DNA from: a bacterium
GTDB taxonomy: Bacteria; Armatimonadota; Chthonomonadetes; Chthonomonadales; Chthonomonadaceae
Direction of reading: 5' to 3'
Assembly: GCA_021777995.1 (NCBI GenBank)
Contig: JAJYCW010000001.1
Location: forward strand, 5,473-69,472
DNA length: 64,000 nucleotides
Shown: piece after piece, positions 1-64,000 of the stretch
Numbering within the stretch: the first letter of the stretch is position 1
How the letters are laid out: each line of letters starts with the position of its first letter
The notes under the pieces: model-generated
The model's database searches: none
What the model saw: the letters and a program-made list of their open reading frames with translations, nothing else
What the model was told of the DNA's origin: nothing
Made by a program: the position numbers and the translations under genes

Positions 1-30
1 CCTGACACACCCGGTGCGAACTTAGACGTT

Positions 31-999
31 GTGCTTGCACCGCGCTCTGCTACAGACCTTTTCGATTCGGCCCTTGAACACTACCGTAACAACTTTGCCA
101 CGTACCTCTACACTATGGTTTTGGCCGTGTTCCCGATTGAACTAATTCAGAAGTTTATATTCGAAATCTGGTTCAAGCCAGCGCTTGCAGAGCAGTTTTC
201 GGGAGTCACTCTGTCGAAGGCAGCTCAATTCTATAATATCGTTGCAACAGTCGCGTACATTGTGCTGGGCTCGGGCAGGACTCTGTGGCCCGGGCTACTC
301 GGCCTGTTCCTTATATTCGTGGGAACCGGAGCCTGTTCGCTCATTGTTGCTGGTGGGTTAGAGTTGAAACCTGTTGCACCCAAAGCTGCTCTCATTCAAT
401 GCACGAAGGCATCTGGCAGATTGCTGGTATGTGCATCTATCCTGGGGGTTGCAGCAAGCTGCAGCTTTGTTGTGGGGTATCTAATTGCGATTATCGTAGG
501 CTCAACAATTGCGGTTTTACCAATACCTGCTGCTGCCGAAATCGGTACCATTATAGCCGTTGTGTTAGGATACATCCTTACATGTATTCCATTAGCCCAG
601 CACTGCTTCTTTGCAATTCAAATTGTACTGATTGAAGGTAAATCCCCTTGGAGGTTGTGGGATCGGAATTGCATCCTTATTCGCCAATTGCGGCTTCGCA
701 ATGCAGTCGCAGCGTTTGCAAGCCTGCCAATCATCGTAGTACTCACCGCATTAGTAGTTCTCCAAACGGGACACAGCCTGTTAACAAAGTTAGTCATTAA
801 CCCACTTGCCGTCCATATTTCTGCGGTGGTCGCGGCCGCGCTGCAAAACATTGTCGTCAACCTTATGGTGATCGCACTAATGCCCTACGTTGCAATAGTA
901 ACTACCCTGCTCTACTACGACTATCGCATACGCCGTGAAGCTCTCGATTTAAGAGTGTTGGGCGAGAACCCAGGGTCTCGCACGAGCAACTCACAATGA
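31..999 (+). CDS. polytopic integral membrane protein, function unknown (first gene of the MoxR-associated cluster)
   Basis: 322-aa ORF with a GTG start. The frame stays open to the window edge, so the true 5' end may lie upstream. Multiple long hydrophobic segments and no catalytic motif recognised. The stop overlaps the next start (ATGA at 996-999). Confidence 0.6.
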   Translation: MLAPRSATDLFDSALEHYRNNFATYLYTMVLAVFPIELIQKFIFEIWFKPALAEQFSGVTLSKAAQFYNIVATVAYIVLGSGRTLWPGLLGLFLIFVGTGACSLIVAGGLELKPVAPKAALIQCTKASGRLLVCASILGVAASCSFVVGYLIAIIVGSTIAVLPIPAAAEIGTIIAVVLGYILTCIPLAQHCFFAIQIVLIEGKSPWRLWDRNCILIRQLRLRNAVAAFASLPIIVVLTALVVLQTGHSLLTKLVINPLAVHISAVVAAALQNIVVNLMVIALMPYVAIVTTLLYYDYRIRREALDLRVLGENPGSRTSNSQ

Positions 1000-1793
1000 A
1001 AAAAGCGATGCCGATGGCATGCGTGCTTATTTCAACCGGCGCACTCGCCAGTAGTGCATCACCTTCACAAACTCACGGTCCCACCCCTGCACAGTTGCAC
1101 CAGGCTATACACAGTGTCATCTCCGAGCCGGTATTCAACCACTCTAGCGAAAACGGAGTACTTGCAGGAAATGCCATGGCTAAGGCGGGCCAGGCTGCCG
1201 CCAACGTGTTGAGGAAAATATGGCATTACCTTAAAGCGGCATTCAAGTTCTTACGCAACCTATTTCGGCACACAACTCACACAGGAATGCAGGGCGGATT
1301 AACGAGCAACATTATCGTGGCCCTCATGATTACTGCGCTGGTTTTAACTGGGGGCTTTTTTATATACAAACTCGTCATGATGTGGATGGGTAGTAGATTG
1401 GGAGAGACCGCGCCCGCACTCGAAATACTATTTGAAGATAACGATACCCCGTTGGTCATTGACCCGGATACCTGGTTCGTAAAAGCTGAAAAGCTTGCTA
1501 ACGAGGGCCGCTTTCGTGAAGCCTACCGAGCAATGTTCATCGCGCTGCTAATGCGCTTGCATCTTTCACAGATCATTGAACTGCAACGCGGGAAAACCAA
1601 TGGCGCCTACATTCGCGAAGTTGAGAATAAGCTGAACACCGATGACATTAGACAATTCCGCCTCGTGACAAAACGGTATGAAGCCGCATGGTATGGCAGG
1701 CGATTGGTAACAGCCGACGACTACTACAGTGATCGAACTACAGTAACCCAACTGATCCACTCATGTTGCCAGTTGGAGCTGGTAATCCAATGA
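996..1793 (+). CDS. DUF4129 domain-containing membrane protein
   Basis: N-terminal signal-like segment and a central TM helix (IIVALMITALVLTGGFFIYKLV). The C-terminal pattern WFVKAEKLANEGRFREAYRAMFIALL...GKTNGAYIRE...YEAAWYG is typical of DUF4129. ATGA overlaps on both sides. Confidence 0.75.
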   Translation: MKKAMPMACVLISTGALASSASPSQTHGPTPAQLHQAIHSVISEPVFNHSSENGVLAGNAMAKAGQAAANVLRKIWHYLKAAFKFLRNLFRHTTHTGMQGGLTSNIIVALMITALVLTGGFFIYKLVMMWMGSRLGETAPALEILFEDNDTPLVIDPDTWFVKAEKLANEGRFREAYRAMFIALLMRLHLSQIIELQRGKTNGAYIREVENKLNTDDIRQFRLVTKRYEAAWYGRRLVTADDYYSDRTTVTQLIHSCCQLELVIQ

Positions 1794-2977
1794 GCAACAA
1801 ACTGTATTTAAGGCGATTGGTCCTATTTATCGCTATCTATGCCGTTGGTGCATATGCGCTTGCCCTATACAGTTCAAAAACAGTCTCGGCTGATAATCCT
1901 AGTTCCCTTAACTCGCGGGCCTTTGGTACGCGTGCCCTGTACCGATATTATGGTCTCTATTTCGATGTTAAGCGATCTGAAAAGCCGTGGACATCCCTCA
2001 CAAGCAGTACAAAGGTGCTGGTAGTAACCGCGCCGTACGCCCGCCCTCCTAACGCAAAAGAGGCTAATCACCTACAACAATGGCTGCAAACCGGCGGCGT
2101 ACTGATCTATTGCCCTAGCGTAGACGTGTCAAAGCGCTCAGTACTTCCGTCACCACTAAACGATATCGCAGTGCAAGCAGAACAACAAGCCTACACGATC
2201 CCTGTGACAAACCATGGTTCACCATTGCTTACGGATGTGCACTCGCTGGTTTGGCACACAGTGAATAGGCTCACACTAAACTCACAGTCCTTCGTTCCCC
2301 TCATTACAGATGGCTACGGATGCCTGGCAGCTGTGGCTGCGGTTGGCAAAGGTCAAATCATCGCTCTAGCCGATTCCCAGTTTGTCTCCAATAAAAACAT
2401 TGCACTTGGCGATAACGCAATACTAGCCTACAACCTTGTGGCACGATCAAATAGCAAGGGCCAGGGCACTATCACTTTTGATGAGTACCATCACGGTGTG
2501 GGATTTGCTCCGGTAGAGAATGCCCGAGGCGAAGGGTTACCAGTCATTTTGTGGGACGCGTCGCCAGCTAATTTGCGAATTTCATTAGAACTGTGCGTGG
2601 CCATTCTTGCGCTGCTGGCTGTGAATTCGAACTGCGTTTTAGGGCCAAAATATAGACTAGTACCCACGACCGAACAAAATACACATAATCTTGTGCGCGG
2701 CGTAGCATCATTAATGAAGCGAGCCAGAGCCGACAGCGTAGCGTTGGAGGTACTCACATCTGACCTAAAACAGGCCGTTATCGCGCGGTTTAATCTTCCA
2801 CCTGAGGCGGATCTACCTGAAATTGCGGCTGCATTGCATAGGTCGAATAGTCCTATCGCCGACGAATTAGGTACACTGTTTGTTCAATTAACTACCGCCG
2901 CGGCCACGCCGCCACGGGATCTCAACAAGCTGCTAATGCAGTTAGAACGCATGCGAAGGACGATTACTGTTGACTGA
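1790..2977 (+). CDS. DUF4350 domain-containing protein
   Basis: Start chosen at ATG 1790, which overlaps the upstream TGA as ATGA (the ORF track starts at 1763). N-terminal TM helix and an ITFDEYHHG motif typical of DUF4350. Sits immediately upstream of MoxR, as in known clusters. Confidence 0.7.
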   Translation: MSNKLYLRRLVLFIAIYAVGAYALALYSSKTVSADNPSSLNSRAFGTRALYRYYGLYFDVKRSEKPWTSLTSSTKVLVVTAPYARPPNAKEANHLQQWLQTGGVLIYCPSVDVSKRSVLPSPLNDIAVQAEQQAYTIPVTNHGSPLLTDVHSLVWHTVNRLTLNSQSFVPLITDGYGCLAAVAAVGKGQIIALADSQFVSNKNIALGDNAILAYNLVARSNSKGQGTITFDEYHHGVGFAPVENARGEGLPVILWDASPANLRISLELCVAILALLAVNSNCVLGPKYRLVPTTEQNTHNLVRGVASLMKRARADSVALEVLTSDLKQAVIARFNLPPEADLPEIAAALHRSNSPIADELGTLFVQLTTAAATPPRDLNKLLMQLERMRRTITVD

Positions 2978-4031
2978 ATTCGACAAGCTGGACACCTTAC
3001 AGGAAACGACTCCCGTATCGCTCGGTTCTTCGCAAGAAGTCCACGACGCATCACTTCACGAAGATGGCCCGGTGCATTCCGAACCGATGTGCGCTTCCCT
3101 ATATAGACAAATAGCGCAGGAGTTGGGGAAGGTAGTTGTGGGCCAAGAACAGCTCGTACGTCTGCTAACAACCGCGTTACTAGCAGGTGGTCACGTTCTA
3201 CTGGAGGGTGTTCCGGGTACTGCCAAAACGTTGACTATTCGAACCCTCTCGAGGATCTTTGGCAGCACTTTTTCGCGGATTCAGTTCACACCAGATCTCA
3301 TGCCCTCGGATATTCTCGGTGTCAATGTTTTCGATCCTGCATCCGGGCAGTTTAATGTAAAATACGGGCCTATCTTTGCTGGATTGGTGCTTGCGGATGA
3401 AATCAACCGAACACCTCCCAAAACGCAGTCTGCATTACTAGAAGCCATGGAGGAACGTGCTGTCACCATTGATGGCACACGGCATCCCTTACCCGAACCG
3501 TTTATGGTCTGCGCAACTCAAAACCCTGTTGAGTATGAAGGAACCTACCCGCTTCCAGAAGCACAACTCGATCGGTTCATGATGCGCATTGCAATATCGT
3601 ACCCAAGCGCTGAAGAGGAGTTAAAAATACTCGATCGAGTTCAATCGGGATTTAGGTCGCAAAATCTAGATACGGCGAACCTTGAGGTGGTTACCAATGT
3701 GAACGAACTCCATCGTTATCGGGTAGAGACCGATGAAGTTACGGTATCGCCAGACGTGAGGAAGTACATTGTCGCCCTATGCCGCGCAACCAGGGAGAAC
3801 AGGCACATCGTATTGGGCGCAAGTCCGCGTGCGGCAATAACGCTACTCAATGCTTCGCGATCGCTTGCTGCCATGAGCGGTAGAATGTTCGTCACGCCAG
3901 ATGATGTGATAGAACTGGTGCCACCGGTACTACAACACAGGCTAATTCTAAAGGCAGAATCCGAACTCGATGGACACACAGCATCATCGGTACTAGACTC
4001 CGTCATTAACGGTGCCGAGGTGCCACGATAG
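2970..4031 (+). CDS. MoxR-family AAA+ ATPase
   Basis: Walker A LEGVPGTAKT, Walker B LADEINRTPPKTQSALLEAMEE, and a conserved MoxR C-terminal region (GASPRA...). The start is uncertain: TTG 2970 overlaps the upstream gene, and ATG 3087 is an alternative. Confidence 0.9.
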   Translation: MTEFDKLDTLQETTPVSLGSSQEVHDASLHEDGPVHSEPMCASLYRQIAQELGKVVVGQEQLVRLLTTALLAGGHVLLEGVPGTAKTLTIRTLSRIFGSTFSRIQFTPDLMPSDILGVNVFDPASGQFNVKYGPIFAGLVLADEINRTPPKTQSALLEAMEERAVTIDGTRHPLPEPFMVCATQNPVEYEGTYPLPEAQLDRFMMRIAISYPSAEEELKILDRVQSGFRSQNLDTANLEVVTNVNELHRYRVETDEVTVSPDVRKYIVALCRATRENRHIVLGASPRAAITLLNASRSLAAMSGRMFVTPDDVIELVPPVLQHRLILKAESELDGHTASSVLDSVINGAEVPR

Positions 4032-4047
4032 CTACCACAACATTCGC

Positions 4048-5148
4048 ATGAGAGTTGCGCTAGTGACCCGCCCTATGGCCGGAGGAATGAGGAACCATGT
4101 GCTTCAAATCATTACCGGGCTTGAAAAGGCGGGCGTTCAGTTCATTCTCTTCGGTGACGCGAAGACCTGGCAGGGTATCACACCAACCGGCGTGACCTTT
4201 ATCCAACTGGAATCAGCAGCTAGTTCCCGGGCAATGGCCTCAGTGCGAAACCTACTTCGCATTCGCAGGTTTCTGAAGCATAGTCCAATGCTTGTTCACA
4301 GCCATGGAGTAAGTGCCGCACTTACCGGATGCCTTGCCGCGCGTTGGGCTGGTTGTCCATCGCTATTTACCGCCCACAACGTAATGGGCCAAAGTAGCTG
4401 GCATCGCCACTTCATTTCACCTATACTCCGTTCGTCCAATCTCGCGATCGCCGTGACCTCGGCGGTGAAACAGTCGCTAACGCTGGCGGGCCTACGCCCG
4501 GAAACCATAGAGGTTATTTCAAATGGAATAGCCCACGAACCCCCGCCCTGTGAACCTTGTAGCGTAATTCTTAAACGATATGGACTGCCCCAGACCCGGC
4601 CAGTGATTCTTGCGGCGGGACGATTATCGCACGAAAAGGGATTTGACCTACTAATCCAATCTGCAAGGCAACTCCTTCAGAGTGCTCCTGACGTCGTGAT
4701 TGCGGTTGCAGGTGACGGCCCGGAGCTCGGTAATCTTCGAACCCTAATAAACACCCTCAGCCTACAAGAGTCTGTTTTCCTGTTGGGTCACACAACAGAG
4801 TTACGGTCGCTTATGCACTGTGTGGAGATGATGGTCATCCCCTCGCGCAGCGAGGGCCAGTCGCTCGTCGCACTCGAAGCAATGGATGCCGGATGCCCCG
4901 TAGTCGCATTCAAAACAGGGGGCCTTGGTGAAACCTTGGAAGACGGTAAAGCAGGTCGCTTAGTGGACATGAACTCCACAGATGCACTCGCTGCGGAAAT
5001 TCTGAATCTACATAACAGTAGCGAAGATAGAGAACAAATCATTTTAGCCGCCAGGAAGCATCTCCTGCGAACAGGTATGGCAGCCACAATGTGTGAACGC
5101 ACCTTCACGGTCTATGAGCGCTTAGAATCAGAATGGAGGATACACTGA
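4048..5148 (+). CDS. glycosyltransferase family 4 (GT-B fold)
   Basis: Start at ATG 4048 (MRVALVTRP). E-x7-E motif SEGQSLVALEAMDAGCPVVA and the typical GT4 length and layout. Confidence 0.8.
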   Translation: MRVALVTRPMAGGMRNHVLQIITGLEKAGVQFILFGDAKTWQGITPTGVTFIQLESAASSRAMASVRNLLRIRRFLKHSPMLVHSHGVSAALTGCLAARWAGCPSLFTAHNVMGQSSWHRHFISPILRSSNLAIAVTSAVKQSLTLAGLRPETIEVISNGIAHEPPPCEPCSVILKRYGLPQTRPVILAAGRLSHEKGFDLLIQSARQLLQSAPDVVIAVAGDGPELGNLRTLINTLSLQESVFLLGHTTELRSLMHCVEMMVIPSRSEGQSLVALEAMDAGCPVVAFKTGGLGETLEDGKAGRLVDMNSTDALAAEILNLHNSSEDREQIILAARKHLLRTGMAATMCERTFTVYERLESEWRIH

Positions 5149-5149
5149 G

Positions 5150-6199
5150 ATGCCCCTTCACGCAGAATTACATCGGCACCTTGGTGGGGCAGTGGCACCC
5201 CGCATTTTCTGGCGATTCTTGCAGCGTCAGCATCACCCGCTTGCAACGCAGTTTCCTCACTATGAAGAGTTTGAGGAATTTATCACCCGGCCGCGGGCCT
5301 CACTAGTAGAGTTCCTCGAACTGCATACCATGGTTGAGCAGGTTCAATCGCTGCATAATCTTCCTTACTTCATATCGAAACTAGTACGGGGAGCCTATGT
5401 GTTTGAGGGAATTCTGTACCTGGAATTGCGCTACACACCCTATTACCGTACAGACCCTATGGAAACTGAATCGCGACGTATCGATCAGATGGAAGAGGTT
5501 GTCAACACAATTGCGTTGGCGGCAAATGTTCCAGACTATCCGGTAGTACTTAAGCAAATTCTGTGCATGCACAGCAGACTGCCTACGCGGATCAACCGGG
5601 CTATAGTGGAATTGGCTACTACCGTGCCTCATCTGGTTTGCGGTATCGATTTGGCGGGGCCGGACCTACTTTATAAGGAGAGACTGCCGGAACTGCTAGA
5701 ATTGTTTAAATCTGCCCGCGAGCGTGGGCTGAAAACGACCTGCCACCTGTTTGAAACTACCAACGGCTTCTACCCTGAATTCCTACCCTACCTTAACCGC
5801 ATTGGCCATGGCATACAGGTTGCGCTAGAGCGACCTGATCTGTTGGTTGAAATTGCCAGGCGACGTCAATGTCTGGAGGTATGCCCCACGTCCTATTTAA
5901 AGACAGGTACCCTTCCCGACCTGACGGCACTGAGACGCGTATTTCATAATTGTGATAATGCGGGGGTTGATATCGCCATCTGTACAGATAATCCCGGGTT
6001 ACACAACGTGCGACTGCCTTTCGAATTTGAAAACCTGCTGACACTCGACGTTATAGATTTCGACCAGCTCAAGCGTTGTCAGGCCGCTGCTTTTCGTCAT
6101 GCTTTTGCTTGGCCGTATAATGAGCCACCAGATTCGATTGTTAGGGATATAATAAATAAACAGGCAGGTTCAACGACGTCACCTGACCCCACAACATAG
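5150..6199 (+). CDS. adenosine/AMP deaminase-family amidohydrolase
   Basis: N-terminal metal-binding H-x-H (ELHRHLGG), an IDLAGPD segment, and a C-terminal ICTDNPG (TDDP-like). Next to a nucleoside-type ABC importer. Confidence 0.75.
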   Translation: MPLHAELHRHLGGAVAPRIFWRFLQRQHHPLATQFPHYEEFEEFITRPRASLVEFLELHTMVEQVQSLHNLPYFISKLVRGAYVFEGILYLELRYTPYYRTDPMETESRRIDQMEEVVNTIALAANVPDYPVVLKQILCMHSRLPTRINRAIVELATTVPHLVCGIDLAGPDLLYKERLPELLELFKSARERGLKTTCHLFETTNGFYPEFLPYLNRIGHGIQVALERPDLLVEIARRRQCLEVCPTSYLKTGTLPDLTALRRVFHNCDNAGVDIAICTDNPGLHNVRLPFEFENLLTLDVIDFDQLKRCQAAAFRHAFAWPYNEPPDSIVRDIINKQAGSTTSPDPTT

Positions 6200-6258
6200 C
6201 GCAGCTGCCATTTGCAGTAATGTCTCTATCCAGCGAACAGTTCAAAGGAACAATTTTC

Positions 6259-7320
6259 ATGACAGCCACTCGAGGTACACGTTTTCGACGCCTATTACTC
6301 CCTGCAATTATCGCCGCTACAGCAGGCTGTGGACGCAGCAATGCACCTACCGTTGCGGCCTCGGGCGCTCCCGGGCAGCAAGTTGCAGGAAAGCCGTACA
6401 AAATCGCACTCGTGCTGAGCGGCTCTGCCACAGACCACGGCTGGAATCAGGACGCAGTCAAGGCTATTCACGACGTGCAGTCCGCACTTAAGCTGCCTGC
6501 CTCAAGTATCTCGATAAAAGAAGATGCCGTGTCGCCTAGCCAACAGCAGGACAACCTGCGGGCGTATGCAGGGCAGGGCTACAACCTCATTATTGGTCAT
6601 GGCGAGGAATATCAGGCACCCGCGCTGCACATGGCACCGCAGTTTCCTAACACATTATTCGTGATATCCTCTGGGGATAAAATTGCGGCAAATGTTACCC
6701 CAATCGTCTTCAAGCTTGAAGATGGTGCTTATCTTCTTGGAATGCTCGCCGCCGGTATGAGCCATACTGGTAAGATCGCTGAGGTTGGCGCGCAGGAGAT
6801 CGCTCCAGTTCGTAGTGTATTCAGTGCGTTTGCACTTGGTGCTAAAGCCGTTAATCCTAATATCACGATTCTCCATCCAGTTTATACCAATGACTGGGAA
6901 GACATCGGGAAAGCGGCACAGGCAACACAGCCGCTTATTCAGCAGGGCGCCGACGTGATCATTCAGGATTTGGACAGTGCATCGCAAGGCGTGTTCAATG
7001 CCGTGCAACAGAGCAGTACGGCAGCGCATCCCGTTTATGCCCTTGGCACCAACAACGATCAAAACTCAGCGGCACCCGGCGTTGTTCTTGCCAGCGCACC
7101 CATCAACTGCTCTCCGGTGTTTGTGAGTATCGCCAAGCAGGCGGAGGCTGGCACCTTTAAACCATCCAACACCCCGTACGGATTGCCTCAGGGAGTCATC
7201 GGTTTCATCGAGAACCCTGCTCTGGCATCCAGGATACCTGCCCCGCTGCAGGCAAAAATCACCGCAGCCCAACAAGCGATTCAGTCTGGAAAGCTTGTAG
7301 TGCCAATGAAGACGCAATGA
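6259..7320 (+). CDS. BMP-family (basic membrane protein, PnrA-like) ABC substrate-binding lipoprotein
   Basis: Start chosen at ATG 6259, preceded by AAAGGAA (the ORF track starts at 6220). Signal peptide with lipobox AATAGC. BMP-like pattern (DHGWNQ, GHGEEY). Followed by a dual-ATPase gene and two permease genes. Confidence 0.8.
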   Translation: MTATRGTRFRRLLLPAIIAATAGCGRSNAPTVAASGAPGQQVAGKPYKIALVLSGSATDHGWNQDAVKAIHDVQSALKLPASSISIKEDAVSPSQQQDNLRAYAGQGYNLIIGHGEEYQAPALHMAPQFPNTLFVISSGDKIAANVTPIVFKLEDGAYLLGMLAAGMSHTGKIAEVGAQEIAPVRSVFSAFALGAKAVNPNITILHPVYTNDWEDIGKAAQATQPLIQQGADVIIQDLDSASQGVFNAVQQSSTAAHPVYALGTNNDQNSAAPGVVLASAPINCSPVFVSIAKQAEAGTFKPSNTPYGLPQGVIGFIENPALASRIPAPLQAKITAAQQAIQSGKLVVPMKTQ

Positions 7321-8882
7321 CCACAGCGCCTCAACTTGGCGAACAACTTATTGTGCCAGCAATAATCACGCACGACATTACGCGTTTGTTTGGATCTACT
7401 GTTGCGCTTGATAGTGTTAACGTTCGCATAGAAGCCGGTGTTGTACACGCGATATTGGGTGAAAACGGTGCTGGTAAATCTACGCTTATGAACATCCTTG
7501 CTGGCATTTTGCGCCCATCCCGAGGTCACCTCGAGGTATTCGGGATGAGGCGTGATTTCAGAAGCCCCACGGATGCACGATCCAGTTCAATAGCAATGGT
7601 GCACCAGCACTTCACACTTGTACCCGCCTTTACGGTGGCAGAAAACCTTGCGCTTGATTCACCAGCCGGGCGCAAATTCACGCCTTACAAACCAACAAAA
7701 GCCAGCTCCATGGCGATGCAGACAGCCGAACGACTTGGATGGAGTTTGGATCCCACAAGCACCACAGGATCGCTGCCGGTTGGAATACAGCAGCGCATAG
7801 AGATCGTCAAAGCTCTAGCCACAGGCGCACGCATCGTAATTTTCGACGAGCCCACTGCAGTACTCAGCACTCGGGAAATCGACGATCTGTTCCGTGTATT
7901 CAAACTACTCAAACAATCTGGCTGCACGGTCGTGCTAATTGCCCATAAGCTGGCAGAGATTCTTGCCGTTGCAGATGACATTAATGTATTGCGCCGTGGT
8001 AAAGTAGTTGCAGCCTGCAAGGCTGCTGATACCAATGAGAAGCAGCTGGCCTCTTGGATGGTCGGTCAAACGTTCTCGACTGGCGGCTACCAACGACCAG
8101 GCAGCGAAATCGAGGCGCAGGAAAACAGCAACACCCCCGCACTTCAACTGAGGTCTGTTTCGGCCGCAGGTGACCGCGGCGAACAGGTGTTGGACGCGGT
8201 AAGTTTTTGCGTAGGCGCTGGTGAGATATTTGGAATCGGCGGCGTAGATGGAAATGGCCAAAATGAACTGGCGGAAGTGCTTGTGGGTCTGCGGCAAATT
8301 AAAGCAGGCACAATTACTTGGCATGGCCAGCCGTTTAAGCCTGGTAGCTCACCCACTGTGGGCTTTATACCGCAGGATCGCCGCAAAGATGGACTGGCGA
8401 CCGAAATGTCTGTAAAGGATAATCTGCTCATCCAGGCAGTCCAAAAAAAGGAGTTCATGCGCGGCCCTTTCCTCGCTAACAAAAAGCTTAATGAAGTGGC
8501 AGCAAACCTTGCTTCAAAGTTTGATATTAGAAGTGCAGGGTTGTCTACTCCCGTGTCGTCGCTTTCTGGCGGAAACCAGCAGAAGATTGTTGCCGCGCGT
8601 GCTCTTTATTCAGAACCAGAGTTTATTGTTGCCGTTAACCCAACTCGCGGCCTGGATATTGGCGCTTCGCGATTTGTGCATGAACAGCTAATCGACGCAA
8701 GCAGGCGTGGCGCCGCTATTGTAGTCTTATCAACCGACATGGACGAAATTGCTGCCTTATCTCACAGAACAGCAGTCATAACCCGCGGCTCCATTCAAGA
8801 ATATGAAATTCGCGGACGATCGGCAGAAGACATTGGCATGCTTCTTGGCGGGGCGCTAAATCCTGAAGGTTCGCGCGGATGA
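7317..8882 (+). CDS. ABC transporter ATP-binding protein, duplicated ATPase (sugar/nucleoside importer type)
   Basis: Walker A GENGAGKST, a second cassette with signature LSGGNQQK, and an ATGA overlap with the upstream gene. Confidence 0.9.
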   Translation: MTTAPQLGEQLIVPAIITHDITRLFGSTVALDSVNVRIEAGVVHAILGENGAGKSTLMNILAGILRPSRGHLEVFGMRRDFRSPTDARSSSIAMVHQHFTLVPAFTVAENLALDSPAGRKFTPYKPTKASSMAMQTAERLGWSLDPTSTTGSLPVGIQQRIEIVKALATGARIVIFDEPTAVLSTREIDDLFRVFKLLKQSGCTVVLIAHKLAEILAVADDINVLRRGKVVAACKAADTNEKQLASWMVGQTFSTGGYQRPGSEIEAQENSNTPALQLRSVSAAGDRGEQVLDAVSFCVGAGEIFGIGGVDGNGQNELAEVLVGLRQIKAGTITWHGQPFKPGSSPTVGFIPQDRRKDGLATEMSVKDNLLIQAVQKKEFMRGPFLANKKLNEVAANLASKFDIRSAGLSTPVSSLSGGNQQKIVAARALYSEPEFIVAVNPTRGLDIGASRFVHEQLIDASRRGAAIVVLSTDMDEIAALSHRTAVITRGSIQEYEIRGRSAEDIGMLLGGALNPEGSRG

Positions 8883-9985
8883 GTGCACGTCGAATGACAA
8901 CACCACGATCCCTATCGGCCAGGGTAATCAAGGTCGCACTTCAGGCGTGTGCGGCCGCGCTCTCGTTCCTCATTCTACTTGCTGGTACTCTCACCCTATT
9001 TGGTATTCGCGCAAAAACAGCACTTCCTGCCATAGCCGACGGTGCATTTGGAGGGTGGCAGTACGGGCATCTTTATGCGCTTTCTGAAACGGTCGTAGAA
9101 GCAGTACCGCTCATTTTAACGGGTCTGGGAGTTCTGGTTGCGTGGCAGGCAGGCATGTTCTCTATCGGTGGCGAAGGGCAGCTGCTTATTGGCGCACTTT
9201 CGGCGATGACAGTAGAGCACTTCATCGGCAACACACCAGCACCACTCATTACATTCCTAATGCTTGTCGCCTCAGTGGTGGGTGGCGCACTGTGGGGTGG
9301 AATAGCCGGCTGGCTGCGCACCACGCGAAACGTTCAGGAGGTGATTAGTACAATCATGCTGAACTACATAGCCCTCTACCTCGTGGGGGCGGCTGTACTC
9401 GGTCCCCTTCAAGAACCATCGCATAGCGGACCGGAGACAGCGCTTCTTCCAGATCCTGTCCTGTTTGCTCATATACTTCCTGCGGCCTGGACGGGTGGTA
9501 TAACCGCGCGCCTGCACACCGGAGTCATCATTGCACTGATTGCAGTTCCGTGTACAGCAGTTTGGATGTACAGAACACGGACAGGCTTCGCATTGCGATT
9601 AACGGGTCGCAATGCGGACGCGGCACGTACGGCTGGCTTTTCGGTGGACCGCGTGCGCCTAATAGCAATGGTTGTCTCTGGAGCATTATGTGGCCTGGCA
9701 GGCTCAGTGCAGCTGTTAGGCGTAAGTGCGCGTCTTGATCAACAGTTTTCACCTGGCTGGGGCTACAGCGCAATTCCCGTTGCCCTCATGGGCGGCTTAA
9801 CACCCGGCGGCACGCTGGTGTCCGCACTCTTTTTTGGTGCGCTAACGGCTGGCACAAACAGCGCAGAACGCACTGCAGGAGTACCCGCGGTGGTAGCTGA
9901 CGTTCTGCTTGCAGCATCCGTTATGGCTGTTGTCGCCATAAGAGCATGGCGTGGCAGGGCACAATTGGCTTCGGGGGGAGACTAA
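8879..9985 (+). CDS. ABC transporter permease (BMP/nucleoside system)
   Basis: Polytopic membrane protein. ATGA overlap with the ATPase gene. Typical branched-chain/ribose-type permease length. Confidence 0.85.
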   Translation: MSARRMTTPRSLSARVIKVALQACAAALSFLILLAGTLTLFGIRAKTALPAIADGAFGGWQYGHLYALSETVVEAVPLILTGLGVLVAWQAGMFSIGGEGQLLIGALSAMTVEHFIGNTPAPLITFLMLVASVVGGALWGGIAGWLRTTRNVQEVISTIMLNYIALYLVGAAVLGPLQEPSHSGPETALLPDPVLFAHILPAAWTGGITARLHTGVIIALIAVPCTAVWMYRTRTGFALRLTGRNADAARTAGFSVDRVRLIAMVVSGALCGLAGSVQLLGVSARLDQQFSPGWGYSAIPVALMGGLTPGGTLVSALFFGALTAGTNSAERTAGVPAVVADVLLAASVMAVVAIRAWRGRAQLASGGD

Positions 9986-9991
9986 GGCGAC

Positions 9992-10939
9992 ATGGATATA
10001 ACAGGACTGGTCTCCAGCCTATCTGGCTCTACGGCACGTGCAGCTACACCACTCATTTTTGCGGCTGCTGGCGAAGTCTTGGTCCAGCGTAGCGGCGTGG
10101 TCAACGTTGGACTGGAAGGCATCCTACTCGGCAGTGCCTTCACGGCTACCATAGTCACCTATACCACTCATAATCCCTGGTTAGGACTGATAGCGGCGCT
10201 GATCACCGGGGGAATTATGGCTGCTATTTTCAGCGCATTTACTATCTATGGCGCCGCGGATCAGGTTGTTGTTGGCGTAGTGCTGAATCTCTTTGCGTTG
10301 GGCGTAACCGGTACCCTTTTCCGCATATTGTTCGCAACGCATGCAGCCAAAACCATGGAATTGCCATTCGTCTTCCACACCATACCAATATTAACCCCGT
10401 TTACACTTGCAGCAGTCGCTGTCGTATGGTACATCCTCTATAAAACCCGACTAGGTTTAGAAATTCGAGCCTGTGGCGAAAAACCTTCGGCAGCTGCCGC
10501 AAGCGGTGTAAACGTGCTTAAACTCCGAACGCTGGTGACGGTATTTGGTGGTGTACTTGCCGGCGCCGGTGGGGCATTTCTATCGATCGGCCAGAATAAT
10601 GCCTTCGCTGAGAATATGTCTGCCGGACGTGGCTTTATAGCACTTGCTATCGTTACGGCAGGCAGATGGAACCCGATAGGCTGCCTTATTGCTGCACTCG
10701 TATTCGGCCTTTCGGACGCGCTACAATTTCTTGGGCAGGCAATTGGGCTAGATCACTACTATCGGTTACTGCTAATACACCTTCATTTACTAACCGTCGC
10801 GAAACAATTTAATGTGAATCATGTACCCTACAACCTATTTCTCGCCGTCCCATACGTAGTAACATTGGTAATTCTATTGGGAAGCAGCAAATCAACTAGA
10901 GCACCGGCATCCTTGGGAAAGCCTTACGTAAGGATATGA
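9992..10939 (+). CDS. ABC transporter permease (BMP/nucleoside system)
   Basis: Second polytopic permease of the same operon, 6 nt after the previous stop. Confidence 0.85.
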
Positions 10940-10976
10940 ACATAAAAGTTGCCAAGCAACGTGTAGGACTTATATC

Positions 10977-11546
10977 ATGATTTCCAGATTAGAAGAACTT
11001 TACTCGCAGGTACTACTTGAACTGGGCGAGGACATTAACCGCGAGGGACTACAGAAGACTCCCCATCGCGTAGCGGAAGCGATGCAATTTGTAACCCAGG
11101 GCTATCATCAGGATCTGGTTACCATCGTGAACGATGCCATTTTCCATGAGAGCTCTGATGACATGGTAGTGGTGCGCGATATAGAGTTTTTTTCCATGTG
11201 CGAACACCATATGTTTCCATTTTTTGGGCACGCAAATGTTGCCTACATTCCAGACGGCAAAATAATCGGTCTCTCAAAACTAGCACGCATAGTGGATATG
11301 TTTGCGCGCAGGCTGCAGGTGCAGGAGCGGATGACTGCGCAAATTGCAGAAGCCGTGGATGAGGTACTTGCCCCCGCAGGCGTCGCAGTCGTTATTAAGG
11401 CACGCCACCTCTGCATGATGGCGCGAGGGGTTGAAAAGAAAAGCAGCGAGATGATCACCAGTCATGTATTGGGCGCATTTCGCAAGGACCGGGCAACCCG
11501 TGCAGAGCTCATGGATCTTCTAAACAGCCACACGGGTCCATATTGA
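10977..11546 (+). CDS. folE: GTP cyclohydrolase I
   Basis: Conserved [14 protein letters not shown] and GLSKLARIV...[10 protein letters not shown] motifs, 189 aa. Confidence 0.92.
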
Positions 11547-11575
11547 TTACCAGGGCAGAAAAGGCTCCAACCTAA

Positions 11576-13543
11576 TCACTGTGCCTTTGGGGCCTTGAGA
11601 AGTGCGGCAAATACCGTACCGGGTTTAATCGTTTGAGCGCCTTCGATCTCCCTACCGTCACTCGTCACCCAGGTATCTCGCCCGCCGGTGTTCAAGGTTC
11701 CGGCAACCTGCCCATTAAATACCGCTAGACGTGATCCCGCGCAGCGCATCACCGGCTCGTGATGAATACCGCTCCAGAGTGACATCCGACCACTGGCTGC
11801 TCCTATCGAGCGTATGAGCGCACCTGTAACTACCGGGGTCATCACAGCGATGGACGTCCACGAAGCGTTCCGGTTAATCGCCATGCCTGTCTTACCAGAG
11901 GCGTTTATACCTGCTCTAAGCGCCGTCCTATCGATTACGGTGAATGTAGGGCTCACTGAAAGTGGTGCGCCCAGGCGATCACCTTCCTTAAGACTATTAA
12001 GAATGTTATCTTTGCAAGCCACCACGCGTACCTGCAAACCACACTCACCTTCGTCGCGCTTGATCTTCATTCCCGTAAGGCGAGCGACATTATCGGCGCT
12101 GGCTCCGTTCTCTCCTTGTAACCCAACTCCCCAAAACCACACTATCGTCTGGTCACGGTTCTTCAGCCTTGCGTCCAGTTTTTGTCTATCCGAATCCGAC
12201 AGATAATATAGATTCGCAGCAAGCGTTAATGCGTGCAGTGGAAAATCCTTACGGTAGATATCAGAAAAGTGGTAAACATCGAACGAAAGACCGCTCATCG
12301 CTGCCTCACGAACCAGCTCACTGCAGGATACGTCGTGCAGGTGGCGTGCTGCCTCGCTCTGTGTAGTGGTGCGCAAGGCCGACGAGTCTAGTAGCACTGC
12401 TGCGGCACAGGCCCTCGCAGCCTCCCTAACTGTGGGCAGCTTCATAAGTGTTAAAGCCCGAGTCCATTCCTGGGCAGTAGGTCCTAAAGGTACGATGAGC
12501 CCGGACTGGTGAACGGATGTTAACGCTGCGGCGGATGCTGTTAGGCTAAGCTCCTGCTGCACCATCATCTTGTTGCGCAGGGTCAGGCTACCGGTTAACA
12601 ACCTAACTACGGCATTGCAGCCTTCGGTTGGCCCTACAAAGAAGTCGATAGCGTTGCTGTCCATAAGTGGCTCGGCAATGCCTCCGGGAGTAGGTGCACC
12701 CGCGTATAGTGCCGCGCAATTTGCACCGACTAATGTGCGAGGGCTCGCCGCTTTTACCGCACTCGCAAGGCTTAAGAGCGCATCATTGATAGCCGAGTTC
12801 ACTGCGTCCCAGTAGTCGGCCAGGGCATTGTCAGTAACGCCTGCACGTGCAAAAACCAGATTTGCCTCAGACTTACGTTCCACAAGCCGTGGGCAACGGA
12901 GGGTATGGAAGTCCAATGTTGGTTCATTCCAAGCATTCCGCAGCAGGCTAACGTTTCTGCGGTAACGGTCACGTGCTAGAAGCTTAAGTCGGTCGGTCAT
13001 TGAACGACTAGTATCACGCAGCCTAGGATCACAGGAGAGGCCCCAACCTCCTGTTCCGGTAGAGATCACGATACCCGCAAGGCTGTGATCGCTGTTGGTG
13101 GTAACTAAGCGCGATATCACAGCCTCTGCTGCCCTAAGCCAACGAACTGAAGCCCAGGATACCAGCGCATCGCGAGAACCCGGACAAACTGCAGCCTCGT
13201 TGCCATTTGATGCTAACCAGTCAGTAGATGGCTCACAATTCCATTCCAGAATAACCTGAGCGTCTGGTGCAATCTTGCGTAGAGGCGAAACAGCCCTCTT
13301 TAGAAAATCAACCAGGGCTTCAAGGTTCTCTGTGAAGGGAACATCATATTCGCGAAGTAGAAAAATCCGCACACCAGCGTTAGCAGCCGCTCGAATCTCG
13401 TGCTCACCGGATGTAGGAAGCACGATTGCAATGAGACCAGGAACTGGCTTTCCTGCCGTAACAAAGGCAGATCGCCCTGAATGCGTTCGTATTTCAAGAC
13501 GATTCAGTTGCTGCTGCTCTGCATGATGACTTACACTATTCAA
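11576..13543 (-). CDS. hypothetical protein with a possible GH42-like two-domain architecture
   Basis: 655-aa ORF with a TTG start preceded by AAGGAA. Begins 17 nt downstream of the M23 peptidase gene. The N-terminal half looks TIM-barrel-like and the C-terminal part resembles a GH42 trimerisation-type domain. This is a weak call made by eye only. Confidence 0.5.
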   Translation of the reverse strand: MNSVSHHAEQQQLNRLEIRTHSGRSAFVTAGKPVPGLIAIVLPTSGEHEIRAAANAGVRIFLLREYDVPFTENLEALVDFLKRAVSPLRKIAPDAQVILEWNCEPSTDWLASNGNEAAVCPGSRDALVSWASVRWLRAAEAVISRLVTTNSDHSLAGIVISTGTGGWGLSCDPRLRDTSRSMTDRLKLLARDRYRRNVSLLRNAWNEPTLDFHTLRCPRLVERKSEANLVFARAGVTDNALADYWDAVNSAINDALLSLASAVKAASPRTLVGANCAALYAGAPTPGGIAEPLMDSNAIDFFVGPTEGCNAVVRLLTGSLTLRNKMMVQQELSLTASAAALTSVHQSGLIVPLGPTAQEWTRALTLMKLPTVREAARACAAAVLLDSSALRTTTQSEAARHLHDVSCSELVREAAMSGLSFDVYHFSDIYRKDFPLHALTLAANLYYLSDSDRQKLDARLKNRDQTIVWFWGVGLQGENGASADNVARLTGMKIKRDEGECGLQVRVVACKDNILNSLKEGDRLGAPLSVSPTFTVIDRTALRAGINASGKTGMAINRNASWTSIAVMTPVVTGALIRSIGAASGRMSLWSGIHHEPVMRCAGSRLAVFNGQVAGTLNTGGRDTWVTSDGREIEGAQTIKPGTVFAALLKAPKAQ

Positions 13544-13560
13544 TAAATATTCCTTGTGAT

Positions 13561-14877
13561 CTAAAATGGTTTTACCGGCACTCCGTTTTTACGCACCTCA
13601 AAGTGGCAGTGTGGACCAGTGGCCATACCCGTCATACCAACGAGTGCGATTACATGGCCCTGTTGTACACGCTCGCCAACACGCACCAGTATACGCGAAC
13701 AGTGTGCATAAAGTGTAGTAAGTCCACCACCGTGGTCAATTATTACAGTATTCCCATATCCCCGCACATAATGGGCAAGTATGACGGTCCCTGTCCCTGC
13801 GGCATGGATTGGCGTTCCCATCGGCGCCCCAATGTCTACACCGGTGTGCATGAGCCATCTATGTAAAATGGGGTGAAAGCGCATCCCAAATGGCGAGGTA
13901 ATTGGTCCGTTAAGGGGCCGAATAAATCTCCCGCGCCAAATAGGCGCCTCCCGAAAATGAGCTTCGGCCTTGCGCCTCTCCTCGCGGGTATGATGCGGGT
14001 GCGCGGCTTCCCAGGCCTCTTCCTCCGCCCGGCGCCGCTCGTCTAGCTCGTAAGACAGCAAGCGAACCGTACTGGTCATCGCCTCGGCTTCGCTCGCCAT
14101 AACATCCAGCTGATCCTGCTCCTGTTGCCGTTTAGCATAGGTATCCTGAAGAGCGCTGTTATCCTGCGCCAGCGATTGAAGGTATGCCTGTTTGTGGTGC
14201 TCGAATTGCACAGCAAGAAGGCGCTGCTTCTCTTCTTGCCGCTCTATTCGTGCTTTGGTTTGCTGCAGGTGCTCCATATCACGTTGAATGGAACCAATGA
14301 GGTTGATATCGCTGGCAACAATCTGGTGAATGTACAGCTTGCGAGCGAGCAAATCTTGGATGGACCGTGCTTGAAGCAATACCTGGGCATACGTGGTCTC
14401 ACCCCGCATATAGGCTGCCCGCACTCGATCAGCCAGTAGGTTGCGCCTTTTGCGCAACTTGGTACGCGTGTTTACCCAGTCAAGAAGCGTGTTGTAATGA
14501 CGCGTTTGAAGCGCCTGCATGGTGTTACTGACCGAAATCAGGGCCGAGCGCGCAGCTTCCACGCGCACGCGTTTTTGAGAAATCGAACGATGTAGATGAT
14601 TAGCCTGCCGGTCTGCCTCGTGTATTCGGCTCCGTATCACCACGAGATTGTGATGCAAGTGACTTAGCTTAGCCGCGAGCTTTCGCTTGCGTAATATGGC
14701 AGCATGGGCTTCAGAAAGCGAAATCACCTTGTGCGCAGGTCTTCGCTTCGAATGGTGCGGAGCGGCATGCCTGTAACGCCGCTTACGTGAATGTCTGGAA
14801 GACGCCAAAATCGGCATGGAGAAAATCAACAATACTATGCATGAAATAGCACTGATGTAAGTCAGCTTTTTCATCAT
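13561..14877 (-). CDS. coiled-coil M23 (LytM-type) peptidase, EnvC-like FtsEX partner
   Basis: Start at ATG 14877 (MMKKLTYISAISCIVLL signal anchor), overlapping the ftsX stop. Long heptad-rich middle region. C-terminal M23 domain with HTGVD and HCHFEV metal ligands intact. Confidence 0.85.
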   Translation of the reverse strand: MMKKLTYISAISCIVLLIFSMPILASSRHSRKRRYRHAAPHHSKRRPAHKVISLSEAHAAILRKRKLAAKLSHLHHNLVVIRSRIHEADRQANHLHRSISQKRVRVEAARSALISVSNTMQALQTRHYNTLLDWVNTRTKLRKRRNLLADRVRAAYMRGETTYAQVLLQARSIQDLLARKLYIHQIVASDINLIGSIQRDMEHLQQTKARIERQEEKQRLLAVQFEHHKQAYLQSLAQDNSALQDTYAKRQQEQDQLDVMASEAEAMTSTVRLLSYELDERRRAEEEAWEAAHPHHTREERRKAEAHFREAPIWRGRFIRPLNGPITSPFGMRFHPILHRWLMHTGVDIGAPMGTPIHAAGTGTVILAHYVRGYGNTVIIDHGGGLTTLYAHCSRILVRVGERVQQGHVIALVGMTGMATGPHCHFEVRKNGVPVKPF

Positions 14878-15764
14878 AGGCGTACAAACCGATGAATAGC
14901 TAGGATGCTGCCTGCCAGTCCTACCAGAGCCCCTGTAATGCCTAAAAAGGTAAACACTTGCACAGGCCCAATCGCAGAAGCGGCGTGTGCAATCAGCGGG
15001 GAGTGGAGTGTTTCGGTAAACCGTGAAACCTGAGCAGCAGCGATTAGGAGAGCAATGGACGCGATGACGGAGCCACAGATGCCATGAAACAGACCTTCGA
15101 AGATCAACGGACACCGAATGAACCAGGGTGTGGCACCAACCAGCTTCATTATCTGTATTTCCCGACGGCGGGAATATACCGTAAGGCGAATCGTGTTGTA
15201 TACAATGAGCAACGTGGCCGCGGCAAGCGCCAATGCTACCGCCAAACCAATGTTGCGAACGATTGCAGCAAACCCCACAAGAACACCTACTTCGTAGTCT
15301 GCATCGTTTACCTGCATTATCTCGGGAAACTGCTTTTGGGTCTTAAGCCAATGTGCAAGCTGGGCTACTTTATTGCTCGAACGGGCCTGCACCTGTAATC
15401 GATCCATGAGGGGATTATCCTGCAGAGCGGTAGTAAGTGTTGGGTCACTGCTACCTAGCTTTGCCCATGCCTGTTCCTTGGTGGTAAGCGTCACTCCTCG
15501 CACTAATGGGTTTGCCTTAAGAGCAGTTTGCACAGCGAGCGTATCCTGTCGGCTCGTTGCAGGCTTCATGAATACGTCAATGACATTGAACTGTTCTGGT
15601 TCCTGAGCCACTATCTCGTGGATACGATAAGCGGTCCACGTAGTTCCTCCCAAGACCATCAGCGTTACAGCAACAGTGGCTAATGCAGCCAGCGACATCC
15701 AGAGGTGCCTGCGAATATTTAACCAGCCCTCGTGAAGCAGGAACCCTACACTGTTAATGTTCAT
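14874..15764 (-). CDS. ftsX: cell division permease-like protein FtsX
   Basis: Start taken at ATG 15764 (MNINSVG), overlapping the ftsE stop. Four TM segments with a large first periplasmic loop. Sits immediately downstream of ftsE. Confidence 0.85.
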   Translation of the reverse strand: MNINSVGFLLHEGWLNIRRHLWMSLAALATVAVTLMVLGGTTWTAYRIHEIVAQEPEQFNVIDVFMKPATSRQDTLAVQTALKANPLVRGVTLTTKEQAWAKLGSSDPTLTTALQDNPLMDRLQVQARSSNKVAQLAHWLKTQKQFPEIMQVNDADYEVGVLVGFAAIVRNIGLAVALALAAATLLIVYNTIRLTVYSRRREIQIMKLVGATPWFIRCPLIFEGLFHGICGSVIASIALLIAAAQVSRFTETLHSPLIAHAASAIGPVQVFTFLGITGALVGLAGSILAIHRFVRL

Positions 15765-16522
15765 GCTTGCTCCTCGCAGGTTTCCAACGCGACTCTGCCG
15801 TACCTTCCGCACGCCTCATCACGTACAAGAACACCATCTGCAAACTCCAACACTCTGCGTTCACTCTTATCTACAATTGCGACGTCGTGAGTGGCAACGA
15901 GAACTGTGGCCCCCGTTGCATTTATGTCGTGAAGAAGGTCTACGATACCTAAAGACGTCTCTGGATCCAGATTGCCGGTTGGTTCGTCGGCTAATAGAAG
16001 CTTTGGGCGGTTAACAAGAGCCCGTGCAATTGCAACGCGCTGCTGCTCACCTCCGGAAAGCTGGCCAGGAAACGCGTCCGGTCGAGATTGTAAACCAACT
16101 AGTTCCAAAACTTCAGGTATCCGCCGCACTACATCCCGCCGACCGGCGCCGGTAACTCTCATTGCAAACGCAACGTTTTCATACACTGTTCTGTCTGGTA
16201 ACAAACCGAAGTTTTGGTACACCACACCCACCCGGCGCCGCAAGGCAGGAATTTGCGAGTGTGTCATCCCAGACACCGTAAAACCCTCCACAATAACAGT
16301 GCCAGAAGTGCAAACCTCCTCATGTGTGAGCAATTTCAGCAAAGTAGACTTTCCTGCGCCACTAGCACCCACAATAAAGACGAACTCCCCCTCACTTATC
16401 TCCAACGAAATGTCGGAAAGCGCCTGGCAATGTCCTGGATAGAGCACGGACACTGACTTAAGCGAGATTGCTGTGCGCTGGTTTAGTGGTCTGGTGGCAA
16501 CGTTGGCAACGGTGGTCGTCAT
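15761..16522 (-). CDS. ftsE: cell division ATP-binding protein FtsE
   Basis: Walker [10 protein letters not shown], signature [15 protein letters not shown], Walker [13 protein letters not shown]. Paired with ftsX. Confidence 0.9.
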
Positions 16523-16527
16523 TACGA

Positions 16528-18978
16528 TTATCCTGCACCCGGAGGTGGCTTATGTTTAGTGCAATATTTGAGCTTTCGGGCTTCACTTTCGGGCATTCGT
16601 ACGGTAATTGTCACTGGGCACCACATCGTAGCGCGTTCGTGGGTCTCAGCACACAGGGTAACCGTCACCATCTTCTCGGACTTCCTGGTGGTGCGCCCAT
16701 GCGGCAATGCCACTGTCGGGGGAGATGCCACGGGCAACGTTCCTGTGCCAGAGCCGGGTTCTGTGGGGGCAGTAGGTTGAACAGCCGGTTGCTGATCCGC
16801 AGTCTGGCTGGTCATAGCAGTTGGGTCGGTGGTTGTCGGTGCCGCTCCGGCAGAACCAGCGTCTGGTGGTGCTGGGGTTTGCCCTGGTTGTAGCGAGTTT
16901 GGTGAAGATGAACCAGCATTCGCTGCCGGCGCCGAACCGGAACTCGACGAAGGGCTGGAAGGCGTGGTTTTTGAAGGTGCGGGCTGTTCCGGCAGCGGTT
17001 CACCCGACACAGGCTGAGACTGTGATTCTGCCTTCACTACCGCAAGGTACTTCTGCTCTATAGGTATGGCATTTATCATGTAGTCGTGCCAAATGGGGGC
17101 ACAAATGACACCACCCTGCCCGTTTGCCATCGGGAGGAACCGACCGTGATGAATGTCACCAGCCCAAATCACTGTCGTAAGCTCCGGTGTGTAACCGGCA
17201 AACCAGGCATCACGAAAATCGCCAGTAGTGCCGGTTTTGCCATGAGCATCCGCTATGATCCCGTTTGACTGATTACCTTTTGCGGCCGTTCCCGTTCCAT
17301 AGTCAACAACCGCGCTAAATGCATCATTGAGCTGGGCAATAGTTGATGATTTAAGGATATTGGACTGACTTGAAGGTAGATCCTGCTCGATAATATTGCC
17401 GTCAGAATCAGCAATGCTCTGTATTGCCATCGGCTTGTGTTTTACGCCACCAGTTGCAACAACCGAGTAGGCTTCAGCAAGGTCTATGGGGTGAACAGCA
17501 GATGCCCCAATTGCCGTTGGCAAATAGGGCGCGAGGTGCGAAGTAATCCCCATTAGTTGAGCATAGCTAATGACCGTACGAATTCCGACCAGAGCCGCGA
17601 CCTCCACGGCAATTGTGTTCACTGAGTGGGCAATTGCATCACGACACGTTAAATAACGGTACGTGTAACCCTCAAAGTCATGAACCGTCTTGCCGTGCCC
17701 ATCTGGATACACAATCGGCTTGTCCTCAAAGGTCGAATCTATGCCCGCCTTCCCAGTATCAAACGCACTGGCATAGTCGAACAGTTTGAACGTAGAGCCG
17801 GGTTGACGCAAGCCGAACACAGCAATATTAAACTGAGACTTTGAAAAGCTGCGCCCGCCGACCATCGCCCTAATGTAACCATTGCTATTATCAAGACAAA
17901 TAAGGCAGCCCTGGTTACACCCCGTATATGACGCCGACTCCAACCCATGTTCCAGGTCTCGTTCTGCATTTTGCTGCATGCCATAGTTAAGTGTGGTGAT
18001 GATCTTTACGCCGGTATTAAGGAAATCGCGGCCATATCGATGCGCAATGTCATTTAGTACGTACCAAACGAAGTAAGGCGCTTTGAAATCGTAAGCTGTG
18101 TTTTTAGGCGCCGAAAAGTGCATCGTTTCATCAATGGCAGACCGCTCCTGCTGCCCATCTATATAACCATATCGCTTCATTGCTGCGAGCACTTCGTCGC
18201 GCCGTCTAAGTGCCCGGTTGGGATGATCGAATGGGCAGTACGCCGATGGAAGCTGCGGTAGACCAGCTATAAGAGCCGATTGAGAGAGATCTAGCTGCGA
18301 CGCGTGTTTACCGAAGTACGTTTCTGCCGCGGCCTCCACACCATAAGCACCAGCACCATAGTAAACGTTATTGAGATACAGCGAGAGAATCTCGTGCTTC
18401 GAATACACCTGCTCTATGCGCATTGCAATTAGCGCTTCGCGTACTTTTCGGGAGTAGAGCTTCTGTCGTCCCACTCCAAACGCGCCTACATTACGCACCA
18501 GTTGTTGCGTAAGGGTGCTTGCTCCTTCTCGTTTAGAGATCCTGCCCGAAAAATCTGCAATTGCGGCGCGGGCAATTCCCTTTAAATCAATACCAAAATG
18601 GTGGTAAAACCTGTGGTCTTCAATGGCAACAGTGGCGTTTTGTAGGTTTTGGGCAACCTGGGTGAGGGTTACCGGTACTTTATCCTGGTTATCAATACGA
18701 CCAAGTAGAACACCATCCGCCGACCAAATAGTAGTCCCTCTTGGTTTGCTTACATTGTTCACTAACACTGCAACATCTGGCAACTGCTTTGCAAATCGGT
18801 CGAATACAACAAGGCCGGTGAGTAGTCCTGTGGTGGCAATGGCTTCAGCAATGAGGAACGCAGTAGCGATGACAGTTTTCACACCAATTTTGCGCTTTAA
18901 CCGTGCTGACCTTGGCGTGTTCACATGAGATTTACGGCTGCTGCCGTTTGCAGGAGTTCGTTCGGATTTTCGCGTCAT
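16528..18978 (-). CDS. bifunctional class A penicillin-binding protein (transglycosylase/transpeptidase)
   Basis: Start at ATG 18978 (MTRKSER). GT51 motifs EDHRFYHHFGID and RKVREA. Transpeptidase motifs STFK, SVN and KTGTT. Long P/S/T/A-rich C-terminal tail. Confidence 0.9.
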   Translation of the reverse strand: MTRKSERTPANGSSRKSHVNTPRSARLKRKIGVKTVIATAFLIAEAIATTGLLTGLVVFDRFAKQLPDVAVLVNNVSKPRGTTIWSADGVLLGRIDNQDKVPVTLTQVAQNLQNATVAIEDHRFYHHFGIDLKGIARAAIADFSGRISKREGASTLTQQLVRNVGAFGVGRQKLYSRKVREALIAMRIEQVYSKHEILSLYLNNVYYGAGAYGVEAAAETYFGKHASQLDLSQSALIAGLPQLPSAYCPFDHPNRALRRRDEVLAAMKRYGYIDGQQERSAIDETMHFSAPKNTAYDFKAPYFVWYVLNDIAHRYGRDFLNTGVKIITTLNYGMQQNAERDLEHGLESASYTGCNQGCLICLDNSNGYIRAMVGGRSFSKSQFNIAVFGLRQPGSTFKLFDYASAFDTGKAGIDSTFEDKPIVYPDGHGKTVHDFEGYTYRYLTCRDAIAHSVNTIAVEVAALVGIRTVISYAQLMGITSHLAPYLPTAIGASAVHPIDLAEAYSVVATGGVKHKPMAIQSIADSDGNIIEQDLPSSQSNILKSSTIAQLNDAFSAVVDYGTGTAAKGNQSNGIIADAHGKTGTTGDFRDAWFAGYTPELTTVIWAGDIHHGRFLPMANGQGGVICAPIWHDYMINAIPIEQKYLAVVKAESQSQPVSGEPLPEQPAPSKTTPSSPSSSSGSAPAANAGSSSPNSLQPGQTPAPPDAGSAGAAPTTTDPTAMTSQTADQQPAVQPTAPTEPGSGTGTLPVASPPTVALPHGRTTRKSEKMVTVTLCAETHERATMWCPVTITVRMPESEARKLKYCTKHKPPPGAG

Positions 18979-19093
18979 AGCTAAACAGCATCTAACCGGG
19001 ATGATGTACCGCGCCACTGTTTGTAGGGCAGACGGCACAATGAAAGTACCGTCGTCCCGGTTCGTACAAAGTCACAGAGCCAGCTGTATAGCA

Positions 19094-19537
19094 CTATTCA
19101 GCGGACCCTATCGTGATTTTTTCTATTTTGTCACCTTGGCGCAGTTCCAGTACGTGATCCAAACCACTTGTGACCTCACCAAAAACCGCATAGGCTCCAT
19201 CTAGGTGGCTCGCAGGCGCAAGCGTGATGTAGAACTGGCAGGATGCGCTATCGGGATGAGCGGATCGTGCCATTGCCAACACTCCTGCCTTGTCATGCTT
19301 CAAACCGGGTGCAATTTCGAGAGGGATGTTCTTGTCCGCAGATCCTGTTCCGTCACCCCTGGGGCAGCCACCCTGAATGACGAATCCACCCACATAGCGG
19401 TGAAAAGTTAGCCCGTCATAAAACTTCCTTTCTGCAAGTTCCACAAAGTTACCTGCGGTCACCGGCGCCTTGTCGACGAACAGATCGACCTCAATAACTC
19501 CCTTGCTGGTCTCAATTACAGCCGTTCGGTTGGCCAA
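19094..19537 (-). CDS. ppiB: cyclophilin-type peptidyl-prolyl cis-trans isomerase
   Basis: [21 protein letters not shown] and FYITL motifs, 147 aa. Confidence 0.9.
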
Positions 19538-19650
19538 AGTTTATCTCCTGATCGTAATAAAACTAAACGCTCCATCATCTTGCATTGTAGCACACTCGTT
19601 ATGCGACGTACTTTACAGCCAATTGCCTAGTAAGCGGGTAATCTTTAACA

Positions 19651-20781
19651 ATGAAATCCGATGTGAGCAAATCTGGTATTCCCCTGGACTCGATTATCCA
19701 TGGAGATTGCCGAGAGGAATTGTATCGTCTGCCGGAACATTGTGCCGACATGATATTTGCGGATCCTCCTTACAACCTCCAATTGGCAAAGCGACTACGA
19801 CGGCCGGACTCATCGTTGGTAGACGCAGTAGACGATGATTGGGATGCATTTGCCAGTCTGCATGAATATGATGAATTCACTAGAGATTGGCTTACGGCAT
19901 GCAGGCACGTACTTAAGGATACCGGTACAATCTGGGTAATAGGTTCCTATCACTGTATTTTTCGGATTGGATCTATCATGCAGGATCTGGGGTACTGGAT
20001 ACTCAACGATATTGTGTGGATAAAGAGTAATCCTACTCCTAACATGAATGGTACGCGATTTTGCAATGCCCATGACACTCTTATTTGGGCCAAGAAGTCA
20101 AGAGACGAAAGAGGTTACACGTTCAATTACCGCACCATGAAAGCCGCAAATGACGATGTGCAGATGCGATCGGATTGGTATATACCCCTTTGCGGTGGAA
20201 GCGAGCGACTGCTGACCGACGGCCTGAAATCACATTCAACCCAGAAACCTCTTGCCCTCCTGAAGCGGGTGATTTCTGCATCTACACGCCCTGGTATGAC
20301 CGTACTCGATCCGTTTTTTGGGACAGGCACAACCGGTGCCGCGGCAAAACAACTTAAGCGCAGATACATTGGGATCGAGCGTGAACCTGGCTATATTGCT
20401 GTAGCGCAGCAACGACTTGCCGCTACTGAAACGGGAACACAGTCGCAGGATTGTAACCTAACAGATCTAGATGCTCCTAAACCGCGAATTCCATTTGGCA
20501 CCTTGGTAGAACTTGGACTATTGAAACCAGGTGACATACTTACAACGGCAGACCTCAAGTCGCGCGCCGTCGTACAACAGGACGGCACAATCGTAAGCAA
20601 TGACTTTCGGGGATCCATTCACACCGTGGCGGCAGCGGTCGCGGGGAAACACACGTGCAACGGATGGCAATTCTGGATGTATCTTGACACAGTCGACGGT
20701 ACCCTTCAGCCGTTGGATACCCTGCGTTCCATTGTTCGAACTCAATTGCTAAATTCGACGCGTGAGCGGCAGGAGGCTTGA
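19651..20781 (+). CDS. CcrM-like beta-class N6-adenine DNA methyltransferase (predicted GANTC specificity), orphan
   Basis: Motif IV FADPPYN precedes motif I DPFFGTGTTGAAA, which is the beta-class order. By eye, strong similarity along the whole length to my recollection of Caulobacter CcrM, including the C-terminal extension (PRIPFGTLVE...GSIH...CNGW.FW). No nuclease gene is adjacent. Confidence 0.85.
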   Translation: MKSDVSKSGIPLDSIIHGDCREELYRLPEHCADMIFADPPYNLQLAKRLRRPDSSLVDAVDDDWDAFASLHEYDEFTRDWLTACRHVLKDTGTIWVIGSYHCIFRIGSIMQDLGYWILNDIVWIKSNPTPNMNGTRFCNAHDTLIWAKKSRDERGYTFNYRTMKAANDDVQMRSDWYIPLCGGSERLLTDGLKSHSTQKPLALLKRVISASTRPGMTVLDPFFGTGTTGAAAKQLKRRYIGIEREPGYIAVAQQRLAATETGTQSQDCNLTDLDAPKPRIPFGTLVELGLLKPGDILTTADLKSRAVVQQDGTIVSNDFRGSIHTVAAAVAGKHTCNGWQFWMYLDTVDGTLQPLDTLRSIVRTQLLNSTRERQEA

Positions 20782-21344
20782 TGCACCTAGTAGTTGGACT
20801 GGGCAACCCTGGGAAAGAGTACGCGGGCACAAGGCACAACGTAGGCTTTGATGTTATCGAAGATTTAGCACGAAAACATCACATTGCGGTTACAAAACGA
20901 ACCCACCAGGCAGTCATTGGCGAAGGCACTTTGGGACAGCACCGCGTAATTCTTGCGAGACCAATGACCTTCATGAATCTAAGTGGTAACGCAGTAGCCA
21001 CTATTTCGCGCTACTACAAAATTGACCCGGCCAACATCATCGTCGTGCTGGATGACCTGAATTTGCCAGTGGGGAAACTTCGCCTGCGATTGGGCGGTAG
21101 TGCCGGCGGGCAAAATGGGCTTGCTAATGTTATTCTGCGCATGGGCACGCAGGACATACCCCGGATCCGCATCGGAATTGGCAGCGTCGATGGTAGTAGA
21201 ATGATCTCTCACGTTCTTTCAAGGTTTCCTGCGGAGGAGCGGGCACTTATTGACGAGTGTATAGGCCGTGCCAGCAGTGCGATTGAAACAGCAGTAGCCG
21301 AAGGATTCGAAATGGCGATGAATCGCTTCAACGTTTCGACGTGA
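20781..21344 (+). CDS. pth: peptidyl-tRNA hydrolase
   Basis: GLGNPG..Y..TRHNVGF N-terminus. ATG 20781 overlaps the methyltransferase TGA by 1 nt and is preceded by AGGAGG. Confidence 0.92.
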   Translation: MHLVVGLGNPGKEYAGTRHNVGFDVIEDLARKHHIAVTKRTHQAVIGEGTLGQHRVILARPMTFMNLSGNAVATISRYYKIDPANIIVVLDDLNLPVGKLRLRLGGSAGGQNGLANVILRMGTQDIPRIRIGIGSVDGSRMISHVLSRFPAEERALIDECIGRASSAIETAVAEGFEMAMNRFNVST

Positions 21345-21559
21345 CAGAGAAAAGTACAGGTAAACTATTTGCCGAACACTGCACATACCAGGAGGGCAAC
21401 TTGGACGTTGTAAAAAAAACCACTACGAAGGACGATGGTCGCGCGCTGTATTATTACCACTTTCCGGCAACTGCATCCGAGGAGGAGGCCAAAGTCTTTG
21501 AAGCAATTGATGCGGAAGTAGAGATTGTAGAACGATGCGAGGAAACAACCAATGTCTGA
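21341..21559 (+). CDS. small hypothetical protein (72 aa), possibly a detached N-terminal part of GalT
   Basis: GTG start overlapping the pth stop. The 3' end overlaps the galT start by 8 nt in another frame. Contains DDGRALYYYHF. Confidence 0.35.
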   Translation: MTEKSTGKLFAEHCTYQEGNLDVVKKTTTKDDGRALYYYHFPATASEEEAKVFEAIDAEVEIVERCEETTNV

Positions 21560-22532
21560 GTTGAGATGGAACCCGACGCTGGACGAATGGGTTGTAACTG
21601 CAACGCATCGTCAGGATAGAACCTTTTTCCCCCCACCAGACTATGATCCTCTAGCACCTACCAAGCCGGGTGGGTTTCCAACTGAAATTCCCGCATCTGC
21701 TTATGAAATTGTTGTCTTCGAAAACAAATTTCCCTCCTTCCGACCAGAGCCGCCCGAGCCGTCTGTTGAAGGATCAATGCTCTATCCAGTACGGCCGGCA
21801 AGCGGTGTTTGTGAGGTTGTGTGCTACACATCGGCAGCAGAAGCTGAGCTCGCACTGATGGATCCGAGCAAACTTCGCGAACTTGTAAGAGTCTGGGCGG
21901 ATCGCTTTAAGGCATTGGGCAGCCGTCCATATGTGGACTATGTGTACATTTTTGAAAACAAGGGCAAAGAGATCGGCGTCACTTTACCGCATCCCCATGG
22001 TCAAATCTACGCATATCCATTTGTACCGCCCATCCCAGCAAAGGAAGTCGCTGCCGCTCGAGGTTATACTGCCCGTACCGGTCGAAACCTGTACGACGAT
22101 ATAATTGAGCGTGAAACCCGTGACGGACACCGAATTGTATGGCGAAACGCATCGTTTGTGTGTGTGGTGCCGTTTTATGCCAGATACCCCTATGAGGTGC
22201 ATATCATTGCGACGAAACCTCATGCGTCCTTAAGCCAGATGGGAATTTCCGAGCTCAATGACCTTGCCGAAGCGTTGCGGGTGATAGGCCAGAAGTACAT
22301 TGCTCTGTGGAATAAATCGCTACCGTATATCATGTTGATGCATCAGGCCCCCACTACGGGAGCCGATTACGATGAATACAGGTTCCATGTGGAATTTTAC
22401 CCGCCCTACCGCACCCCCGATAAGCTGAAATACTTAGCAGGCAGCGAGGCAGGGGCAGGAGTCTTTATTAACGATACTCACGCTGAGGACACTGCAAAAA
22501 TCCTACGGGACACTGATCCGCTGCAGTCGTGA
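21552..22532 (+). CDS. galT: galactose-1-phosphate uridylyltransferase
   Basis: RWNPTLDEWVV..THRQDRTF N-terminus and the active-site HPHGQIY (H-x-H-x-Q). Confidence 0.9.
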   Translation: MSELRWNPTLDEWVVTATHRQDRTFFPPPDYDPLAPTKPGGFPTEIPASAYEIVVFENKFPSFRPEPPEPSVEGSMLYPVRPASGVCEVVCYTSAAEAELALMDPSKLRELVRVWADRFKALGSRPYVDYVYIFENKGKEIGVTLPHPHGQIYAYPFVPPIPAKEVAAARGYTARTGRNLYDDIIERETRDGHRIVWRNASFVCVVPFYARYPYEVHIIATKPHASLSQMGISELNDLAEALRVIGQKYIALWNKSLPYIMLMHQAPTTGADYDEYRFHVEFYPPYRTPDKLKYLAGSEAGAGVFINDTHAEDTAKILRDTDPLQS

Positions 22533-22538
22533 ACTTTG

Positions 22539-23195
22539 CTAGTCCTGAAAATCGCGAGGGGTATCTACTTCAATATGGCCGTTAGCATACAAGATAACCG
22601 TTTTTCGGTCCTCATACTTCCCGTTACCGTGGGGAAATGAGAGGAGCTTGAAGAGTGCCTGTCGTCCCGCTTCAGTGTTTTGCGGCGGGATGGCTACGCA
22701 CGTATTCATATGTGCACCAGGCTTTTCTATAATGAGCACGAGCGCATCGGGCGGGCATATCTGTTTAACGGCTTTAGTACCAGGAATAAAGCTTGAAGTT
22801 GGGTTGAAGTCATACCCCGCTGCGAGCGAATTGTACACGTACCCTATTTCGCGGCCGCTACCTGGACCGTGAAGGTACGCCATTTTGCCACCAGGTAGAT
22901 CCGAAGCAGAAGGTAGTTCAGCTGCTACACAGTCAGACCAGTGATCTACCGGAGGTAACTTTCCCTCCCAATCGAGAGCATATTCCCGAAATGCTTTGTA
23001 AATTGCGGCTTCGTTACCTTTAGCGATAACGATGTCTCGTTCAGCCTTGAAACCCAAAAACACCTGGTAACCGCCATACACTACAGCTGCACCAACGATT
23101 AAAACGAAGAATAGCGAGATTCTGCTAAGTTGTCTCTGACCCAAGCCGAGCCGAACCGTAGCGCGAGGCTTCGAAGGGCCGAACAGAGAGAACAT
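22539..23195 (-). CDS. hypothetical membrane-anchored protein
   Basis: Start at ATG 23195 (MFSLFGPSK). One N-terminal TM helix (ISLFFVLIVGAAVVYGGYQVFLGF) followed by a soluble domain of about 160 aa. No motif recognised. Confidence 0.55.
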   Translation of the reverse strand: MFSLFGPSKPRATVRLGLGQRQLSRISLFFVLIVGAAVVYGGYQVFLGFKAERDIVIAKGNEAAIYKAFREYALDWEGKLPPVDHWSDCVAAELPSASDLPGGKMAYLHGPGSGREIGYVYNSLAAGYDFNPTSSFIPGTKAVKQICPPDALVLIIEKPGAHMNTCVAIPPQNTEAGRQALFKLLSFPHGNGKYEDRKTVILYANGHIEVDTPRDFQD

Positions 23196-23283
23196 GTAAA
23201 TGCCACCTTTCAAACGCTGCACAATGAATACTATGCGCCTGCATAAATTACGTCGCTCAAAGTAGTGCGCGTTCCCAATCAGA

Positions 23284-25377
23284 TTGGAGCCGGTAGTCGT
23301 GCTTAATCAAGCCCAACAACAACAGTGTATTCGTGATTACATCGCCCTGCTCTCACAGGATGACTTTCAGCTACTGTACCGGTTGTACACTGGACAACTC
23401 GCTGAGGGCGAATTAACCTACGAGTTTCGATCTGCAAGACTGGCTACTATTATGGCACGACCGGGTAATACGAGTTCTGTCATAGCGACTTTGGACCTTA
23501 CTTCGCAGACAACACTTGCCTGCTTATGCGCTACGGTTAACCTGGGCGGTGGCCTGGTGGACGACTCGACTGTGGAAGTGGTTATGCGCACTCTGAACCG
23601 CGCCACAACAGACCACGTACTATCAGCCCTGGTATTGGCCGCACTCTTGGTACCCGTCGTTGGTGGATATTTGGTTCGGCTCGCTGTATGCACGGATATT
23701 CGCAAATATTGCCATCTTCCTCCTTGCCTCGAGGACCTGGCCGCGCACAGTACTGATCAAATACCCTTTATAGACGACAGTGGGAGAGCGCTACCCCAGC
23801 CGACGCATACGCGTATTCTTCGCAGTATCGCCGGCTTAGAACTACTGGCGGAAGACGCTTCATCAGTACTGCAGCTTGTTGAGCATCTGCTGTTGAACGG
23901 TGGGCTGGTTGAGGCTCATACGTTATTCCAAAACGAACAATTACCCACTACTATCGCACCAGTTTTTCTAGATCGGCTAAAACCTGCAGCCCGATTGCTG
24001 GCGCAACATGGCCTCATCATACCCATCTGTAACCACAACCAGCTTGAGATGTTCGGTCTTCCCGGCGAGGCTGCAGCAGCGTTGTATATCCCGATATTCC
24101 AGAACAAGTTGGCGCTTGACCAGCGCATAATTGAGATTGTTGACGGCAAAGTTGTAAGGGAGGAGCGACACACCACGCTCGTTAACGATATGGCAGCTTT
24201 GCTTGCAGCAATCATTGTAACAAGAGTAACAACTACGCAGAAAATGGAGATGAATCGGCAGGCAATAAAGAAGTCCGCAAAACGTGCGGCACTGCAAATA
24301 GACCGTTATCTCGACTTCCTACAAACACTCGTGGTAGAGCTTGAACTTTTGGACGTGGATGATTCCACCGGATTATATGAACTTACTATCAATGGTCACC
24401 ATTGGCTCGCACTCTCAAGACGGCGACAGCAACTTGAACTCATCTATGCCTGGATGGAGAGCAAGGCCATGGTTGAATATGCAGAATGTTACGGCGAGAA
24501 GCTGCCAGAAAACTATACACATCAATGGGCATGGGCAATTCGTAACGCGGCGAGTTGGGAGATCCTTAACCATGTTCGCCTGCACAATACGACTCCTGAT
24601 GTAGTAGCAACTTATTTCGAATGGCGCGTTCCCGCAGCTGCCGATTTATTCGCGGAGCGGCACGGCTACACCGCCGAGACGGCCCGGAAGCTGTATACTC
24701 ACCGGCTAATCACGGAAACGATGTACTGGCTAGGGCTGGTAAAGCGCCTGATATTGCAATCACCGTTAGCAGGCGAACAAGGTACTACAACGGATGTTGC
24801 TTATACTGTTGACCATTATGGTAAGGATGTATTGGCAACTGTGAAGCCAGATGAGGACAGTAAGGAGCAGTGGAACGATGAACCCTGCATTTTGCAGGCG
24901 AACGGTGAGATAATCGTTCCGCCCAGCCTCGCAACAGGCAGGCTATTCTCGCTGCTTCTCTTTTGTGAGCGTCTACCAGGCACTACAACAGTGCGACTTA
25001 CTCGAAACTCTCTTCGACAGGCTATCTCCGTAGGAATTGAAATTGATGCCATGCGCACTATCTTGCAAAGCTGCGGTATCGCGGGCGTTCCACAACCGAT
25101 CGAGTTTCTTCTTGATGAAATGACGGCTCAACAAACCGAATATAGTGTCGGGAGTGCGGCCGTCTACATATCAGCAGACTCCAAAGAATCGCTCGACAGG
25201 CTTGCTGCATCGAGTGCAATCTTGCAATACGAGCCGATCAGGATCGCACCCACTGTCCTTGTCCTTCGCAAAGGGGAACCTGCCGTGGTACACAAAGAGC
25301 TGATGAGGCTGGGCTTGTTGCCGCGTAACAACGATGAAGCTTTGGGTACCATCGACTTTATTAAAGTCTGTTCATAA
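23284..25377 (+). CDS. large hypothetical protein whose C-terminal region resembles the helicase-associated (XPB-neighbour type) domain
   Basis: 697-aa ORF with a TTG start and no nucleotide-binding motif. The C-terminal ~130 aa (ILQANGEIIVPP...RLTRNSLRQAISVGIEIDAMRTILQ...VPQPIEFLLDEM) resembles a domain I recall from bacterial XPB-associated proteins. Weak call. Confidence 0.5.
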   Translation: MEPVVVLNQAQQQQCIRDYIALLSQDDFQLLYRLYTGQLAEGELTYEFRSARLATIMARPGNTSSVIATLDLTSQTTLACLCATVNLGGGLVDDSTVEVVMRTLNRATTDHVLSALVLAALLVPVVGGYLVRLAVCTDIRKYCHLPPCLEDLAAHSTDQIPFIDDSGRALPQPTHTRILRSIAGLELLAEDASSVLQLVEHLLLNGGLVEAHTLFQNEQLPTTIAPVFLDRLKPAARLLAQHGLIIPICNHNQLEMFGLPGEAAAALYIPIFQNKLALDQRIIEIVDGKVVREERHTTLVNDMAALLAAIIVTRVTTTQKMEMNRQAIKKSAKRAALQIDRYLDFLQTLVVELELLDVDDSTGLYELTINGHHWLALSRRRQQLELIYAWMESKAMVEYAECYGEKLPENYTHQWAWAIRNAASWEILNHVRLHNTTPDVVATYFEWRVPAAADLFAERHGYTAETARKLYTHRLITETMYWLGLVKRLILQSPLAGEQGTTTDVAYTVDHYGKDVLATVKPDEDSKEQWNDEPCILQANGEIIVPPSLATGRLFSLLLFCERLPGTTTVRLTRNSLRQAISVGIEIDAMRTILQSCGIAGVPQPIEFLLDEMTAQQTEYSVGSAAVYISADSKESLDRLAASSAILQYEPIRIAPTVLVLRKGEPAVVHKELMRLGLLPRNNDEALGTIDFIKVCS

Positions 25378-25501
25378 ACAGGAGAAGGAACTATGCGCAG
25401 ACACATTGAAACAGTATAGACGGCACGCACAATATGATTGGCTGCCAATTACAAGGGTACGTAGACTATCCAAATTTTTACGGGAGGCATAGATCGCCCC
25501 G

Positions 25502-26551
25502 ATGACAGCAACACCCAAGGAAAAAATTCGCGTAGGGCTTATAGGATGTGGTGGAATCTCCAATGCACATCTGCCCCATCTTTCAACATCCGATGATGTA
25601 GAACTCGCGGCGTTTTGTGATGTGGTAGTAGAGCGCGCCGAAAAGCACGCTGCCAAATATGGCGGCCAGGTATTTGATGACGCGGCGAAAATGCTGAATT
25701 CCACTCAGCTTGACGCAGCCTATATTTTGATTCCAACCTATGCGCACGGTGCACCAGAGCGAGCCTGTGTAAAAGCTGGTGTTCCCTTCCTCGTGGAGAA
25801 ACCACTGGGTATCGATCCCGCGGATCTTCGTGCACTCTCTGCAGAGGTGCAAGAGTCAGGTCTTATCACTGCCGCTGGTTTCATGAACAGGTATCGCAAG
25901 TCCGTTAACCGCTCTAAAGAGTTACTTGCTGCGGATCCTGCAATTTTACTGGACGGTGCTTGGATTGGCGGTCCACCACTTGTGAAGGAAGGCGACTACT
26001 TCTCAACGCAGCCGATTGGTTTATGGTGGCCATTCAAAGAGAAGAGCGGCGGTCAGTTTGTAGAGCAGGTAATACACACTGTAGACCTTGCTCGATACCT
26101 TGCTGGCGATGTTGTAGAAGTGTTCGCTTACGCGGCCAACGGCTTTAACCAGAAGCTGCCAAACCTCATAAAGGGTTACAACCTGGATGATGCCATGGTG
26201 GTTTCCATGCGCTTCGCAAACGGCGCGGTGGGAAACATTATGTCATGCTGTGCCGCGCCACAGGGCGGGGGTGTCTTCCTAAATGTTTGGGGCAGCCACC
26301 ATACGCACAAATTTAGTGACTGGGCACATCATGTTCAGATTCATCGAAGCGGTGAAAAGGGTCATGAGGACATTGCCGGTGATATTGATGACATTTTCCC
26401 AACTGAGGACAGAGCATTCATCAACGCAGTGAAATCTGGTGATAGATCCTCTATTAAGTGCACACATGCTGACGGTGTTAAGAGCACGCTACTCGCCTTA
26501 GCCGCGAATGAGAGCCTTGAAACAGGTAAACCGGTAACGGTGCAATACTGA
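25502..26551 (+). CDS. Gfo/Idh/MocA family oxidoreductase
   Basis: N-terminal Rossmann motif RVGLIGCGGISNAH, EKP motif (FLVEKPL), typical length. Confidence 0.88.
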   Translation: MTATPKEKIRVGLIGCGGISNAHLPHLSTSDDVELAAFCDVVVERAEKHAAKYGGQVFDDAAKMLNSTQLDAAYILIPTYAHGAPERACVKAGVPFLVEKPLGIDPADLRALSAEVQESGLITAAGFMNRYRKSVNRSKELLAADPAILLDGAWIGGPPLVKEGDYFSTQPIGLWWPFKEKSGGQFVEQVIHTVDLARYLAGDVVEVFAYAANGFNQKLPNLIKGYNLDDAMVVSMRFANGAVGNIMSCCAAPQGGGVFLNVWGSHHTHKFSDWAHHVQIHRSGEKGHEDIAGDIDDIFPTEDRAFINAVKSGDRSSIKCTHADGVKSTLLALAANESLETGKPVTVQY

Positions 26552-26564
26552 CGCGTTAGGTTGA

Positions 26565-26596
26565 AGCGGGGGCGGAAATACCTGTTCGCTCCCGCT
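26565..26596. terminator. hairpin between convergent genes (possible bidirectional terminator, no U tract)
   Basis: AGCGGGGGCG-N12-CGCTCCCGCT, a 10-bp stem with one G-U pair, between the oxidoreductase stop and the ABC ATPase stop. Confidence 0.4.
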
Positions 26597-26602
26597 ACTC
26601 CC

Positions 26603-27346
26603 CTACTCCGCGTCGTCTGCGGGTATGGCCATTGCAGCAAGTTCCTCTGCAGCTATTCTGCGCTTCGTAACCTTCTCATCAGATACCACTTTGCCATCTT
26701 TAAACCGAATGATTCGTTCTGCGTGCTCAGCAATATCCTCCTCATGGGTAACCAGCACTACTGTCTTGCCCGAAGCGTGCAGTTTCTGAAAAATGTCCAT
26801 AATCTCTTCGCTCGTTCGCGAATCCAGGTTACCAGTCGGCTCATCACCAAAGATTACAGGTGGGTCGTTCACTAATGCGCGTGCAATCGCAACGCGCTGT
26901 TGCTGGCCGCCACTCAGTTCATTTGGTTTATGCCCCATCCGCTCAGCAAGCCCTACCATTTCGAGAGCGCGTTTTGCAACTTGCTCGCGATTCTTTGTGT
27001 TGCTATAAAGCATAGGAAGTTCAACATTTCGAAGGGCACTGGTACGCGCAAGAAGGTTGAATGTTTGAAACACAAATCCTATCTTGCGATTTCGTATGTC
27101 AGCTAGTTGATTATCATTTAACGAAGCAGCCTCTATACCATCTAGCTTGTAAGACCCTTTGGATGGCTTATCTAGACACCCAATAAGGTTCATGAAAGTG
27201 GATTTACCGGATCCCGAAGGGCCCATAATTGCTACAAATTCACCTGCCTGTATCTCCACCGAGACACCGCGAAGAGCTTTTACTTCCATCTTACCCATTT
27301 TGTAAATCTTGTAAACGTCATTTACCTGAATCATAGCGTCCGGCAT
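26603..27346 (-). CDS. ABC transporter ATP-binding protein, MacB/LolD-type
   Basis: Walker [10 protein letters not shown], signature [15 protein letters not shown], Walker [19 protein letters not shown] Shine-Dalgarno before ATG 27346. No permease gene is adjacent. Confidence 0.9.
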
Positions 27347-27833
27347 AAATCACTCCTCACAACATGTCGAAATAATGTTACGTTTACCAGCAAATGCAGG
27401 CCTGAAACCATAGTATTGCCAAGTACCAGGCGTTATCTGCAGCCGAACCGGCATCGATGCAGTGCGACGACCGCCGCAGCAATTCGATGCCCACCATGAC
27501 CGTAACACAAACAAATTACATCCACCATGGTAATAGAGTTTCAGTGAATGATATCCAGAGAAACATTAAGCCGTTGTGCCGCAGGACTCCCACTGGCACA
27601 GATGGCAGTTGAAGGGACGGCAAATCCACTGCGACCGGGCCCCGTCCTAATCGATGTTCCGAGGTGGCGTAATTGCGTTCGACCACCGATGTTACCCACT
27701 GCAAAAACAGTGTTACATCGCAATAGGAAGGTAATCGCCGTCGAGCACCTCCGGTGCCTCGTCAACAAATCGGCATTCTATTGTCAACTGCCGAGGGCAG
27801 CGGGAATACCGCCCGCTGCGCAGCACGGCACAC

Positions 27834-29306
27834 CTATTTAGCCTTCTTTACAGACGCGACAAGGGTGGTTGCCGCGGCGCCCTTAAGCACAGGCATCGTT
27901 GATGCAAATTCAGGATCATTACTACCAATATCTCTCAACAGGCGAGCATTGGCGATGTAAAAATTATAAAGCGCATTTACCTGATTAACCTGAGCAGTAA
28001 CCAACTGTAGTCTGGCATTAATGGAGTCAAGGATATTGATCACCCCAAACTTTAACTCCCCTTCTGCGGCCTTCCAGTTCTGTTCGCCTGCTAATGCCGC
28101 CTTGTTCGCAGCATCCACCTGCTGCCGGGAAAGCTCTCGTGTGAGGTAGTCCTGTTCCACTGCAAGGCGTGCATTCTGTTCCAGCTGGTCTAGCGTGCGC
28201 TCCTGAATAGCAAGCTGGGCTTCCGCCGCTCGCACTGCCGCTTTGGAAGAGCCTCCATCAAACAACGGATAGGTGAAGGAGACCACAAATGCGCGCTGTT
28301 CTCCGGAGGTCGGCTGAAACTGATAACCTTCATCAACCGAGGCGCTAATACCAATGCCGGCCTGTAAGCGAGCTACTCTAAGCGCGTCTGTTTGCGCATT
28401 GATCAGCGACTGCTGCTGTTTAAGGTCTAGGCGGTTCTGAAATGCCTGCTGTACATAACTTTCAAGTCCACGGGGATCTGGAGTAGGGATTACCGGCGCA
28501 AGGTTGGGTGGTGCAAGGATCAATGGCTGCGAGGTAGAAACGCCCATTGCATTCTTCAATGTCGCGTCGTCAACCTCTGCGACGTTCTGTGCCTGAATGA
28601 GCGCTACCTGAGCGTTTGCGTAGTCGGATTCCGCCTGGTAAGGAGCGGTTTTTGCAGCATTTCCCACAGCCACCTGCTCGTTTATGGAGTCTAGCGTCTG
28701 CTTTGCCTGGTCGACACTAACCTGCTGTACCTGGATTAACTTCTGGTCGCGCAACAGAGTGAAATAATCCTGGGTCACCGCCAAAATAACGGATTGGCGC
28801 GTGTTCCCCAGGTTAAATTGACTCGCATCCAGGCTATTCCGTGCCTGTTGCAGGTTTGCCTCTCGCTTGCCTCCATCCCAAATCGTCTGGCGAAGAGTAA
28901 TCTGGTCGGTTACGTTTTCACCACTAAACGTGCCACCCACAGCGCCAGCGCCGCTTATTGGCTGAACGCTACTGGTGTACGTATAACCAGGCGTAATCTG
29001 CGGAAAGTACGGTGCTCGAGCCTGCACTACCTGAGCTCGACTAGCGTCGGTTCCCGCCTTTGCAATGGCAATGCTATTTTGCCGAAGCAAGGCAATTGCG
29101 ACTGCCTCATTAAGTGTTATAGGCTTAGTTAAATCATAGCTTTTTGCCGCGCCCTGTGTAGGAGTTTGCGGAAACCCATACCTAACCTGCGCCGGTGAAG
29201 GTGCACCATTGGTCCTATTGGTACCCTGTGCCCCTGCCTGAGCAGCTACTAAACCGAGGCTTATGGCCACCATTCCCACGCTGCCCGTCAACAGTCGTTT
29301 CGTCAT
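27834..29306 (-). CDS. TolC-family outer membrane efflux protein
   Basis: Signal peptide (MVAISLGLVAAQAGAQG). Two internally repeated coiled-coil/beta-barrel halves with a Q/A/L-rich heptad composition typical of OEP proteins. Confidence 0.88.
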   Translation of the reverse strand: MTKRLLTGSVGMVAISLGLVAAQAGAQGTNRTNGAPSPAQVRYGFPQTPTQGAAKSYDLTKPITLNEAVAIALLRQNSIAIAKAGTDASRAQVVQARAPYFPQITPGYTYTSSVQPISGAGAVGGTFSGENVTDQITLRQTIWDGGKREANLQQARNSLDASQFNLGNTRQSVILAVTQDYFTLLRDQKLIQVQQVSVDQAKQTLDSINEQVAVGNAAKTAPYQAESDYANAQVALIQAQNVAEVDDATLKNAMGVSTSQPLILAPPNLAPVIPTPDPRGLESYVQQAFQNRLDLKQQQSLINAQTDALRVARLQAGIGISASVDEGYQFQPTSGEQRAFVVSFTYPLFDGGSSKAAVRAAEAQLAIQERTLDQLEQNARLAVEQDYLTRELSRQQVDAANKAALAGEQNWKAAEGELKFGVINILDSINARLQLVTAQVNQVNALYNFYIANARLLRDIGSNDPEFASTMPVLKGAAATTLVASVKKAK

Positions 29307-29350
29307 TACACCCTTACCCTCTCCGTGGCCTCACTAAGGAGGCAGTGAAA

Positions 29351-29932
29351 TTAGTTCTTTCCAGAGCCACGAATTCGTCGAGATAACAGGTCGACCACTG
29401 GCTGAGAATTCTCTATTTGCGATACCGAGCCCTCGGCACAGAGTAAACCGGAGTCACTCTGCGGACTATGGTCTTCACGCTTCACCTCTTGCACGGCCTT
29501 TAACAGCGTATCAAGAGCTTCCAGCACCGAACTCTGCTGCCTATCGTCAAGGCGGTCCCAAACCCTCGATATGATTTGATGCTGACGTTCGGCCGCAGCA
29601 TCCAATAACTCTCTAGCGCTATTGCTCACCGTTAGCCTTACAACGCGCCTGTCATGCAGATCGTGATTTCGTTCTATGAGGCCGCGCTTCACGAGGCGCT
29701 CGGCTAGTTGTGTCACAGTGGACTGAGAAACATAAAGTCGATCGCTAAATGTCTTCATCGTGGCATCGTCCAAGTAATAGACTGTCCACAGGAGACGAAG
29801 TTGTGCTAGAGGTAGTGCATCGAGTTCAGGCAGGGGCTGGTGATCAAAAATAAGAGCTTTTACCACCTTCATGAGCGCAGGTTCAAGCTGGCCTTCATGA
29901 TCGTCACACTTCCCAGCCATCCCCTCCAACAT
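29351..29932 (-). CDS. MarR family transcriptional regulator
   Basis: Winged-helix segment VSQSTVTQLAERLVKRGLIERNHDLHDRRVVRLTVS. Lies directly upstream of the TolC-like gene. Confidence 0.85.
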   Translation of the reverse strand: MLEGMAGKCDDHEGQLEPALMKVVKALIFDHQPLPELDALPLAQLRLLWTVYYLDDATMKTFSDRLYVSQSTVTQLAERLVKRGLIERNHDLHDRRVVRLTVSNSARELLDAAAERQHQIISRVWDRLDDRQQSSVLEALDTLLKAVQEVKREDHSPQSDSGLLCAEGSVSQIENSQPVVDLLSRRIRGSGKN

Positions 29933-30087
29933 TGTTGATTACTCCCGTGGTAGCACCAATCTAGTCTATTACTACGAATAAGCCGACAGTTTAGCTGTAC
30001 AAAGCAGTTTACCCCACCCACCACTTCAGGACGGCTACAACTAGTTAATAGGAATGTAAATGCGCCTGGATAAAATGCAGTAAGTTT

Positions 30088-31326
30088 TCAGAAGAGGTCC
30101 GGTGGTGCCAACATCGGCGATCGCGACGGAAAGATCGCGATTAATTCGTCCTCAGTTTTGTTGTCGTTTACTGTAAGTTCGCCTAGGGCAACAGCATCAG
30201 GCGCACTTATGTACCCCGTTATGAGTTGTGCCCAAATCCGGGCAGCTCCATCTACCACTGGCTGGTGGTCCGGAATGGCGGCCTGAGGAATGATCAGTAC
30301 CTTACCCCGATCAGATCGTACACTAACGACGCTCTCGGCACCACCGCTGTACCTGCATCGAAATGTGACTGTATTACTGCAAGGTTGGCCCCAGTTTTGC
30401 GACAGAGCGGCTATGGCAGCTGGAAAGTTGGTAATGTATCCCATACAACCACCCGTCACACGCAGGTTAATCTCGTCTATGTCTAGTAGACCTAAATCCC
30501 GGAGCATGGGCATAGGAAGCTCGAAGTCAATTCGATCTGGCCCCTCGCGCCCAGCTAGCCAGCCCAGCAACGCCTGCTTGGCACAAACAGTTGTGGCGAG
30601 TGCTTCGAGGACATGCACAACCGGTGGTGAGGCTGGACGCCCAATATTAACCCGGCCAAGCCTGGTTTGCAATAACATATAGGCAAGAATCTCCCCTGAA
30701 GCATCCGTCACGACTACAGATTGACGCAGTCGAGCGAGAAGGCCTTGCCATTGAAGTACTGAACGCGAACACTTTAAGCTGTACCCAGCATACCCGTCAA
30801 AAAGAGTATTGATCCTATCAGCGTCATCTAAGCGGGCACGCCTAACCTTCAATCTGCTGTTGAACTTGGGTATCGTGTTACGGTCGATCTGAAGCAGGTA
30901 GTTTCTTCCGACGACTGCCCACCCCCGTCGCTCATAGTACTCTGGTTGCGTTGCCGTTAGCAACGCTAAGTGGGCGCCGCGCTTTGCAGCTTCACTAATC
31001 GCACTCTCAATAAGCAGCGTTGCGAAGCCGCGACGCTGATACGCCGGTGCAGTGGCAACCCCAGCTAATCCACATATCGTAAGCGTTGCTTGATCTACGG
31101 AAGTATGGCCAGCAACCAGGGTTACACAAGAAGCGATCTTTTGCGCGCAGCGCACAACCATCTTGTCGTTTGCATTGAGGTGAGGATCGTTGAAGTAAAT
31201 TGGCTGGGCGGCACTATACTCCATCCTGAAAGCGGCACACATGACCCTTAGAATTGCGTCCAGTTCGGGTTGTTCCGCCAAGCCAATTAGAACCTCATCG
31301 TTTGTAGGATCGTCAATATCAGACAT
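30088..31326 (-). CDS. Eis-like GNAT N-acetyltransferase (GNAT, GNAT-like, SCP2-like C-terminus)
   Basis: Acetyl-CoA motif YQRRGFATLL. The 412-aa, three-domain length is typical of Eis-type enzymes. Confidence 0.75.
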   Translation of the reverse strand: MSDIDDPTNDEVLIGLAEQPELDAILRVMCAAFRMEYSAAQPIYFNDPHLNANDKMVVRCAQKIASCVTLVAGHTSVDQATLTICGLAGVATAPAYQRRGFATLLIESAISEAAKRGAHLALLTATQPEYYERRGWAVVGRNYLLQIDRNTIPKFNSRLKVRRARLDDADRINTLFDGYAGYSLKCSRSVLQWQGLLARLRQSVVVTDASGEILAYMLLQTRLGRVNIGRPASPPVVHVLEALATTVCAKQALLGWLAGREGPDRIDFELPMPMLRDLGLLDIDEINLRVTGGCMGYITNFPAAIAALSQNWGQPCSNTVTFRCRYSGGAESVVSVRSDRGKVLIIPQAAIPDHQPVVDGAARIWAQLITGYISAPDAVALGELTVNDNKTEDELIAIFPSRSPMLAPPDLF

Positions 31327-31347
31327 CTAAATCTCCTGCCGCAAACG

Positions 31348-31380
31348 AAAAAAGGGACACAGCCTAGGTGGAAGTGTCCC
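31348..31380 (-). terminator. rho-independent terminator downstream of rplL
   Basis: On the minus strand: GGGACAC-N13-GTGTCCC followed by TTTTTT, beginning 25 nt after the rplL stop. Confidence 0.7.
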
Positions 31381-31404
31381 TTTTACATCCCAAACACAAG
31401 CCAA

Positions 31405-31800
31405 CTAGCTGGCGGGTTTGATCTCGATCTTGGCGCCTTCGGCCTCAAACTTGGCCTGTAGTGCCTTCGCATCGTCCATGTTCACGCCCTGTTTCACCTT
31501 TGCAGGAGCAGCCTCAACGAGGTCCTTGGCTTCCTTAAGACCAAGTGCGGTAACTTCGCGTACAACCTTAATCACGTTGATCTTCTTGTCGCCAACATCG
31601 GTTAGGACTACATCAAAGCTTGTAGGAGCCTCTTCAACGGGAGCGGCTTCGCCTGCACCGGGCGCAGCAACCGCGACACCCATTACGGGTGCTGCAGCAG
31701 AAACGCCAAACACTTCCTGAAGTTCCTTGGAAAGCTCAGAGAGCTCCAGCACGCTCATTGACTTAATTGCTTCGACGATCTCGTCCTTGGTAATTGCCAT
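31405..31800 (-). CDS. rplL: 50S ribosomal protein L7/L12
   Basis: [23 protein letters not shown], an Ala/Pro-rich hinge, and [10 protein letters not shown] in the C-terminal domain. Confidence 0.95.
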
Positions 31801-31880
31801 GATAATTCTCCTGGGCGGTTCAAGTCGCCCGATTTGATCTAAACTTGAAAATTCGCGTTAATCTCACGTGACTGCAAAGG

Positions 31881-32411
31881 CTAACCAGCAGCTTCTGCCT
31901 TCTGATCTGCAATTGCCTGCACGGTACGCACAAAATCCCCAATAATGTTGTTAAGTGTGCCTACAAGGTTGGAAGCCGGAGCGTTCAAGGAACCAATTAG
32001 CTGAGCCACCAGCACTTCCTTGGCAGGAAGTTTCGATAGAGCCGTAATCTGTTCCGAGTTGTAACGTTTGCCCTCAATCCAACCACCCTTAAGCTTAATT
32101 TCAGGCTTTTTCACTTCCCTGAGGAAGTCTAAAACTACCTTTGCGGGCGCAACAAGATCGTCTTTCATAAAGACGATTGCCGTGGGACCGGAGAGAAGGT
32201 CGTCTACCGACGACGACTTGTCACCAGCTGCGAGCTTGAACAGGGTGTTCTTAACAACATGGTATTCTGCATTACTTGGGCGAAGTTTACGGCGAAGTGT
32301 CGTAATCTCTGCCACTGTAAGTCCCCGATATTCCGTGATGATTGCGCCTTTTGACTGGTCAACAATCTCTTTAAGCTCGGAAATTACCAGTTCCTTCTTT
32401 TTGTTTGGCAT
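31881..32411 (-). CDS. rplJ: 50S ribosomal protein L10
   Basis: Start at ATG 32411 (MPNKKKELVISELKE). The longer ORF-track N-terminus runs into the leader region. Lies directly upstream of rplL. Confidence 0.93.
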   Translation of the reverse strand: MPNKKKELVISELKEIVDQSKGAIITEYRGLTVAEITTLRRKLRPSNAEYHVVKNTLFKLAAGDKSSSVDDLLSGPTAIVFMKDDLVAPAKVVLDFLREVKKPEIKLKGGWIEGKRYNSEQITALSKLPAKEVLVAQLIGSLNAPASNLVGTLNNIIGDFVRTVQAIADQKAEAAG

Positions 32412-32631
32412 GTTGTAATCTCCGCTTTCCGCCGCAATACGGCCAGACCACGCACAAAAAAACCCGGTGGCCTGCACAGTCAGCGCGGGCACACACCGGG
32501 GCAACAAACGCCCTAAAGCGGTTGTCGGGTCTCTGTGTACACCTCGGCGGGCTTCCGTTGGGAAATTAAGGTTGGCACAACATGTGTCAACTCACCTGCT
32601 GTCTGTGGTGAAAGCTATTTAGTTTGTCTAA
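32412..32631 (-). promoter_or_regulatory. rplJ 5' leader (candidate L10-leader autoregulatory RNA)
   Basis: About 220 nt of untranslated sequence between a sigma70-like promoter and the rplJ start. Its position matches the known L10(L12)4-binding leader in other bacteria. I have not verified the structure. Confidence 0.45.
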
Positions 32632-32637
32632 CGCCAG

Positions 32638-32667
32638 AGTATAGCACACCTAACGGCGTGCAGTCAA
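32638..32667 (-). promoter_or_regulatory. sigma70-like promoter for rplJL
   Basis: Minus strand: TTGACT (32667..32662), an 18-nt spacer, then TATACT (32643..32638). Confidence 0.5.
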
Positions 32668-32916
32668 ATTCGTGAATCTGAGCAGCGTATTACGCCGGTA
32701 CGCCCATCTGCTGACCGCCAGTCTCACCTGGTACGGTAGCCTACTTCGCACCCATAGGGGTCTGACATCGGCAGGAAGAACCGTCACGCCATAAAGTGGC
32801 GCGATACCACGTACCAAATTTCAGGCAGGATAATTTGCCCTGCCAAGTGAACAAACATACCAAATTGGTGGAACTGTTACTGATCGATACCAACTTTACC
32901 TAAAAGGAATGATAAT

Positions 32917-34032
32917 ATGGGTGCTATTGAGGGACAGGCTGTATTGCTAAACGCTCCAGGAGAAGATGCAGTCCTCGAAGATATCCTAGTCGACTCCCCC
33001 GGCCCGGGAGAGGTTCGGGTGAAGATTGCTGCTAGTGGTGTGTGCCACACAGATCTCACGGTTAAGAACCTAAAGGGCATGGGCATGACATTCCCAATCG
33101 TGCTTGGCCATGAGGGTGCGGGGCACGTTGTGGATGTTGGCGAAGGGGTAACGCATCTTGCGCCAGGTGACCCCGTGGTTCTTGCATACCGCGCTCCATG
33201 TGAGCAGTGCCCCGCTTGCAGGCGAGGTGACCCCCGTCATTGCTATGTTGCTCTTAGGCCAGCGCAGAGGATAAAGCGTAAGCGCGATGGGGCCTTGTGC
33301 AGTCAGGTGTTACGTTGCGGAACCTTTAGCACCTACACGGTAGTTCATGCGAAAGCCGCAATTAAGATGCCGCAGAATATGCCGTTAGATAAGGCGTGCC
33401 TTATCGCATGCGGCGTGGTTACCGGCGTTGGTGCAACGTTTAATACCACTCCCATTACTCCCGGATCACGAGTTGCAGTAATCGGTTGCGGTGGGGTGGG
33501 CTTAAGCGTAATACAGGGCGCAAAACTTGCAAACGCCCGTCAGATCATCGCTGTGGATATCAACACCACGAAACTACAGTGGGCGCAGCAGTTCGGCGCC
33601 ACGGATGTTGTAAACGCAAATGATGGCGACCCAGTAGCGCAAGTAAGAGCCCTTACCGAGGATGGCTATGACGGCGGCGTAGAGTATGCGTATGAAGCAA
33701 CAGGAATACCAAAGTGCATAGAGCAGGCCGTTAAAATGCTTGCCTATGGCGGATGCGCGACCACCATTGGCCTCCCCGCTGCAACCGATGCGGTGACACT
33801 TAATCTCGGCGACATGGCCACCGGTGTTTACTGGAATAAGGCGGCAATTCATGTGTGCCATGCTGGCGACACGCTGCCGTCCAACGACTTTCCACTTCTA
33901 GCCCAGTTATACCTTCAAGGCAGACTAAACTTAGACTCGATGGTGTCCAGAGTGATCTCGCTGAACGACGTTGAGGCAGCGTTTCACGAGATGGAGACAG
34001 GCGCGATTATTCGATCAGTGATCAAACTGTAG
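32917..34032 (+). CDS. zinc-dependent alcohol dehydrogenase (class III-like)
   Basis: GVCHTDL, GHEGAG, the structural-zinc Cys cluster CEQCPACRRGDPRHC, and Rossmann GCGGVG. Confidence 0.9.
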   Translation: MGAIEGQAVLLNAPGEDAVLEDILVDSPGPGEVRVKIAASGVCHTDLTVKNLKGMGMTFPIVLGHEGAGHVVDVGEGVTHLAPGDPVVLAYRAPCEQCPACRRGDPRHCYVALRPAQRIKRKRDGALCSQVLRCGTFSTYTVVHAKAAIKMPQNMPLDKACLIACGVVTGVGATFNTTPITPGSRVAVIGCGGVGLSVIQGAKLANARQIIAVDINTTKLQWAQQFGATDVVNANDGDPVAQVRALTEDGYDGGVEYAYEATGIPKCIEQAVKMLAYGGCATTIGLPAATDAVTLNLGDMATGVYWNKAAIHVCHAGDTLPSNDFPLLAQLYLQGRLNLDSMVSRVISLNDVEAAFHEMETGAIIRSVIKL

Positions 34033-34038
34033 GGCGTT

Positions 34039-34087
34039 CGCCACCTCCCTTTCAGCGCTAACTTACAGTGCAAAAAGGGAGGTGGCG
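34039..34087. terminator. long hairpin between convergent genes (possible bidirectional terminator)
   Basis: CGCCACCTCCCTTT-N21-AAAGGGAGGTGGCG, a 14-bp perfect stem between the ADH stop and the HDOD gene stop. Confidence 0.5.
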
Positions 34088-34111
34088 GGAGATTACTTTC
34101 CTATCAGAATT

Positions 34112-35038
34112 TCAAGCTGCTTCCCGGGCCAACTGAAGCAGCGCAGTGCAGTCACCAAAGCGCTTCTGTAAGTCGGCTATTGCCTCTGCAATCGTCGCCT
34201 CATCCCATCCAAGCCACTCCGCCACCTCGGGCGATAACTCTGGCATCTGGGTATGCTGAGATGGACAGTATCCTGCCTGCCACGCTAGCCAGTCGGCAAC
34301 CTGTACACACGCGATTAGCTCGAAATGGTCCTTTTGACCAGAGGGCTCGTGATGCCAGCCGATGATGGCCGAAAGGTGTGCAGGGAAGTTCCAGTGCTCA
34401 GCAATTCTTTTACCGACCACCATATGGTCAATGCCAAGGACCATAGCCTCGGCTTCTCGGGCTGTTTTCGACTCCCGCCCGGCAAAGGCCACTGCCACGG
34501 CGTATTGCACCGGAAAGTAACTATCTAGAAATAGTGTCCCAATGTCGTGCAGAAGACCGCCAATAAATGCCTCTTCCACCGCCTGCCTCACCCTGGGAAG
34601 ACGGCGCGATGCAACCACCTGCCCACCTACTGCGGTGGCTACTGAGTGTTCCCAGAATTTCAACCGGTCAAGCCCGTATGGCATACTCTTGTGGCTTAAC
34701 ATGCCGAAGGCGGAAACCCCTAATACCAGGTTTCGTACCGTGTTAAATCCTAATATGACCACTGCATGCGTCAAGGTGCTGATCCTTTTTGGAAACCCAT
34801 AATAGGCAGAGTTTACAATCCTGAGCATCTTGGATGACAATCCCTGGTCCATAGAGATCAACCGGTTTAGCTCCTCAGCGGAAGCATCTGGCTTGTTGAT
34901 AGTCTCCATGATACGCCCAACCACCGCGGGCAGTGGGGGCAGATCCGCAAGCTTCTTCTCCAGTGTCTGCTGGAAGACCGCGCGGTCAATTCGAATTGAC
35001 TTTATATCAGGCGGCATATGCTGCACCCCTTTCTTCAC
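34112..35038 (-). CDS. HDOD domain signalling protein
   Basis: The LPPLPAVVGRIMETI...LNRLISMDQGLSSKMLRIVNSAYYG pattern and GLLHDIGTLF are typical of HDOD. The 5' end overlaps the cheA 3' end by 32 nt, or by 11 nt if Met8 is used. Confidence 0.8.
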   Translation of the reverse strand: MKKGVQHMPPDIKSIRIDRAVFQQTLEKKLADLPPLPAVVGRIMETINKPDASAEELNRLISMDQGLSSKMLRIVNSAYYGFPKRISTLTHAVVILGFNTVRNLVLGVSAFGMLSHKSMPYGLDRLKFWEHSVATAVGGQVVASRRLPRVRQAVEEAFIGGLLHDIGTLFLDSYFPVQYAVAVAFAGRESKTAREAEAMVLGIDHMVVGKRIAEHWNFPAHLSAIIGWHHEPSGQKDHFELIACVQVADWLAWQAGYCPSQHTQMPELSPEVAEWLGWDEATIAEAIADLQKRFGDCTALLQLAREAA

Positions 35039-37574
35039 TTGCTAGTTGCAAGATACCGTCAACGTCGGCTATAAGGGCCATATGTCCGTCGCCCATTATT
35101 GTTGCTCCAGATAGACCGCGTATATCACCAATGAGCTTGCCTAGCGTCTTTATAACTACCTCCTGCTCCCCTACTAGAGAGTCCACAACAATACCAACCT
35201 GGCGGTTGGAACTTGCAACGACAACAACATACAGCGGCTCGTCTTGAGTAATCGAAGTTGATACAACCGCTTCATTCATCATTGTATTATTGGAGAAATG
35301 ATTAACGGGGAACAGGTCTTTCATTCTCGCCAGCGATAATGTTCTGTCGCGCAGCATAATTGTAGGTCTTCGCTGCACGTATTTTATTTCCCGCCGATCG
35401 ACGCGTAATGTCTCAACAACAGAGCTCAACGGCAGCGCATAAACAAGGTCCCCTACCATTACTAGCAATCCCCGAATTATGGCGAGCGTTAGTGGCAATT
35501 TAATTATGAATGTACTGCCCACCCCTACCTTGCTTTCGATGTCGATGGTGGCGCCCAGCTTCTGTAGGTTGCTGCGGACAATATCCATGCCTACACCGCG
35601 TCCTGAGACGTCGGATACCTCTTTTGCAGTGGAAAAGCCTGAACCAAAAATGAGGTTTATCGCCTCCTTGTCGGTGAGACGCGCGGCTGCATCCTTTGTA
35701 AGAAGCCCCTTTTTAACGGCATTCGCCCGCAAAACTTCTGGGTCTAACCCTTTACCATCGTCCTGCACCTCGATAACAATGTGGTTTTCCTGGTGACGGG
35801 CTCTGAGCCAGACAGTGCCGATGCGGTTTTTCCCTGCCTTTTCACGGTCGTCAGGCAGCTCAAGGCCATGATCCACGCTATTGCGCAACATGTGTATGAG
35901 TGGATCACCTACGACTTCAATAACAGATCTGTCTAGCTCGGTTTCACGACCCTCAATTACAAAATTTATCTCTTTCCCAAGTTTCTGTGCTAGGTCTCTT
36001 ATCATCCGAGGGAACCGGTTAAACACATTATCTATGGGCAGCATACGGGCTTTCATAACTTCATCTTGAAGCTGATCTGTAATTCGCCCTACGTGCGCCG
36101 CAGTCTCGTTTAACTGCTCGGATACCCCGCTGCCGTTCAATTCTACCGCGACCCTGTTGCACAATTGCGCAATACGGGTGCGGTCTATTACCAACTCCCC
36201 TATCAGGTTTAGAAGCATGTCCAGGCGCGCAACATCCACTCGAACAGTTTGCGGTTGAATAGCCGGCTTCTTATCCTGACCGCCTGCTACACTTGAGGTA
36301 GCGTGCTCCGCCGCGGGGGCAACATCCTGTACCACGGGGGTTGCGTGAGCTGCATCAGGTATGCGATTGCGAGATTCAGCGGTGCCCACCGAACCACCGG
36401 AAGCGCCCGACCTCCCATAGTTTACGTCATTCCATGGTTCGAGGGCGAGAAGCTGCACTTCGTTAATGTTTTCAATTACTGCGCGAAGAGCCTCGTCCTC
36501 TAGCTGCGTAGCAAAAACGACCTCAAACTGCCGGTCGAAGTCTTCATTTTCAAGTGCCTCCTCGCCGGGATATATTGCAATTACAGAGCCCTTTGTTTCC
36601 AGCGTCTGCAGGGTCATAAGCGCACGCACAGACTTCATTACGCTGTCTGGTGAAACTGTTAGCCGCAGCCCCAGAATACGATATCCGACAGCAATCGCTT
36701 CCTGGCACGTCATCTTCTCTGTTTCGGTGATGTACACGTGGAACCGTTCGGCGGCTTCCTTTGCGTAAGCCTCTAACGGCCATTCCTCAATGAGGCGACA
36801 CGACACCTCGCTGATCCCATTAAGTACCGCCTCAACCTTTTCCAATTCATACTCTGTAAGAATGGCCAAGTCGAACGAAAGCTCAAATTCTTCTTTATCC
36901 AGGGCATCTTCATCCGGATTAAGGGCCACCACCGTACCGGCGCTCGCCAGAGACTGCAACAACATTGTGGCTCTTACTGATTTCATCACGCAATCCGCGG
37001 CGACCTCCATGTGTGCAGCGTAAAGATGCAACGCCGAGCCGACAGCATCCTGAATCGCTTTTAGGCCCGCGGGCCCCGGAACGAGCTGTATGGACAGCGT
37101 AGGCCCATCGTTCTTGGTTTCCGGTGGTGAAGCGATCGTGGTGGGAACGGATGTGTTCGGCTGTGGTTGCGCCGTGGAAGTTGTAGCCCCATTAAGCGCT
37201 GCTCGAAGCTTAGCGGTCTGATCCGTTGTGTCTAGTGACGTAGTACCGCTCGCGGCAATCTGCTGCAGCATCACCTTTAATGCATCTAGCCCGTTGAAAA
37301 GAGCATCCACCAGGCTGACGTTCACACATATCTGGTCGTTTCGCAGAGCGTCGAATATGTCTTCCATGGCATGGGTAAGCTCACCCATTGCTGTGAGCCC
37401 CATAGCGCGCGACGAACCCTTAAGCGTGTGCGCTGCCCGAAAGATCTCCTGTAAGAGTTCCTTAGATGCTTCATGCTCCAGTTTAAGGATATCCTGCTCT
37501 AGAAGCTCCATCTGCTCGGCAGCCTCTTGCAGGAATATCCCTATAAACTGGTTCATATCCTCATTCATTTGCAT
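35007..37574 (-). CDS. cheA: chemotaxis histidine kinase CheA
   Basis: Hpt site AAHTLKGSS, a dimerisation segment, HATPase motifs (HMLRNSVDHG, DDGKGLD, GRGVGMD), and a C-terminal CheW-like domain. Two tandem P2-like modules lie between the Hpt and dimerisation domains. Confidence 0.92.
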   Translation of the reverse strand: MQMNEDMNQFIGIFLQEAAEQMELLEQDILKLEHEASKELLQEIFRAAHTLKGSSRAMGLTAMGELTHAMEDIFDALRNDQICVNVSLVDALFNGLDALKVMLQQIAASGTTSLDTTDQTAKLRAALNGATTSTAQPQPNTSVPTTIASPPETKNDGPTLSIQLVPGPAGLKAIQDAVGSALHLYAAHMEVAADCVMKSVRATMLLQSLASAGTVVALNPDEDALDKEEFELSFDLAILTEYELEKVEAVLNGISEVSCRLIEEWPLEAYAKEAAERFHVYITETEKMTCQEAIAVGYRILGLRLTVSPDSVMKSVRALMTLQTLETKGSVIAIYPGEEALENEDFDRQFEVVFATQLEDEALRAVIENINEVQLLALEPWNDVNYGRSGASGGSVGTAESRNRIPDAAHATPVVQDVAPAAEHATSSVAGGQDKKPAIQPQTVRVDVARLDMLLNLIGELVIDRTRIAQLCNRVAVELNGSGVSEQLNETAAHVGRITDQLQDEVMKARMLPIDNVFNRFPRMIRDLAQKLGKEINFVIEGRETELDRSVIEVVGDPLIHMLRNSVDHGLELPDDREKAGKNRIGTVWLRARHQENHIVIEVQDDGKGLDPEVLRANAVKKGLLTKDAAARLTDKEAINLIFGSGFSTAKEVSDVSGRGVGMDIVRSNLQKLGATIDIESKVGVGSTFIIKLPLTLAIIRGLLVMVGDLVYALPLSSVVETLRVDRREIKYVQRRPTIMLRDRTLSLARMKDLFPVNHFSNNTMMNEAVVSTSITQDEPLYVVVVASSNRQVGIVVDSLVGEQEVVIKTLGKLIGDIRGLSGATIMGDGHMALIADVDGILQLASEERGAAYAA

Positions 37575-37640
37575 ATCCTTATTGCTCGACGCGGTGCATT
37601 CCTTGCACAGCTGTTTTAACCTACCAAAACATCTAAACTG

Positions 37641-38099
37641 CTATTCCTGAGCCAGCCTCAACACGTATTGCAGATTGAGAAGAATTACGAGGTTGTCCTC
37701 GGTCTTTCCAACTCCACGAACACAGTCTGCATCAATTGCACCCATCATCTCATTTGGCTGTTCTATGCAATTTTCTGATAGTCGCAACACGCCGATGACG
37801 CTGTCTACTTCCAGCCCCACCGTTACCTGGTCGACATCCACCACAATCACTCGGCTTTTTTGTGTGCGCTCATTACTTGGCAGTCCAAGTCGGCGGCGCA
37901 GGTTGAGAATCGGCACGATCTTACCACGCAGATTGATGATTCCCTCAATATCATCGGATGTTCTTGGTACCTGTGTAACTTCCTGTAGCCTTATGATCTC
38001 GTGAATGGCGGCTATATCAATACCATACACCTCATCGGACAGGTGAAATGCAACGAGCTGTTCCTCTCGTTCAATCGACTCAACCATCGCTGTAGTCAT
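37641..38099 (-). CDS. cheW: chemotaxis coupling protein CheW
   Basis: 152 aa with the single CheW-fold pattern (YGIDIAAIHEII...INLRGKIVPILNLRRRLG). Confidence 0.9.
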   Translation of the reverse strand: MTTAMVESIEREEQLVAFHLSDEVYGIDIAAIHEIIRLQEVTQVPRTSDDIEGIINLRGKIVPILNLRRRLGLPSNERTQKSRVIVVDVDQVTVGLEVDSVIGVLRLSENCIEQPNEMMGAIDADCVRGVGKTEDNLVILLNLQYVLRLAQE

Positions 38100-38198
38100 A
38101 ACAAGTGGCCCCTAACCCAATTTTGTGTGCATTAACATGCAAATAAACCGGATGAATTGTCGGTCATAAGGTGAACAGTCTTTAGCTGCATTTGCACT

Positions 38199-38243
38199 AG
38201 AAAACAAACGACCCGCGCCCCTCATTGAAGGGGGCCGCGGGTC
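38199..38243 (-). terminator. rho-independent terminator after the pilin-like/lipoprotein pair
   Basis: Minus strand: GACCCGCGGCCCCC-loop-GGGGCGCGGGTC followed by GTTTGTTTTCT. Confidence 0.65.
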
Positions 38244-38297
38244 TAACACGCCACAATAAGTGCCGTTACAGGCAAATATTATTGTCGTTAAACGTGC

Positions 38298-38492
38298 CTA
38301 CTTTTTGCTACCACTAAACTGTCGACCAGATGGCGGTATTGGATTGGCCAGCGACGGAGCCTGGTTTACCTGCGGCGGTGCCTGTGGAGGAGCAGAACCG
38401 CCACCGCTGCAACCTGTACAGGCTAACATGAGACCTACACCTAGCGCTACCCCCACGAATTCAAGCGGTGTCAATCTGCGTATTGGTCGCAT
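38298..38492 (-). CDS. small putative lipoprotein (64 aa)
   Basis: The ATG at 38492 shares 1 nt with the upstream TAA (TAATG). Signal peptide [25 protein letters not shown], then a Gly/Pro/Gln-rich tail. Confidence 0.5.
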   Translation of the reverse strand: MRPIRRLTPLEFVGVALGVGLMLACTGCSGGGSAPPQAPPQVNQAPSLANPIPPSGRQFSGSKK

Positions 38493-39364
38493 TAGTTCTG
38501 TGGCCACCAGGTCACTTTGCTGTTTACGTAAGAGCCAATCTGCCCACACAGCATTTGTGGTAATCCGTAAGCTGGCCCAAGGTCAATGGTTGCATTGGGA
38601 TCAGCACAGTAGTCTGGCCAAAACGAACTGTTACTTGGCATCCCATATCGATGGGTACCAACGTTACCAAATTTGAACTGAACTTCCTTGGCGTGGCCAT
38701 CTGCGAAGACAACATTCCATTTTCCGTCATGACGAACGCCGCTCTGGCTATAGCCGCCATGGTAGGAATCTAGTACCCAATCCATGCCCATGGTTGGTCG
38801 GTATGTATCATAGCTGTCGCTGTAGACAAATGTGTCCGCGGGAGCTACAATACCTGCCATGGTCACTCCAGGCTGCCAGTGCTCGCCAGGAGCTGGATCA
38901 TCAACTTCTGCACCATGTAATCCGCCACCTGCGTATATTAGCGGGCCCCAGTTATATCCGTAATTGGTGTGAAAGTTCGGGTCGGACGGCTTTGGCATGA
39001 TGCCCTGCGCAAAAACACAGGAGTCAATGGTATCCCCCTGGCTATCACCCCCATCTGGACACTGAAGGATCTGTTCGTCCTTAAAATAGGGATAGTAGAG
39101 CGTGTACTCGGCATGAGAACAGTGGCCGTTAGCTCCATTATTGGTCCTCGCAAAGGTCTCGTCATAATCCTGTGTGTACATCATGACAGACAAACCTAGC
39201 TGCTTCATATTACTAAGGCAGCTCGTGCGACGCGCCATCTCCCGCGCCTGCGCAAATACAGGGAACAGAATGGCTGCTAAAATTGCGATAATTGCAATAA
39301 CGACGAGTAACTCGATGAGCGTAAACGCGTTGCGCTTGTTCATTATAATCCGGTTTGAGAACAT
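38492..39364 (-). CDS. DUF1559 (H-x9-DG) protein with a prepilin-type N-terminal cleavage/methylation domain
   Basis: [31 protein letters not shown]-terminus and a C-terminal [13 protein letters not shown] (H-x9-DG). Start taken at ATG 39364, preceded by GGGAGGA. ATG 39343 ([13 protein letters not shown]) is equally possible. Confidence 0.85.
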
Positions 39365-39586
39365 GTATTCCTCCCGATAGTGTACGGGATAATTCCGCAA
39401 TTCTGAAGTAACCTCCAGCGGCTTATCCTGAACGAGATTATGCATCGGCACTATTAAGGTCGTGTTATCATTTCGTTAATTCTCTGTTAACACACTTGCT
39501 GTTTTATTTGGTGTTGGACGCCATAACAAAAATGCTCGACATCTCTAAAAATAATGGAACAGTGTTGACGGTCATTTGCGTAATAA

Positions 39587-39603
39587 TTAGTGCAACACAC
39601 TAA
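39587..39603. promoter_or_regulatory. perfect inverted repeat upstream of hsp20 (candidate operator)
   Basis: TTAGTG-CAACA-CACTAA, 73 nt upstream of the hsp20 ATG and just downstream of a TTGACG hexamer at 39565..39570. Confidence 0.3.
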
Positions 39604-39675
39604 ATATTGTTGTTGCCAGTAACTTCAAATGATCGGTTGGTAATAACAGCAAGCAACCATTATAGGAGAGGTAAA

Positions 39676-40200
39676 ATGAGTAGAGGTAACAATACACCAG
39701 GTGCAGTAATGACAGTTCGTCCCGTTCCGTCTATGACGACGAGAACTCCCTGGAATGACATGGAAGCCCTTCGGCGACGAATGGATGACCTGTTCTCCTC
39801 TGTAACAGGGTACACGCCGGTTTCTCAGCTACTCAACACCAGCATCGATTCAGACATAACGCCGGACGTTTTTGAAACCGACACGGAGATGGTGTTTATT
39901 CTCCCCGTACCCGGCATTGATCCAAACGAGATTTCAGTAGAAACTACAGCAGACACTCTCACTATTAAGGGTGAGCGCAAACCTTTCTTCCAGAACGAGG
40001 GCGCGGTGCAGCATCGTCAGAGCTGGTGGAGTTCCCGCACCGGAACGTTCAGTCTGTCTTATACGCTTCCCGTGGAGATCAATACCGATAAGGTAATCGC
40101 GTCCTATAGGATGGGTGTGCTTGAACTACATCTTCCAAAAGCAGAATCTGTTAGGCCAAAAGCCGTGAAGGTCAGTATTGCTGAAGAGCACAAGGCATAG
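39676..40200 (+). CDS. Hsp20/alpha-crystallin family small heat-shock protein
   Basis: Start at ATG 39676, preceded by AGGAGAGG. Alpha-crystallin domain (DVFETDTEMVFILPVPG...TIKGER...GVLELHLPK). Confidence 0.9.
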   Translation: MSRGNNTPGAVMTVRPVPSMTTRTPWNDMEALRRRMDDLFSSVTGYTPVSQLLNTSIDSDITPDVFETDTEMVFILPVPGIDPNEISVETTADTLTIKGERKPFFQNEGAVQHRQSWWSSRTGTFSLSYTLPVEINTDKVIASYRMGVLELHLPKAESVRPKAVKVSIAEEHKA

Positions 40201-40266
40201 CGTGGACCTAACGGAAGTAGAATAGCGGAGCTGCTTCGCGATTTTCTGAAAGGTTGAAATAAAATG

Positions 40267-40311
40267 CAGTGCGGTGAGAACTTTCAAGGTTCTCACCGCA
40301 CTGTTGTTTTT
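40267..40311 (+). terminator. rho-independent terminator after hsp20 (lies between convergent genes)
   Basis: A 15-bp perfect stem, CAGTGCGGTGAGAAC-tttcaag-GTTCTCACCGCACTG, followed by TTGTTTTT. Confidence 0.85.
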
Positions 40312-40341
40312 GATAATATGAATGAGTTCAGTGATGCAGAA

Positions 40342-40659
40342 TTAAGCTGCACAAATCGATGCGGACTCACCCGCACCCTTCTCCTCGTCGCGATGTTCGC
40401 GAAGGCACTGCCTGCAGAACTCGCTAAGTTTTAACACCGCTGCGCGCTGATCCGCCGATAGTTCGCCACTGCTAGTCATCACAATATCCAGCAAACCCAG
40501 AGCCTCTTCAGGTGTAAATTTAAGGCTCGGATCACACCTCCGATCGTCCACTCCTGTGCCCCCTTTCGCGCACTTCCTCTTTGGTCCCAGTGGGTCGGCT
40601 ATCAGGACTCTTGTTCCACACTTTACTGCCAGTTCCAACAGACATTTTTGTGCCTGCAA
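40342..40659 (-). CDS. hypothetical protein (105 aa)
   Basis: ORF only, with no recognised motif. It lies between the terminator and the msrB upstream region. The C-terminal half looks protein-like (FTPEEALGLLDIV...LKLSEFCRQCLREH). Confidence 0.35.
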   Translation of the reverse strand: MQAQKCLLELAVKCGTRVLIADPLGPKRKCAKGGTGVDDRRCDPSLKFTPEEALGLLDIVMTSSGELSADQRAAVLKLSEFCRQCLREHRDEEKGAGESASICAA

Positions 40660-40822
40660 AACAGACGTTCTGACGCGGTACTACCTTAGACGACACCTTT
40701 CACTTTTAGGTTCGACTTTTTTTCGTCCCACTTCCGCGCACAGTAATATATTAAACAGAGAAACTCCGTGGTTGGTTCCTAAGGTAAAGTAATCATGATG
40801 GAGCAGATTCTTAAAGGGGTAC

Positions 40823-41248
40823 ATGATGAGCGATACTAAGTTTACCAAAACCGATGATGAGTGGCGATCGATCCTTACACCACAGCAATACAGAGTGTTG
40901 CGCCAGTCTGGCACAGAGCCTGCATTTTCAAACGAATACTGGAACAATCACGAAGACGGTACCTACTGCTGTGCAGGTTGTGGCACCGTTCTGTTTACCT
41001 CTGAGACGAAATATGACTCTGGATCCGGGTGGCCGAGCTTCTGGAATGCCGTAGATTCAAGTAAAATCTCCCTGGTGGAAGATCATTCTCATGGGATGAT
41101 ACGCGTAGAGGCTAAGTGCGCGGTATGTGGCGGGCATCTCGGACATCTGTTCGAAGACGGCCCAAACCCAACCGGCAAGCGCTACTGCATCAACTCTCTC
41201 TCGCTTCAGTTCAGCCCTGATACATCAAACATGGAAGGTGAAGAATAG
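40823..41248 (+). CDS. msrB: peptide-methionine (R)-S-oxide reductase
   Basis: Two CxxC zinc motifs (CAGCG, CAVCGG), GHLGHLFEDGP, and the catalytic RYCINS. Confidence 0.92.
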   Translation: MMSDTKFTKTDDEWRSILTPQQYRVLRQSGTEPAFSNEYWNNHEDGTYCCAGCGTVLFTSETKYDSGSGWPSFWNAVDSSKISLVEDHSHGMIRVEAKCAVCGGHLGHLFEDGPNPTGKRYCINSLSLQFSPDTSNMEGEE

Positions 41249-41251
41249 ACA

Positions 41252-42025
41252 ATGGCGTTCTGCGAACTTAAATACTTCAGCCCCGCACTTCAAAAGCATA
41301 TTGCCGCGAACGTCATTATCCCCGAAAACTTGCAGGTCAAGCCTTTTCCGGTACTCTACCTGCTGCATGGTCAATCCGACGATCACACGATCTGGATGCG
41401 GCGAACGTCAATAGAACGTTATGTTGACAACACGGGTCTTATGGTGGTAATGCCTGATACCGGTCGAGGCTGGTATTCCAATGCGGTGCACGGGCCCGCC
41501 TGGGAGACATCAATAGTTACGGATCTTGTAGACTTCATTGATGGTATCTTTCCAACACGCCCTAATGCGGGAGGAAGGGCGCTCGCTGGCCTCTCAATGG
41601 GTGGCTACGGTGCGGTGCATCTCGCGTTCAACCATCCAAACAGATTTTGCGCAGCCGTGAGCCATTCTGGTGCACTGGCGTTCTCCCATTTCGATCTTGA
41701 TGCAAATCCTGGTGCATGGTCGTCTGAAATGAAACTGATTCTTGGTGAAAAGTATATCGGCAGCAAATCCGACCTTTTTGCCCGTGCACAGAAGCTAATG
41801 TCCATTAAACGACGTCCGGCAATCAGGATTGATTGCGGGACCGAGGACTTTCTTATCGAACAAAATAGGCTGTTTCACACCCACCTTACTAACATTGACT
41901 ACCCGCACGAGTATGAAGAACATCCTGGTGCTCATACCTGGGAATACTGGGACAGACACGTTCAGGACAGCCTCATGTTCCTTCTCCCTATCCTCCAGCC
42001 AACACAGCCCACTGGAAGTAAGTAG
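41252..42025 (+). CDS. esterase-family alpha/beta hydrolase (esterase D / S-formylglutathione hydrolase-like)
   Basis: PVLYLLHG, the nucleophile elbow GLSMGGYGA, and a C-terminal HPGAHTW. Confidence 0.85.
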   Translation: MAFCELKYFSPALQKHIAANVIIPENLQVKPFPVLYLLHGQSDDHTIWMRRTSIERYVDNTGLMVVMPDTGRGWYSNAVHGPAWETSIVTDLVDFIDGIFPTRPNAGGRALAGLSMGGYGAVHLAFNHPNRFCAAVSHSGALAFSHFDLDANPGAWSSEMKLILGEKYIGSKSDLFARAQKLMSIKRRPAIRIDCGTEDFLIEQNRLFHTHLTNIDYPHEYEEHPGAHTWEYWDRHVQDSLMFLLPILQPTQPTGSK

Positions 42026-42227
42026 CATCATTTATTGCACTTGGTCATTACGGCCTGCATTTCAACTTATTGTTGCAGGCCATAATATTTGTGTATCCTT
42101 CATGGGGAATGAAGCCTGCCGTCGAAACATAGAGCATCACATTACATGCTACAATAAAATAGCTTAACGCAATGCACAACAGTTAACATTAAGCCCTTCA
42201 ATTCCTTAAAAGCTGAGTCACCCATCC

Positions 42228-44336
42228 ATGGAAAATGCTTCCGACGTAGAACCACATTTAGACAGTGGTTCACAGCGCTTGATCAAGTCAGTGGTGCAAA
42301 TGTCGGGGCAGTCCACTCCCGGGCTTTACCACTGGCTGCTTGCTCTACTTTCACAGCACTCAGATCTTACCGAAGCGCTGACACCATATCTTCGGGCGCA
42401 GTCGCTTGCTCTGGAACTTCAAGGAAAACTGGGCCAGGGCAGAACTGGCGCGATTGTCTCCGTAACGGTCATGGAACACCGTGCATATCGCCAGGCGTTA
42501 GCCGAGGGGCGCGCGATGGCCACGGTTCAAGACCTGGCAGCAGCCATTCTAACTTCGGCAGGCTACCAACTACAGGCATTGCCTCAGAATGAATCAGTTG
42601 ACGCTGTAAGCACATCGGGCATTGAAACACTGAAGCGCTTGGGGCGGTGCCTTTCACTTGAGGCGCATGAACAACGCCTAACCCCCATAGTTGGCCGTGC
42701 GGATGAACTGCAGCTAGCATTAGAAACACTATGTCGGCAGACCAAACGAAACCCCGTTTTCATCGGTCCTGCAGGATGTGGCAAGACTGCAATAGTAGAG
42801 GGACTGGCGCAGAGAATCGCGTCGGGTGCCTGCCCTGCTGCGCTAAGGTCCGCGCAGGTGTGGTCAATTGATCCAACAGCCATTATGGCTGTAGCTCATC
42901 ATCAATCTGATTTTCATAAACTCGTTCAACAGCTAATTACTGAAGCCAGCCGGCCGGATATCATTCTGTTCATTGATGAGGTCCACCAGCTTATCGGTAT
43001 GGGTGGCGCGGCCGGGCAGTCCGATCTTTCCAGCCTCTTAAAGCCCGCTCTTGCTAGAGGTGATCTGGCCTGCATCGCTGCCACAACCGACGAGGAGTAC
43101 CGAAAGTTCATAGAGCCAGATGCTGCGCTGGAACGCAGGTTTCAGCCCATTCGCGTTCAAGCTCTAACTGCAGCCCAGACTTTACCCGTACTTGTAGAGC
43201 GATGCGCCTTGATTTGTAGAGGTACCGCCACGCGAGTGTCTCCTCAGGTAATCCAGCATTTGCTCGATCTTGCTGACCATCATATGCGAAATCGCCAATT
43301 TCCAGATAAGGCAATTGATTTATTAGAGCAGAGCATCGCTCATGTACTCGCTCTTAACCGCAGCGAGGTTACCGACCGAGATGTAGTGGAGGTTTTGCAG
43401 AGGATGGTGGGTATGCCGCTGGGCCTTGATGCCGGCCTCGACAGCCTTCGGTTAACTCTGCAATCAGAAAACATTCTGACGCACGAAGCTATTGTAAGCT
43501 TGATGCACCGCCTGAAGATTAGCCTTAGCGGGCTCGACATGCGCCCAGAACGTCCAAATGCCACGTTATTGTTAACAGGTGATTGTGCACACCGTGCTTC
43601 GCGCGTCGCGGAGATCATTGCGGAGAATCTTTTCGGTGCCGCGGACCGTGTAGTAACGTTAGATTTCGGGCGCATGGTGGAACCTCAGGACGTTACACTC
43701 TTACTGGGCGCACCACCCGGCTACGTTGGTTACAGTGAAGCACTCACCATACACCGGTTGTCTCAGATGCCCTGGTGCGTTCTTTACTGCCAAAATATTG
43801 ACATGTGCCACTACACAGTCCGCGATGTGCTGTTGCGCGGCATTAAATCGGGCTTTCTTACTGATGCACGGGGCAAAAAGCTCTATCTTAGCGACACAGT
43901 GTTGCTATTAACCGCGGAGTCAATAGGAGCAGAACCGCAATCCATTGGACTTCTAGGTAACGCTGCGCACAAGGAGAAAATTGCGCCAAGGCAGTTATTG
44001 GCCAGTGTCCTTGGGGATGATTTCGCCGCTCAAATGGACGATGTGTTTTACCAGGTACCTTCAGCGGAAGTAGAAACGAACACTGGAGCAATAGAGCGTA
44101 TGCTTCAAAATGTATCCCTACGCTGCACCATGCATGGAATTACTCTATCCTGGGATCACTCGTTCATCGCCTGGATCTTAGAAAAGCAACGGGTTGCGGC
44201 GCAACAGCGCGACTGGGAGCGGGTTGTAGAGGAGTCGCTCGCCGAAATCCTCAGTCCATACATTGATGGACAGGATGATTGCTGCATCACGATTACATGC
44301 CGGGATGGCGAACCAATCGCTACCCGGCAGTCGTAA
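42228..44336 (+). CDS. ClpA/ClpB/ClpC-like AAA+ protein with intact D1 and degenerate D2
   Basis: Clp_N-like N-terminus. D1 has Walker A GPAGCGKT, Walker B ILFIDEVH and [13 protein letters not shown]2 aligns with Clp D2 (GAPPGYVGY is retained), but Walker A is TGDCAHRAS and Walker B is [10 protein letters not shown]. Confidence 0.85.
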
Positions 44337-44362
44337 ACGCAATACCTTGGCAAACAGGTCCT

Positions 44363-45838
44363 CTAACCTACCCCCCTCATAAACCTTGATACCTCTTTCT
44401 CGTAGGTATGAAATGGATTTTTGAGGTCAAGTTGCCGATTACGCTCAATATATACCGCATCCCAGTCGATGACGTAGCGCGTAGTCGGACTATTGATGAG
44501 CTGGGAAATGATCTGACCGCGCCCCAGTGCCCTGGTGTTACACGGTGGCATACTCAGTGCCTCTTCAATTTCTCGGTCAGTCGTTAGCCTGCCGAGTGCG
44601 CCACTATTTTCCAGACCATAGCTCAGGCCCTGTGCTGGATGAATGTTGTGATACTCAAGATCAAGGCTCTGCATAACGTCATCGTTCCACTGTGTGCCGG
44701 TTTCTGCCATATACTGTTGGTACAGTACGTACTTGGCCGACCAGTCTAACTTGTCGCTCGTAGAGAGCGGGTCGCGTTCCAGGTCATCCAGAATGCGTTC
44801 CCACTGAAGGAGGACGTTGTCCGTTTGGGCATCCTTGCGATGTAGGTATTTTTTGGCCGCATCAAGATACCGACGTTGAAGGTCGACTGCTCTAATAGTT
44901 TTGCCGCTCTTCAATTTCACAATCCATTTAAACGAGTTATCGCGAGAAACAGCTCTCAAAACGTTAAGTGGTTCATCCAGTTCAACGTCTGGTGGTGCAC
45001 ACCCCTCCTCAATGAGATCCAAAACAAGGCTGGTAGTGCCCACCTTCAAAAGCGTGGCATATTCACTCATGTTACTTTCGCCAAATAGCACATGCAATCG
45101 ATGCAGGTTAGTATACGAATAATACGAGTCCCATTTAGGATTGATAATTGCACGGTTAAACCTAACCCTAGAGCTCACCGTCTTTACAATATGATCTGCT
45201 CGCTGGGAGAGTTGGAAATCTACGGATTGGTCAATCTCCACCCCGTAAAAGTTAGAGACCCACACATAGTCCACTTCATGATCGCCCATCGTCATGATGT
45301 TGTTTTTGCTATTTGGCCGCACCAGCTTGTGACCGCCAACACGGCCGATACCGGCAAAAATCTGACGGGTTACAAGAAACGGCAGTAGATCGGTGATTGC
45401 CTCAGAAAATAGCCGATCCTCAATTTGAACAAGGTAGTTTTCATGACATCCAAACGTATGGCCGCCAAAATGGTCGATGCTGTTATTATGGAAACTAACC
45501 GCTTCGGTAAGCCCAAGGTCCTCAATAAGGCGCGACAGCATGATGCGCCCGGCTCTATCATGTTTGACGAGATCAATAAGGTCGGTACATTCCGCTGTCG
45601 CGTATTCCTCGTGGCTGCCAACAGCATCTACATACAATCTGCCGCCGTTACGCAGAAATCCGCCGGCTCGGGCTGGCTCAAATGCATAATCACGCGCGTG
45701 CAGATCAATGACGCCTAGCTTTTTGGTATAGAAGGCCTCATCCTTTACAAGCTCGACAACTTCCTCTGGTGAGCCCACGGAAGGATCTCTTACCATACAT
45801 CCGAACTCTGTTTCAATGCCGAAAATGCGTTTATCCAT
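44363..45838 (-). CDS. pafA: PafA-like Pup/UBact ligase (carboxylate-amine ligase fold)
   Basis: N-terminus MDKRIFGIETEFG (PafA-like ETEFG). 491 aa. A paralogue of the gene at 47694..49205. Last gene of the proteasome locus, the same position pafA holds relative to prcBA in actinobacteria. Confidence 0.8.
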   Translation of the reverse strand: MDKRIFGIETEFGCMVRDPSVGSPEEVVELVKDEAFYTKKLGVIDLHARDYAFEPARAGGFLRNGGRLYVDAVGSHEEYATAECTDLIDLVKHDRAGRIMLSRLIEDLGLTEAVSFHNNSIDHFGGHTFGCHENYLVQIEDRLFSEAITDLLPFLVTRQIFAGIGRVGGHKLVRPNSKNNIMTMGDHEVDYVWVSNFYGVEIDQSVDFQLSQRADHIVKTVSSRVRFNRAIINPKWDSYYSYTNLHRLHVLFGESNMSEYATLLKVGTTSLVLDLIEEGCAPPDVELDEPLNVLRAVSRDNSFKWIVKLKSGKTIRAVDLQRRYLDAAKKYLHRKDAQTDNVLLQWERILDDLERDPLSTSDKLDWSAKYVLYQQYMAETGTQWNDDVMQSLDLEYHNIHPAQGLSYGLENSGALGRLTTDREIEEALSMPPCNTRALGRGQIISQLINSPTTRYVIDWDAVYIERNRQLDLKNPFHTYEKEVSRFMRGVG

Positions 45839-45862
45839 GGGCTGTGTTCCAGGTGAAAACCA

Positions 45863-46660
45863 TTAATAGAGGTCCGAAATAACTGATCCTAACACGTCAC
45901 CAGCAAGCAGATGAAAGCGTGCATCCTGTTTATCGCGGCGCTGCAGAAACCCTACCTCCAGCACACCGGACTTCAGTTCCTCTTGCAAGAACACCCGGTC
46001 TGCATCCGCCTCGTCCACCACTTTCAGAGGTGTATCCTGATCCCGCTCGTCCTCATTGGGAGCGCTAATCTGATCTCTGGCGCCAGCAACCCACGCCCTT
46101 AGCGCTCGACGAATTGCCTCATCACGTGACAGGGTTGAATCGGGCTCGCCTAGCACCTGCAACATTCTATCCTCGGCACTCTGCGTACCACCAATGGCGG
46201 CTATGCCAGTGTGCTGCCTGTACTCTCCATCGTAGTTCAATGTAAAAAAGCAATCGCCAGCCACCGTGCGACCCAGTTCTGCAAAAAGCCCCCGAATTAC
46301 CACGGGCACATACATTTGATCGCCGAAGGCCTTCTTAAGTGCAGGGCTAAGTGCAAATCCTACCAGTCGGTGGAGCGAGACGTCATCAGGACTGCGTTCA
46401 AATCCTTCCTGGTGAGCGGTTTGGATGGCGGAAAGGCGCACGTTTTCAATGTCGGACTGCCTTCCAATCGCGCTAAACATCTGGCGGTCGTAAATCTCAT
46501 AAACTTTGCGCTGCGTACGCCGTACGGTTACGAGTAGCAGGCCCTCTTCACAGCAAATACCTACTACAGGGCTACCGGACCGCAGGCCGGCTTCCACATA
46601 GTCCTTGCGATGCCCAATCGCCTCATTAATGTCAAATGGCGTATGCATATGTAGTTGCAA
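45863..46660 (-). CDS. prcA: 20S proteasome alpha subunit
   Basis: Ntn-hydrolase-fold protein without an N-terminal catalytic Thr (GSPVVGICCEEGLLLV...YEIYDR). Lies directly downstream of the beta subunit. Confidence 0.88.
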   Translation of the reverse strand: MQLHMHTPFDINEAIGHRKDYVEAGLRSGSPVVGICCEEGLLLVTVRRTQRKVYEIYDRQMFSAIGRQSDIENVRLSAIQTAHQEGFERSPDDVSLHRLVGFALSPALKKAFGDQMYVPVVIRGLFAELGRTVAGDCFFTLNYDGEYRQHTGIAAIGGTQSAEDRMLQVLGEPDSTLSRDEAIRRALRAWVAGARDQISAPNEDERDQDTPLKVVDEADADRVFLQEELKSGVLEVGFLQRRDKQDARFHLLAGDVLGSVISDLY

Positions 46661-46684
46661 CCCTTTGTTTCAAGATTCTAGCGA

Positions 46685-47485
46685 TCACCGTGAAATCGAC
46701 TTGTCCAGCTGCTCGATAATAGCTTTCAAAGTTTCATCGGGCACCTCTTCAATTCCGTTGCAGGTGATGGTTCTAGCAAGCGGCATCACCTTTGCCCAAC
46801 CACCAGTAGCGGCATCCAGATCAGCGGCGATGTCGAGCAGTAACAGCGCCTGTTTTAGGGCTTCGTCCCGTGACATTTCATGAAAGGGCTTAACTGTTTT
46901 AACGATGTAGTCAAAAACACCGCGAATCTGCATCGAACCACTGCCGGCTGCACCGAACTCAGTGGATTCGAAGCGTGCACCCATTCCATCATAGAAGAAT
47001 ATACGGCCTTCGTTACTCTCTTTATCGAAGGTAGCTAATATGGGAATAAAGCCACCGATGCCCTGAAGCGCGTCGGGAATACCGGCTTTTACTACCCTGG
47101 CGAGTTCGGTAAGCTTTCCTTCAAGGCTCATGGGCTGTAGGTAGGTTCGCTCAAAGAGTTTAAATGATGTGCGCAGGTATTTCACAACATCCATTGCACG
47201 GGCAAATGAGCCGCTTATTGCCAGCAGTGTGGTATCGTCAATAGCTAGCACCTTGTCGGCACGGTCGTACATCACTGCGAAGTTAGCAGTCGCGCGGCGG
47301 TCGCCTACGGCAATGACGCCGTCCTTAAACTTTACTGCGATTACAGTTGTGCCATGCGTCTCAATCGATCCTGCACCTGCGTGTGAATCCGCGGGACGTA
47401 AGCTGCCCGCTTCCCTGGTGAACGGATGCCCGCTCTGTTCCAGTAACTTCCAAAGACTACCAGCAGTATCTGTGGTTGATAGCAT
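46685..47485 (-). CDS. prcB: 20S proteasome beta subunit with propeptide
   Basis: A 45-aa propeptide ending ...IETHG, followed by TTVIAVKFKDGV (catalytic Thr46 after Gly45). Typical beta-subunit core (GDRR, GSG). Confidence 0.9.
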   Translation of the reverse strand: MLSTTDTAGSLWKLLEQSGHPFTREAGSLRPADSHAGAGSIETHGTTVIAVKFKDGVIAVGDRRATANFAVMYDRADKVLAIDDTTLLAISGSFARAMDVVKYLRTSFKLFERTYLQPMSLEGKLTELARVVKAGIPDALQGIGGFIPILATFDKESNEGRIFFYDGMGARFESTEFGAAGSGSMQIRGVFDYIVKTVKPFHEMSRDEALKQALLLLDIAADLDAATGGWAKVMPLARTITCNGIEEVPDETLKAIIEQLDKSISR

Positions 47486-47487
47486 GT

Positions 47488-47676
47488 TTACTGTCCACTT
47501 CGTTGTCGATACCGACGAGCAGCGTCAGGATCAACGCGTCGCATGCGCTTTAGAAGGTCACTGGTGTCAGGCCGTTTCACATCTGGCTCAGATGGTCCAC
47601 CACCATCTCCATCTTTGCGCACCGGGCTTATGGGCGCCACCGGCGCCTGTTTTCGTTCTTCGCCATTTATTATCAT
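47488..47676 (-). CDS. Pup-like (UBact-type) small protein modifier, 62 aa
   Basis: Sits between the dop-like gene and prcB, exactly where pup lies. GGGAGAGAG Shine-Dalgarno. Gly/Pro-rich N-terminal half. C-terminus DLLKRMRRVDPDAARRYRQRSGQ, compared with mycobacterial Pup as I recall it: DDLLDEID...AYVQKGGQ. Confidence 0.8.
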   Translation of the reverse strand: MIINGEERKQAPVAPISPVRKDGDGGGPSEPDVKRPDTSDLLKRMRRVDPDAARRYRQRSGQ

Positions 47677-47693
47677 TGCTCTCTCCCGTTCTG

Positions 47694-49205
47694 TCAGTTC
47701 TGCTGACCATTGCGCCGTATCAAATTCACTACCTCATCAAGAGTTTGGGCAGACGCAAACTCTTCGTTAAGGATCCTCGCGTTCTCTTCCACCAGAGGAT
47801 TCATGTCGAACAGCAGATCCTCGCCATTGTGGTGGAACACAATACCGTTCCACCCGGTTCGTTTAACGGCATGACCAAACCGTTTAATTATCAGCCCTCG
47901 AAGGTAAGCTCGCGTATCAGCAGGTGCGCAGCTCACAGCGGCGTCCACTCTGCTCTCGGTTACTAGCCGGCGCATTGCCCCAGCTTCCTCAAGACCGTAA
48001 TAAAGCCCCTCGCTGCGATCGATATTGTGATAAGCCAGGTCAAGACTCTGAATATGACTGTCATTCCATGGTAAGCCCTCTTCTTGACGAAACTCATCTA
48101 GAAGAAGATACTTGGCGACCCAGTCCAAACGATCTGCTAATTTGGTAAAGTCCGTTTCCAACAAGTCAAGAGCCGTTCTCCATTCATGAAGTACCCAATC
48201 CGTTTCAGCATCTGCGCCCGCATAGCGATGTTCTGCAGCAACAAGATATGCGCGCTGAATATCTATTGCCCTTAGAGATGTACCACCATCCTGTTCGTAT
48301 GCGAGCTTAAACGAGAGATCACGGCTAATATTGCGCGATGCGCGAACTGGGTCACGCAACCTTACCGGCGATGTCCAACCGTCCTCTAATAGACGGAGAA
48401 CGAGTACTGTAGCACCAACCTTTAGAGCGGTTGCAACCTCGCTCATGTTCGCGTCACCGCAAATAACGTGCAGCCGGCGATACTTGCTTGGAGTGGCATG
48501 AGGCTCATCACGAGTGTTTACCAACGGCCGGTTATGCAGCGTGTCCACACTAGCCTCTACAGCCATAAAGTCCGCGCGCTGGGATAGTTGAAATCGATCA
48601 GCATCTGGTCCAGAAACGTTCTCCACTCCAGCTTTACCTGCACCAGCGTAAACACACCGAGAGGCAAAGAATGGAAGTAGCGTGCCTATCAGTGCAGTGG
48701 TATCTACGTGCCGCTGCATGAGATAGCCCTCATGGGTGCCGTAGCTGGATCCATGGAAATCCGTATTATTCTTATAAATTGTTACCGCCCGGCCAATTGC
48801 TGCGGACCTCCGCTTAGCCGCATCCAGTACCACACGCTCGCCTGCTCGGTCGTGGGCAACGAGATCAAAAAGATTTCGACATTCAGGCGTAGCATATTCA
48901 GGATGGCCGTGATCGTTATAAAAGCGGGCTCCGTTCACTAGAATGCGATCACTTCGTTCCTCTTCGTGAGACATCGTGTGGTGAGAACCGGTATCAAATA
49001 CGGCGTCGTCAGGGTTTGTATTGAGGGACTTGACTGTAAAGCCTCGCATATCGCGGCGAGCATCTTCACCGCGATAGTTCCACCCTTTTACCGCTTCGCC
49101 TGCATGGCCCCGCACCACTGCCATCGACTCGCTAACCCAGTCTACAGCGGAAAGGCCATCGACAACAATACCGTATTCGGTTTCGATTCCAAATAGTCTA
49201 TCCAT
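47694..49205 (-). CDS. dop: Dop-like deamidase/depupylase
   Basis: N-terminus MDRLFGIETEYGI (Dop-like E.EYGI). 503 aa. Located between the AAA ATPase gene and the modifier gene, as in actinobacterial loci. Confidence 0.8.
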   Translation of the reverse strand: MDRLFGIETEYGIVVDGLSAVDWVSESMAVVRGHAGEAVKGWNYRGEDARRDMRGFTVKSLNTNPDDAVFDTGSHHTMSHEEERSDRILVNGARFYNDHGHPEYATPECRNLFDLVAHDRAGERVVLDAAKRRSAAIGRAVTIYKNNTDFHGSSYGTHEGYLMQRHVDTTALIGTLLPFFASRCVYAGAGKAGVENVSGPDADRFQLSQRADFMAVEASVDTLHNRPLVNTRDEPHATPSKYRRLHVICGDANMSEVATALKVGATVLVLRLLEDGWTSPVRLRDPVRASRNISRDLSFKLAYEQDGGTSLRAIDIQRAYLVAAEHRYAGADAETDWVLHEWRTALDLLETDFTKLADRLDWVAKYLLLDEFRQEEGLPWNDSHIQSLDLAYHNIDRSEGLYYGLEEAGAMRRLVTESRVDAAVSCAPADTRAYLRGLIIKRFGHAVKRTGWNGIVFHHNGEDLLFDMNPLVEENARILNEEFASAQTLDEVVNLIRRNGQQN

Positions 49206-49211
49206 AGTGGC

Positions 49212-50993
49212 CTAAATGATGTTTCTCGACGTCTCACTCACTGCACGGCGCGCTTTAACAGGTTTCACAGTCGCAACATTGTCTGGCTCATAATCAAGAA
49301 GTTTCAACCAATCCTCCTGAGAATCACCCTTCGGGAAGATCTCGTTTTCCTTATACTCAACTCGAACGGCAGTCTGTAGGTCCTCAATGCTGATTCCCTC
49401 TTCATCGGACTTCAGTTCAATCGACCTTTTGATGGCGAAATCCTTTGCGCGTTCCACCACAGATTTGATGAGAGCACCACTAATTAGGTCTTTCCAGTAG
49501 AGTTTTTCCGTGCCACCGCTACGCATAAACACCTCTAGAAACTCGGTCTCTTGAACCCTGCGGTATGTGAACTCGGTGATGGCATCTAACATTTCATCCA
49601 TTACCGAAGTACAGTCGCCCCGATGCTTCTTGATGAGGTTGTGGTCAATAGGTACATCACTAAGGTATATCTTGAAAATATCACGCGTCGCACGTCGATC
49701 TGGGCGCACTACCTTCACTTTGCGATCGATACGCTCGGGACGTAAAATTGCCGGGTCAATATAATCGGGCCGGTTGGACGTAAGCATGACGACCACATTG
49801 TCGAGCGAGACCAACCCATCCATTTCTGCACAGAATTGAGGAACTAAAGTGTTAGAGATGTTAAGATATCTCCCACTACTTCGCGTCCTTAACAGCGACT
49901 CCGCCTCATCAATGAAGATAAACACCAACCGCCCTTCGCGTGCTTTTTCACGTGCCTGATTAAATATGTCCCGCACCTGGCGCTCGGACTCACCAAGCCA
50001 CATATTGAGAATCTTTGGTCCATTGATATACATGAAATATTCTGTGACGTCTTTGCCGGTGCGTTCGCGATATTCCTGCGTAAGGTTATACGCGGTTGCT
50101 TTACCAATCAGCGTCTTGCCACAACCAGGAGGTCCAAACAAAAGGATCCCCTTTAACGGCCTTTTTCCGAAACGCGCGAAGAGTTCGGGGTGAAGCAGCG
50201 GCAGCTCAATAGCGTCGCGTATAACAGAGATAGCCTCGTCTTGCCCTCCGATCTTACTCCAAGGGAGAACGGGTACCTCTTCAAGATAATAATCCGACGC
50301 TTCCTTAGCGGGAAAATACTCCAAGGCTACCTTGAAGTTTGGTTCCATACGCACTTCGGATCCAACCTTCAGTAATTGTGCCTTTATCGCCTCGCCGCGA
50401 TAGACTACTCTAGACTGAGTGCCTTGGGAGTCGAGCGCCACCCGCAACCTACCATCCTCGAGCACCTCAACAATCTTGACTATAGGTCCACCTTCTGCAA
50501 AACCGAGGTCACCAATCACGGCGAATGCTTCGTTAACCTTTACCTGAGTACCCGCCTGCAGTTCCACGTTTTCCATCCGGGGATCAACGTTAGCAATATA
50601 TTCCTGTTCCCCAAGGGCGATACGCACGGTCTGTGGCTTCTCCTCAGGTTCGGCCAGCAGCGACGACCGCCGGCGCGTTTTAGGTTTGGGAGGATCGGCT
50701 TTTCCTAAATAAACCGCAATCTTGTTAGCTGGCGCTGTGAGTTTGTTGTACGCGTCCTCAAACTCCGCGATCACTTTACGCGCCTCATCCATCATGGCTT
50801 CGTCAGTTTCGATCTGTTCGCGCAGGGTCAGCAGATAGCCCAAACGGGCGTCATTGCGCGGGGTCATCCGTATGACTTCGTCTAAAATCCAGAGAGCCCG
50901 AAGCTGCAACTCTGGTTGACTTTCGGACTGCGATGCATTTAGTTCGCCAGCATCATCATCGTTGGAAGAGCGGGTGTCTCTGTCTCGTTTCAT
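49212..50993 (-). CDS. proteasome-associated AAA+ ATPase (ARC/Mpa-like)
   Basis: Acidic predicted coiled coil near the N-terminus. An OB-like middle region (RIALGEQEYIANV..., VKIVEVLEDGRLRV). Walker A GPPGCGKT and Walker B FIFIDEAE. First gene of the locus. Confidence 0.9.
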   Translation of the reverse strand: MKRDRDTRSSNDDDAGELNASQSESQPELQLRALWILDEVIRMTPRNDARLGYLLTLREQIETDEAMMDEARKVIAEFEDAYNKLTAPANKIAVYLGKADPPKPKTRRRSSLLAEPEEKPQTVRIALGEQEYIANVDPRMENVELQAGTQVKVNEAFAVIGDLGFAEGGPIVKIVEVLEDGRLRVALDSQGTQSRVVYRGEAIKAQLLKVGSEVRMEPNFKVALEYFPAKEASDYYLEEVPVLPWSKIGGQDEAISVIRDAIELPLLHPELFARFGKRPLKGILLFGPPGCGKTLIGKATAYNLTQEYRERTGKDVTEYFMYINGPKILNMWLGESERQVRDIFNQAREKAREGRLVFIFIDEAESLLRTRSSGRYLNISNTLVPQFCAEMDGLVSLDNVVVMLTSNRPDYIDPAILRPERIDRKVKVVRPDRRATRDIFKIYLSDVPIDHNLIKKHRGDCTSVMDEMLDAITEFTYRRVQETEFLEVFMRSGGTEKLYWKDLISGALIKSVVERAKDFAIKRSIELKSDEEGISIEDLQTAVRVEYKENEIFPKGDSQEDWLKLLDYEPDNVATVKPVKARRAVSETSRNII

Positions 50994-51215
50994 GAGAATC
51001 TCCTTTCGGACGCACGGGGAACTAACTCATTGTAGCGCAGGAAGCAGGATGATTCCAATGAAATCTCCCAATCTAACGCAATTTCAATTCACTTCAACAA
51101 GGTCTAACTACAACGACTAACATATGGTTTAGCTAGTCAACTACATAAAGGCAGCCAATTCGTAAGAGGGCGCCATCCTATCCATTATACGCTACCGTGG
51201 GCACTGAAGTTTCTT

Positions 51216-51245
51216 GGCAGGAGGTGCCATAATGATCCTCCTGCC
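51216..51245 (-). terminator. hairpin downstream of the glycosidase-like gene (no U tract)
   Basis: GGCAGGAGG-N12-CCTCCTGCC, a 9-bp stem 19 nt after the stop at 51264. Confidence 0.4.
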
Positions 51246-51263
51246 TCCTGTCTGCGTGGTTGA

Positions 51264-53675
51264 TTATTCTCGCCGTATCCTCAACACCCAATCCCCATTT
51301 GTCGGGGCGGTAAAGTGGTGCACCATGCCTCCGGTCAGGGTCTCGGTAGAGGCTACAATTCCTGTTTCTGGCGATACCCAGTCTACATGTAGCTGCCCTG
51401 TTGCCTCCAGAAGGTCGAGGTCGACTGTACCACCCTCCTTCATGTAAACAAGGTAACTAAAGCCAGGATTGGCAAGTACCCACATATTGCTCGTGCTGCT
51501 ACTCTTAATCAGATCGTTATGAGGTGCGAGCCGCGTGTAATCCATGCTGTTAAGTATCTGCCCCGCAACTGCAGTCTGCTGAGCGATTGGCGAGGTTGAG
51601 ATATCGGTACCCCAAAGCGAGGGCGATGCAGCCACATAGTAACCGCCCAGTGCTAGAGCCTGCCACAGCCTATGTCGGGCACTCGTTACTGTAATCTGGG
51701 CGGTTGGATCTTCTACGGTTACAGGCTTGCCAAATGCCACGCTCGCCGGGATAGTCATGAGATCCTGAGTAGTTACCGTAATGGAGTTGAGAGGTGCTAC
51801 ATCTTGGGCTGCAGGCGCGCTTTGGGCAAGCATTATAGCCTTTTGAGCGGCAGCCTGGGCGGCAGCAGTACTGGGCCACAATTCCATACCTGCAGGGCTC
51901 TGAATGTAAGCCGAACTAGACGCAGAAACATCAGCACTACTACTTATAACGATGGGTGGAGCAGCAGATGCAATAGCCGGCAGATCGCGTGTCAACACAT
52001 GCCCGTCCGGATCCTGTTTTTTTGTGAGAGCCAACAATGCAGTGATGAGCGCTGCCCCGCGGGGCGAATTCGCAACAGAGGCGTCGCTCGCGTCGAGGAC
52101 GTTCCAACATACATTCATGCTGCTATATCGCGCAAGGATGTAACTCCAAAGTCTCTCAATCTGTTGATCGGTAAACGTGTCCAACAGGTCCTTATTTAAT
52201 ACGCCTATGCCTAGATCCGGTACGATTCCAGCCTTCGAACATAGTTGTATGCGACGATCCAGGTAATGAAAAAACTCCGGATTAAGCTTATCAGGATCAT
52301 AGTTAAGGAAGGGGGCACCACCTTCATTTACCTCTGTATGCCCAGTGAAGGATGGAACGTCGATCACCCAATTGTTTACTATTCGATTGAATCCCATTTT
52401 GGCTAACTGCTTGATCTGCTGTCGCGCCTCTTCTAGCTTCATCAAGCTAGGCGACGCGGTAGACTGTCCTGGTGCAGCCTGAAACGAGCAGACGTTGAGT
52501 GGCGCTATTACAGGTAGGAACGACGAGCCATCAGTAAATGCAAAACGAGCAATGGCAGAGTTTTCCGTAGTGACAAAACCTGGGTTAGCTGTTGGTGGTG
52601 AAACGCATCGGAACTCCCCACTTACGCCGTTTAACCCGGCGTCGGCGGAGTGCGTAGTCCAATGCCAGGTACCAGTCATGTTTGGCGCAATCGCCAACCG
52701 CCACTTTGTACCCCCTCGCCAGTAGCACGGTACATCCACGGTGGAACCGTCCGGACGCTCCATTTCAGCAATTGCGCTAAGATCAACGTACGGATTGCCT
52801 TTATCCGTGCTGGCAATGAGATCGACTATGTATGGATGGTAGAGGCTTACCCGCGGACGTGGTAGCTGGACAGTGTTCCCCTGCCCCAGTGGTATCGATC
52901 CAACAGCACTGGTAAACGTTAGATCGGATGGATAATCTACGGTGAGGAGTTTGCTGTCATCAAGGTCAATCGCGTAACCGTGACGCGTATTGCTGTACAG
53001 TATGAGGTAGTACGCATGCCCAGCCGAATCGCTTGCAATGGCGTGTAGCTCCTGCCAGCCCAGGGCTTGCCAGCCGTTGGCAGGGTTCACGTTAACCTCT
53101 ACTAGAGGTGACACCTCAAGTTTGCCAAGGTGAACAGTTTCATCTGCTTTACCAATAGCTAAATGCCCCGTAAGGTCCGGAAGCGTACCTCCCTGCCGGG
53201 TCCAATCAGCAAATGTAAAACTACCACCAGAGTATTTTAGCGGTGGTTGTATCGCAGACTTCGGCAGAGCAGTCCCCTGCGTAAGTTGCGCGGGATCGAA
53301 TTCGTAGTTACCTTGGAAATCGTAACTTGTGATCTGATTGCTACTATAGTCGTAGATCCAGCTAAAAAACGAGTTACCCTGGTTGTTAAGGTAGCACCAC
53401 ACCACATCAAAAGTATCGCCGCTTTTGGCAAGAAACCAGACGAGATGACTGGCATACCCTGCAGGACCTTGCTGCGAATAGAGATACGTGAGCTTGAATT
53501 AACGCTCCTCCCGCAGGTTAAAGGAGCGCCTAATCATCGTGCCGTCGGTCCCATTCCAAGCAATGGAATAGGGCCCGCTTTCTCCATGCAGAGAGTTTTC
53601 AGCATTCGCTGTGGAGCCTGATACAGCGAGAAGTACAACAAAAACAGCAGCAACTACACACCGCAATAATCTCAT
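51264..53675 (-). pseudogene. secreted DUF5060-type beta-sandwich / glycoside-hydrolase-like protein, interrupted by an in-frame TAA
   Basis: ATG 53675 encodes a signal peptide (MRLLRCVVAAVFVVLLAVSGSTANA). TAA at 53499..53501 is in the same frame as the 713-aa ORF 51264..53405. The 93 nt between them have no stop and read FKLTYLYSQQGPAGYASHLVWFLAKSGDTFD. The segment NPYVDL...DVPCYWRGGTKWRLAIAPNMTGTWHW is DUF5060-like. Confidence 0.6.
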
Positions 53676-53761
53676 AGCATGGAACCTCAAGGAATTCAGC
53701 GATAGGTCTATCGAATGTATTAGACGCATGATCGGGCATCGGGTTTCCTAAAACCCGATGC

Positions 53762-53809
53762 TTAACAACACAACAGGACCGCAATGCACTTGTAAGCACA
53801 TTGCGGTCC
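53762..53809 (-). terminator. terminator hairpin after pdxS
   Basis: Minus strand: GGACCGCAATG-N12-CATTGCGGTCC followed by TGTTGTGTTGTT. A second 11-bp hairpin follows at 53736..53761. Confidence 0.6.
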
Positions 53810-53835
53810 CCGTAATTCGGTTATTTAGAAAATAG

Positions 53836-54732
53836 TTACCAGCCCCGCGAAGCCATCAGCTGAGTGTCTTCAAGTTTGCGTACATCGAGACTTGGCATTG
53901 CGTCTCCAAGTCCAGCCGAGATGTCTGCAAGCTTTTCGTAATCCTTATAATAGGTGACCGCCTGCACAATTGCTTCTGCACGTGCACTGGGATCCGAGGA
54001 TTTGAATATACCACTGCCCACAAAGACACTTTCGGCACCTAGCATCATCATTAAAGCTGCATCGGCCGGAGTAGCAATGCCACCTGCCGAGAAGTTTGGA
54101 ACCGGCAGCCTTCCTGTCGTATGAACCTCCTGAACGAGCTCGTAAGGGGCTTTAAGGTCACGGGCGGCAGCCATTAGCTCATCCTCGCGGAGTGATTTAA
54201 TTCGTGCAATGTCGCGCATAAGTGTGCGCATGTGCCGTACGGCCTCTACCACATTGCCGGTGCCTGCTTCGCCTTTGGTGCGAATGAGCGCTGCACCTTC
54301 CCCAATACGGCGTAGTGCCTCACCCAGGTCACGGCATCCGCATACGAAGGGAACTCGATACTCCAGTTTATTTACGTGGTTCTCTTCGTCTGCAGGAGTT
54401 AGAACTTCGCTCTCATCAATATAATCCACTCCCAGGGCTTCAAGAATACGTGCCTCAGCAATATGGCCAATGCGGCATTTTGCCATAACCGGAATTGTAA
54501 CTGCCGCCATGATCTCCTTGATCATACGGGGGTCGGACATTCGTGCGACGCCACCTTGCTGCCGAATGTCCGATGGAACTCGTTCAAGCGCCATGACCGC
54601 GACTGCGCCGGCCTTTTCTGCTATCACGGCCTGCTCAACATTCGCAACGTCCATAATGACGCCGCCTTTAAGCATTTCGGCAAGTCCCGTTTTACTTCTC
54701 CACGTGGCCTTTTGCTCTACAGCTTCACCCAT
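53836..54732 (-). CDS. pdxS: pyridoxal 5'-phosphate synthase lyase subunit PdxS
   Basis: Highly conserved [38 protein letters not shown] and [13 protein letters not shown]. Confidence 0.93.
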
Positions 54733-54800
54733 TGAAACACTCCTTTTCTAAAACACCAGTCCCATTTTCATAGTACGACTGCAGTTCGTCCACGATTCCA

Positions 54801-55397
54801 TCAAGTCATCTCCCGCCGCCACTGCAGCGCCGAAATCAAAGTTGCCTGATCTGCGTAGTCGAGGTCACCACCGGCTGGCAGGCCGTGGGCAATCTGCGTG
54901 ACCCGAACGCCTAGCGGCCGCAATTTGCTTGCAAGGTACAGGGCAGTTGTTTGACCCTCTGCCGTGGGGTTTAACGCGAGAATTACCTCTTCTACCCCGT
55001 TCATGACCCGGGGAAAGAGTTCTCTAATCTTCAGGAGATCAGGCGTAACATTGTCCACCGGAGAAATAAGGCCCTGTAATACGTGGTACAAACCGCGGTA
55101 TTCATTCGTCTTCTCCATGGCAATAAGGTCCCGCGTTTCTGCAACCACACATAACAGTGTGTGGTTGCGCCGCGAGTCACTACAGATGTCACACAGTTCC
55201 TGGTCCGTAAAGTTAGAACACTCCTTGCAGAACCGGATATTCTCCTTCACCGCAGTAATGGCCTCGGCAAGTAGTCGCGACTGCTCCTGTGGCTGCCGTA
55301 ATATGTGGAATGCAATGCGTTGAGCCGATTTCGGCCCAACACCAGGAAGGCGTTCCAACTCATTGACCAACCGCGCTAGCGGCTTAGCGTAGTGCAC
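54801..55397 (-). CDS. recR: recombination protein RecR
   Basis: LPGVGPKSAQRIAFHIL helix-hairpin-helix, a C4 zinc finger (CKECSNFTDQELCDIC), and a Toprim region. Confidence 0.93.
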   Translation of the reverse strand: MHYAKPLARLVNELERLPGVGPKSAQRIAFHILRQPQEQSRLLAEAITAVKENIRFCKECSNFTDQELCDICSDSRRNHTLLCVVAETRDLIAMEKTNEYRGLYHVLQGLISPVDNVTPDLLKIRELFPRVMNGVEEVILALNPTAEGQTTALYLASKLRPLGVRVTQIAHGLPAGGDLDYADQATLISALQWRREMT

Positions 55398-55412
55398 CGC
55401 GCATCGTCCTCT

Positions 55413-55772
55413 TTAGAGTAAGCCAGGGGGAAGATTGAGTCCGCCAAGGCCACCCGTTATTTCCTCGAGGCGAGCTTCCTGCGCAGCTTTAGCTTTTGCC
55501 GAGGCATCACGGGCTGCGGTTATGATCAGGTCCTCGAGAATCTCAACGTCGGCGGGATCCACTACACCAGGATCAATTTTAACCTCCGTGAGTTGCCCAT
55601 GTCCGTTCACGGTAACAGTTACCATATTGCCACCAGCTGTGGCGCTGTAGCGAACTGCTTCCAGATCCTCCTGAAATTTGGCCGTCTCTTCCTGTATTTT
55701 CTGGGCCTGCTTCATTAGCTTCTGGATGTCGCCCATTCCTCCAAATCCACCCATTCCACCCATTCTAGACAT
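55413..55772 (-). CDS. ybaB: YbaB/EbfC family nucleoid-associated protein
   Basis: 119 aa. LMKQAQKIQEE...GGNMVTVTVNGHGQLTEVKIDP pattern. Lies between dnaX and recR. Confidence 0.9.
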   Translation of the reverse strand: MSRMGGMGGFGGMGDIQKLMKQAQKIQEETAKFQEDLEAVRYSATAGGNMVTVTVNGHGQLTEVKIDPGVVDPADVEILEDLIITAARDASAKAKAAQEARLEEITGGLGGLNLPPGLL

Positions 55773-55793
55773 CTAATTGTCTCCCGTCTTTCA

Positions 55794-57539
55794 TCAAAGT
55801 ATAGGTTCCTGTCTGGTAACAGACCCGCCGAATATATCGAGTACCTCTTTCAAAACTTCTCCCGACGACGACTTACCGTCGCTAGGAGTCAAGGATGATC
55901 CTGAATCACTATTAGCAGCCGGATCGAGGAGGGTTGTCGAAGCCCCCCCACCTTCGTTCACAGAACGGTTCGATGGTTCCGCAGTAGTCCGGCCGGGCAC
56001 CTCCGAGAGAAGGACGCACTGAACTGTGTAACCTTCTGTCTGCAGAGCCTCGTTAATCTTTTTTTCAAAGAGCGCGCGTCCCTTGTCGTTGATCTGATCG
56101 CGCGCAAAAGCACCTGGAAAACCTACTGTGATAAGCTTGCCTGAAAGAGCAAGGACGCTCGTACCGTTTACAAACGCTGCACCCCTCGCGCTCGCCTTAC
56201 CGAATAGAGAGAGGATACGCGGCCACGAACGTGCAATGACTTCTAGGTCAATTTCGGTGACAAAGCGCCTGTCGACGGGGGCCACCTGCTCGTCGGTATT
56301 TGTACTGGTATTCGCAACGTGTGGTGCAGCGGAACCTTGAGACACCCGCGAACCGGGAACCATGGGCGTTGCCCCAGGGCTGGTAGTGAGATTTGCACTA
56401 ACTACGGTGACAGGCGTAGTAGCAATCGCACGCGTCCCGTCGGTGCAGTGAGCGATCGACTGCAGGCGTGCAAACGTACGCTCAAGGATCCAGCGATGCT
56501 GATTAGAGGCGCGCACCTCCCTTTCAGCACGCGCTAGCTCCTGCATCATATCAAGCAGTGATGCAGGAGTGTAAAGATCGGCTATCGGCTGCAGAGCCTG
56601 GATGCGTTCGTTGCCGAATTCGGCGGCTGCAGCACGATTGGCACCAGCCCGCAGCACAAGAAGGTCCCGCATAAACCCCTGCATGGCCGTCATAAGCTGC
56701 CTGGCATCGGTTCCCCCTTCCATGAACTCCGCCGCGAGGTTTAGCGCCACGGCCATGTCACCCGCTGCCAGCTTACGCGCACACTCCTGTAATTCGGGGT
56801 CGCCAACTGTTCCGATTGCGGCCTTTACGGTAGCCGACGTAACATGACCATCACTGTAGGCCAATACCTGCTCAAGTATGGAGAGAGCGTCGCGCCACGA
56901 TCCTTCGGCGGCCCGTGCGATAGCGATTACTGCATCGGGATCACTGGTAAAGTTTTCTGCGGTGATCACTCTACTTACTGCGGAAGCAAGATCTTGAACG
57001 CTGCCGCGCCGAAACTGGAAGCAGAGGCAGCGAGAACGAATGGTGATGGGAACTTTGTTGTACTCGGTGGTCGCTAGTACGAACACCACATGCGCCGGTG
57101 GCTCTTCCAGCGTTTTAAGCAGTGCATCAAATGCCTTGCTCGAGAGGTCATGAACTTCATCAATAATGTAGACCTTAAACCGCGCCTCGGTAGGTGCATA
57201 CTGAACGTTCTCAATAACCTTTTCTCGAACATCGTCGATCCCCGTTTCCGAAGCGGCATCCATCTCAACGACATCCATGCAGACACCTTCGCGTATAGCC
57301 TTGCATAAAGCGCAGGTTCCACACGGCGTTGCCGTAGGGCCATGTTCACAGTTCAGCGCTCTGGCAAGCAACCGCGCGGTAGAGGTTTTGCCACAACCTC
57401 GTGCGCCATGGAACAGGTAAGCGTGTCCAAACCGGCCATTAGCAATGGAGTTTCGGAGCGTAGTGGTGACAGAATCCTGCCCCATGAGCTCCTCGAAGCT
57501 CTGTGATCGGTATTTACGATATAGAGCGACATACGCCAT
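55794..57539 (-). CDS. dnaX: DNA polymerase III subunit gamma/tau
   Basis: Start taken at ATG 57539 (MAYVALYRKYRSQSFEELMGQ); the ORF track starts at GTG 57554. Walker A GARGCGKTS, a zinc module CGTCALC, and Walker B YIIDEVH. Confidence 0.92.
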   Translation of the reverse strand: MAYVALYRKYRSQSFEELMGQDSVTTTLRNSIANGRFGHAYLFHGARGCGKTSTARLLARALNCEHGPTATPCGTCALCKAIREGVCMDVVEMDAASETGIDDVREKVIENVQYAPTEARFKVYIIDEVHDLSSKAFDALLKTLEEPPAHVVFVLATTEYNKVPITIRSRCLCFQFRRGSVQDLASAVSRVITAENFTSDPDAVIAIARAAEGSWRDALSILEQVLAYSDGHVTSATVKAAIGTVGDPELQECARKLAAGDMAVALNLAAEFMEGGTDARQLMTAMQGFMRDLLVLRAGANRAAAAEFGNERIQALQPIADLYTPASLLDMMQELARAEREVRASNQHRWILERTFARLQSIAHCTDGTRAIATTPVTVVSANLTTSPGATPMVPGSRVSQGSAAPHVANTSTNTDEQVAPVDRRFVTEIDLEVIARSWPRILSLFGKASARGAAFVNGTSVLALSGKLITVGFPGAFARDQINDKGRALFEKKINEALQTEGYTVQCVLLSEVPGRTTAEPSNRSVNEGGGASTTLLDPAANSDSGSSLTPSDGKSSSGEVLKEVLDIFGGSVTRQEPIL

Positions 57540-57589
57540 GGCGGGCTGTTTCACCTGTTCCCAACGAGCGACTTTCCTGGCAGTAGAGG

Positions 57590-57727
57590 AAAAAAAGCAT
57601 CAGGGCATTGAGAGCCGGGTGAACGGACCGCACTCAGAAGGCTAAACTTAAGGCTGCTACCTTCCGGTCCTGACACTGGTTCGTCTGCCCGCCTATGCAG
57701 CCGGCCCGGCTCTCAACGCCCTGATGG
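57590..57727 (-). ncRNA. ffs: signal recognition particle RNA (small, 4.5S-like)
   Basis: Long imperfect hairpin at 57598..57726. Its apical region on the minus strand reads CAGTGTCAGGACCGGAAGGTAGCAGCC, compared with E. coli 4.5S CAGGUCAGGUCCGGAAGGAAGCAGCC. Followed by GC-TTTTTTT. Lies upstream of dnaX, as in Bacillus. Confidence 0.85.
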
Positions 57728-57735
57728 TAAGACGT

Positions 57736-57741
57736 ATTATA
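57736..57741 (-). promoter_or_regulatory. -10 box (TATAAT) for the SRP RNA
   Basis: Minus strand: GGGTATAATACGTCTTAC immediately precedes the SRP RNA hairpin. The -35 region is weak. Confidence 0.45.
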
Positions 57742-57846
57742 CCCAATTCCCTGAAATCCTGCATTGCGCTAAAGCGGCGGCAGGGCACCACCAGCAGTTT
57801 CCGCTGTCGCCGCCGTCCACCCCGCGCCTACACAGCATTGCCGAAG

Positions 57847-60369
57847 CTAGGCGCGGGTAGTAAATAGGCCAGAGGCCTCTGGCGGTAACAACGGCGAACG
57901 CCTCTTCTCGTAGCACAGGTACAGCCGATGCAGTGCCCTTGTGCAAGCAGTATAAAATGGCCGCCTGTCCATCTCAGAGCGATACCCAAGGCTTCCAGCG
58001 TCCGGAATGATCACGGCATCAAATTCCAGCCCTTTAGCGTACACTAAGGGCGCGACGTAGTTACCTACTTCAAACTCTGTAGTCTTCTCATCCAAGATGT
58101 TTATTGCCACATCACCTGCAAGCTGCGAATGCATCGCCACTGCCTCCGCAGTGGATCTGCACACCACACCAACAGAAGCAAAACCCTCGTCGTTAAGCTT
58201 ACGCACTAGATCACCAACCACATTAGCAGTGCCTCCGGTACCAACCCGAACAAGCTCAGGACGTACCCCCGTGGCCCGCACAGAGGCGATCGGTGAACCG
58301 TCAGCGAGAAGACTAGAGGCAAAATCCGTGATCTCTTTACTCGAGCGATAGCAAAACTTTAATGGCGGCATAACGGCGCATTCCGGGAAGACTTTCTTAA
58401 GGCTCTCAAAGTTCGTGGTTTGAACATGCGGGTGTATGGATTGATTAGGATCCCCCACAATTGAGATCGAACATCTGTCGGGAAGCAGTCTTCGCAGATA
58501 TTGGTAATGCAAGATGGAATAGTCCTGGGCCTCATCCACTACCGCATGTATCACACCATTCATCGCTGGAAAGCCTGCTACAAACCCGTGCAAGAACACG
58601 ATTGGAAGCACGTCTTCGCTCCAGATCTGGCGCTTTCTAAGCGACTTCATAGTGGCTTCGATCCATAGGCTGCGACCCGAACCTCGGACAGCATGTCGAC
58701 GGCTCATGAGCTTCTTGACACCGGATACGAGCTGGTTTTCCTGCCTGGGCGCATCACCTGAAAGGAGATCGCCAAGGACACCCGACTCCAGGTATTGAAG
58801 AAAATGACTGTACCAACGCAGCGACTGAATATTCCGCACGGAGATAAGCGTATCACGCACCGGAGTGAAGAGCTCACGAAGTTTTGCTATACTCACATCT
58901 TTGGTGACTGCAGCAAAAAAGTCGTTCTGTTTACGTAGCTCGTTGATTTTGTCCGTTTCGACTGCTAGAACCGCATCAATCCGGGCGATTAAGGGCGCTT
59001 CCTTATCAAAATTGAAGGCCGATACCAAGGTTTGCTTGTCAACCAACACCTGCTGTTTTAGTCTCGCTGATGCGCGAACTTGTCGTTCAGTACCTTCTAT
59101 GACATGGATAAGGTCCTTAGAGATTGTCTGCAACAGAAACAACTCTACACTCTTAAAAAAGGCAACCATCTCCTCGTAGATTTCCAGAGAGGATTTAAAT
59201 GCCATCGCCTTCAGGCGTAAATCGTCCACCTTCTTTAATGCACCCTTCTGGGCCGCCTCGTATTGATCGACGGTGCGTTCAATCTTGTACGCTTCAGGTT
59301 TACGCAGGGTTTTCGCAAATGCCGTTGGCAACATTTCAGTCAACACAGTATTCTGCAGTTTGTCTTCCATGAGTGCTGGCATAACAGAAGCAATATATGA
59401 ACTAAAAGTTGCATTTGGAGAAAAGACCATGACTTTGCTGGCGGAAAACCGGCCCCACAAATCATCCGGATCATTGGCCGCCTCTCGCATGTGATACAGA
59501 AGGTAGCTGGCGCGATGAAGGGCGATCACGGATTTGCCGCTGCCGGCGGGTCCCTGAACTGCAACAATAGGCGCAGTCGCCCGAATGACCACATCCTGCT
59601 CAGCCTGTATGGAACGTACAACCTGCTGCATGGAACCTGTAGTGTTCTTGGATAGGAGATCCGCCAGCATCGGATCAACGGTATTGAATGTTGCGTCGGC
59701 CGGCGATGGGCTATCAAGGTGATTTGATGAGCTGTTCACGGCATCTGCCACCAGTTGCCCCTCGTTTACTGGTGCATTAGCCACCTGTAACGTTGAGACT
59801 TCTCGGGCTGGCATTTCAATGGACACGTCGTTGGACGATGACCGAGAACGTACGTTGTTCTTGCTCAGTGTTACTGCGTCGGTGGAGGACAGAATGTTCA
59901 CCTTACCGTTGGCAACCTCATAGGTGCGACGCAACAGAAGTGTCCCGCGCTGAATGCGATCATGCATGAATTCCGCGGGACCTGGCTCAGTATATTGGGA
60001 ATATAAGGCGCAAATGGGCGATCGCCAATCATGGATCAGAATGTCGCCGTCATTTGCATCCAACCTAACCTCACCAATATAAACAAGTTGATGATCGCTA
60101 TCCAATTGCCAACGAAAATCCACTCGCCCATGGTATAGTTTTTCCTTGAGTCGTTTATATCCTAAAAGTTTTCGATTAGCAATTTCGACTCGCCGTCGCG
60201 TGTGGAAGTCGAATTCATTGTCATCATGAATACGGTTGCCGAAACCCGCCCGATTTGCCCATCGCGCCTGTTCGGCCATGCATTCATCCAGCCGCTTATT
60301 TACGGCCTCAAGATACCCCTGTTCAAATACTGTTGATGTAATATCAGCTCCAAATTTTGACCGGTCCAT
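57847..60369 (-). CDS. HelD-like (helicase IV / UvrD superfamily 1) RNA-polymerase-associated helicase
   Basis: Start at ATG 60369, preceded by GGAGGA. HelD-type N-terminal region (YHGRVDF...VYIGEV...IHDWRSPICALY). Walker A QGPAGSGKS, then VVDEAQD, and a C-terminal UvrD-like domain (GLEFDAVII...LYTACTRALHRL). Confidence 0.8.
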   Translation of the reverse strand: MDRSKFGADITSTVFEQGYLEAVNKRLDECMAEQARWANRAGFGNRIHDDNEFDFHTRRRVEIANRKLLGYKRLKEKLYHGRVDFRWQLDSDHQLVYIGEVRLDANDGDILIHDWRSPICALYSQYTEPGPAEFMHDRIQRGTLLLRRTYEVANGKVNILSSTDAVTLSKNNVRSRSSSNDVSIEMPAREVSTLQVANAPVNEGQLVADAVNSSSNHLDSPSPADATFNTVDPMLADLLSKNTTGSMQQVVRSIQAEQDVVIRATAPIVAVQGPAGSGKSVIALHRASYLLYHMREAANDPDDLWGRFSASKVMVFSPNATFSSYIASVMPALMEDKLQNTVLTEMLPTAFAKTLRKPEAYKIERTVDQYEAAQKGALKKVDDLRLKAMAFKSSLEIYEEMVAFFKSVELFLLQTISKDLIHVIEGTERQVRASARLKQQVLVDKQTLVSAFNFDKEAPLIARIDAVLAVETDKINELRKQNDFFAAVTKDVSIAKLRELFTPVRDTLISVRNIQSLRWYSHFLQYLESGVLGDLLSGDAPRQENQLVSGVKKLMSRRHAVRGSGRSLWIEATMKSLRKRQIWSEDVLPIVFLHGFVAGFPAMNGVIHAVVDEAQDYSILHYQYLRRLLPDRCSISIVGDPNQSIHPHVQTTNFESLKKVFPECAVMPPLKFCYRSSKEITDFASSLLADGSPIASVRATGVRPELVRVGTGGTANVVGDLVRKLNDEGFASVGVVCRSTAEAVAMHSQLAGDVAINILDEKTTEFEVGNYVAPLVYAKGLEFDAVIIPDAGSLGYRSEMDRRPFYTACTRALHRLYLCYEKRRSPLLPPEASGLFTTRA

Positions 60370-60940
60370 CACTGTCCTCCAGGAAGGCGCATCGGGCGTA
60401 AGGCTCCGAGTGCGGTAAAACAACGAGGTTTAAGACCTGACTTCACGTGGTCTCCATCAAGTAAATCTGGATCAGATCGTATTTTTTCCTGCTAACTGTA
60501 AAAAATCTGGCAATTTTAGCCGTGATAATCCGCATGTTGATCAAAGATCGGCAGCCATTCTGGTCGCGGTCCCTGTAAGTCGTATTGCTGATATCAAGCG
60601 CTACTAGCCTCGCAGGTGCATCCTTCTCCGTGTCACCCAGCCGCCGTGCGCGACCAGGTTCTGGCGACACCAGGTTAACGACGGCTCAAGGAACGAAATT
60701 CAGCAGTCGAAAAAGACACTAATATGGTGGGTGCAACTTGTAAACTGGCAACACGGGAAGTACTCCCACACAACTGCGACACCGTGGTGGTATCCAATGC
60801 GCTAAAGCCCACAGTAAATGCTGCATTGTTTGTTCTAGGCGTTACCGGTTGCTACTAATCACGACATCCACGGCGGCAGTGATACAGCTTCCTTGTGTGT
60901 GGCACCTCATCATGGACGTTTACATACACATCAGTACACC

Positions 60941-60970
60941 TTGACCCAAACCCCGTTTGCGGCGTAATAT
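60941..60970 (+). promoter_or_regulatory. sigma70-like promoter for tRNA-Ser and probably rluD
   Basis: TTGACC (60941..60946), an 18-nt spacer, then TAATAT (60965..60970). The mature tRNA 5' end is 14 nt downstream. Confidence 0.5.
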
Positions 60971-60983
60971 ACTCTACTGTCAT

Positions 60984-61068
60984 GGAGAGATGTCCGAGTG
61001 GTCGATGGTGCGGTTCTCGAAAAGCCGTGGGTGTAACAGCCCCGTGGGTTCGAATCCCACTCTCTCCG
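60984..61068 (+). tRNA. tRNA-Ser (anticodon CGA)
   Basis: Acceptor stem GGAGAGA/TCTCTCC plus a discriminator G. Anticodon stem CGGTT/AGCCG with loop CTCGAAA. Long variable arm. T-arm GTGGGTTCGAATCCCAC. No encoded CCA. Confidence 0.93.
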
Positions 61069-61082
61069 CTCTAAGTGAATTA

Positions 61083-62108
61083 ATGGATGATGCGACATTT
61101 GCGGAAGACGACGAACCTACGGCAGCAAGTACCACTATCGTGGTTACGCAACTTAACGCCGGGGAGCGTCTGGATCAGTTCGTAGCATCCCAAATTCCTG
61201 GTACGTCCAGGTCTGAAGTCCAGCGATGGATGGATCCCGCTACTGCTAACGGGGCGAGCGTCAGGGTTAACGGTGGGTCGGCTAAGCCCAGCTACAAGAT
61301 AAGGCCCACCGACGTAATCTCTATCTGTTCTGCCCCGCGACCGCCTCTCCACGTCGAGCCCGAACAAATTCCCATTACCATCGTGCATGAAGATGACCAC
61401 ATTCTGGTCGTCGATAAAGCAAGGGGTATGGTCGTTCATCCCGCACCCGGCACTCCAAATGGCACCCTGGTTAATGCACTTTTGGGCTACACATCACATC
61501 TTTCGAACCAAGGGGAAGCATTTCGACCAGGCATTGTCCATCGGCTTGACCGTGATACCGGTGGCCTGATTGTCGTTGCACGAACTGATTACGCCCATGC
61601 AAACCTGCAAGCACAGATTCAATCTCGCAATGCAAAGCGTGAATATCAGGCAGTTGTTTGGGGTCGTCCGCCGTTTAAGACCGCAGATGTAAATGCGCCA
61701 ATCGGTCGTCACCCAACAGACCGAAAAAAGATGGCAGTAATCACTTCTGACGATCACTCCGCGCGCCATGCAGTAACCCACATTGAGGTACTTGAGTCAC
61801 TTCACTGCTTCTCGCTGCTTCACGCGCGCCTAGAAACTGGCCGTACCCATCAGATTAGAGTGCACTGTGCATTTGCCGGCTATAGTATTGTAGGGGATCC
61901 GCTCTATGGAGGCATTCGTCAAGTGCCCCCTCTTCGGGATACTGCATTAACTCACCGCATTGCAGCGGCAATTACCAACCTTGGTGGCCAGGCGCTGCAC
62001 GCCGTCAAATTGACTTTCGATCACCCGGTAACGGGCGAGAGGCTGGAGTTTCGGTCGCCACTACCGCCGCCCATGCAACATCTCGTTGATGTTCTGCAGG
62101 CAGAATAG
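61083..62108 (+). CDS. rluD: RluA-family 23S rRNA pseudouridine synthase (RluD-like)
   Basis: Start at ATG 61083; the ORF-track N-terminus is read through the tRNA. S4-like N-terminal domain, catalytic HRLDRDTGG, and TGRTHQIRVH. Confidence 0.9.
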   Translation: MDDATFAEDDEPTAASTTIVVTQLNAGERLDQFVASQIPGTSRSEVQRWMDPATANGASVRVNGGSAKPSYKIRPTDVISICSAPRPPLHVEPEQIPITIVHEDDHILVVDKARGMVVHPAPGTPNGTLVNALLGYTSHLSNQGEAFRPGIVHRLDRDTGGLIVVARTDYAHANLQAQIQSRNAKREYQAVVWGRPPFKTADVNAPIGRHPTDRKKMAVITSDDHSARHAVTHIEVLESLHCFSLLHARLETGRTHQIRVHCAFAGYSIVGDPLYGGIRQVPPLRDTALTHRIAAAITNLGGQALHAVKLTFDHPVTGERLEFRSPLPPPMQHLVDVLQAE

Positions 62109-62127
62109 AAGCCAGCCTGACGTTTGC

Positions 62128-63114
62128 TTATGCGGCAACTCCTGTCCACGAGGCGTTGCAAAGCCGACTTATAGTCTCGAGCAGCCTTCCGATAACAAAC
62201 GGCTTGGAGAGTGCGTCGGCATTTGTACTATGCAGCCAAATTCTCAGGTCGGCCGAAAACATGTCGCCAGAAAGTACTACGACGGGAAGGTTGTTGTTCT
62301 GGCCGCGAAGCTCCTGCAAAAATCCGATTCCCGTGCCGTCCGGCAGATGTTGATCAATCAACGCCACTTGGTACGACATCTCCGTCAGAGCTTTTCGTGC
62401 TTCCTTTAGGGTGCCACACAGGTTCACTGCATAACCGGCATCGGCGAGTTGTTCGACCAGCATAGGGCCAACAAACGTATCATCCTCAAGCAATAGAAGG
62501 CGCCCAGCAAGGCCGACGGTCTGTCGTCTTGATGATGGAACGGGATGGTGTGCGGCGCGATGGAAGGCAATCATGCATATTGCGTGATGGGTATCTCGGT
62601 GAAGCATCACGGGTACCGCGCCACAACGTTTTAGCAATCTGCCCGCTAGTCTCCATTCGCTTTTGCTGGTGAAACGAGAATGGGTGTCATGCAACAGCTG
62701 CGTAGTTGAATGGGTTCGGTCATCTGGTGATGTCTCGGTGACGAGGCTGAAGACGATTATTGGTAGTCTGTTGCTTCCTGCCTGAAATCCAACAGACAAC
62801 CTGCTCTTCGCACCATGCAACTCATTGTTGGAAATCAATGAGGCAGCAGTGAGGTAAAGGCCGCGCAAAAGTGTATTGCAGTCGGCATCGGTATCACAGT
62901 CAATCTCTGGAGGCAGTGGAAGGCATTCCGCAACAGTGAAGCTGGAATGATCCAAGATCAACTTCAAGCAGTCCGCCACCACATTCATCAATAAAGCGCT
63001 TGTCGTGCATCTTACCCGTGTACCTGGCCGGTTGGCACCGTGTGCAACCGCAAAAGGCACCTCACTTGCGCTGCCTGCATTTGGACGAACCGCTGGAAAA
63101 TTGCTAGTAACCAT
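62128..63114 (-). CDS. response-regulator receiver domain protein with an uncharacterised ~200-aa N-terminal domain
   Basis: C-terminal REC domain with all key residues (LLLLEDD, ALIDQHLPDGTG, VVVLSG, SKPF). The N-terminal part has no recognised motif and no DNA-binding output domain. Confidence 0.75.
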   Translation of the reverse strand: MVTSNFPAVRPNAGSASEVPFAVAHGANRPGTRVRCTTSALLMNVVADCLKLILDHSSFTVAECLPLPPEIDCDTDADCNTLLRGLYLTAASLISNNELHGAKSRLSVGFQAGSNRLPIIVFSLVTETSPDDRTHSTTQLLHDTHSRFTSKSEWRLAGRLLKRCGAVPVMLHRDTHHAICMIAFHRAAHHPVPSSRRQTVGLAGRLLLLEDDTFVGPMLVEQLADAGYAVNLCGTLKEARKALTEMSYQVALIDQHLPDGTGIGFLQELRGQNNNLPVVVLSGDMFSADLRIWLHSTNADALSKPFVIGRLLETISRLCNASWTGVAA

Positions 63115-63196
63115 ATTTTCATTATTGGCCGGGCAACAAACCTACTGTAGTTTGCCGCCCAGCCAACAAGCCAATTTCCACAAGCATATATCGCTA

Positions 63197-64000
63197 TTAG
63201 ATATTTATAGTGGTGGCTTGTACCGGTACGGAATTATTGCCTAAGGTAACGGTCACCGTTTTGCCGGTACTCAGTTCCGTAACTGTATAGGTTCCAGCTG
63301 GTACCCAGAAGAAGTACTCCCCTGTAACAGGATCGGTGTGCGCGGTCAGAGGTCCGACTGTCGGGGAAAGGGAGACAGTGGTGCTTGCCGGGGCACCCGC
63401 CGATTTCACGAACCCATATATTGTGTAGGGCTGAGACGGCGTGCTGCTACTAATAGGCGCCCCAAGTGGAATATCTCCCAGAGGGTTGGCACCTGCAACG
63501 AGTGGGAACTGGGTGAGTATTGGCTTATTAACATATCCAGTAGCCTGTATGTTGCCGATCGGCACTGTGGGATCACTGCCCAGGCCAACCGGAAGGTTAG
63601 CAATGGAAAACGTTCCATCGGTGGCAGACACAGCACTCTGACCGCCTATCGTCACGTCGGCTCCGGCTACCGGGGTAGTGGTGCCACCGGTCACTGTAAC
63701 CACACGACCGTTGGCAGAGGCAGTATATCCGGTTGCCGACACATAGATCGTGCCAAGGTTATTGATTGTGTTCGCTTTGAGATTAAGTGTGAGAGTGAGC
63801 GTCTGCTCACCGGGGACAGTGACCGTACCAGTTGTCGTATTTACGGGAACATTGGTAAGGGCGAATCCACCTGTAGAGTTTGTAGTTGAGGTAACACCGC
63901 CCATACTTACTGTTCCGGCGGTTACGGGCGGCAGATTTGTCTCTACCAACAATACTGAACCTGTTACCGTGGTACCGCCTGACGTGTTCCCTCCTCCGCC
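63197..64000 (-). CDS. cell-surface repeat protein (CarboxypepD_reg/Ig-like repeats), 5'-partial
   Basis: The reading frame is open to the window end. Thr/Gly/Val-rich repeats of the type GGFALTNVPVN...GTV and DGTFSIANLPVG. C-terminal portion only. Confidence 0.65.
   Translation of the reverse strand, partial: GGGGNTSGGTTVTGSVLLVETNLPPVTAGTVSMGGVTSTTNSTGGFALTNVPVNTTTGTVTVPGEQTLTLTLNLKANTINNLGTIYVSATGYTASANGRVVTVTGGTTTPVAGADVTIGGQSAVSATDGTFSIANLPVGLGSDPTVPIGNIQATGYVNKPILTQFPLVAGANPLGDIPLGAPISSSTPSQPYTIYGFVKSAGAPASTTVSLSPTVGPLTAHTDPVTGEYFFWVPAGTYTVTELSTGKTVTVTLGNNSVPVQATTINI

Follow-up and report, generated by a model that had tools for sequence, protein, structure and literature searches.

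UBact-proteasome loci of Gram-negative phyla were reportedly described by Lehmann, Udasin, Livneh & Ciechanover in 2017 (BBRC 483:946), and the abstract of that work is said to list Armatimonadetes among the UBact phyla. The UBact kind was described from genomes, and curated Pfam and NCBIfam models now make its recognition routine in databases; in NCBI and JGI annotation the genes are already named as such in Chthonomonas and elsewhere in Armatimonadota. Homologues of Dop and PafA in Armatimonadetes have also been mentioned (PMC7947786). In about 8 million open-access papers and preprints we found no laboratory or biochemical study of any UBact system: where the word occurs there in this sense, it is in a passing mention or a reference list, and reviews of pupylation are silent about it. 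This agrees with the first-pass annotation, which had called these loci predicted but biochemically uncharacterised. The locus analysed here is a complete UBact-proteasome system, one more species-level instance of this known family.

The locus is a block of six minus-strand genes, in the order ATPase-Dop-UBact-PrcB-PrcA-ligase, at positions 44363-50993 of the window (the whole 64,000-nucleotide stretch of DNA that was analysed; Table 1). All six ORFs were found where they had been placed, and the tight spacing claimed for them (2-24 nt) was exact, the gaps between the ORFs as first annotated being 6, 17, 2, 24 and 24 nt. Profile searches with Pfam and NCBIfam, suggested as a check on each ORF, gave all six proteins a family. 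The alpha gene is present as proposed, but its start is most likely the ATG at 46648 (MHTPFD...) and not the TTG at 46660, to judge from the sequence, since the N-termini of the orthologues begin there, a separate gene prediction has a length of 261 aa, and the Shine-Dalgarno-like AAAGGG directly adjoins the TTG. With this start the beta-alpha gap would be 36 nt. At the head of the block, the sequence AAAGGAG precedes the ATG of the ATPase gene by 7 nt, and a single sigma-70-like match (TTGGAA-18-TACAAT, 51058-51029) lies upstream of the gene. Note that in a scan of this region promoter-like sites were no commoner than in shuffles, so the promoter candidate is weak evidence.

Table 1. Positions of the features of the UBact-proteasome locus in the window.
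Feature	Position	Strand	Description
Mpa/ARC-like proteasomal AAA+ ATPase	49212..50993	-	593 aa; AAA and two OB domains
Dop-like deamidase/de-conjugase with Dop-loop	47694..49205	-	503 aa; Pup_ligase 522 bits
UBact modifier	47488..47676	-	62 aa; PF20513 82 bits, NF033388 83 bits
20S proteasome beta subunit	46685..47485	-	266 aa; 45-residue propeptide; Proteasome 99 bits
20S proteasome alpha subunit	45863..46648	-	261 aa; 20S_bact_alpha 67 bits
Second Pup_ligase-fold paralogue, putative UBact-protein ligase	44363..45838	-	491 aa; Pup_ligase 441 bits
Intergenic region upstream of the ATPase gene, with probable promoter of the operon and ribosome-binding site	50994..51263	-	270 nt

The 62-aa ORF, described at first as a modifier of the Pup/UBact type, belongs to the UBact family, with scores above both curated cut-offs (27.8 bits for PF20513 and 35 bits for NF033388), and Pfam Pup did not match it at E<=10. 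A Shine-Dalgarno-like GGGAGAG lies 5 nt upstream of its ATG. The protein ends in ...RRYRQRSGQ, and the terminal Gln implies deamidation before ligation. We examined synteny in 80 genome loci, the best 80 of 556 relatives. As regards the conservation of the ORF, which had been put forward as a check, 78 of these 80 loci carry a counterpart at the same position, and all 77 complete orthologues share the C-terminus RYRQR[ST]G[EQ]. The last residue is E in 57 and Q in 21, the window's own included, and both ends occur inside Chthonomonadaceae; this parallels the GGQ/GGE variation of Pup. The modifier is probably disordered. Its C-terminal 30 residues have a net charge of +4 to +8 across the modifiers (+6 in the window), and against the nearest relative it shows pN 0.054 and pS 0.75.

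Order and orientation were identical in essentially all 80 loci, which come from Armatimonadota, Poribacteria, Acetothermia/Bipolaricaulia and Latescibacterota. Compared with the nearest relative, all six genes had pN of 0.03-0.09 and pS of 0.75-0.87 (synonymous sites saturated), values that point to strong purifying selection, and the catalytic residues are preserved across the set. Since the order recurs across 80 loci and pN is far below pS in all six genes, the arrangement is not due to chance.

The proteasome subunits differ in how well they match their models. The beta subunit scores 99 bits with Pfam Proteasome and 146 bits with TIGR03690 (20S_bact_beta), and its PDB matches include the PrcB subunits of Rhodococcus and M. 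tuberculosis (E 3e-27). As had been claimed, it carries a propeptide and a Gly45|Thr46 processing site; the latter reads HG|TTVIAV and is kept in the orthologues, and Thr1, Asp17 and Lys33 are present in the mature chain. The alpha subunit reaches 22.4 bits with Pfam Proteasome, which equals the cut-off, and 67 bits (E 1.5e-18) with TIGR03691 (20S_bact_alpha), whose cut-off is 139; the PDB entries for the PrcA subunits of Rhodococcus and M. tuberculosis match it at E 2e-10. By these scores it appears to be very divergent.

The ATPase contains the Pfam domains AAA, Prot_ATP_ID_OB_N and Prot_ATP_ID_OB_C, scores 440 bits with TIGR03689 (pup_AAA), under the equivalog cut-off of 504.75, and aligns to residues 120-589 of M. 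tuberculosis Mpa with 317-328 bits. The chain begins with an acidic N-terminus and a region predicted to be helical; two OB domains, the AAA module and a C-terminal region of beta-grasp type follow, and the intact motifs include Walker A (GPPGCGKT), Walker B (IFIDEAES) and the pore loop W-L-G. Mpa docks on the 20S particle chiefly via the C-terminal motif GQYL with its penultimate Tyr. The window protein ends in ...SRNII; all 64 full-length orthologues finish with basic residues and then x-[IV]-[IVLM], and GQYL or a penultimate Tyr was found in none of them (one differing ending, HLI, came from a truncated match and was left out of the 64). From its sequence, the conserved hydrophobic x-[IV]-[IV] end, with the basic linker before it, resembles a docking tail of another kind.

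Both Pup_ligase-fold paralogues contain the GhExE nucleotide motif together with the catalytic Asp and the remaining shared residues of the active site, so retention of the nucleotide-binding and catalytic residues, proposed as a check, was confirmed on alignment. In Acidothermus Dop numbering, the carboxylate-amine-ligase residues kept in both are E8, E10, R90, Y92, D94, H97, E99, E104, D146, H155, E156, R205, D207, R221, N225, R239 and H241. They are also kept in essentially all orthologues (80 Dop-like and 58 ligase-like sequences; the N-terminal motif was unreadable in 16 truncated ligase calls), the sole variation being at E156, where 25 of the 80 Dop-like sequences have Asp. In NCBI annotation both paralogues bear the name 'PafA2 family'.

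The first paralogue is typified by a DH[GA]HPEY motif, here DHGHPEY around the catalytic Asp98, and by a Dop-loop with a conserved Trp (W42). The alpha-loop Thr, which in Dop binds the terminal residue of the tag, is preserved as T222, and 84 residues separate the GhExE motif from R94. Its best NCBIfam model is Dop (442 bits, against 355 for PafA), Acidothermus Dop (4b0r) matches residues 1-466 at E 3e-105, and at 20 positions that discriminate Dop from PafA it shows the Dop state in eight and the PafA state in two. The AlphaFold2 model has a pLDDT of 88.3.

The second paralogue had been called a PafA-like ligase. This is a reasonable inference, but orthology with PafA was not established. The best NCBIfam model is PafA (324 bits, against 299 for Dop), and eight of the 20 discriminating positions are in the PafA state and three in the Dop state. 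One listing gives the PafA-state residues as F61, A80, A82, H216, S222, S223 and D458, and a second as F54, S67, A72, A74, H188, S194, S195 and D439. The Dop-loop and the Thr that clamps the terminal residue of the tag in Dop are absent, and the segment after the catalytic Asp, DAVGSHEEYATAE, has an insertion, as in PafA. Other measures lean towards Dop: phmmer gave 198 bits against PafA and 225 against Dop, and the AlphaFold2 model (pLDDT 87.8) superimposed with TM 0.71-0.77 on PafA and 0.79-0.80 on Dop structures. Its INPKWDSYY segment carries T217V, T218R and R227K (Acidothermus Dop numbering); thus the alpha-loop Thr pair common to PafA and Dop is missing, and Lys takes the place of an Arg that, when mutated to Ala, leaves PafA inactive. 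AlphaFold2 predicted no long PafA-type alpha-loop helix. The phylogeny of the paralogues, a check proposed in the first-pass annotation, was run and did not group the putative ligase with PafA: neighbour joining gave 38% with PafA against 43% for the alternative, and maximum-likelihood RELL gave 0.21 to a PafA orthologue and 0.79 to a lineage-specific duplication. Note, however, that activity can hardly be read from overall similarity, since twenty substitutions are enough to convert Dop into a ligase (PMC7947786).

Taken together, we consider it about 80% probable that this operon is the non-actinobacterial equivalent of the Pup-proteasome system and works as in M. tuberculosis. By this analogy we infer each biochemical step, the choice of ligase and the passage from tagging to degradation. 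UBact would be made with a C-terminal Gln, which the Dop-like enzyme would convert to Glu; the same enzyme would probably also strip UBact from proteins. The paralogue without a Dop-loop would use ATP to phosphorylate the gamma-carboxylate of this Glu and join it to lysine side chains of targets. A hexameric AAA ATPase would then recognise the tag, thread and unfold the substrate, and the 20S particle of alpha and beta subunits would degrade it. The basic C-terminal half of the tag, the x-[IV]-[IV] end of the ATPase and the remodelled beta7/alpha-loop of the putative ligase suggest that recognition takes place through interfaces unlike those in Pup systems.

The same components could serve tagging that is mainly regulatory or protective, with an ATPase that lacks C-terminal 20S docking or acts as a stand-alone unfoldase, and a proteasome fed otherwise. 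Pupylation can occur without a proteasome in Corynebacterium, the main docking determinant of Mpa is absent from all 64 ATPase orthologues, and the alpha subunit is highly divergent. We nevertheless regard this as unlikely: the ATPase, the tag, the enzymes and both 20S genes stand co-oriented together in at least four phyla, which speaks for a joint function, the ATPase tail looks suited to docking, and the beta active site is intact. Still less probable is that the paralogues do not divide their roles as Dop and PafA do, the one without a Dop-loop being another hydrolase or ligating a different carboxylate, or the Dop-like enzyme performing both ligation and removal. The slight nearness to Dop, R227K, the lost TT pair and unpredicted helix, the trees and the common NCBI name would all fit such a scheme. 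But conjugation cannot do without a ligase, for which the locus has no further conserved candidate, while the putative ligase keeps every catalytic residue common to PafA and Dop, lacks the Dop-loop and clamping Thr, has PafA-state residues and the PafA-like insertion, and belongs to a fold in which the twenty substitutions mentioned above turn Dop into a ligase.

An origin as an actinobacterial Pup-proteasome fragment, brought in by very recent horizontal transfer or placed here by bin contamination or mis-assembly, would explain a gene content and order like mpa-dop-pup-prcB-prcA, and NCBI taxonomy places Armatimonadota and Actinomycetota both in the kingdom Bacillati. We give this practically no credence: relatives, syntenic flanks and the missing Pfam Pup match rule it out. 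The tag is UBact, not Pup, G+C is even along the window (0.48-0.56), and the best 80 of 556 relatives include no actinobacterial record. The closest of these 80 loci are in Chthonomonadaceae MAGs (86-88% identity, flanks also syntenic), other Armatimonadota coming next, and an identical Dop-like protein is present in MAG GCA_027352125.1. The flanking PdxS, glycosidase-like, ClpA/B-like and esterase genes are syntenic in another Chthonomonadaceae MAG at 80-97% identity; the locus is also found within multi-megabase Chthonomonadaceae chromosomes and in the cultured Chthonomonas calidirosea, whose ligase homologue is 78% identical. The host is thus a soil/water bacterium of the Chthonomonadaceae (Armatimonadota) and the operon is chromosomal, and the contig does not fall within Actinobacteria, in agreement with the non-actinobacterial host proposed at first. 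The genes first cited as host context, an OEP/TolC family gene for an outer-membrane efflux protein (27834-29306) and a pilin-like DUF1559 and N_methyl gene (38492-39451), are both in the window, as are those for L10 and L7/L12 (31405-32507).

The carboxylate-amine ligase superfamily is very large outside Actinobacteria, that of the window ligase comprising 5171 clusters at 50% identity (E<=1e-3). Planctomycetes outgroup proteins are single-copy (PMC7947786); they share the fold, whereas here two specialised paralogues lie beside a tag and a proteasome. With the M. tuberculosis Pup-proteasome system the locus shares the enzyme folds and catalytic residues, a small tag with a C-terminal Gln/Glu, one paralogue with a Dop-loop, a double-OB and AAA ATPase, and a beta subunit with propeptide and Thr1; the actinobacterial-like gene order originally claimed also matches from the ATPase to prcA. 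The differences are several. M. tuberculosis Pup is strongly acidic and ends in GGQ, whereas the tag here is of another family, basic in its C-terminal half, and ends in SGQ; the ATPase lacks the GQYL of Mpa; the putative ligase departs from some residues invariant in PafA and Dop; and the Dop, PafA and Mpa NCBIfam models match below their equivalog cut-offs. Instead of pafA-pafB-pafC, the ligase gene here directly follows prcA and the locus has no pafBC. Compared with the UBact loci of Gram-negative phyla, the basic tag, the x-[IV]-[IV] tail, R227K/INPKWDSYY in the Armatimonadota/Acetothermia-type ligase and the ambiguous PafA orthology may already be in Lehmann et al. 2017. The locus has the same tag family with the R-[ST]-G-[EQ] C-terminus, the tag between the Dop-like gene and prcB, the same Mpa-like ATPase, prcA and second Pup_ligase-fold gene, and a non-actinobacterial diderm host, and at the family level it does not differ from them.

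Our analysis showed that the six minus-strand ORFs listed in the first-pass annotation are all present, and profile searches assigned every one of them. The spaces between them are just 6, 17, 2, 24 and 24 nt. The coordinates read from the sequence were also correct, with the exception of the start of the alpha subunit gene, which had been placed at a TTG (46660) and is almost certainly the ATG at 46648. This start is preferred because the orthologues begin there with M-x-x-P-[FY]-D, an independent gene call gives a protein of 261 aa, and a Shine-Dalgarno-like AAAGGG directly abuts the TTG. A GGGAGAG box is located 5 nt 5' of the UBact ATG, and AAAGGAG is found 7 nt 5' of the ATPase ATG, preceded by an intergenic region of 270 nt. 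The promoter and terminator scan gave background level only, bar one weak promoter-like site upstream.

Genes of the UBact-proteasome locus and the profile matches that assign them
Product	Position	Strand	Profile evidence
AAA ATPase, both proteasomal-ATPase OB domains	49212-50993	-	best NCBIfam model pup_AAA, 440 bits
Pup_ligase-fold protein, Dop-like	47694-49205	-	Pup_ligase 522 bits; Dop model 442.3 vs PafA model 355
UBact	47488-47676	-	PF20513 82.2 bits; NF033388 83.4 bits
Bacterial 20S beta subunit	46685-47485	-	Proteasome 99 bits
Divergent bacterial 20S alpha subunit	45863-46660 (start as in the first-pass annotation)	-	20S_bact_alpha 67 bits
Second Pup_ligase-fold protein (putative ligase)	44363-45838	-	Pup_ligase 441 bits; PafA model 324.4 vs Dop model 299

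The host had been proposed to be non-actinobacterial, and this was borne out. Scanning one genome per species gave 556 relatives. Chthonomonadaceae MAGs rank first (86-88% identity); then come other Chthonomonadales (59-71%), the remaining Armatimonadota (about 50-54%), Poribacteria (about 49%), Acetothermia/Bipolaricaulia and one Latescibacterota MAG. No actinobacterial record was present among the best 80 of the 556 relatives. The flanks of the closest MAG are syntenic at 80-97% identity (PdxS, the DUF5060/apiosidase-like protein, the ClpA/B-like ATPase and the esterase), the G+C is even across the window, and the window also carries the genes for L10 and L7/L12 of the ribosome, for a member of the OEP/TolC family and for a DUF1559 protein that bears an N-terminal methylation motif. 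Moreover, the exact Dop-like protein is encoded on a contig of the NCBI MAG GCA_027352125.1 as well as in ENA and Logan assemblies; the longest of these contigs measures about 98.8 kb. Since the relatives, the flank synteny, the G+C and the placement of the Chthonomonadaceae in the phylum Armatimonadota support it, the host claim is correct, and contamination or mis-assembly is excluded.

The neighbourhood of the operon contains further genes. Upstream, on the minus strand (51264-53405), lies the gene for a protein of 713 aa in which DUF5060 is combined with apiosidase-like catalytic and collagen-binding-like domains; it has no NCBIfam match, and its synteny extends to the two closest relatives. 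On the plus strand (42228-44336), a gene for a ClpA/ClpB-like protein with two AAA modules faces the ligase gene tail to tail, the two stop codons being 26 nt apart; the Walker A and B motifs of its first module are normal, and its second module seems degenerate (LYCQNID). Because it is common only to this locus and its nearest relative, this ATPase was rejected as a member of the system. Just beyond the locus, the gene table of an identical contig places stress/proteostasis genes: HSP20 (39607-40200), MsrB/SelR (40823-41248) and an esterase (41252-42025).

The order ATPase-Dop-UBact-PrcB-PrcA-ligase, on one strand, is kept in essentially every locus of sufficient length among the 80 related loci. 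Note that many Chthonomonadales loci (L007, L008, L010-L013, L034, L035 and others) have about 0.4-2.5 kb of extra DNA in the prcA-ligase or the ATPase-Dop gap, while the window presents the compact form. In the comparison with the nearest relative, 3-9% of the nonsynonymous and 75-87% of the synonymous sites of the six genes differ (5.4% and 75%, respectively, in the 62-codon UBact ORF). Just pN and pS are given, without dN/dS, because the synonymous sites are saturated; the 'PafA' row obtained for L005, a truncated contig, is a spurious paralogue match. The locus is a clean, compact and intact example, and evidently a functional one.

The beta subunit has its propeptide processing site (HG/TTVIAV), Asp17 and Lys33, and the alpha subunit matches TIGR03691 (E 1.5e-18) and PrcA in the PDB (E 2e-10), both subunits scoring below the proteasome equivalog cut-offs. 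The ATPase contains the Pfam OB_N, OB_C and AAA domains, aligns with residues 120-589 of M. tuberculosis Mpa and has an Mpa/ARC-like architecture, in which a probably helical or coiled-coil N-terminus precedes the double OB, the AAA module and a beta-grasp region. Its Walker A and B motifs are intact, as is the W-L-G pore loop; its 440 bits against TIGR03689 are under the equivalog cut-off of 504.75. Strongly acidic stretches are present in the N-termini of these ATPases. The C-terminal GQYL of Mpa, with its penultimate Tyr, docks onto the 20S alpha ring (PMC8755798). This motif is absent from the window ATPase, which ends in SRNII, and from all 64 full-length orthologues, every one of which has a basic linker followed by an x-[IV]-[IVLM] end. 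The GQYL/penultimate-Tyr motif also serves Bpa and the eukaryotic Rpt subunits.

UBact clearly exceeds the curated cut-offs of its own models (27.8 bits for PF20513 and 35 for NF033388), and the Pfam Pup model (PF05639) gave no match to the window UBact even at E<=10. As the first-pass annotation anticipated for a genuine modifier, the 62-aa ORF has a counterpart at the same position in relatives: UBact ORFs of 59-69 aa are flanked by the Dop-like gene and prcB in 78 of the 80 loci. Their C-terminal half is strongly conserved (..RPDTxxLLxRMxRVDPxxAxRYRQR[ST]G[EQ]). The 77 complete orthologues end in RSGE (32), RTGE (25) or RSGQ (20), and the window copy, counted apart, ends in RQRSGQ. Among all 78 complete UBacts the terminal residue is thus Glu in 57 and Gln in 21, and both states occur within the Chthonomonadaceae. 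The Pup-type GG[QE] end is absent from the window UBact, whose C-terminus is SGQ. Presumably, the likeness to M. tuberculosis Pup resides in DLL... and RxYxQ[KR]xG[QE]. In all orthologues, the last 30 residues have a net charge of +4 to +8; the corresponding last stretch of M. tuberculosis Pup has a net charge of about -9. By analogy, the C-terminal Glu of UBact would be joined by an isopeptide bond to substrate lysines. One Armatimonadota MAG locus (L077) has a second, weak UBact-like ORF (9733-9876, 39% identity) directly downstream of its UBact gene, which may be a tandem duplicate.

The two Pup_ligase-fold paralogues were then compared in an alignment that combined Acidothermus Dop (4b0r) and Corynebacterium PafA (4b0t), two references whose sequences were reconstructed from PDB alignments, with 80 orthologues of the Dop-like and 58 of the ligase-like type. 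Both paralogues keep the GhExE Glu pair, R90, Y92, the catalytic D94, H97, E99, E104, D146, H155 and E156, as well as R205, D207, R221, N225, R239 and H241. The loss of conserved Dop and PafA residues that would have refuted the first-pass interpretation was thus not seen. These family-shared residues are present in essentially all orthologues, E156 being the sole variable site (Asp in 25 of the 80 Dop-like proteins). On its sequence, the first paralogue is clearly Dop-like: TIGR03688 is its best-scoring model, with a score below the equivalog cut-off of 492.3 bits, and the protein aligns with Dop end to end (E 3e-105). It has the Dop-loop with W42, 84 residues from GhExE to R94, the catalytic D98 within NDHGHPEY, and T222 in the alpha-loop. 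In Dop-Pup structures, the Dop-loop Trp stacks on R90 and the alpha-loop Thr hydrogen-bonds the terminal residue of the tag (PMC8599861).

The second paralogue, named PafA-like in the first-pass annotation, is more ambiguous. Its score against the PafA model, TIGR03686, is far from the equivalog cut-off of 551.3 bits and nearly equal to that against the Dop model. It is without the Dop-loop (56 residues vs 84 in the Dop-like paralogue), and has a 2-residue insertion after the catalytic Asp (DAVGSH; DVGSH in PafA). At the twenty positions discriminating PafA from Dop (Hecht et al. 2020, Table 1; PMC7947786), it has the PafA state at 8, the Dop state at 3 and neither at the rest. Moreover, the alpha-loop Thr-Thr pair that is invariant in PafA and Dop is replaced by V225-R226, and the segment INTRDEPHA by INPKWDSYY, with K235 at the position of the essential PafA Arg (R193 in M. 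smegmatis, R207 in C. glutamicum), whose alanine mutant is inactive. K235/INPKWDSYY does not vary among 71 Armatimonadota sequences and occurs in 35 of the 58 orthologues across phyla; ligase orthologues of the Poribacteria/Latescibacterota type keep TRDEP and have no insertion after the Asp. In phmmer, the protein was slightly nearer to Dop structures (225 bits) than to PafA (198), and in Foldseek its AlphaFold2 model (pLDDT 87.8) gave a roughly equal match to the two, with TM scores of 0.79-0.80 with Dop and 0.71-0.77 with PafA. Residues 214-229 of this model form only a helix of three residues and a short strand, the rest being coil (pLDDT about 70-86). The long alpha-loop helix typical of ligases is absent from the AlphaFold2 models of both paralogues, which have similar short elements, at moderate confidence, and this comparison did not separate a ligase-like from a Dop-like loop. 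We infer that this protein acts as the UBact ligase, since it has PafA signature residues and no Dop-specific elements, and there is no other conserved candidate for the ligase that conjugation needs.

The putative ligase could be an orthologue of PafA or the product of a duplication within the UBact lineage. An initial NJ tree, for which Actinobacteria supplied just two references, joined the locus paralogues in 184 of 200 replicates, and this support for an independent duplication was discarded, because it fell away with wider sampling of the family. When the superfamily, which is very large (5171 clusters at 50% identity), was sampled with 150 additional representatives, the ligase grouped in the 142-taxon NJ analysis with the Dop-like clade of the locus in 43% of the bootstrap replicates and with PafA in 38%. 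Maximum likelihood (three backbones, 20 taxa, 360 sites, a home-made BLOSUM62-derived model plus gamma, topologies within clades fixed) gave lnL -11850.3 for the lineage-specific duplication vs -11858.8 for PafA orthology, 8.5 units apart, with RELL values of 0.79 and 0.21; this leans to duplication, and the difference is not significant. Note that both enzymes would have to bind one tag; co-evolution with a tag unlike Pup might therefore also draw the paralogues together.

We put forward only tentatively, with a probability of about 0.3, that UBact is a sister system and not a transferred copy of Pup, in which the ligase/deamidase pair arose, or was re-specialised, by its own duplication of a Dop-like ancestor, the Dop-loop was lost in parallel and the whole recognition code was rebuilt. 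In that code the charge of the tag would be reversed, the ATPase tail would have given up the penultimate Tyr, and the ligase would use a Lys plus new Arg residues where PafA has the essential Arg and the Thr-Thr pair. If this sister-system reading is true, the same chemistry was wired twice into a degradation pathway.

UBact was named by Lehmann et al. in 2017. It is covered by curated Pfam and NCBIfam models, and the databases recognise every gene of the locus, which is ordinary for genome annotation and no surprise to a specialist; what makes it useful is that it is clean and intact and differs from the Pup system in a few concrete, testable points. Automatic annotation does not separate the roles of the two paralogues, since NCBI names both 'proteasome accessory factor PafA2 family protein', with 'depupylase/deamidase Dop' only occasionally (protein records P0172, P0179, P0225, P0285, P0303, P0331); at JGI the names are 'proteasome accessory factor A', 'PafA2' or 'Pup amidohydrolase'. 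That Armatimonadetes have homologues of Dop/PafA was noted by Hecht et al. (PMC7947786). In the searchable open-access literature, UBact appears in passing mentions and reference lists only, and we found no experiment on any UBact; recent open-access pupylation reviews do not discuss non-actinobacterial systems. Within this literature, the statement that such loci are predicted and not biochemically characterised stands.

Work on tag-dependent proteasomal degradation in bacteria has been confined almost entirely to Actinobacteria, chiefly M. tuberculosis, and UBact loci carry the same logic in several diderm phyla. Chthonomonas calidirosea, a cultured thermophile whose genome is complete, encodes a 'Pup-ligase protein' that is homologous to the putative ligase and 78% identical with it, and the front half of the locus is found on Chthonomonas MAG contigs. 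The proteins are thus within reach of direct production and assay. Hypotheses on how recognition and docking can be rebuilt with the chemistry fixed are offered by three features: the basic tag, the x-[IV]-[IV] ATPase tail and the remodelled ligase segment. Moreover, these three interface differences could yield an orthogonal tagging system for proximity-labelling tools, which are now based on PafA and Pup.

Finally, the locus differs from the actinobacterial system in each of these interfaces. The C-terminal half of the UBact tag is basic and ends in SGQ, whereas that of Pup is acidic and ends in GG[QE]. The ATPase tail is x-[IV]-[IVLM], in contrast to the GQYL of Mpa, and the putative ligase departs from both PafA and Dop at residues that are invariant in the two (V225-R226, K235).

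Follow-up and report, generated by a model that had tools for sequence, protein, structure and literature searches.

The window analysed here comprises 64,000 nucleotides of bacterial DNA (GCA_021777995.1, JAJYCW010000001.1:5473-69472). Between positions 44363 and 50993, on the (-) strand, lies an operon of six genes separated by gaps of 2-24 nt. In order, these encode an Mpa-like ATPase, a Dop-type enzyme, a small protein, the proteasome beta subunit, the proteasome alpha subunit and a PafA-type enzyme. The gene for the small protein, of 62 residues, occupies 47488..47676 (-). It begins with ATG, immediately 5' of which is a Shine-Dalgarno-like stretch (GGGAGAGAG), and its stop codon is at 47488-47490. 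The translation, MIINGEERKQAPVAPISPVRKDGDGGGPSEPDVKRPDTSDLLKRMRRVDPDAARRYRQRSGQ, ends RRYRQRSGQ directly before the stop, the terminal Gln codon being 47491-47493. A preliminary description of this DNA had placed a Pup-like modifier here, beside a Dop-like enzyme and an ATPase. The open reading frame, its sequence and its C-terminal landmarks read as described there, and the PafA-type enzyme and 20S proteasome genes are also present.

The first gene of the operon (49212..50993 (-)) encodes a proteasomal AAA ATPase of the Mpa/ARC type, 593 residues long, assigned with TIGR03689 and with the Pfam domains Prot_ATP_ID_OB_N, Prot_ATP_ID_OB_C and AAA, all of which were found. It is followed by the homologue of Dop-type deamidase/depupylase enzymes (503 residues; 47694..49205 (-)). 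Proteasome beta (266 residues; 46685..47485 (-); TIGR03690 146 bits, PF00227 99 bits) has a propeptide and the GTT catalytic-Thr motif, present as HGTTVIAV at residues 43-50. The alpha subunit (265 residues; 45863..46660 (-)) starts with TTG and is divergent. It scores 67 bits with TIGR03691 and 22.4 bits with PF00227, exactly the gathering threshold, and its position is kept in about 60 loci. The alpha orthologue at locus L094 is without a precomputed Pfam match. The last gene (44363..45838 (-)) encodes the PafA-type ligase homologue, of 491 residues (PF03136 441 bits). The order ATPase-Dop-UBact-PrcB-PrcA-PafA, in which UBact is the small protein, is kept in dozens of loci. At L094 and L095, 92%-identical relatives from MAG assemblies, the entire neighbourhood matches gene for gene. 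Convergent with the PafA-type gene is a 702-residue, two-module Clp-like AAA+ protein (42228-44336 (+)), whose position is also kept at L094 and L095. In NCBIfam it comes closest to ClpV, ClpB and ClpA, in each case far under the cut-off of the model.

Both curated UBact models were matched full-length by the window ORF, with E = 1e-23. NCBIfam NF033388 ('ubiquitin-like protein UBact') gave 83.4 bits against a cut-off of 35, covering model positions 2-54 of 54. Pfam PF20513 (UBact) gave 82.2 bits against a gathering score of 27.8, covering positions 1-43 of 43. Judged by its sequence, the 62-residue protein is a typical member of UBact, a Pup-like tag family of Gram-negative bacteria. The name (ubiquitin bacterial) is that of Lehmann, Udasin, Livneh and Ciechanover (2017, BBRC 483:946), as cited in PMC5751360. 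Before that, Iyer et al. (2008; PMC2588565) had listed, from verrucomicrobia, nitrospirae and planctomycetes, proteins resembling Pup that end in G[EQ] and are predicted to have a bihelical core.

A homologue search returned 223 close homologues of the window UBact, those with names coming from Chthonomonadales and other Armatimonadota. When one genome per species was scanned, UBact relatives were encoded in at least 581 species genomes; among the matches listed, the best came from Chthonomonadales/Armatimonadota and Verrucomicrobiota. Identical UBact and ATPase sequences are already present in public assemblies. Compared with L094 over 63 codons, the UBact gene has 25 identical codons, 33 synonymous differences and 5 non-synonymous differences. 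This codon comparison shows that the ORF is a genuine gene and that purifying selection on it is strong.

The preliminary description had stressed that the protein ends in Ser-Gly-Gln where Pup has Gly-Gly-Gln/Glu, and that its C-terminal part is basic. Both features are present, and both are traits of the family. The C-terminus is SG[EQ] in 120/120 nearest homologues (80 E and 40 Q), and the idea that SGQ is an oddity of this locus was rejected on that count. Among 141 diverse UBact representatives, taken at 50% identity, RTGQ is the ending of 60, RTGE of 21, RSGE of 14 and RSGQ of 12; a few end in GGQ. The Ser-Gly ending is the flavour of Armatimonadota, Thr-Gly prevailing in other lineages. 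In representatives with canonical endings, the C-terminal 30 residues have a net positive charge, mostly +3 to +8. Since SGQ and the basic helix occur family-wide, they are not peculiar to the window locus. The window protein matches the UBact consensus, PDT.DLLKRM.RVDP...RYRQR[ST]G[EQ], and the implication of an unusual or new variant therefore fell away: R[ST]G[QE] with a basic C-terminal part is the norm of a family that already has Pfam and NCBIfam models. The window protein also shares with the family its conserved Pro/Gly-rich N-terminal half, its occurrence in Armatimonadota and the position of its gene, directly ahead of those for proteasome beta and alpha. We found no difference of substance. 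As an object, the locus is not novel; it is an ordinary member of a curated family, already known as a kind.

Our main reading is that the ORF encodes UBact within a complete, typical operon of a Chthonomonadales-like (Armatimonadota) genome, which, by analogy, would specify a Pup-like tagging pathway; we put its probability at roughly 0.8. Mentions of UBact in the literature searched, which did not include the original 2017 paper, were passing ones, alongside unrelated uses of the same string. No report of experimental UBact conjugation, deamidation or degradation was found there. Hence, every mechanistic step proposed here is modelled on Pup. The Dop-type enzyme would deamidate the C-terminal Gln62 to Glu, as Pup suggests and in line with the preliminary description, ahead of ligation. 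The PafA-type enzyme would then phosphorylate the gamma-carboxylate of this Glu and couple UBact to target proteins at their lysine side chains. For recognition, the tag would engage the helical domain at the N-terminus of the Mpa-like ATPase. The short amphipathic basic helices at UBact residues 39-60 may pack their L41/L42/M45/V48 face onto an acidic helix of the ATPase (residues 54-87), and the disordered Gly/Pro-rich N-terminus of the tag may be threaded into the ATPase pore. The substrate would be unfolded, then degraded by the 20S proteasome. Removal of the tag by the Dop-type enzyme would also be possible.

By homology, the two enzymes are of different types. The 503-residue protein aligns end to end (alignment 1-466) with Acidothermus Dop (4b0r), scoring 355 bits against 228 for PafA, and it scores higher with 5/5 actinobacterial Dops than with PafAs. 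In the 4b0r alignment it keeps the Dop-loop Trp (W42), the catalytic Asp (D98) and the catalytic motifs DHxHPEY, NTRDEPH and RLH, and equivalents of R227 and H241 are present. No Dop-loop was found on alignment of the 491-residue PafA-type protein. Here 5/5 actinobacterial PafAs outscore Dops by a small margin (20-36 bits), and TIGR03686 gives 324 bits against 299 for the Dop model. Of nine alpha-loop positions, three (His, Ser, Ser) are PafA-like, at sites that PMC7947786 gives as PafA-specific, and 0/9 are Dop-like. The scores fall below equivalog cut-offs that were trained on actinobacteria: 442.3 bits against 492.3 for the Dop-type enzyme (TIGR03688), 324 against 551 for the PafA-type enzyme (TIGR03686) and 440 against 504.75 for the ATPase (TIGR03689). 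The catalytic motifs GIETE, D and RLH are retained in both enzymes. One Dop-type and one PafA-type paralogue, with a putative division of labour to match, is well supported by homology.

Three features of the PafA-type proteins may be recorded here. In those of Armatimonadota, residues 233-240 (window 45119-45142 (-)) read NPKWDSYY in place of N[TA]RDEP[HL]A, the motif kept in actinobacterial PafA and Dop, in the window Dop-type enzyme and in more distant UBact-type PafAs. The same proteins have Lys at the position equivalent to CglPafA R207 and AcelDop R227. UBact-type PafAs also have an insertion of ~11 residues (..YTKKLGVIDLHARDYAF..) at residues about 24-55 (window about 45670-45770 (-)), and acidic residues replace the Arg-rich HG-QRRLSPDEVARYLFRR segment of actinobacterial PafAs. 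That segment lies near the 'site 1' arginines beside the Pup groove (PMC10465538).

We compared UBact with the reference Pup of M. tuberculosis, whose sequence was confirmed at every residue against PDB 7px9_G. The charge inversion noted in the preliminary description was borne out: UBact residues 38-59 carry +5 and Pup residues 36-61 carry -8, the whole proteins +4 and -12. In the hhalign alignment, which is weak but agrees with the likeness noted in the preliminary description, UBact 31-61 is paired with Pup 30-64, and the basic unit falls on Pup 38-61, leaving a gap of 4 residues. The aligned blocks are LLKRMRRV/LLDEIDDV and, beyond the gap, RRYRQRSGQ/RAYVQKGGQ. The hydrophobic face of the helical part is retained (LLxxMxxV/LLxxIxxV); on the charged face, the signs are reversed. 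AlphaFold2, run with a 27-sequence alignment, predicted no globular fold (pTM 0.22). Residues 1-38 were without secondary structure, in agreement with the Pro/Gly-rich, presumably disordered N-terminal half proposed before, and short helices were predicted at 39-44 and 50-60. Together with hhalign, this delimits a basic bihelical C-terminal unit at residues 39-60 (DLLKRMRRV-DP-DAARRYRQR; window 47497..47562 (-)), followed by SGQ.

Pup binds the Mpa coiled coil via a helix of ~30 residues, Pup 21-51 (PMC8755798), and in the grooves of PafA and Dop it forms two orthogonal helices (PMC8599861). The two-helix unit of UBact, as modelled, resembles the latter, bihelical form (PMC8599861; PMC2588565). 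Prolines 12, 15, 18, 28, 31 and 36 of UBact are invariant. Because P28, P31 and P36 are conserved, and only two short helices are predicted, UBact would have no Pup-like 30-residue ATPase-binding helix. A helix of this kind would span at most 22 residues, 39-60, kinked at P50. The preliminary description had carried the ATPase-binding helix of Pup over to this segment, and in that form the comparison does not transfer.

The ATPase has the Mpa architecture, namely a helical domain at the N-terminus, a pair of OB domains and a single AAA module. It aligns with M. tuberculosis Mpa (5kwa) over residues 131-581 (E = 1e-96). AlphaFold2 predicted N-terminal helices at 26-43, 51-63 and 68-86 (pLDDT 70-86). 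Residues 54-87 (window 50733..50834 (-)), picked out by this prediction and by charge count, form the acidic helix that is our candidate UBact receptor. They include the acid-rich string REQIETDEAMMDEARKVIAEFEDAY, found at residues 59-83 and pointed out earlier, and stop at an L-T-A-P-A-N hinge ahead of the first OB domain. Mpa/ARC proteins (PDB 3M91/3M9D; PMC8755798) have the same L-x-x-P-(P/A) hinge directly ahead of two OB domains. Compared with these, the pre-hinge helix of the window ATPase is shorter (~34 against ~50 residues), more acidic and preceded by a helix-loop. By analogy, it is plausible that the N-terminal helical domain is the UBact tag receptor. In Chthonomonadales ATPases, a basic Pro-rich insertion (GKADPPKPKTRRRSSLLAEPEEKPQ) follows the coiled-coil hinge and precedes the first OB strand, at residues about 97-122 (window about 50628-50705 (-)). 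It is missing from the other ATPases aligned, namely those of Capsulimonadaceae type, of L013, L011 and L015 and of other Armatimonadota.

The GQYL motif docks Mpa onto the 20S proteasome. Every actinobacterial ATPase sampled (L083-L090) ends GQYL. The window ATPase ends ...SRNII (tail at 49212-49230 (-)), without GQYL, and 50/50 UBact-linked ATPases with a complete C-terminus end [IV][IV], often RRN[IV]I (L002-L067 and L096-L166). Since UBact-linked ATPases are without GQYL, their docking on the 20S proteasome may differ.

The preliminary description had further suggested that a basic modifier and an acid-rich ATPase coil form a charge-swapped interface. As receptor helix we took the residues leading directly up to the L-x-x-P-(P/A) hinge in front of the first OB domain; in M. 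tuberculosis Mpa these close the crystallised coil, 46-96, whose sequence was verified against PDB 3m9b. Over the last 28 coil residues, the net charge of the window ATPase is -5. Armatimonadota UBact loci (n=27) range from -3 to -5, with a mean of -4.4, and more distant metagenome UBact loci (n=14) from 0 to -4, with a mean of -1.9. Pup loci range from -1 to +1; these come from a narrow sample of nearest relatives in five genera of only two orders, Mycobacteriales and Streptomycetaceae (Gordonia, Tsukamurella, Streptomyces, Kitasatospora and M. tuberculosis), loci of M. fortuitum, Nocardia and Smaragdicoccus having been left out with the ATPase cut off or beyond 10 kb. Over unique pairs, mean coil charge is -3.6 for UBact and -0.2 for Pup (Mann-Whitney p = 3e-4, uncorrected and ignoring kinship), and such contrasts rest on few independent lineages. 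The co-variation of modifier and coil charge on which the suggestion had been made to hinge is present. Spearman's rho between modifier-tail and coil charge was -0.55 for 42 unique pairs and -0.39 for 38 UBact pairs alone, both values ignoring kinship. Hence, the direction of the proposal stood, coils being more acidic in UBact loci. Its symmetry did not; Pup-linked coils are about neutral, not basic, so there is no symmetric swap. The coil shift (2-4 charges) is also small next to that of the modifier (about 13-16 charges).

A similar trend was seen in the enzymes, for which charges were counted over whole proteins and conserved columns, again over few independent lineages and ignoring kinship. 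Per 100 residues, PafA carries -3.7 in UBact-type loci and -0.6 in Pup-type loci; the values for Dop are -4.1 and -3.2. The acid shift is thus strong for PafA and slight for Dop, and the controls move the opposite way: PrcB from -4.3 in Pup-type to -1.1 in UBact-type loci, and the whole ATPase from -5.1 to -2.3. Conserved columns changed from neutral to acidic at 10 positions in Dop and 10 in PafA, and from neutral to basic at 3 and 4, respectively; columns with altered charge include PafA positions 33 and 482 and Dop position 396. The charge of PafA may instead reflect substrate recognition and not tag binding (PMC10465538).

Taken together, the charge-complement idea has modest, direction-consistent support, and is plausible but unproven. 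Tentatively, we raise the possibility that the change from an acidic to a basic modifier pulled the ATPase helix, the PafA-type enzyme and, weakly, the Dop-type enzyme towards acidity, along with a shortened, proline-delimited receptor-binding helix and an [IV][IV] tail on the ATPase; we hold this to be doubtful as it stands. If true, it would mean that a protein-tagging pathway was electrostatically re-matched throughout, with non-binding neighbours unshifted. We found no description of a system-wide acid shift of UBact partners in the literature searched, outside which the original UBact paper lay. The acid shift of the binding partners, with the different ATPase tail, is possibly the sole new angle at this locus. 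Basic UBact and acidic Pup make a natural charge-reversal experiment on how a disordered tag is read by ligase, deligase and unfoldase, and the trends in partner charge point to concrete mutants. The window itself holds one more UBact operon, recognisable with standard annotation models. Being compact, with six genes, and from a relative of the cultivable Chthonomonas, it offers a convenient template for reconstitution of a UBact system.

The same data bear on an alternative in which UBact is conjugated, the ATPase reads some other surface (for example the conserved Pro-rich N-terminal motif, or through the OB ring) in place of the three-stranded coil, and coil acidity is lineage noise. The six invariant prolines and two short predicted helices, which leave no Pup-like 30-residue helix, fit this, and for a disordered stretch that serves in threading, conservation in the N-terminal half of UBact is unusually high. 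Coil charges of 0 to -4 in UBact lineages outside Armatimonadota overlap the Pup-linked range. Moreover, the coil to which the highly acidic Pup binds is close to neutral, making net charge a poor predictor of binding. Against this, the last 21 coil residues carry -2 to -4 in 38/38 unique UBact loci and -1 to -2 in Pup loci. The coil is acid-shifted in ATPases that, as a whole, are less acidic than the actinobacterial ones, and the LLxxMxxV pattern of UBact matches LLxxIxxV of Pup. We regard reading through another surface as rather unlikely, and keep the N-terminal coil as the plausible receptor.

UBact might also be a divergent Pup orthologue that belongs in the Pup family and is no distinct kind. 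UBact is of similar size (the Pup type has ~60-70 residues), intrinsically disordered and Gly-rich in its N-terminal part. Its C-terminal bihelical unit has the LLxx[IM]xxV face and a Y/F.Q..G[EQ] end and, like Pup, the family shows both Q and E at the C-terminus. The operon context and position are identical, with partners of the same types (Dop, PafA, Mpa/ARC, PrcB and PrcA), and Iyer et al. (2008; PMC2588565) counted the proteins of verrucomicrobia, nitrospirae and planctomycetes as Pup orthologues. However, Pfam Pup (PF05639) did not match the window protein at E up to 10, and comparison of the UBact and Pup profiles by hhalign gave a probability of 2.9% (E 0.016). Membership of Pfam Pup was rejected on these results, and homology of UBact and Pup is not statistically demonstrable by sequence. 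The charge is reversed, Ser/Thr-Gly replaces Gly-Gly before the terminal residue and the inter-helix spacing is 4 residues shorter. Prolines sit where Pup builds the first half of its Mpa-binding helix. The partners differ too: the ATPase ends [IV][IV] and that of Pup GQYL, and the PafA partner of UBact is far more acidic. Each family has its own curated models. We therefore consider orthology in this sense improbable; where UBact is filed relative to Pup is mostly a question of naming.

Very improbable, in our view, is that the small protein serves the ATPase or proteasome as a regulator or adaptor without being conjugated, with the Dop-type and PafA-type enzymes acting on other substrates. 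This would sit easily with the missing reports of conjugation in the literature searched, with Verrucomicrobiota in which UBact stands with PrcB and PrcA only, no ligase or ATPase being found within 10 kb, and with the altered active-site-rim motif, otherwise conserved, of the window PafA-type enzyme. It is opposed by the family-wide invariance of the G[EQ] C-terminus, by the alternation of E and Q, which fits only gamma-carboxylate chemistry, by the retained GIETE, D and RLH motifs of both enzymes and by tight operon linkage in Armatimonadota and other lineages. Lastly, that a frame of only 62 residues, overlapped by a long antisense ORF, opened by chance between the Dop-type and PrcB genes is hardly conceivable and was rejected, because the conservation pattern rules it out: the curated UBact models match at E = 1e-23, synonymous differences from L094 outnumber non-synonymous ones by 33 to 5 and hundreds of homologues hold the same operon position. 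The tag gene of a complete UBact operon remains our preferred reading.

The antisense frame, of 265 residues (window 47169-47966 (+)), spans the PrcB start, the whole of UBact and the 3' end of the Dop-type gene. Its translation looks unlike that of a real protein, and it is taken to be a by-product of the opposite coding strand. The best sigma-70-like match of the operon (window 47669-47697 (-); CTGACA-17-GATAAT, 10/12; ATGATAAT) overlaps the UBact start codon. It is probably a chance match, because the operon has 9 promoter-like sites where shuffles lead one to expect 7.4, which is no enrichment.

The Verrucomicrobiota loci are chiefly from Chthoniobacterales, Udaeobacter and Verrucomicrobiae (L027, L033, L037, L040-L041, L044-L052, L054-L056, L058-L061, L063, L068-L072, L074-L076, L078 and L080). 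In these, UBact is followed by PrcB and usually by PrcA, with no gene for an ATPase, Dop-type or PafA-type protein within 10 kb on either side. UBact representatives with Thr-Gly mostly end in Gln, and the Verrucomicrobiota loci appear to be of the Thr-Gly type.
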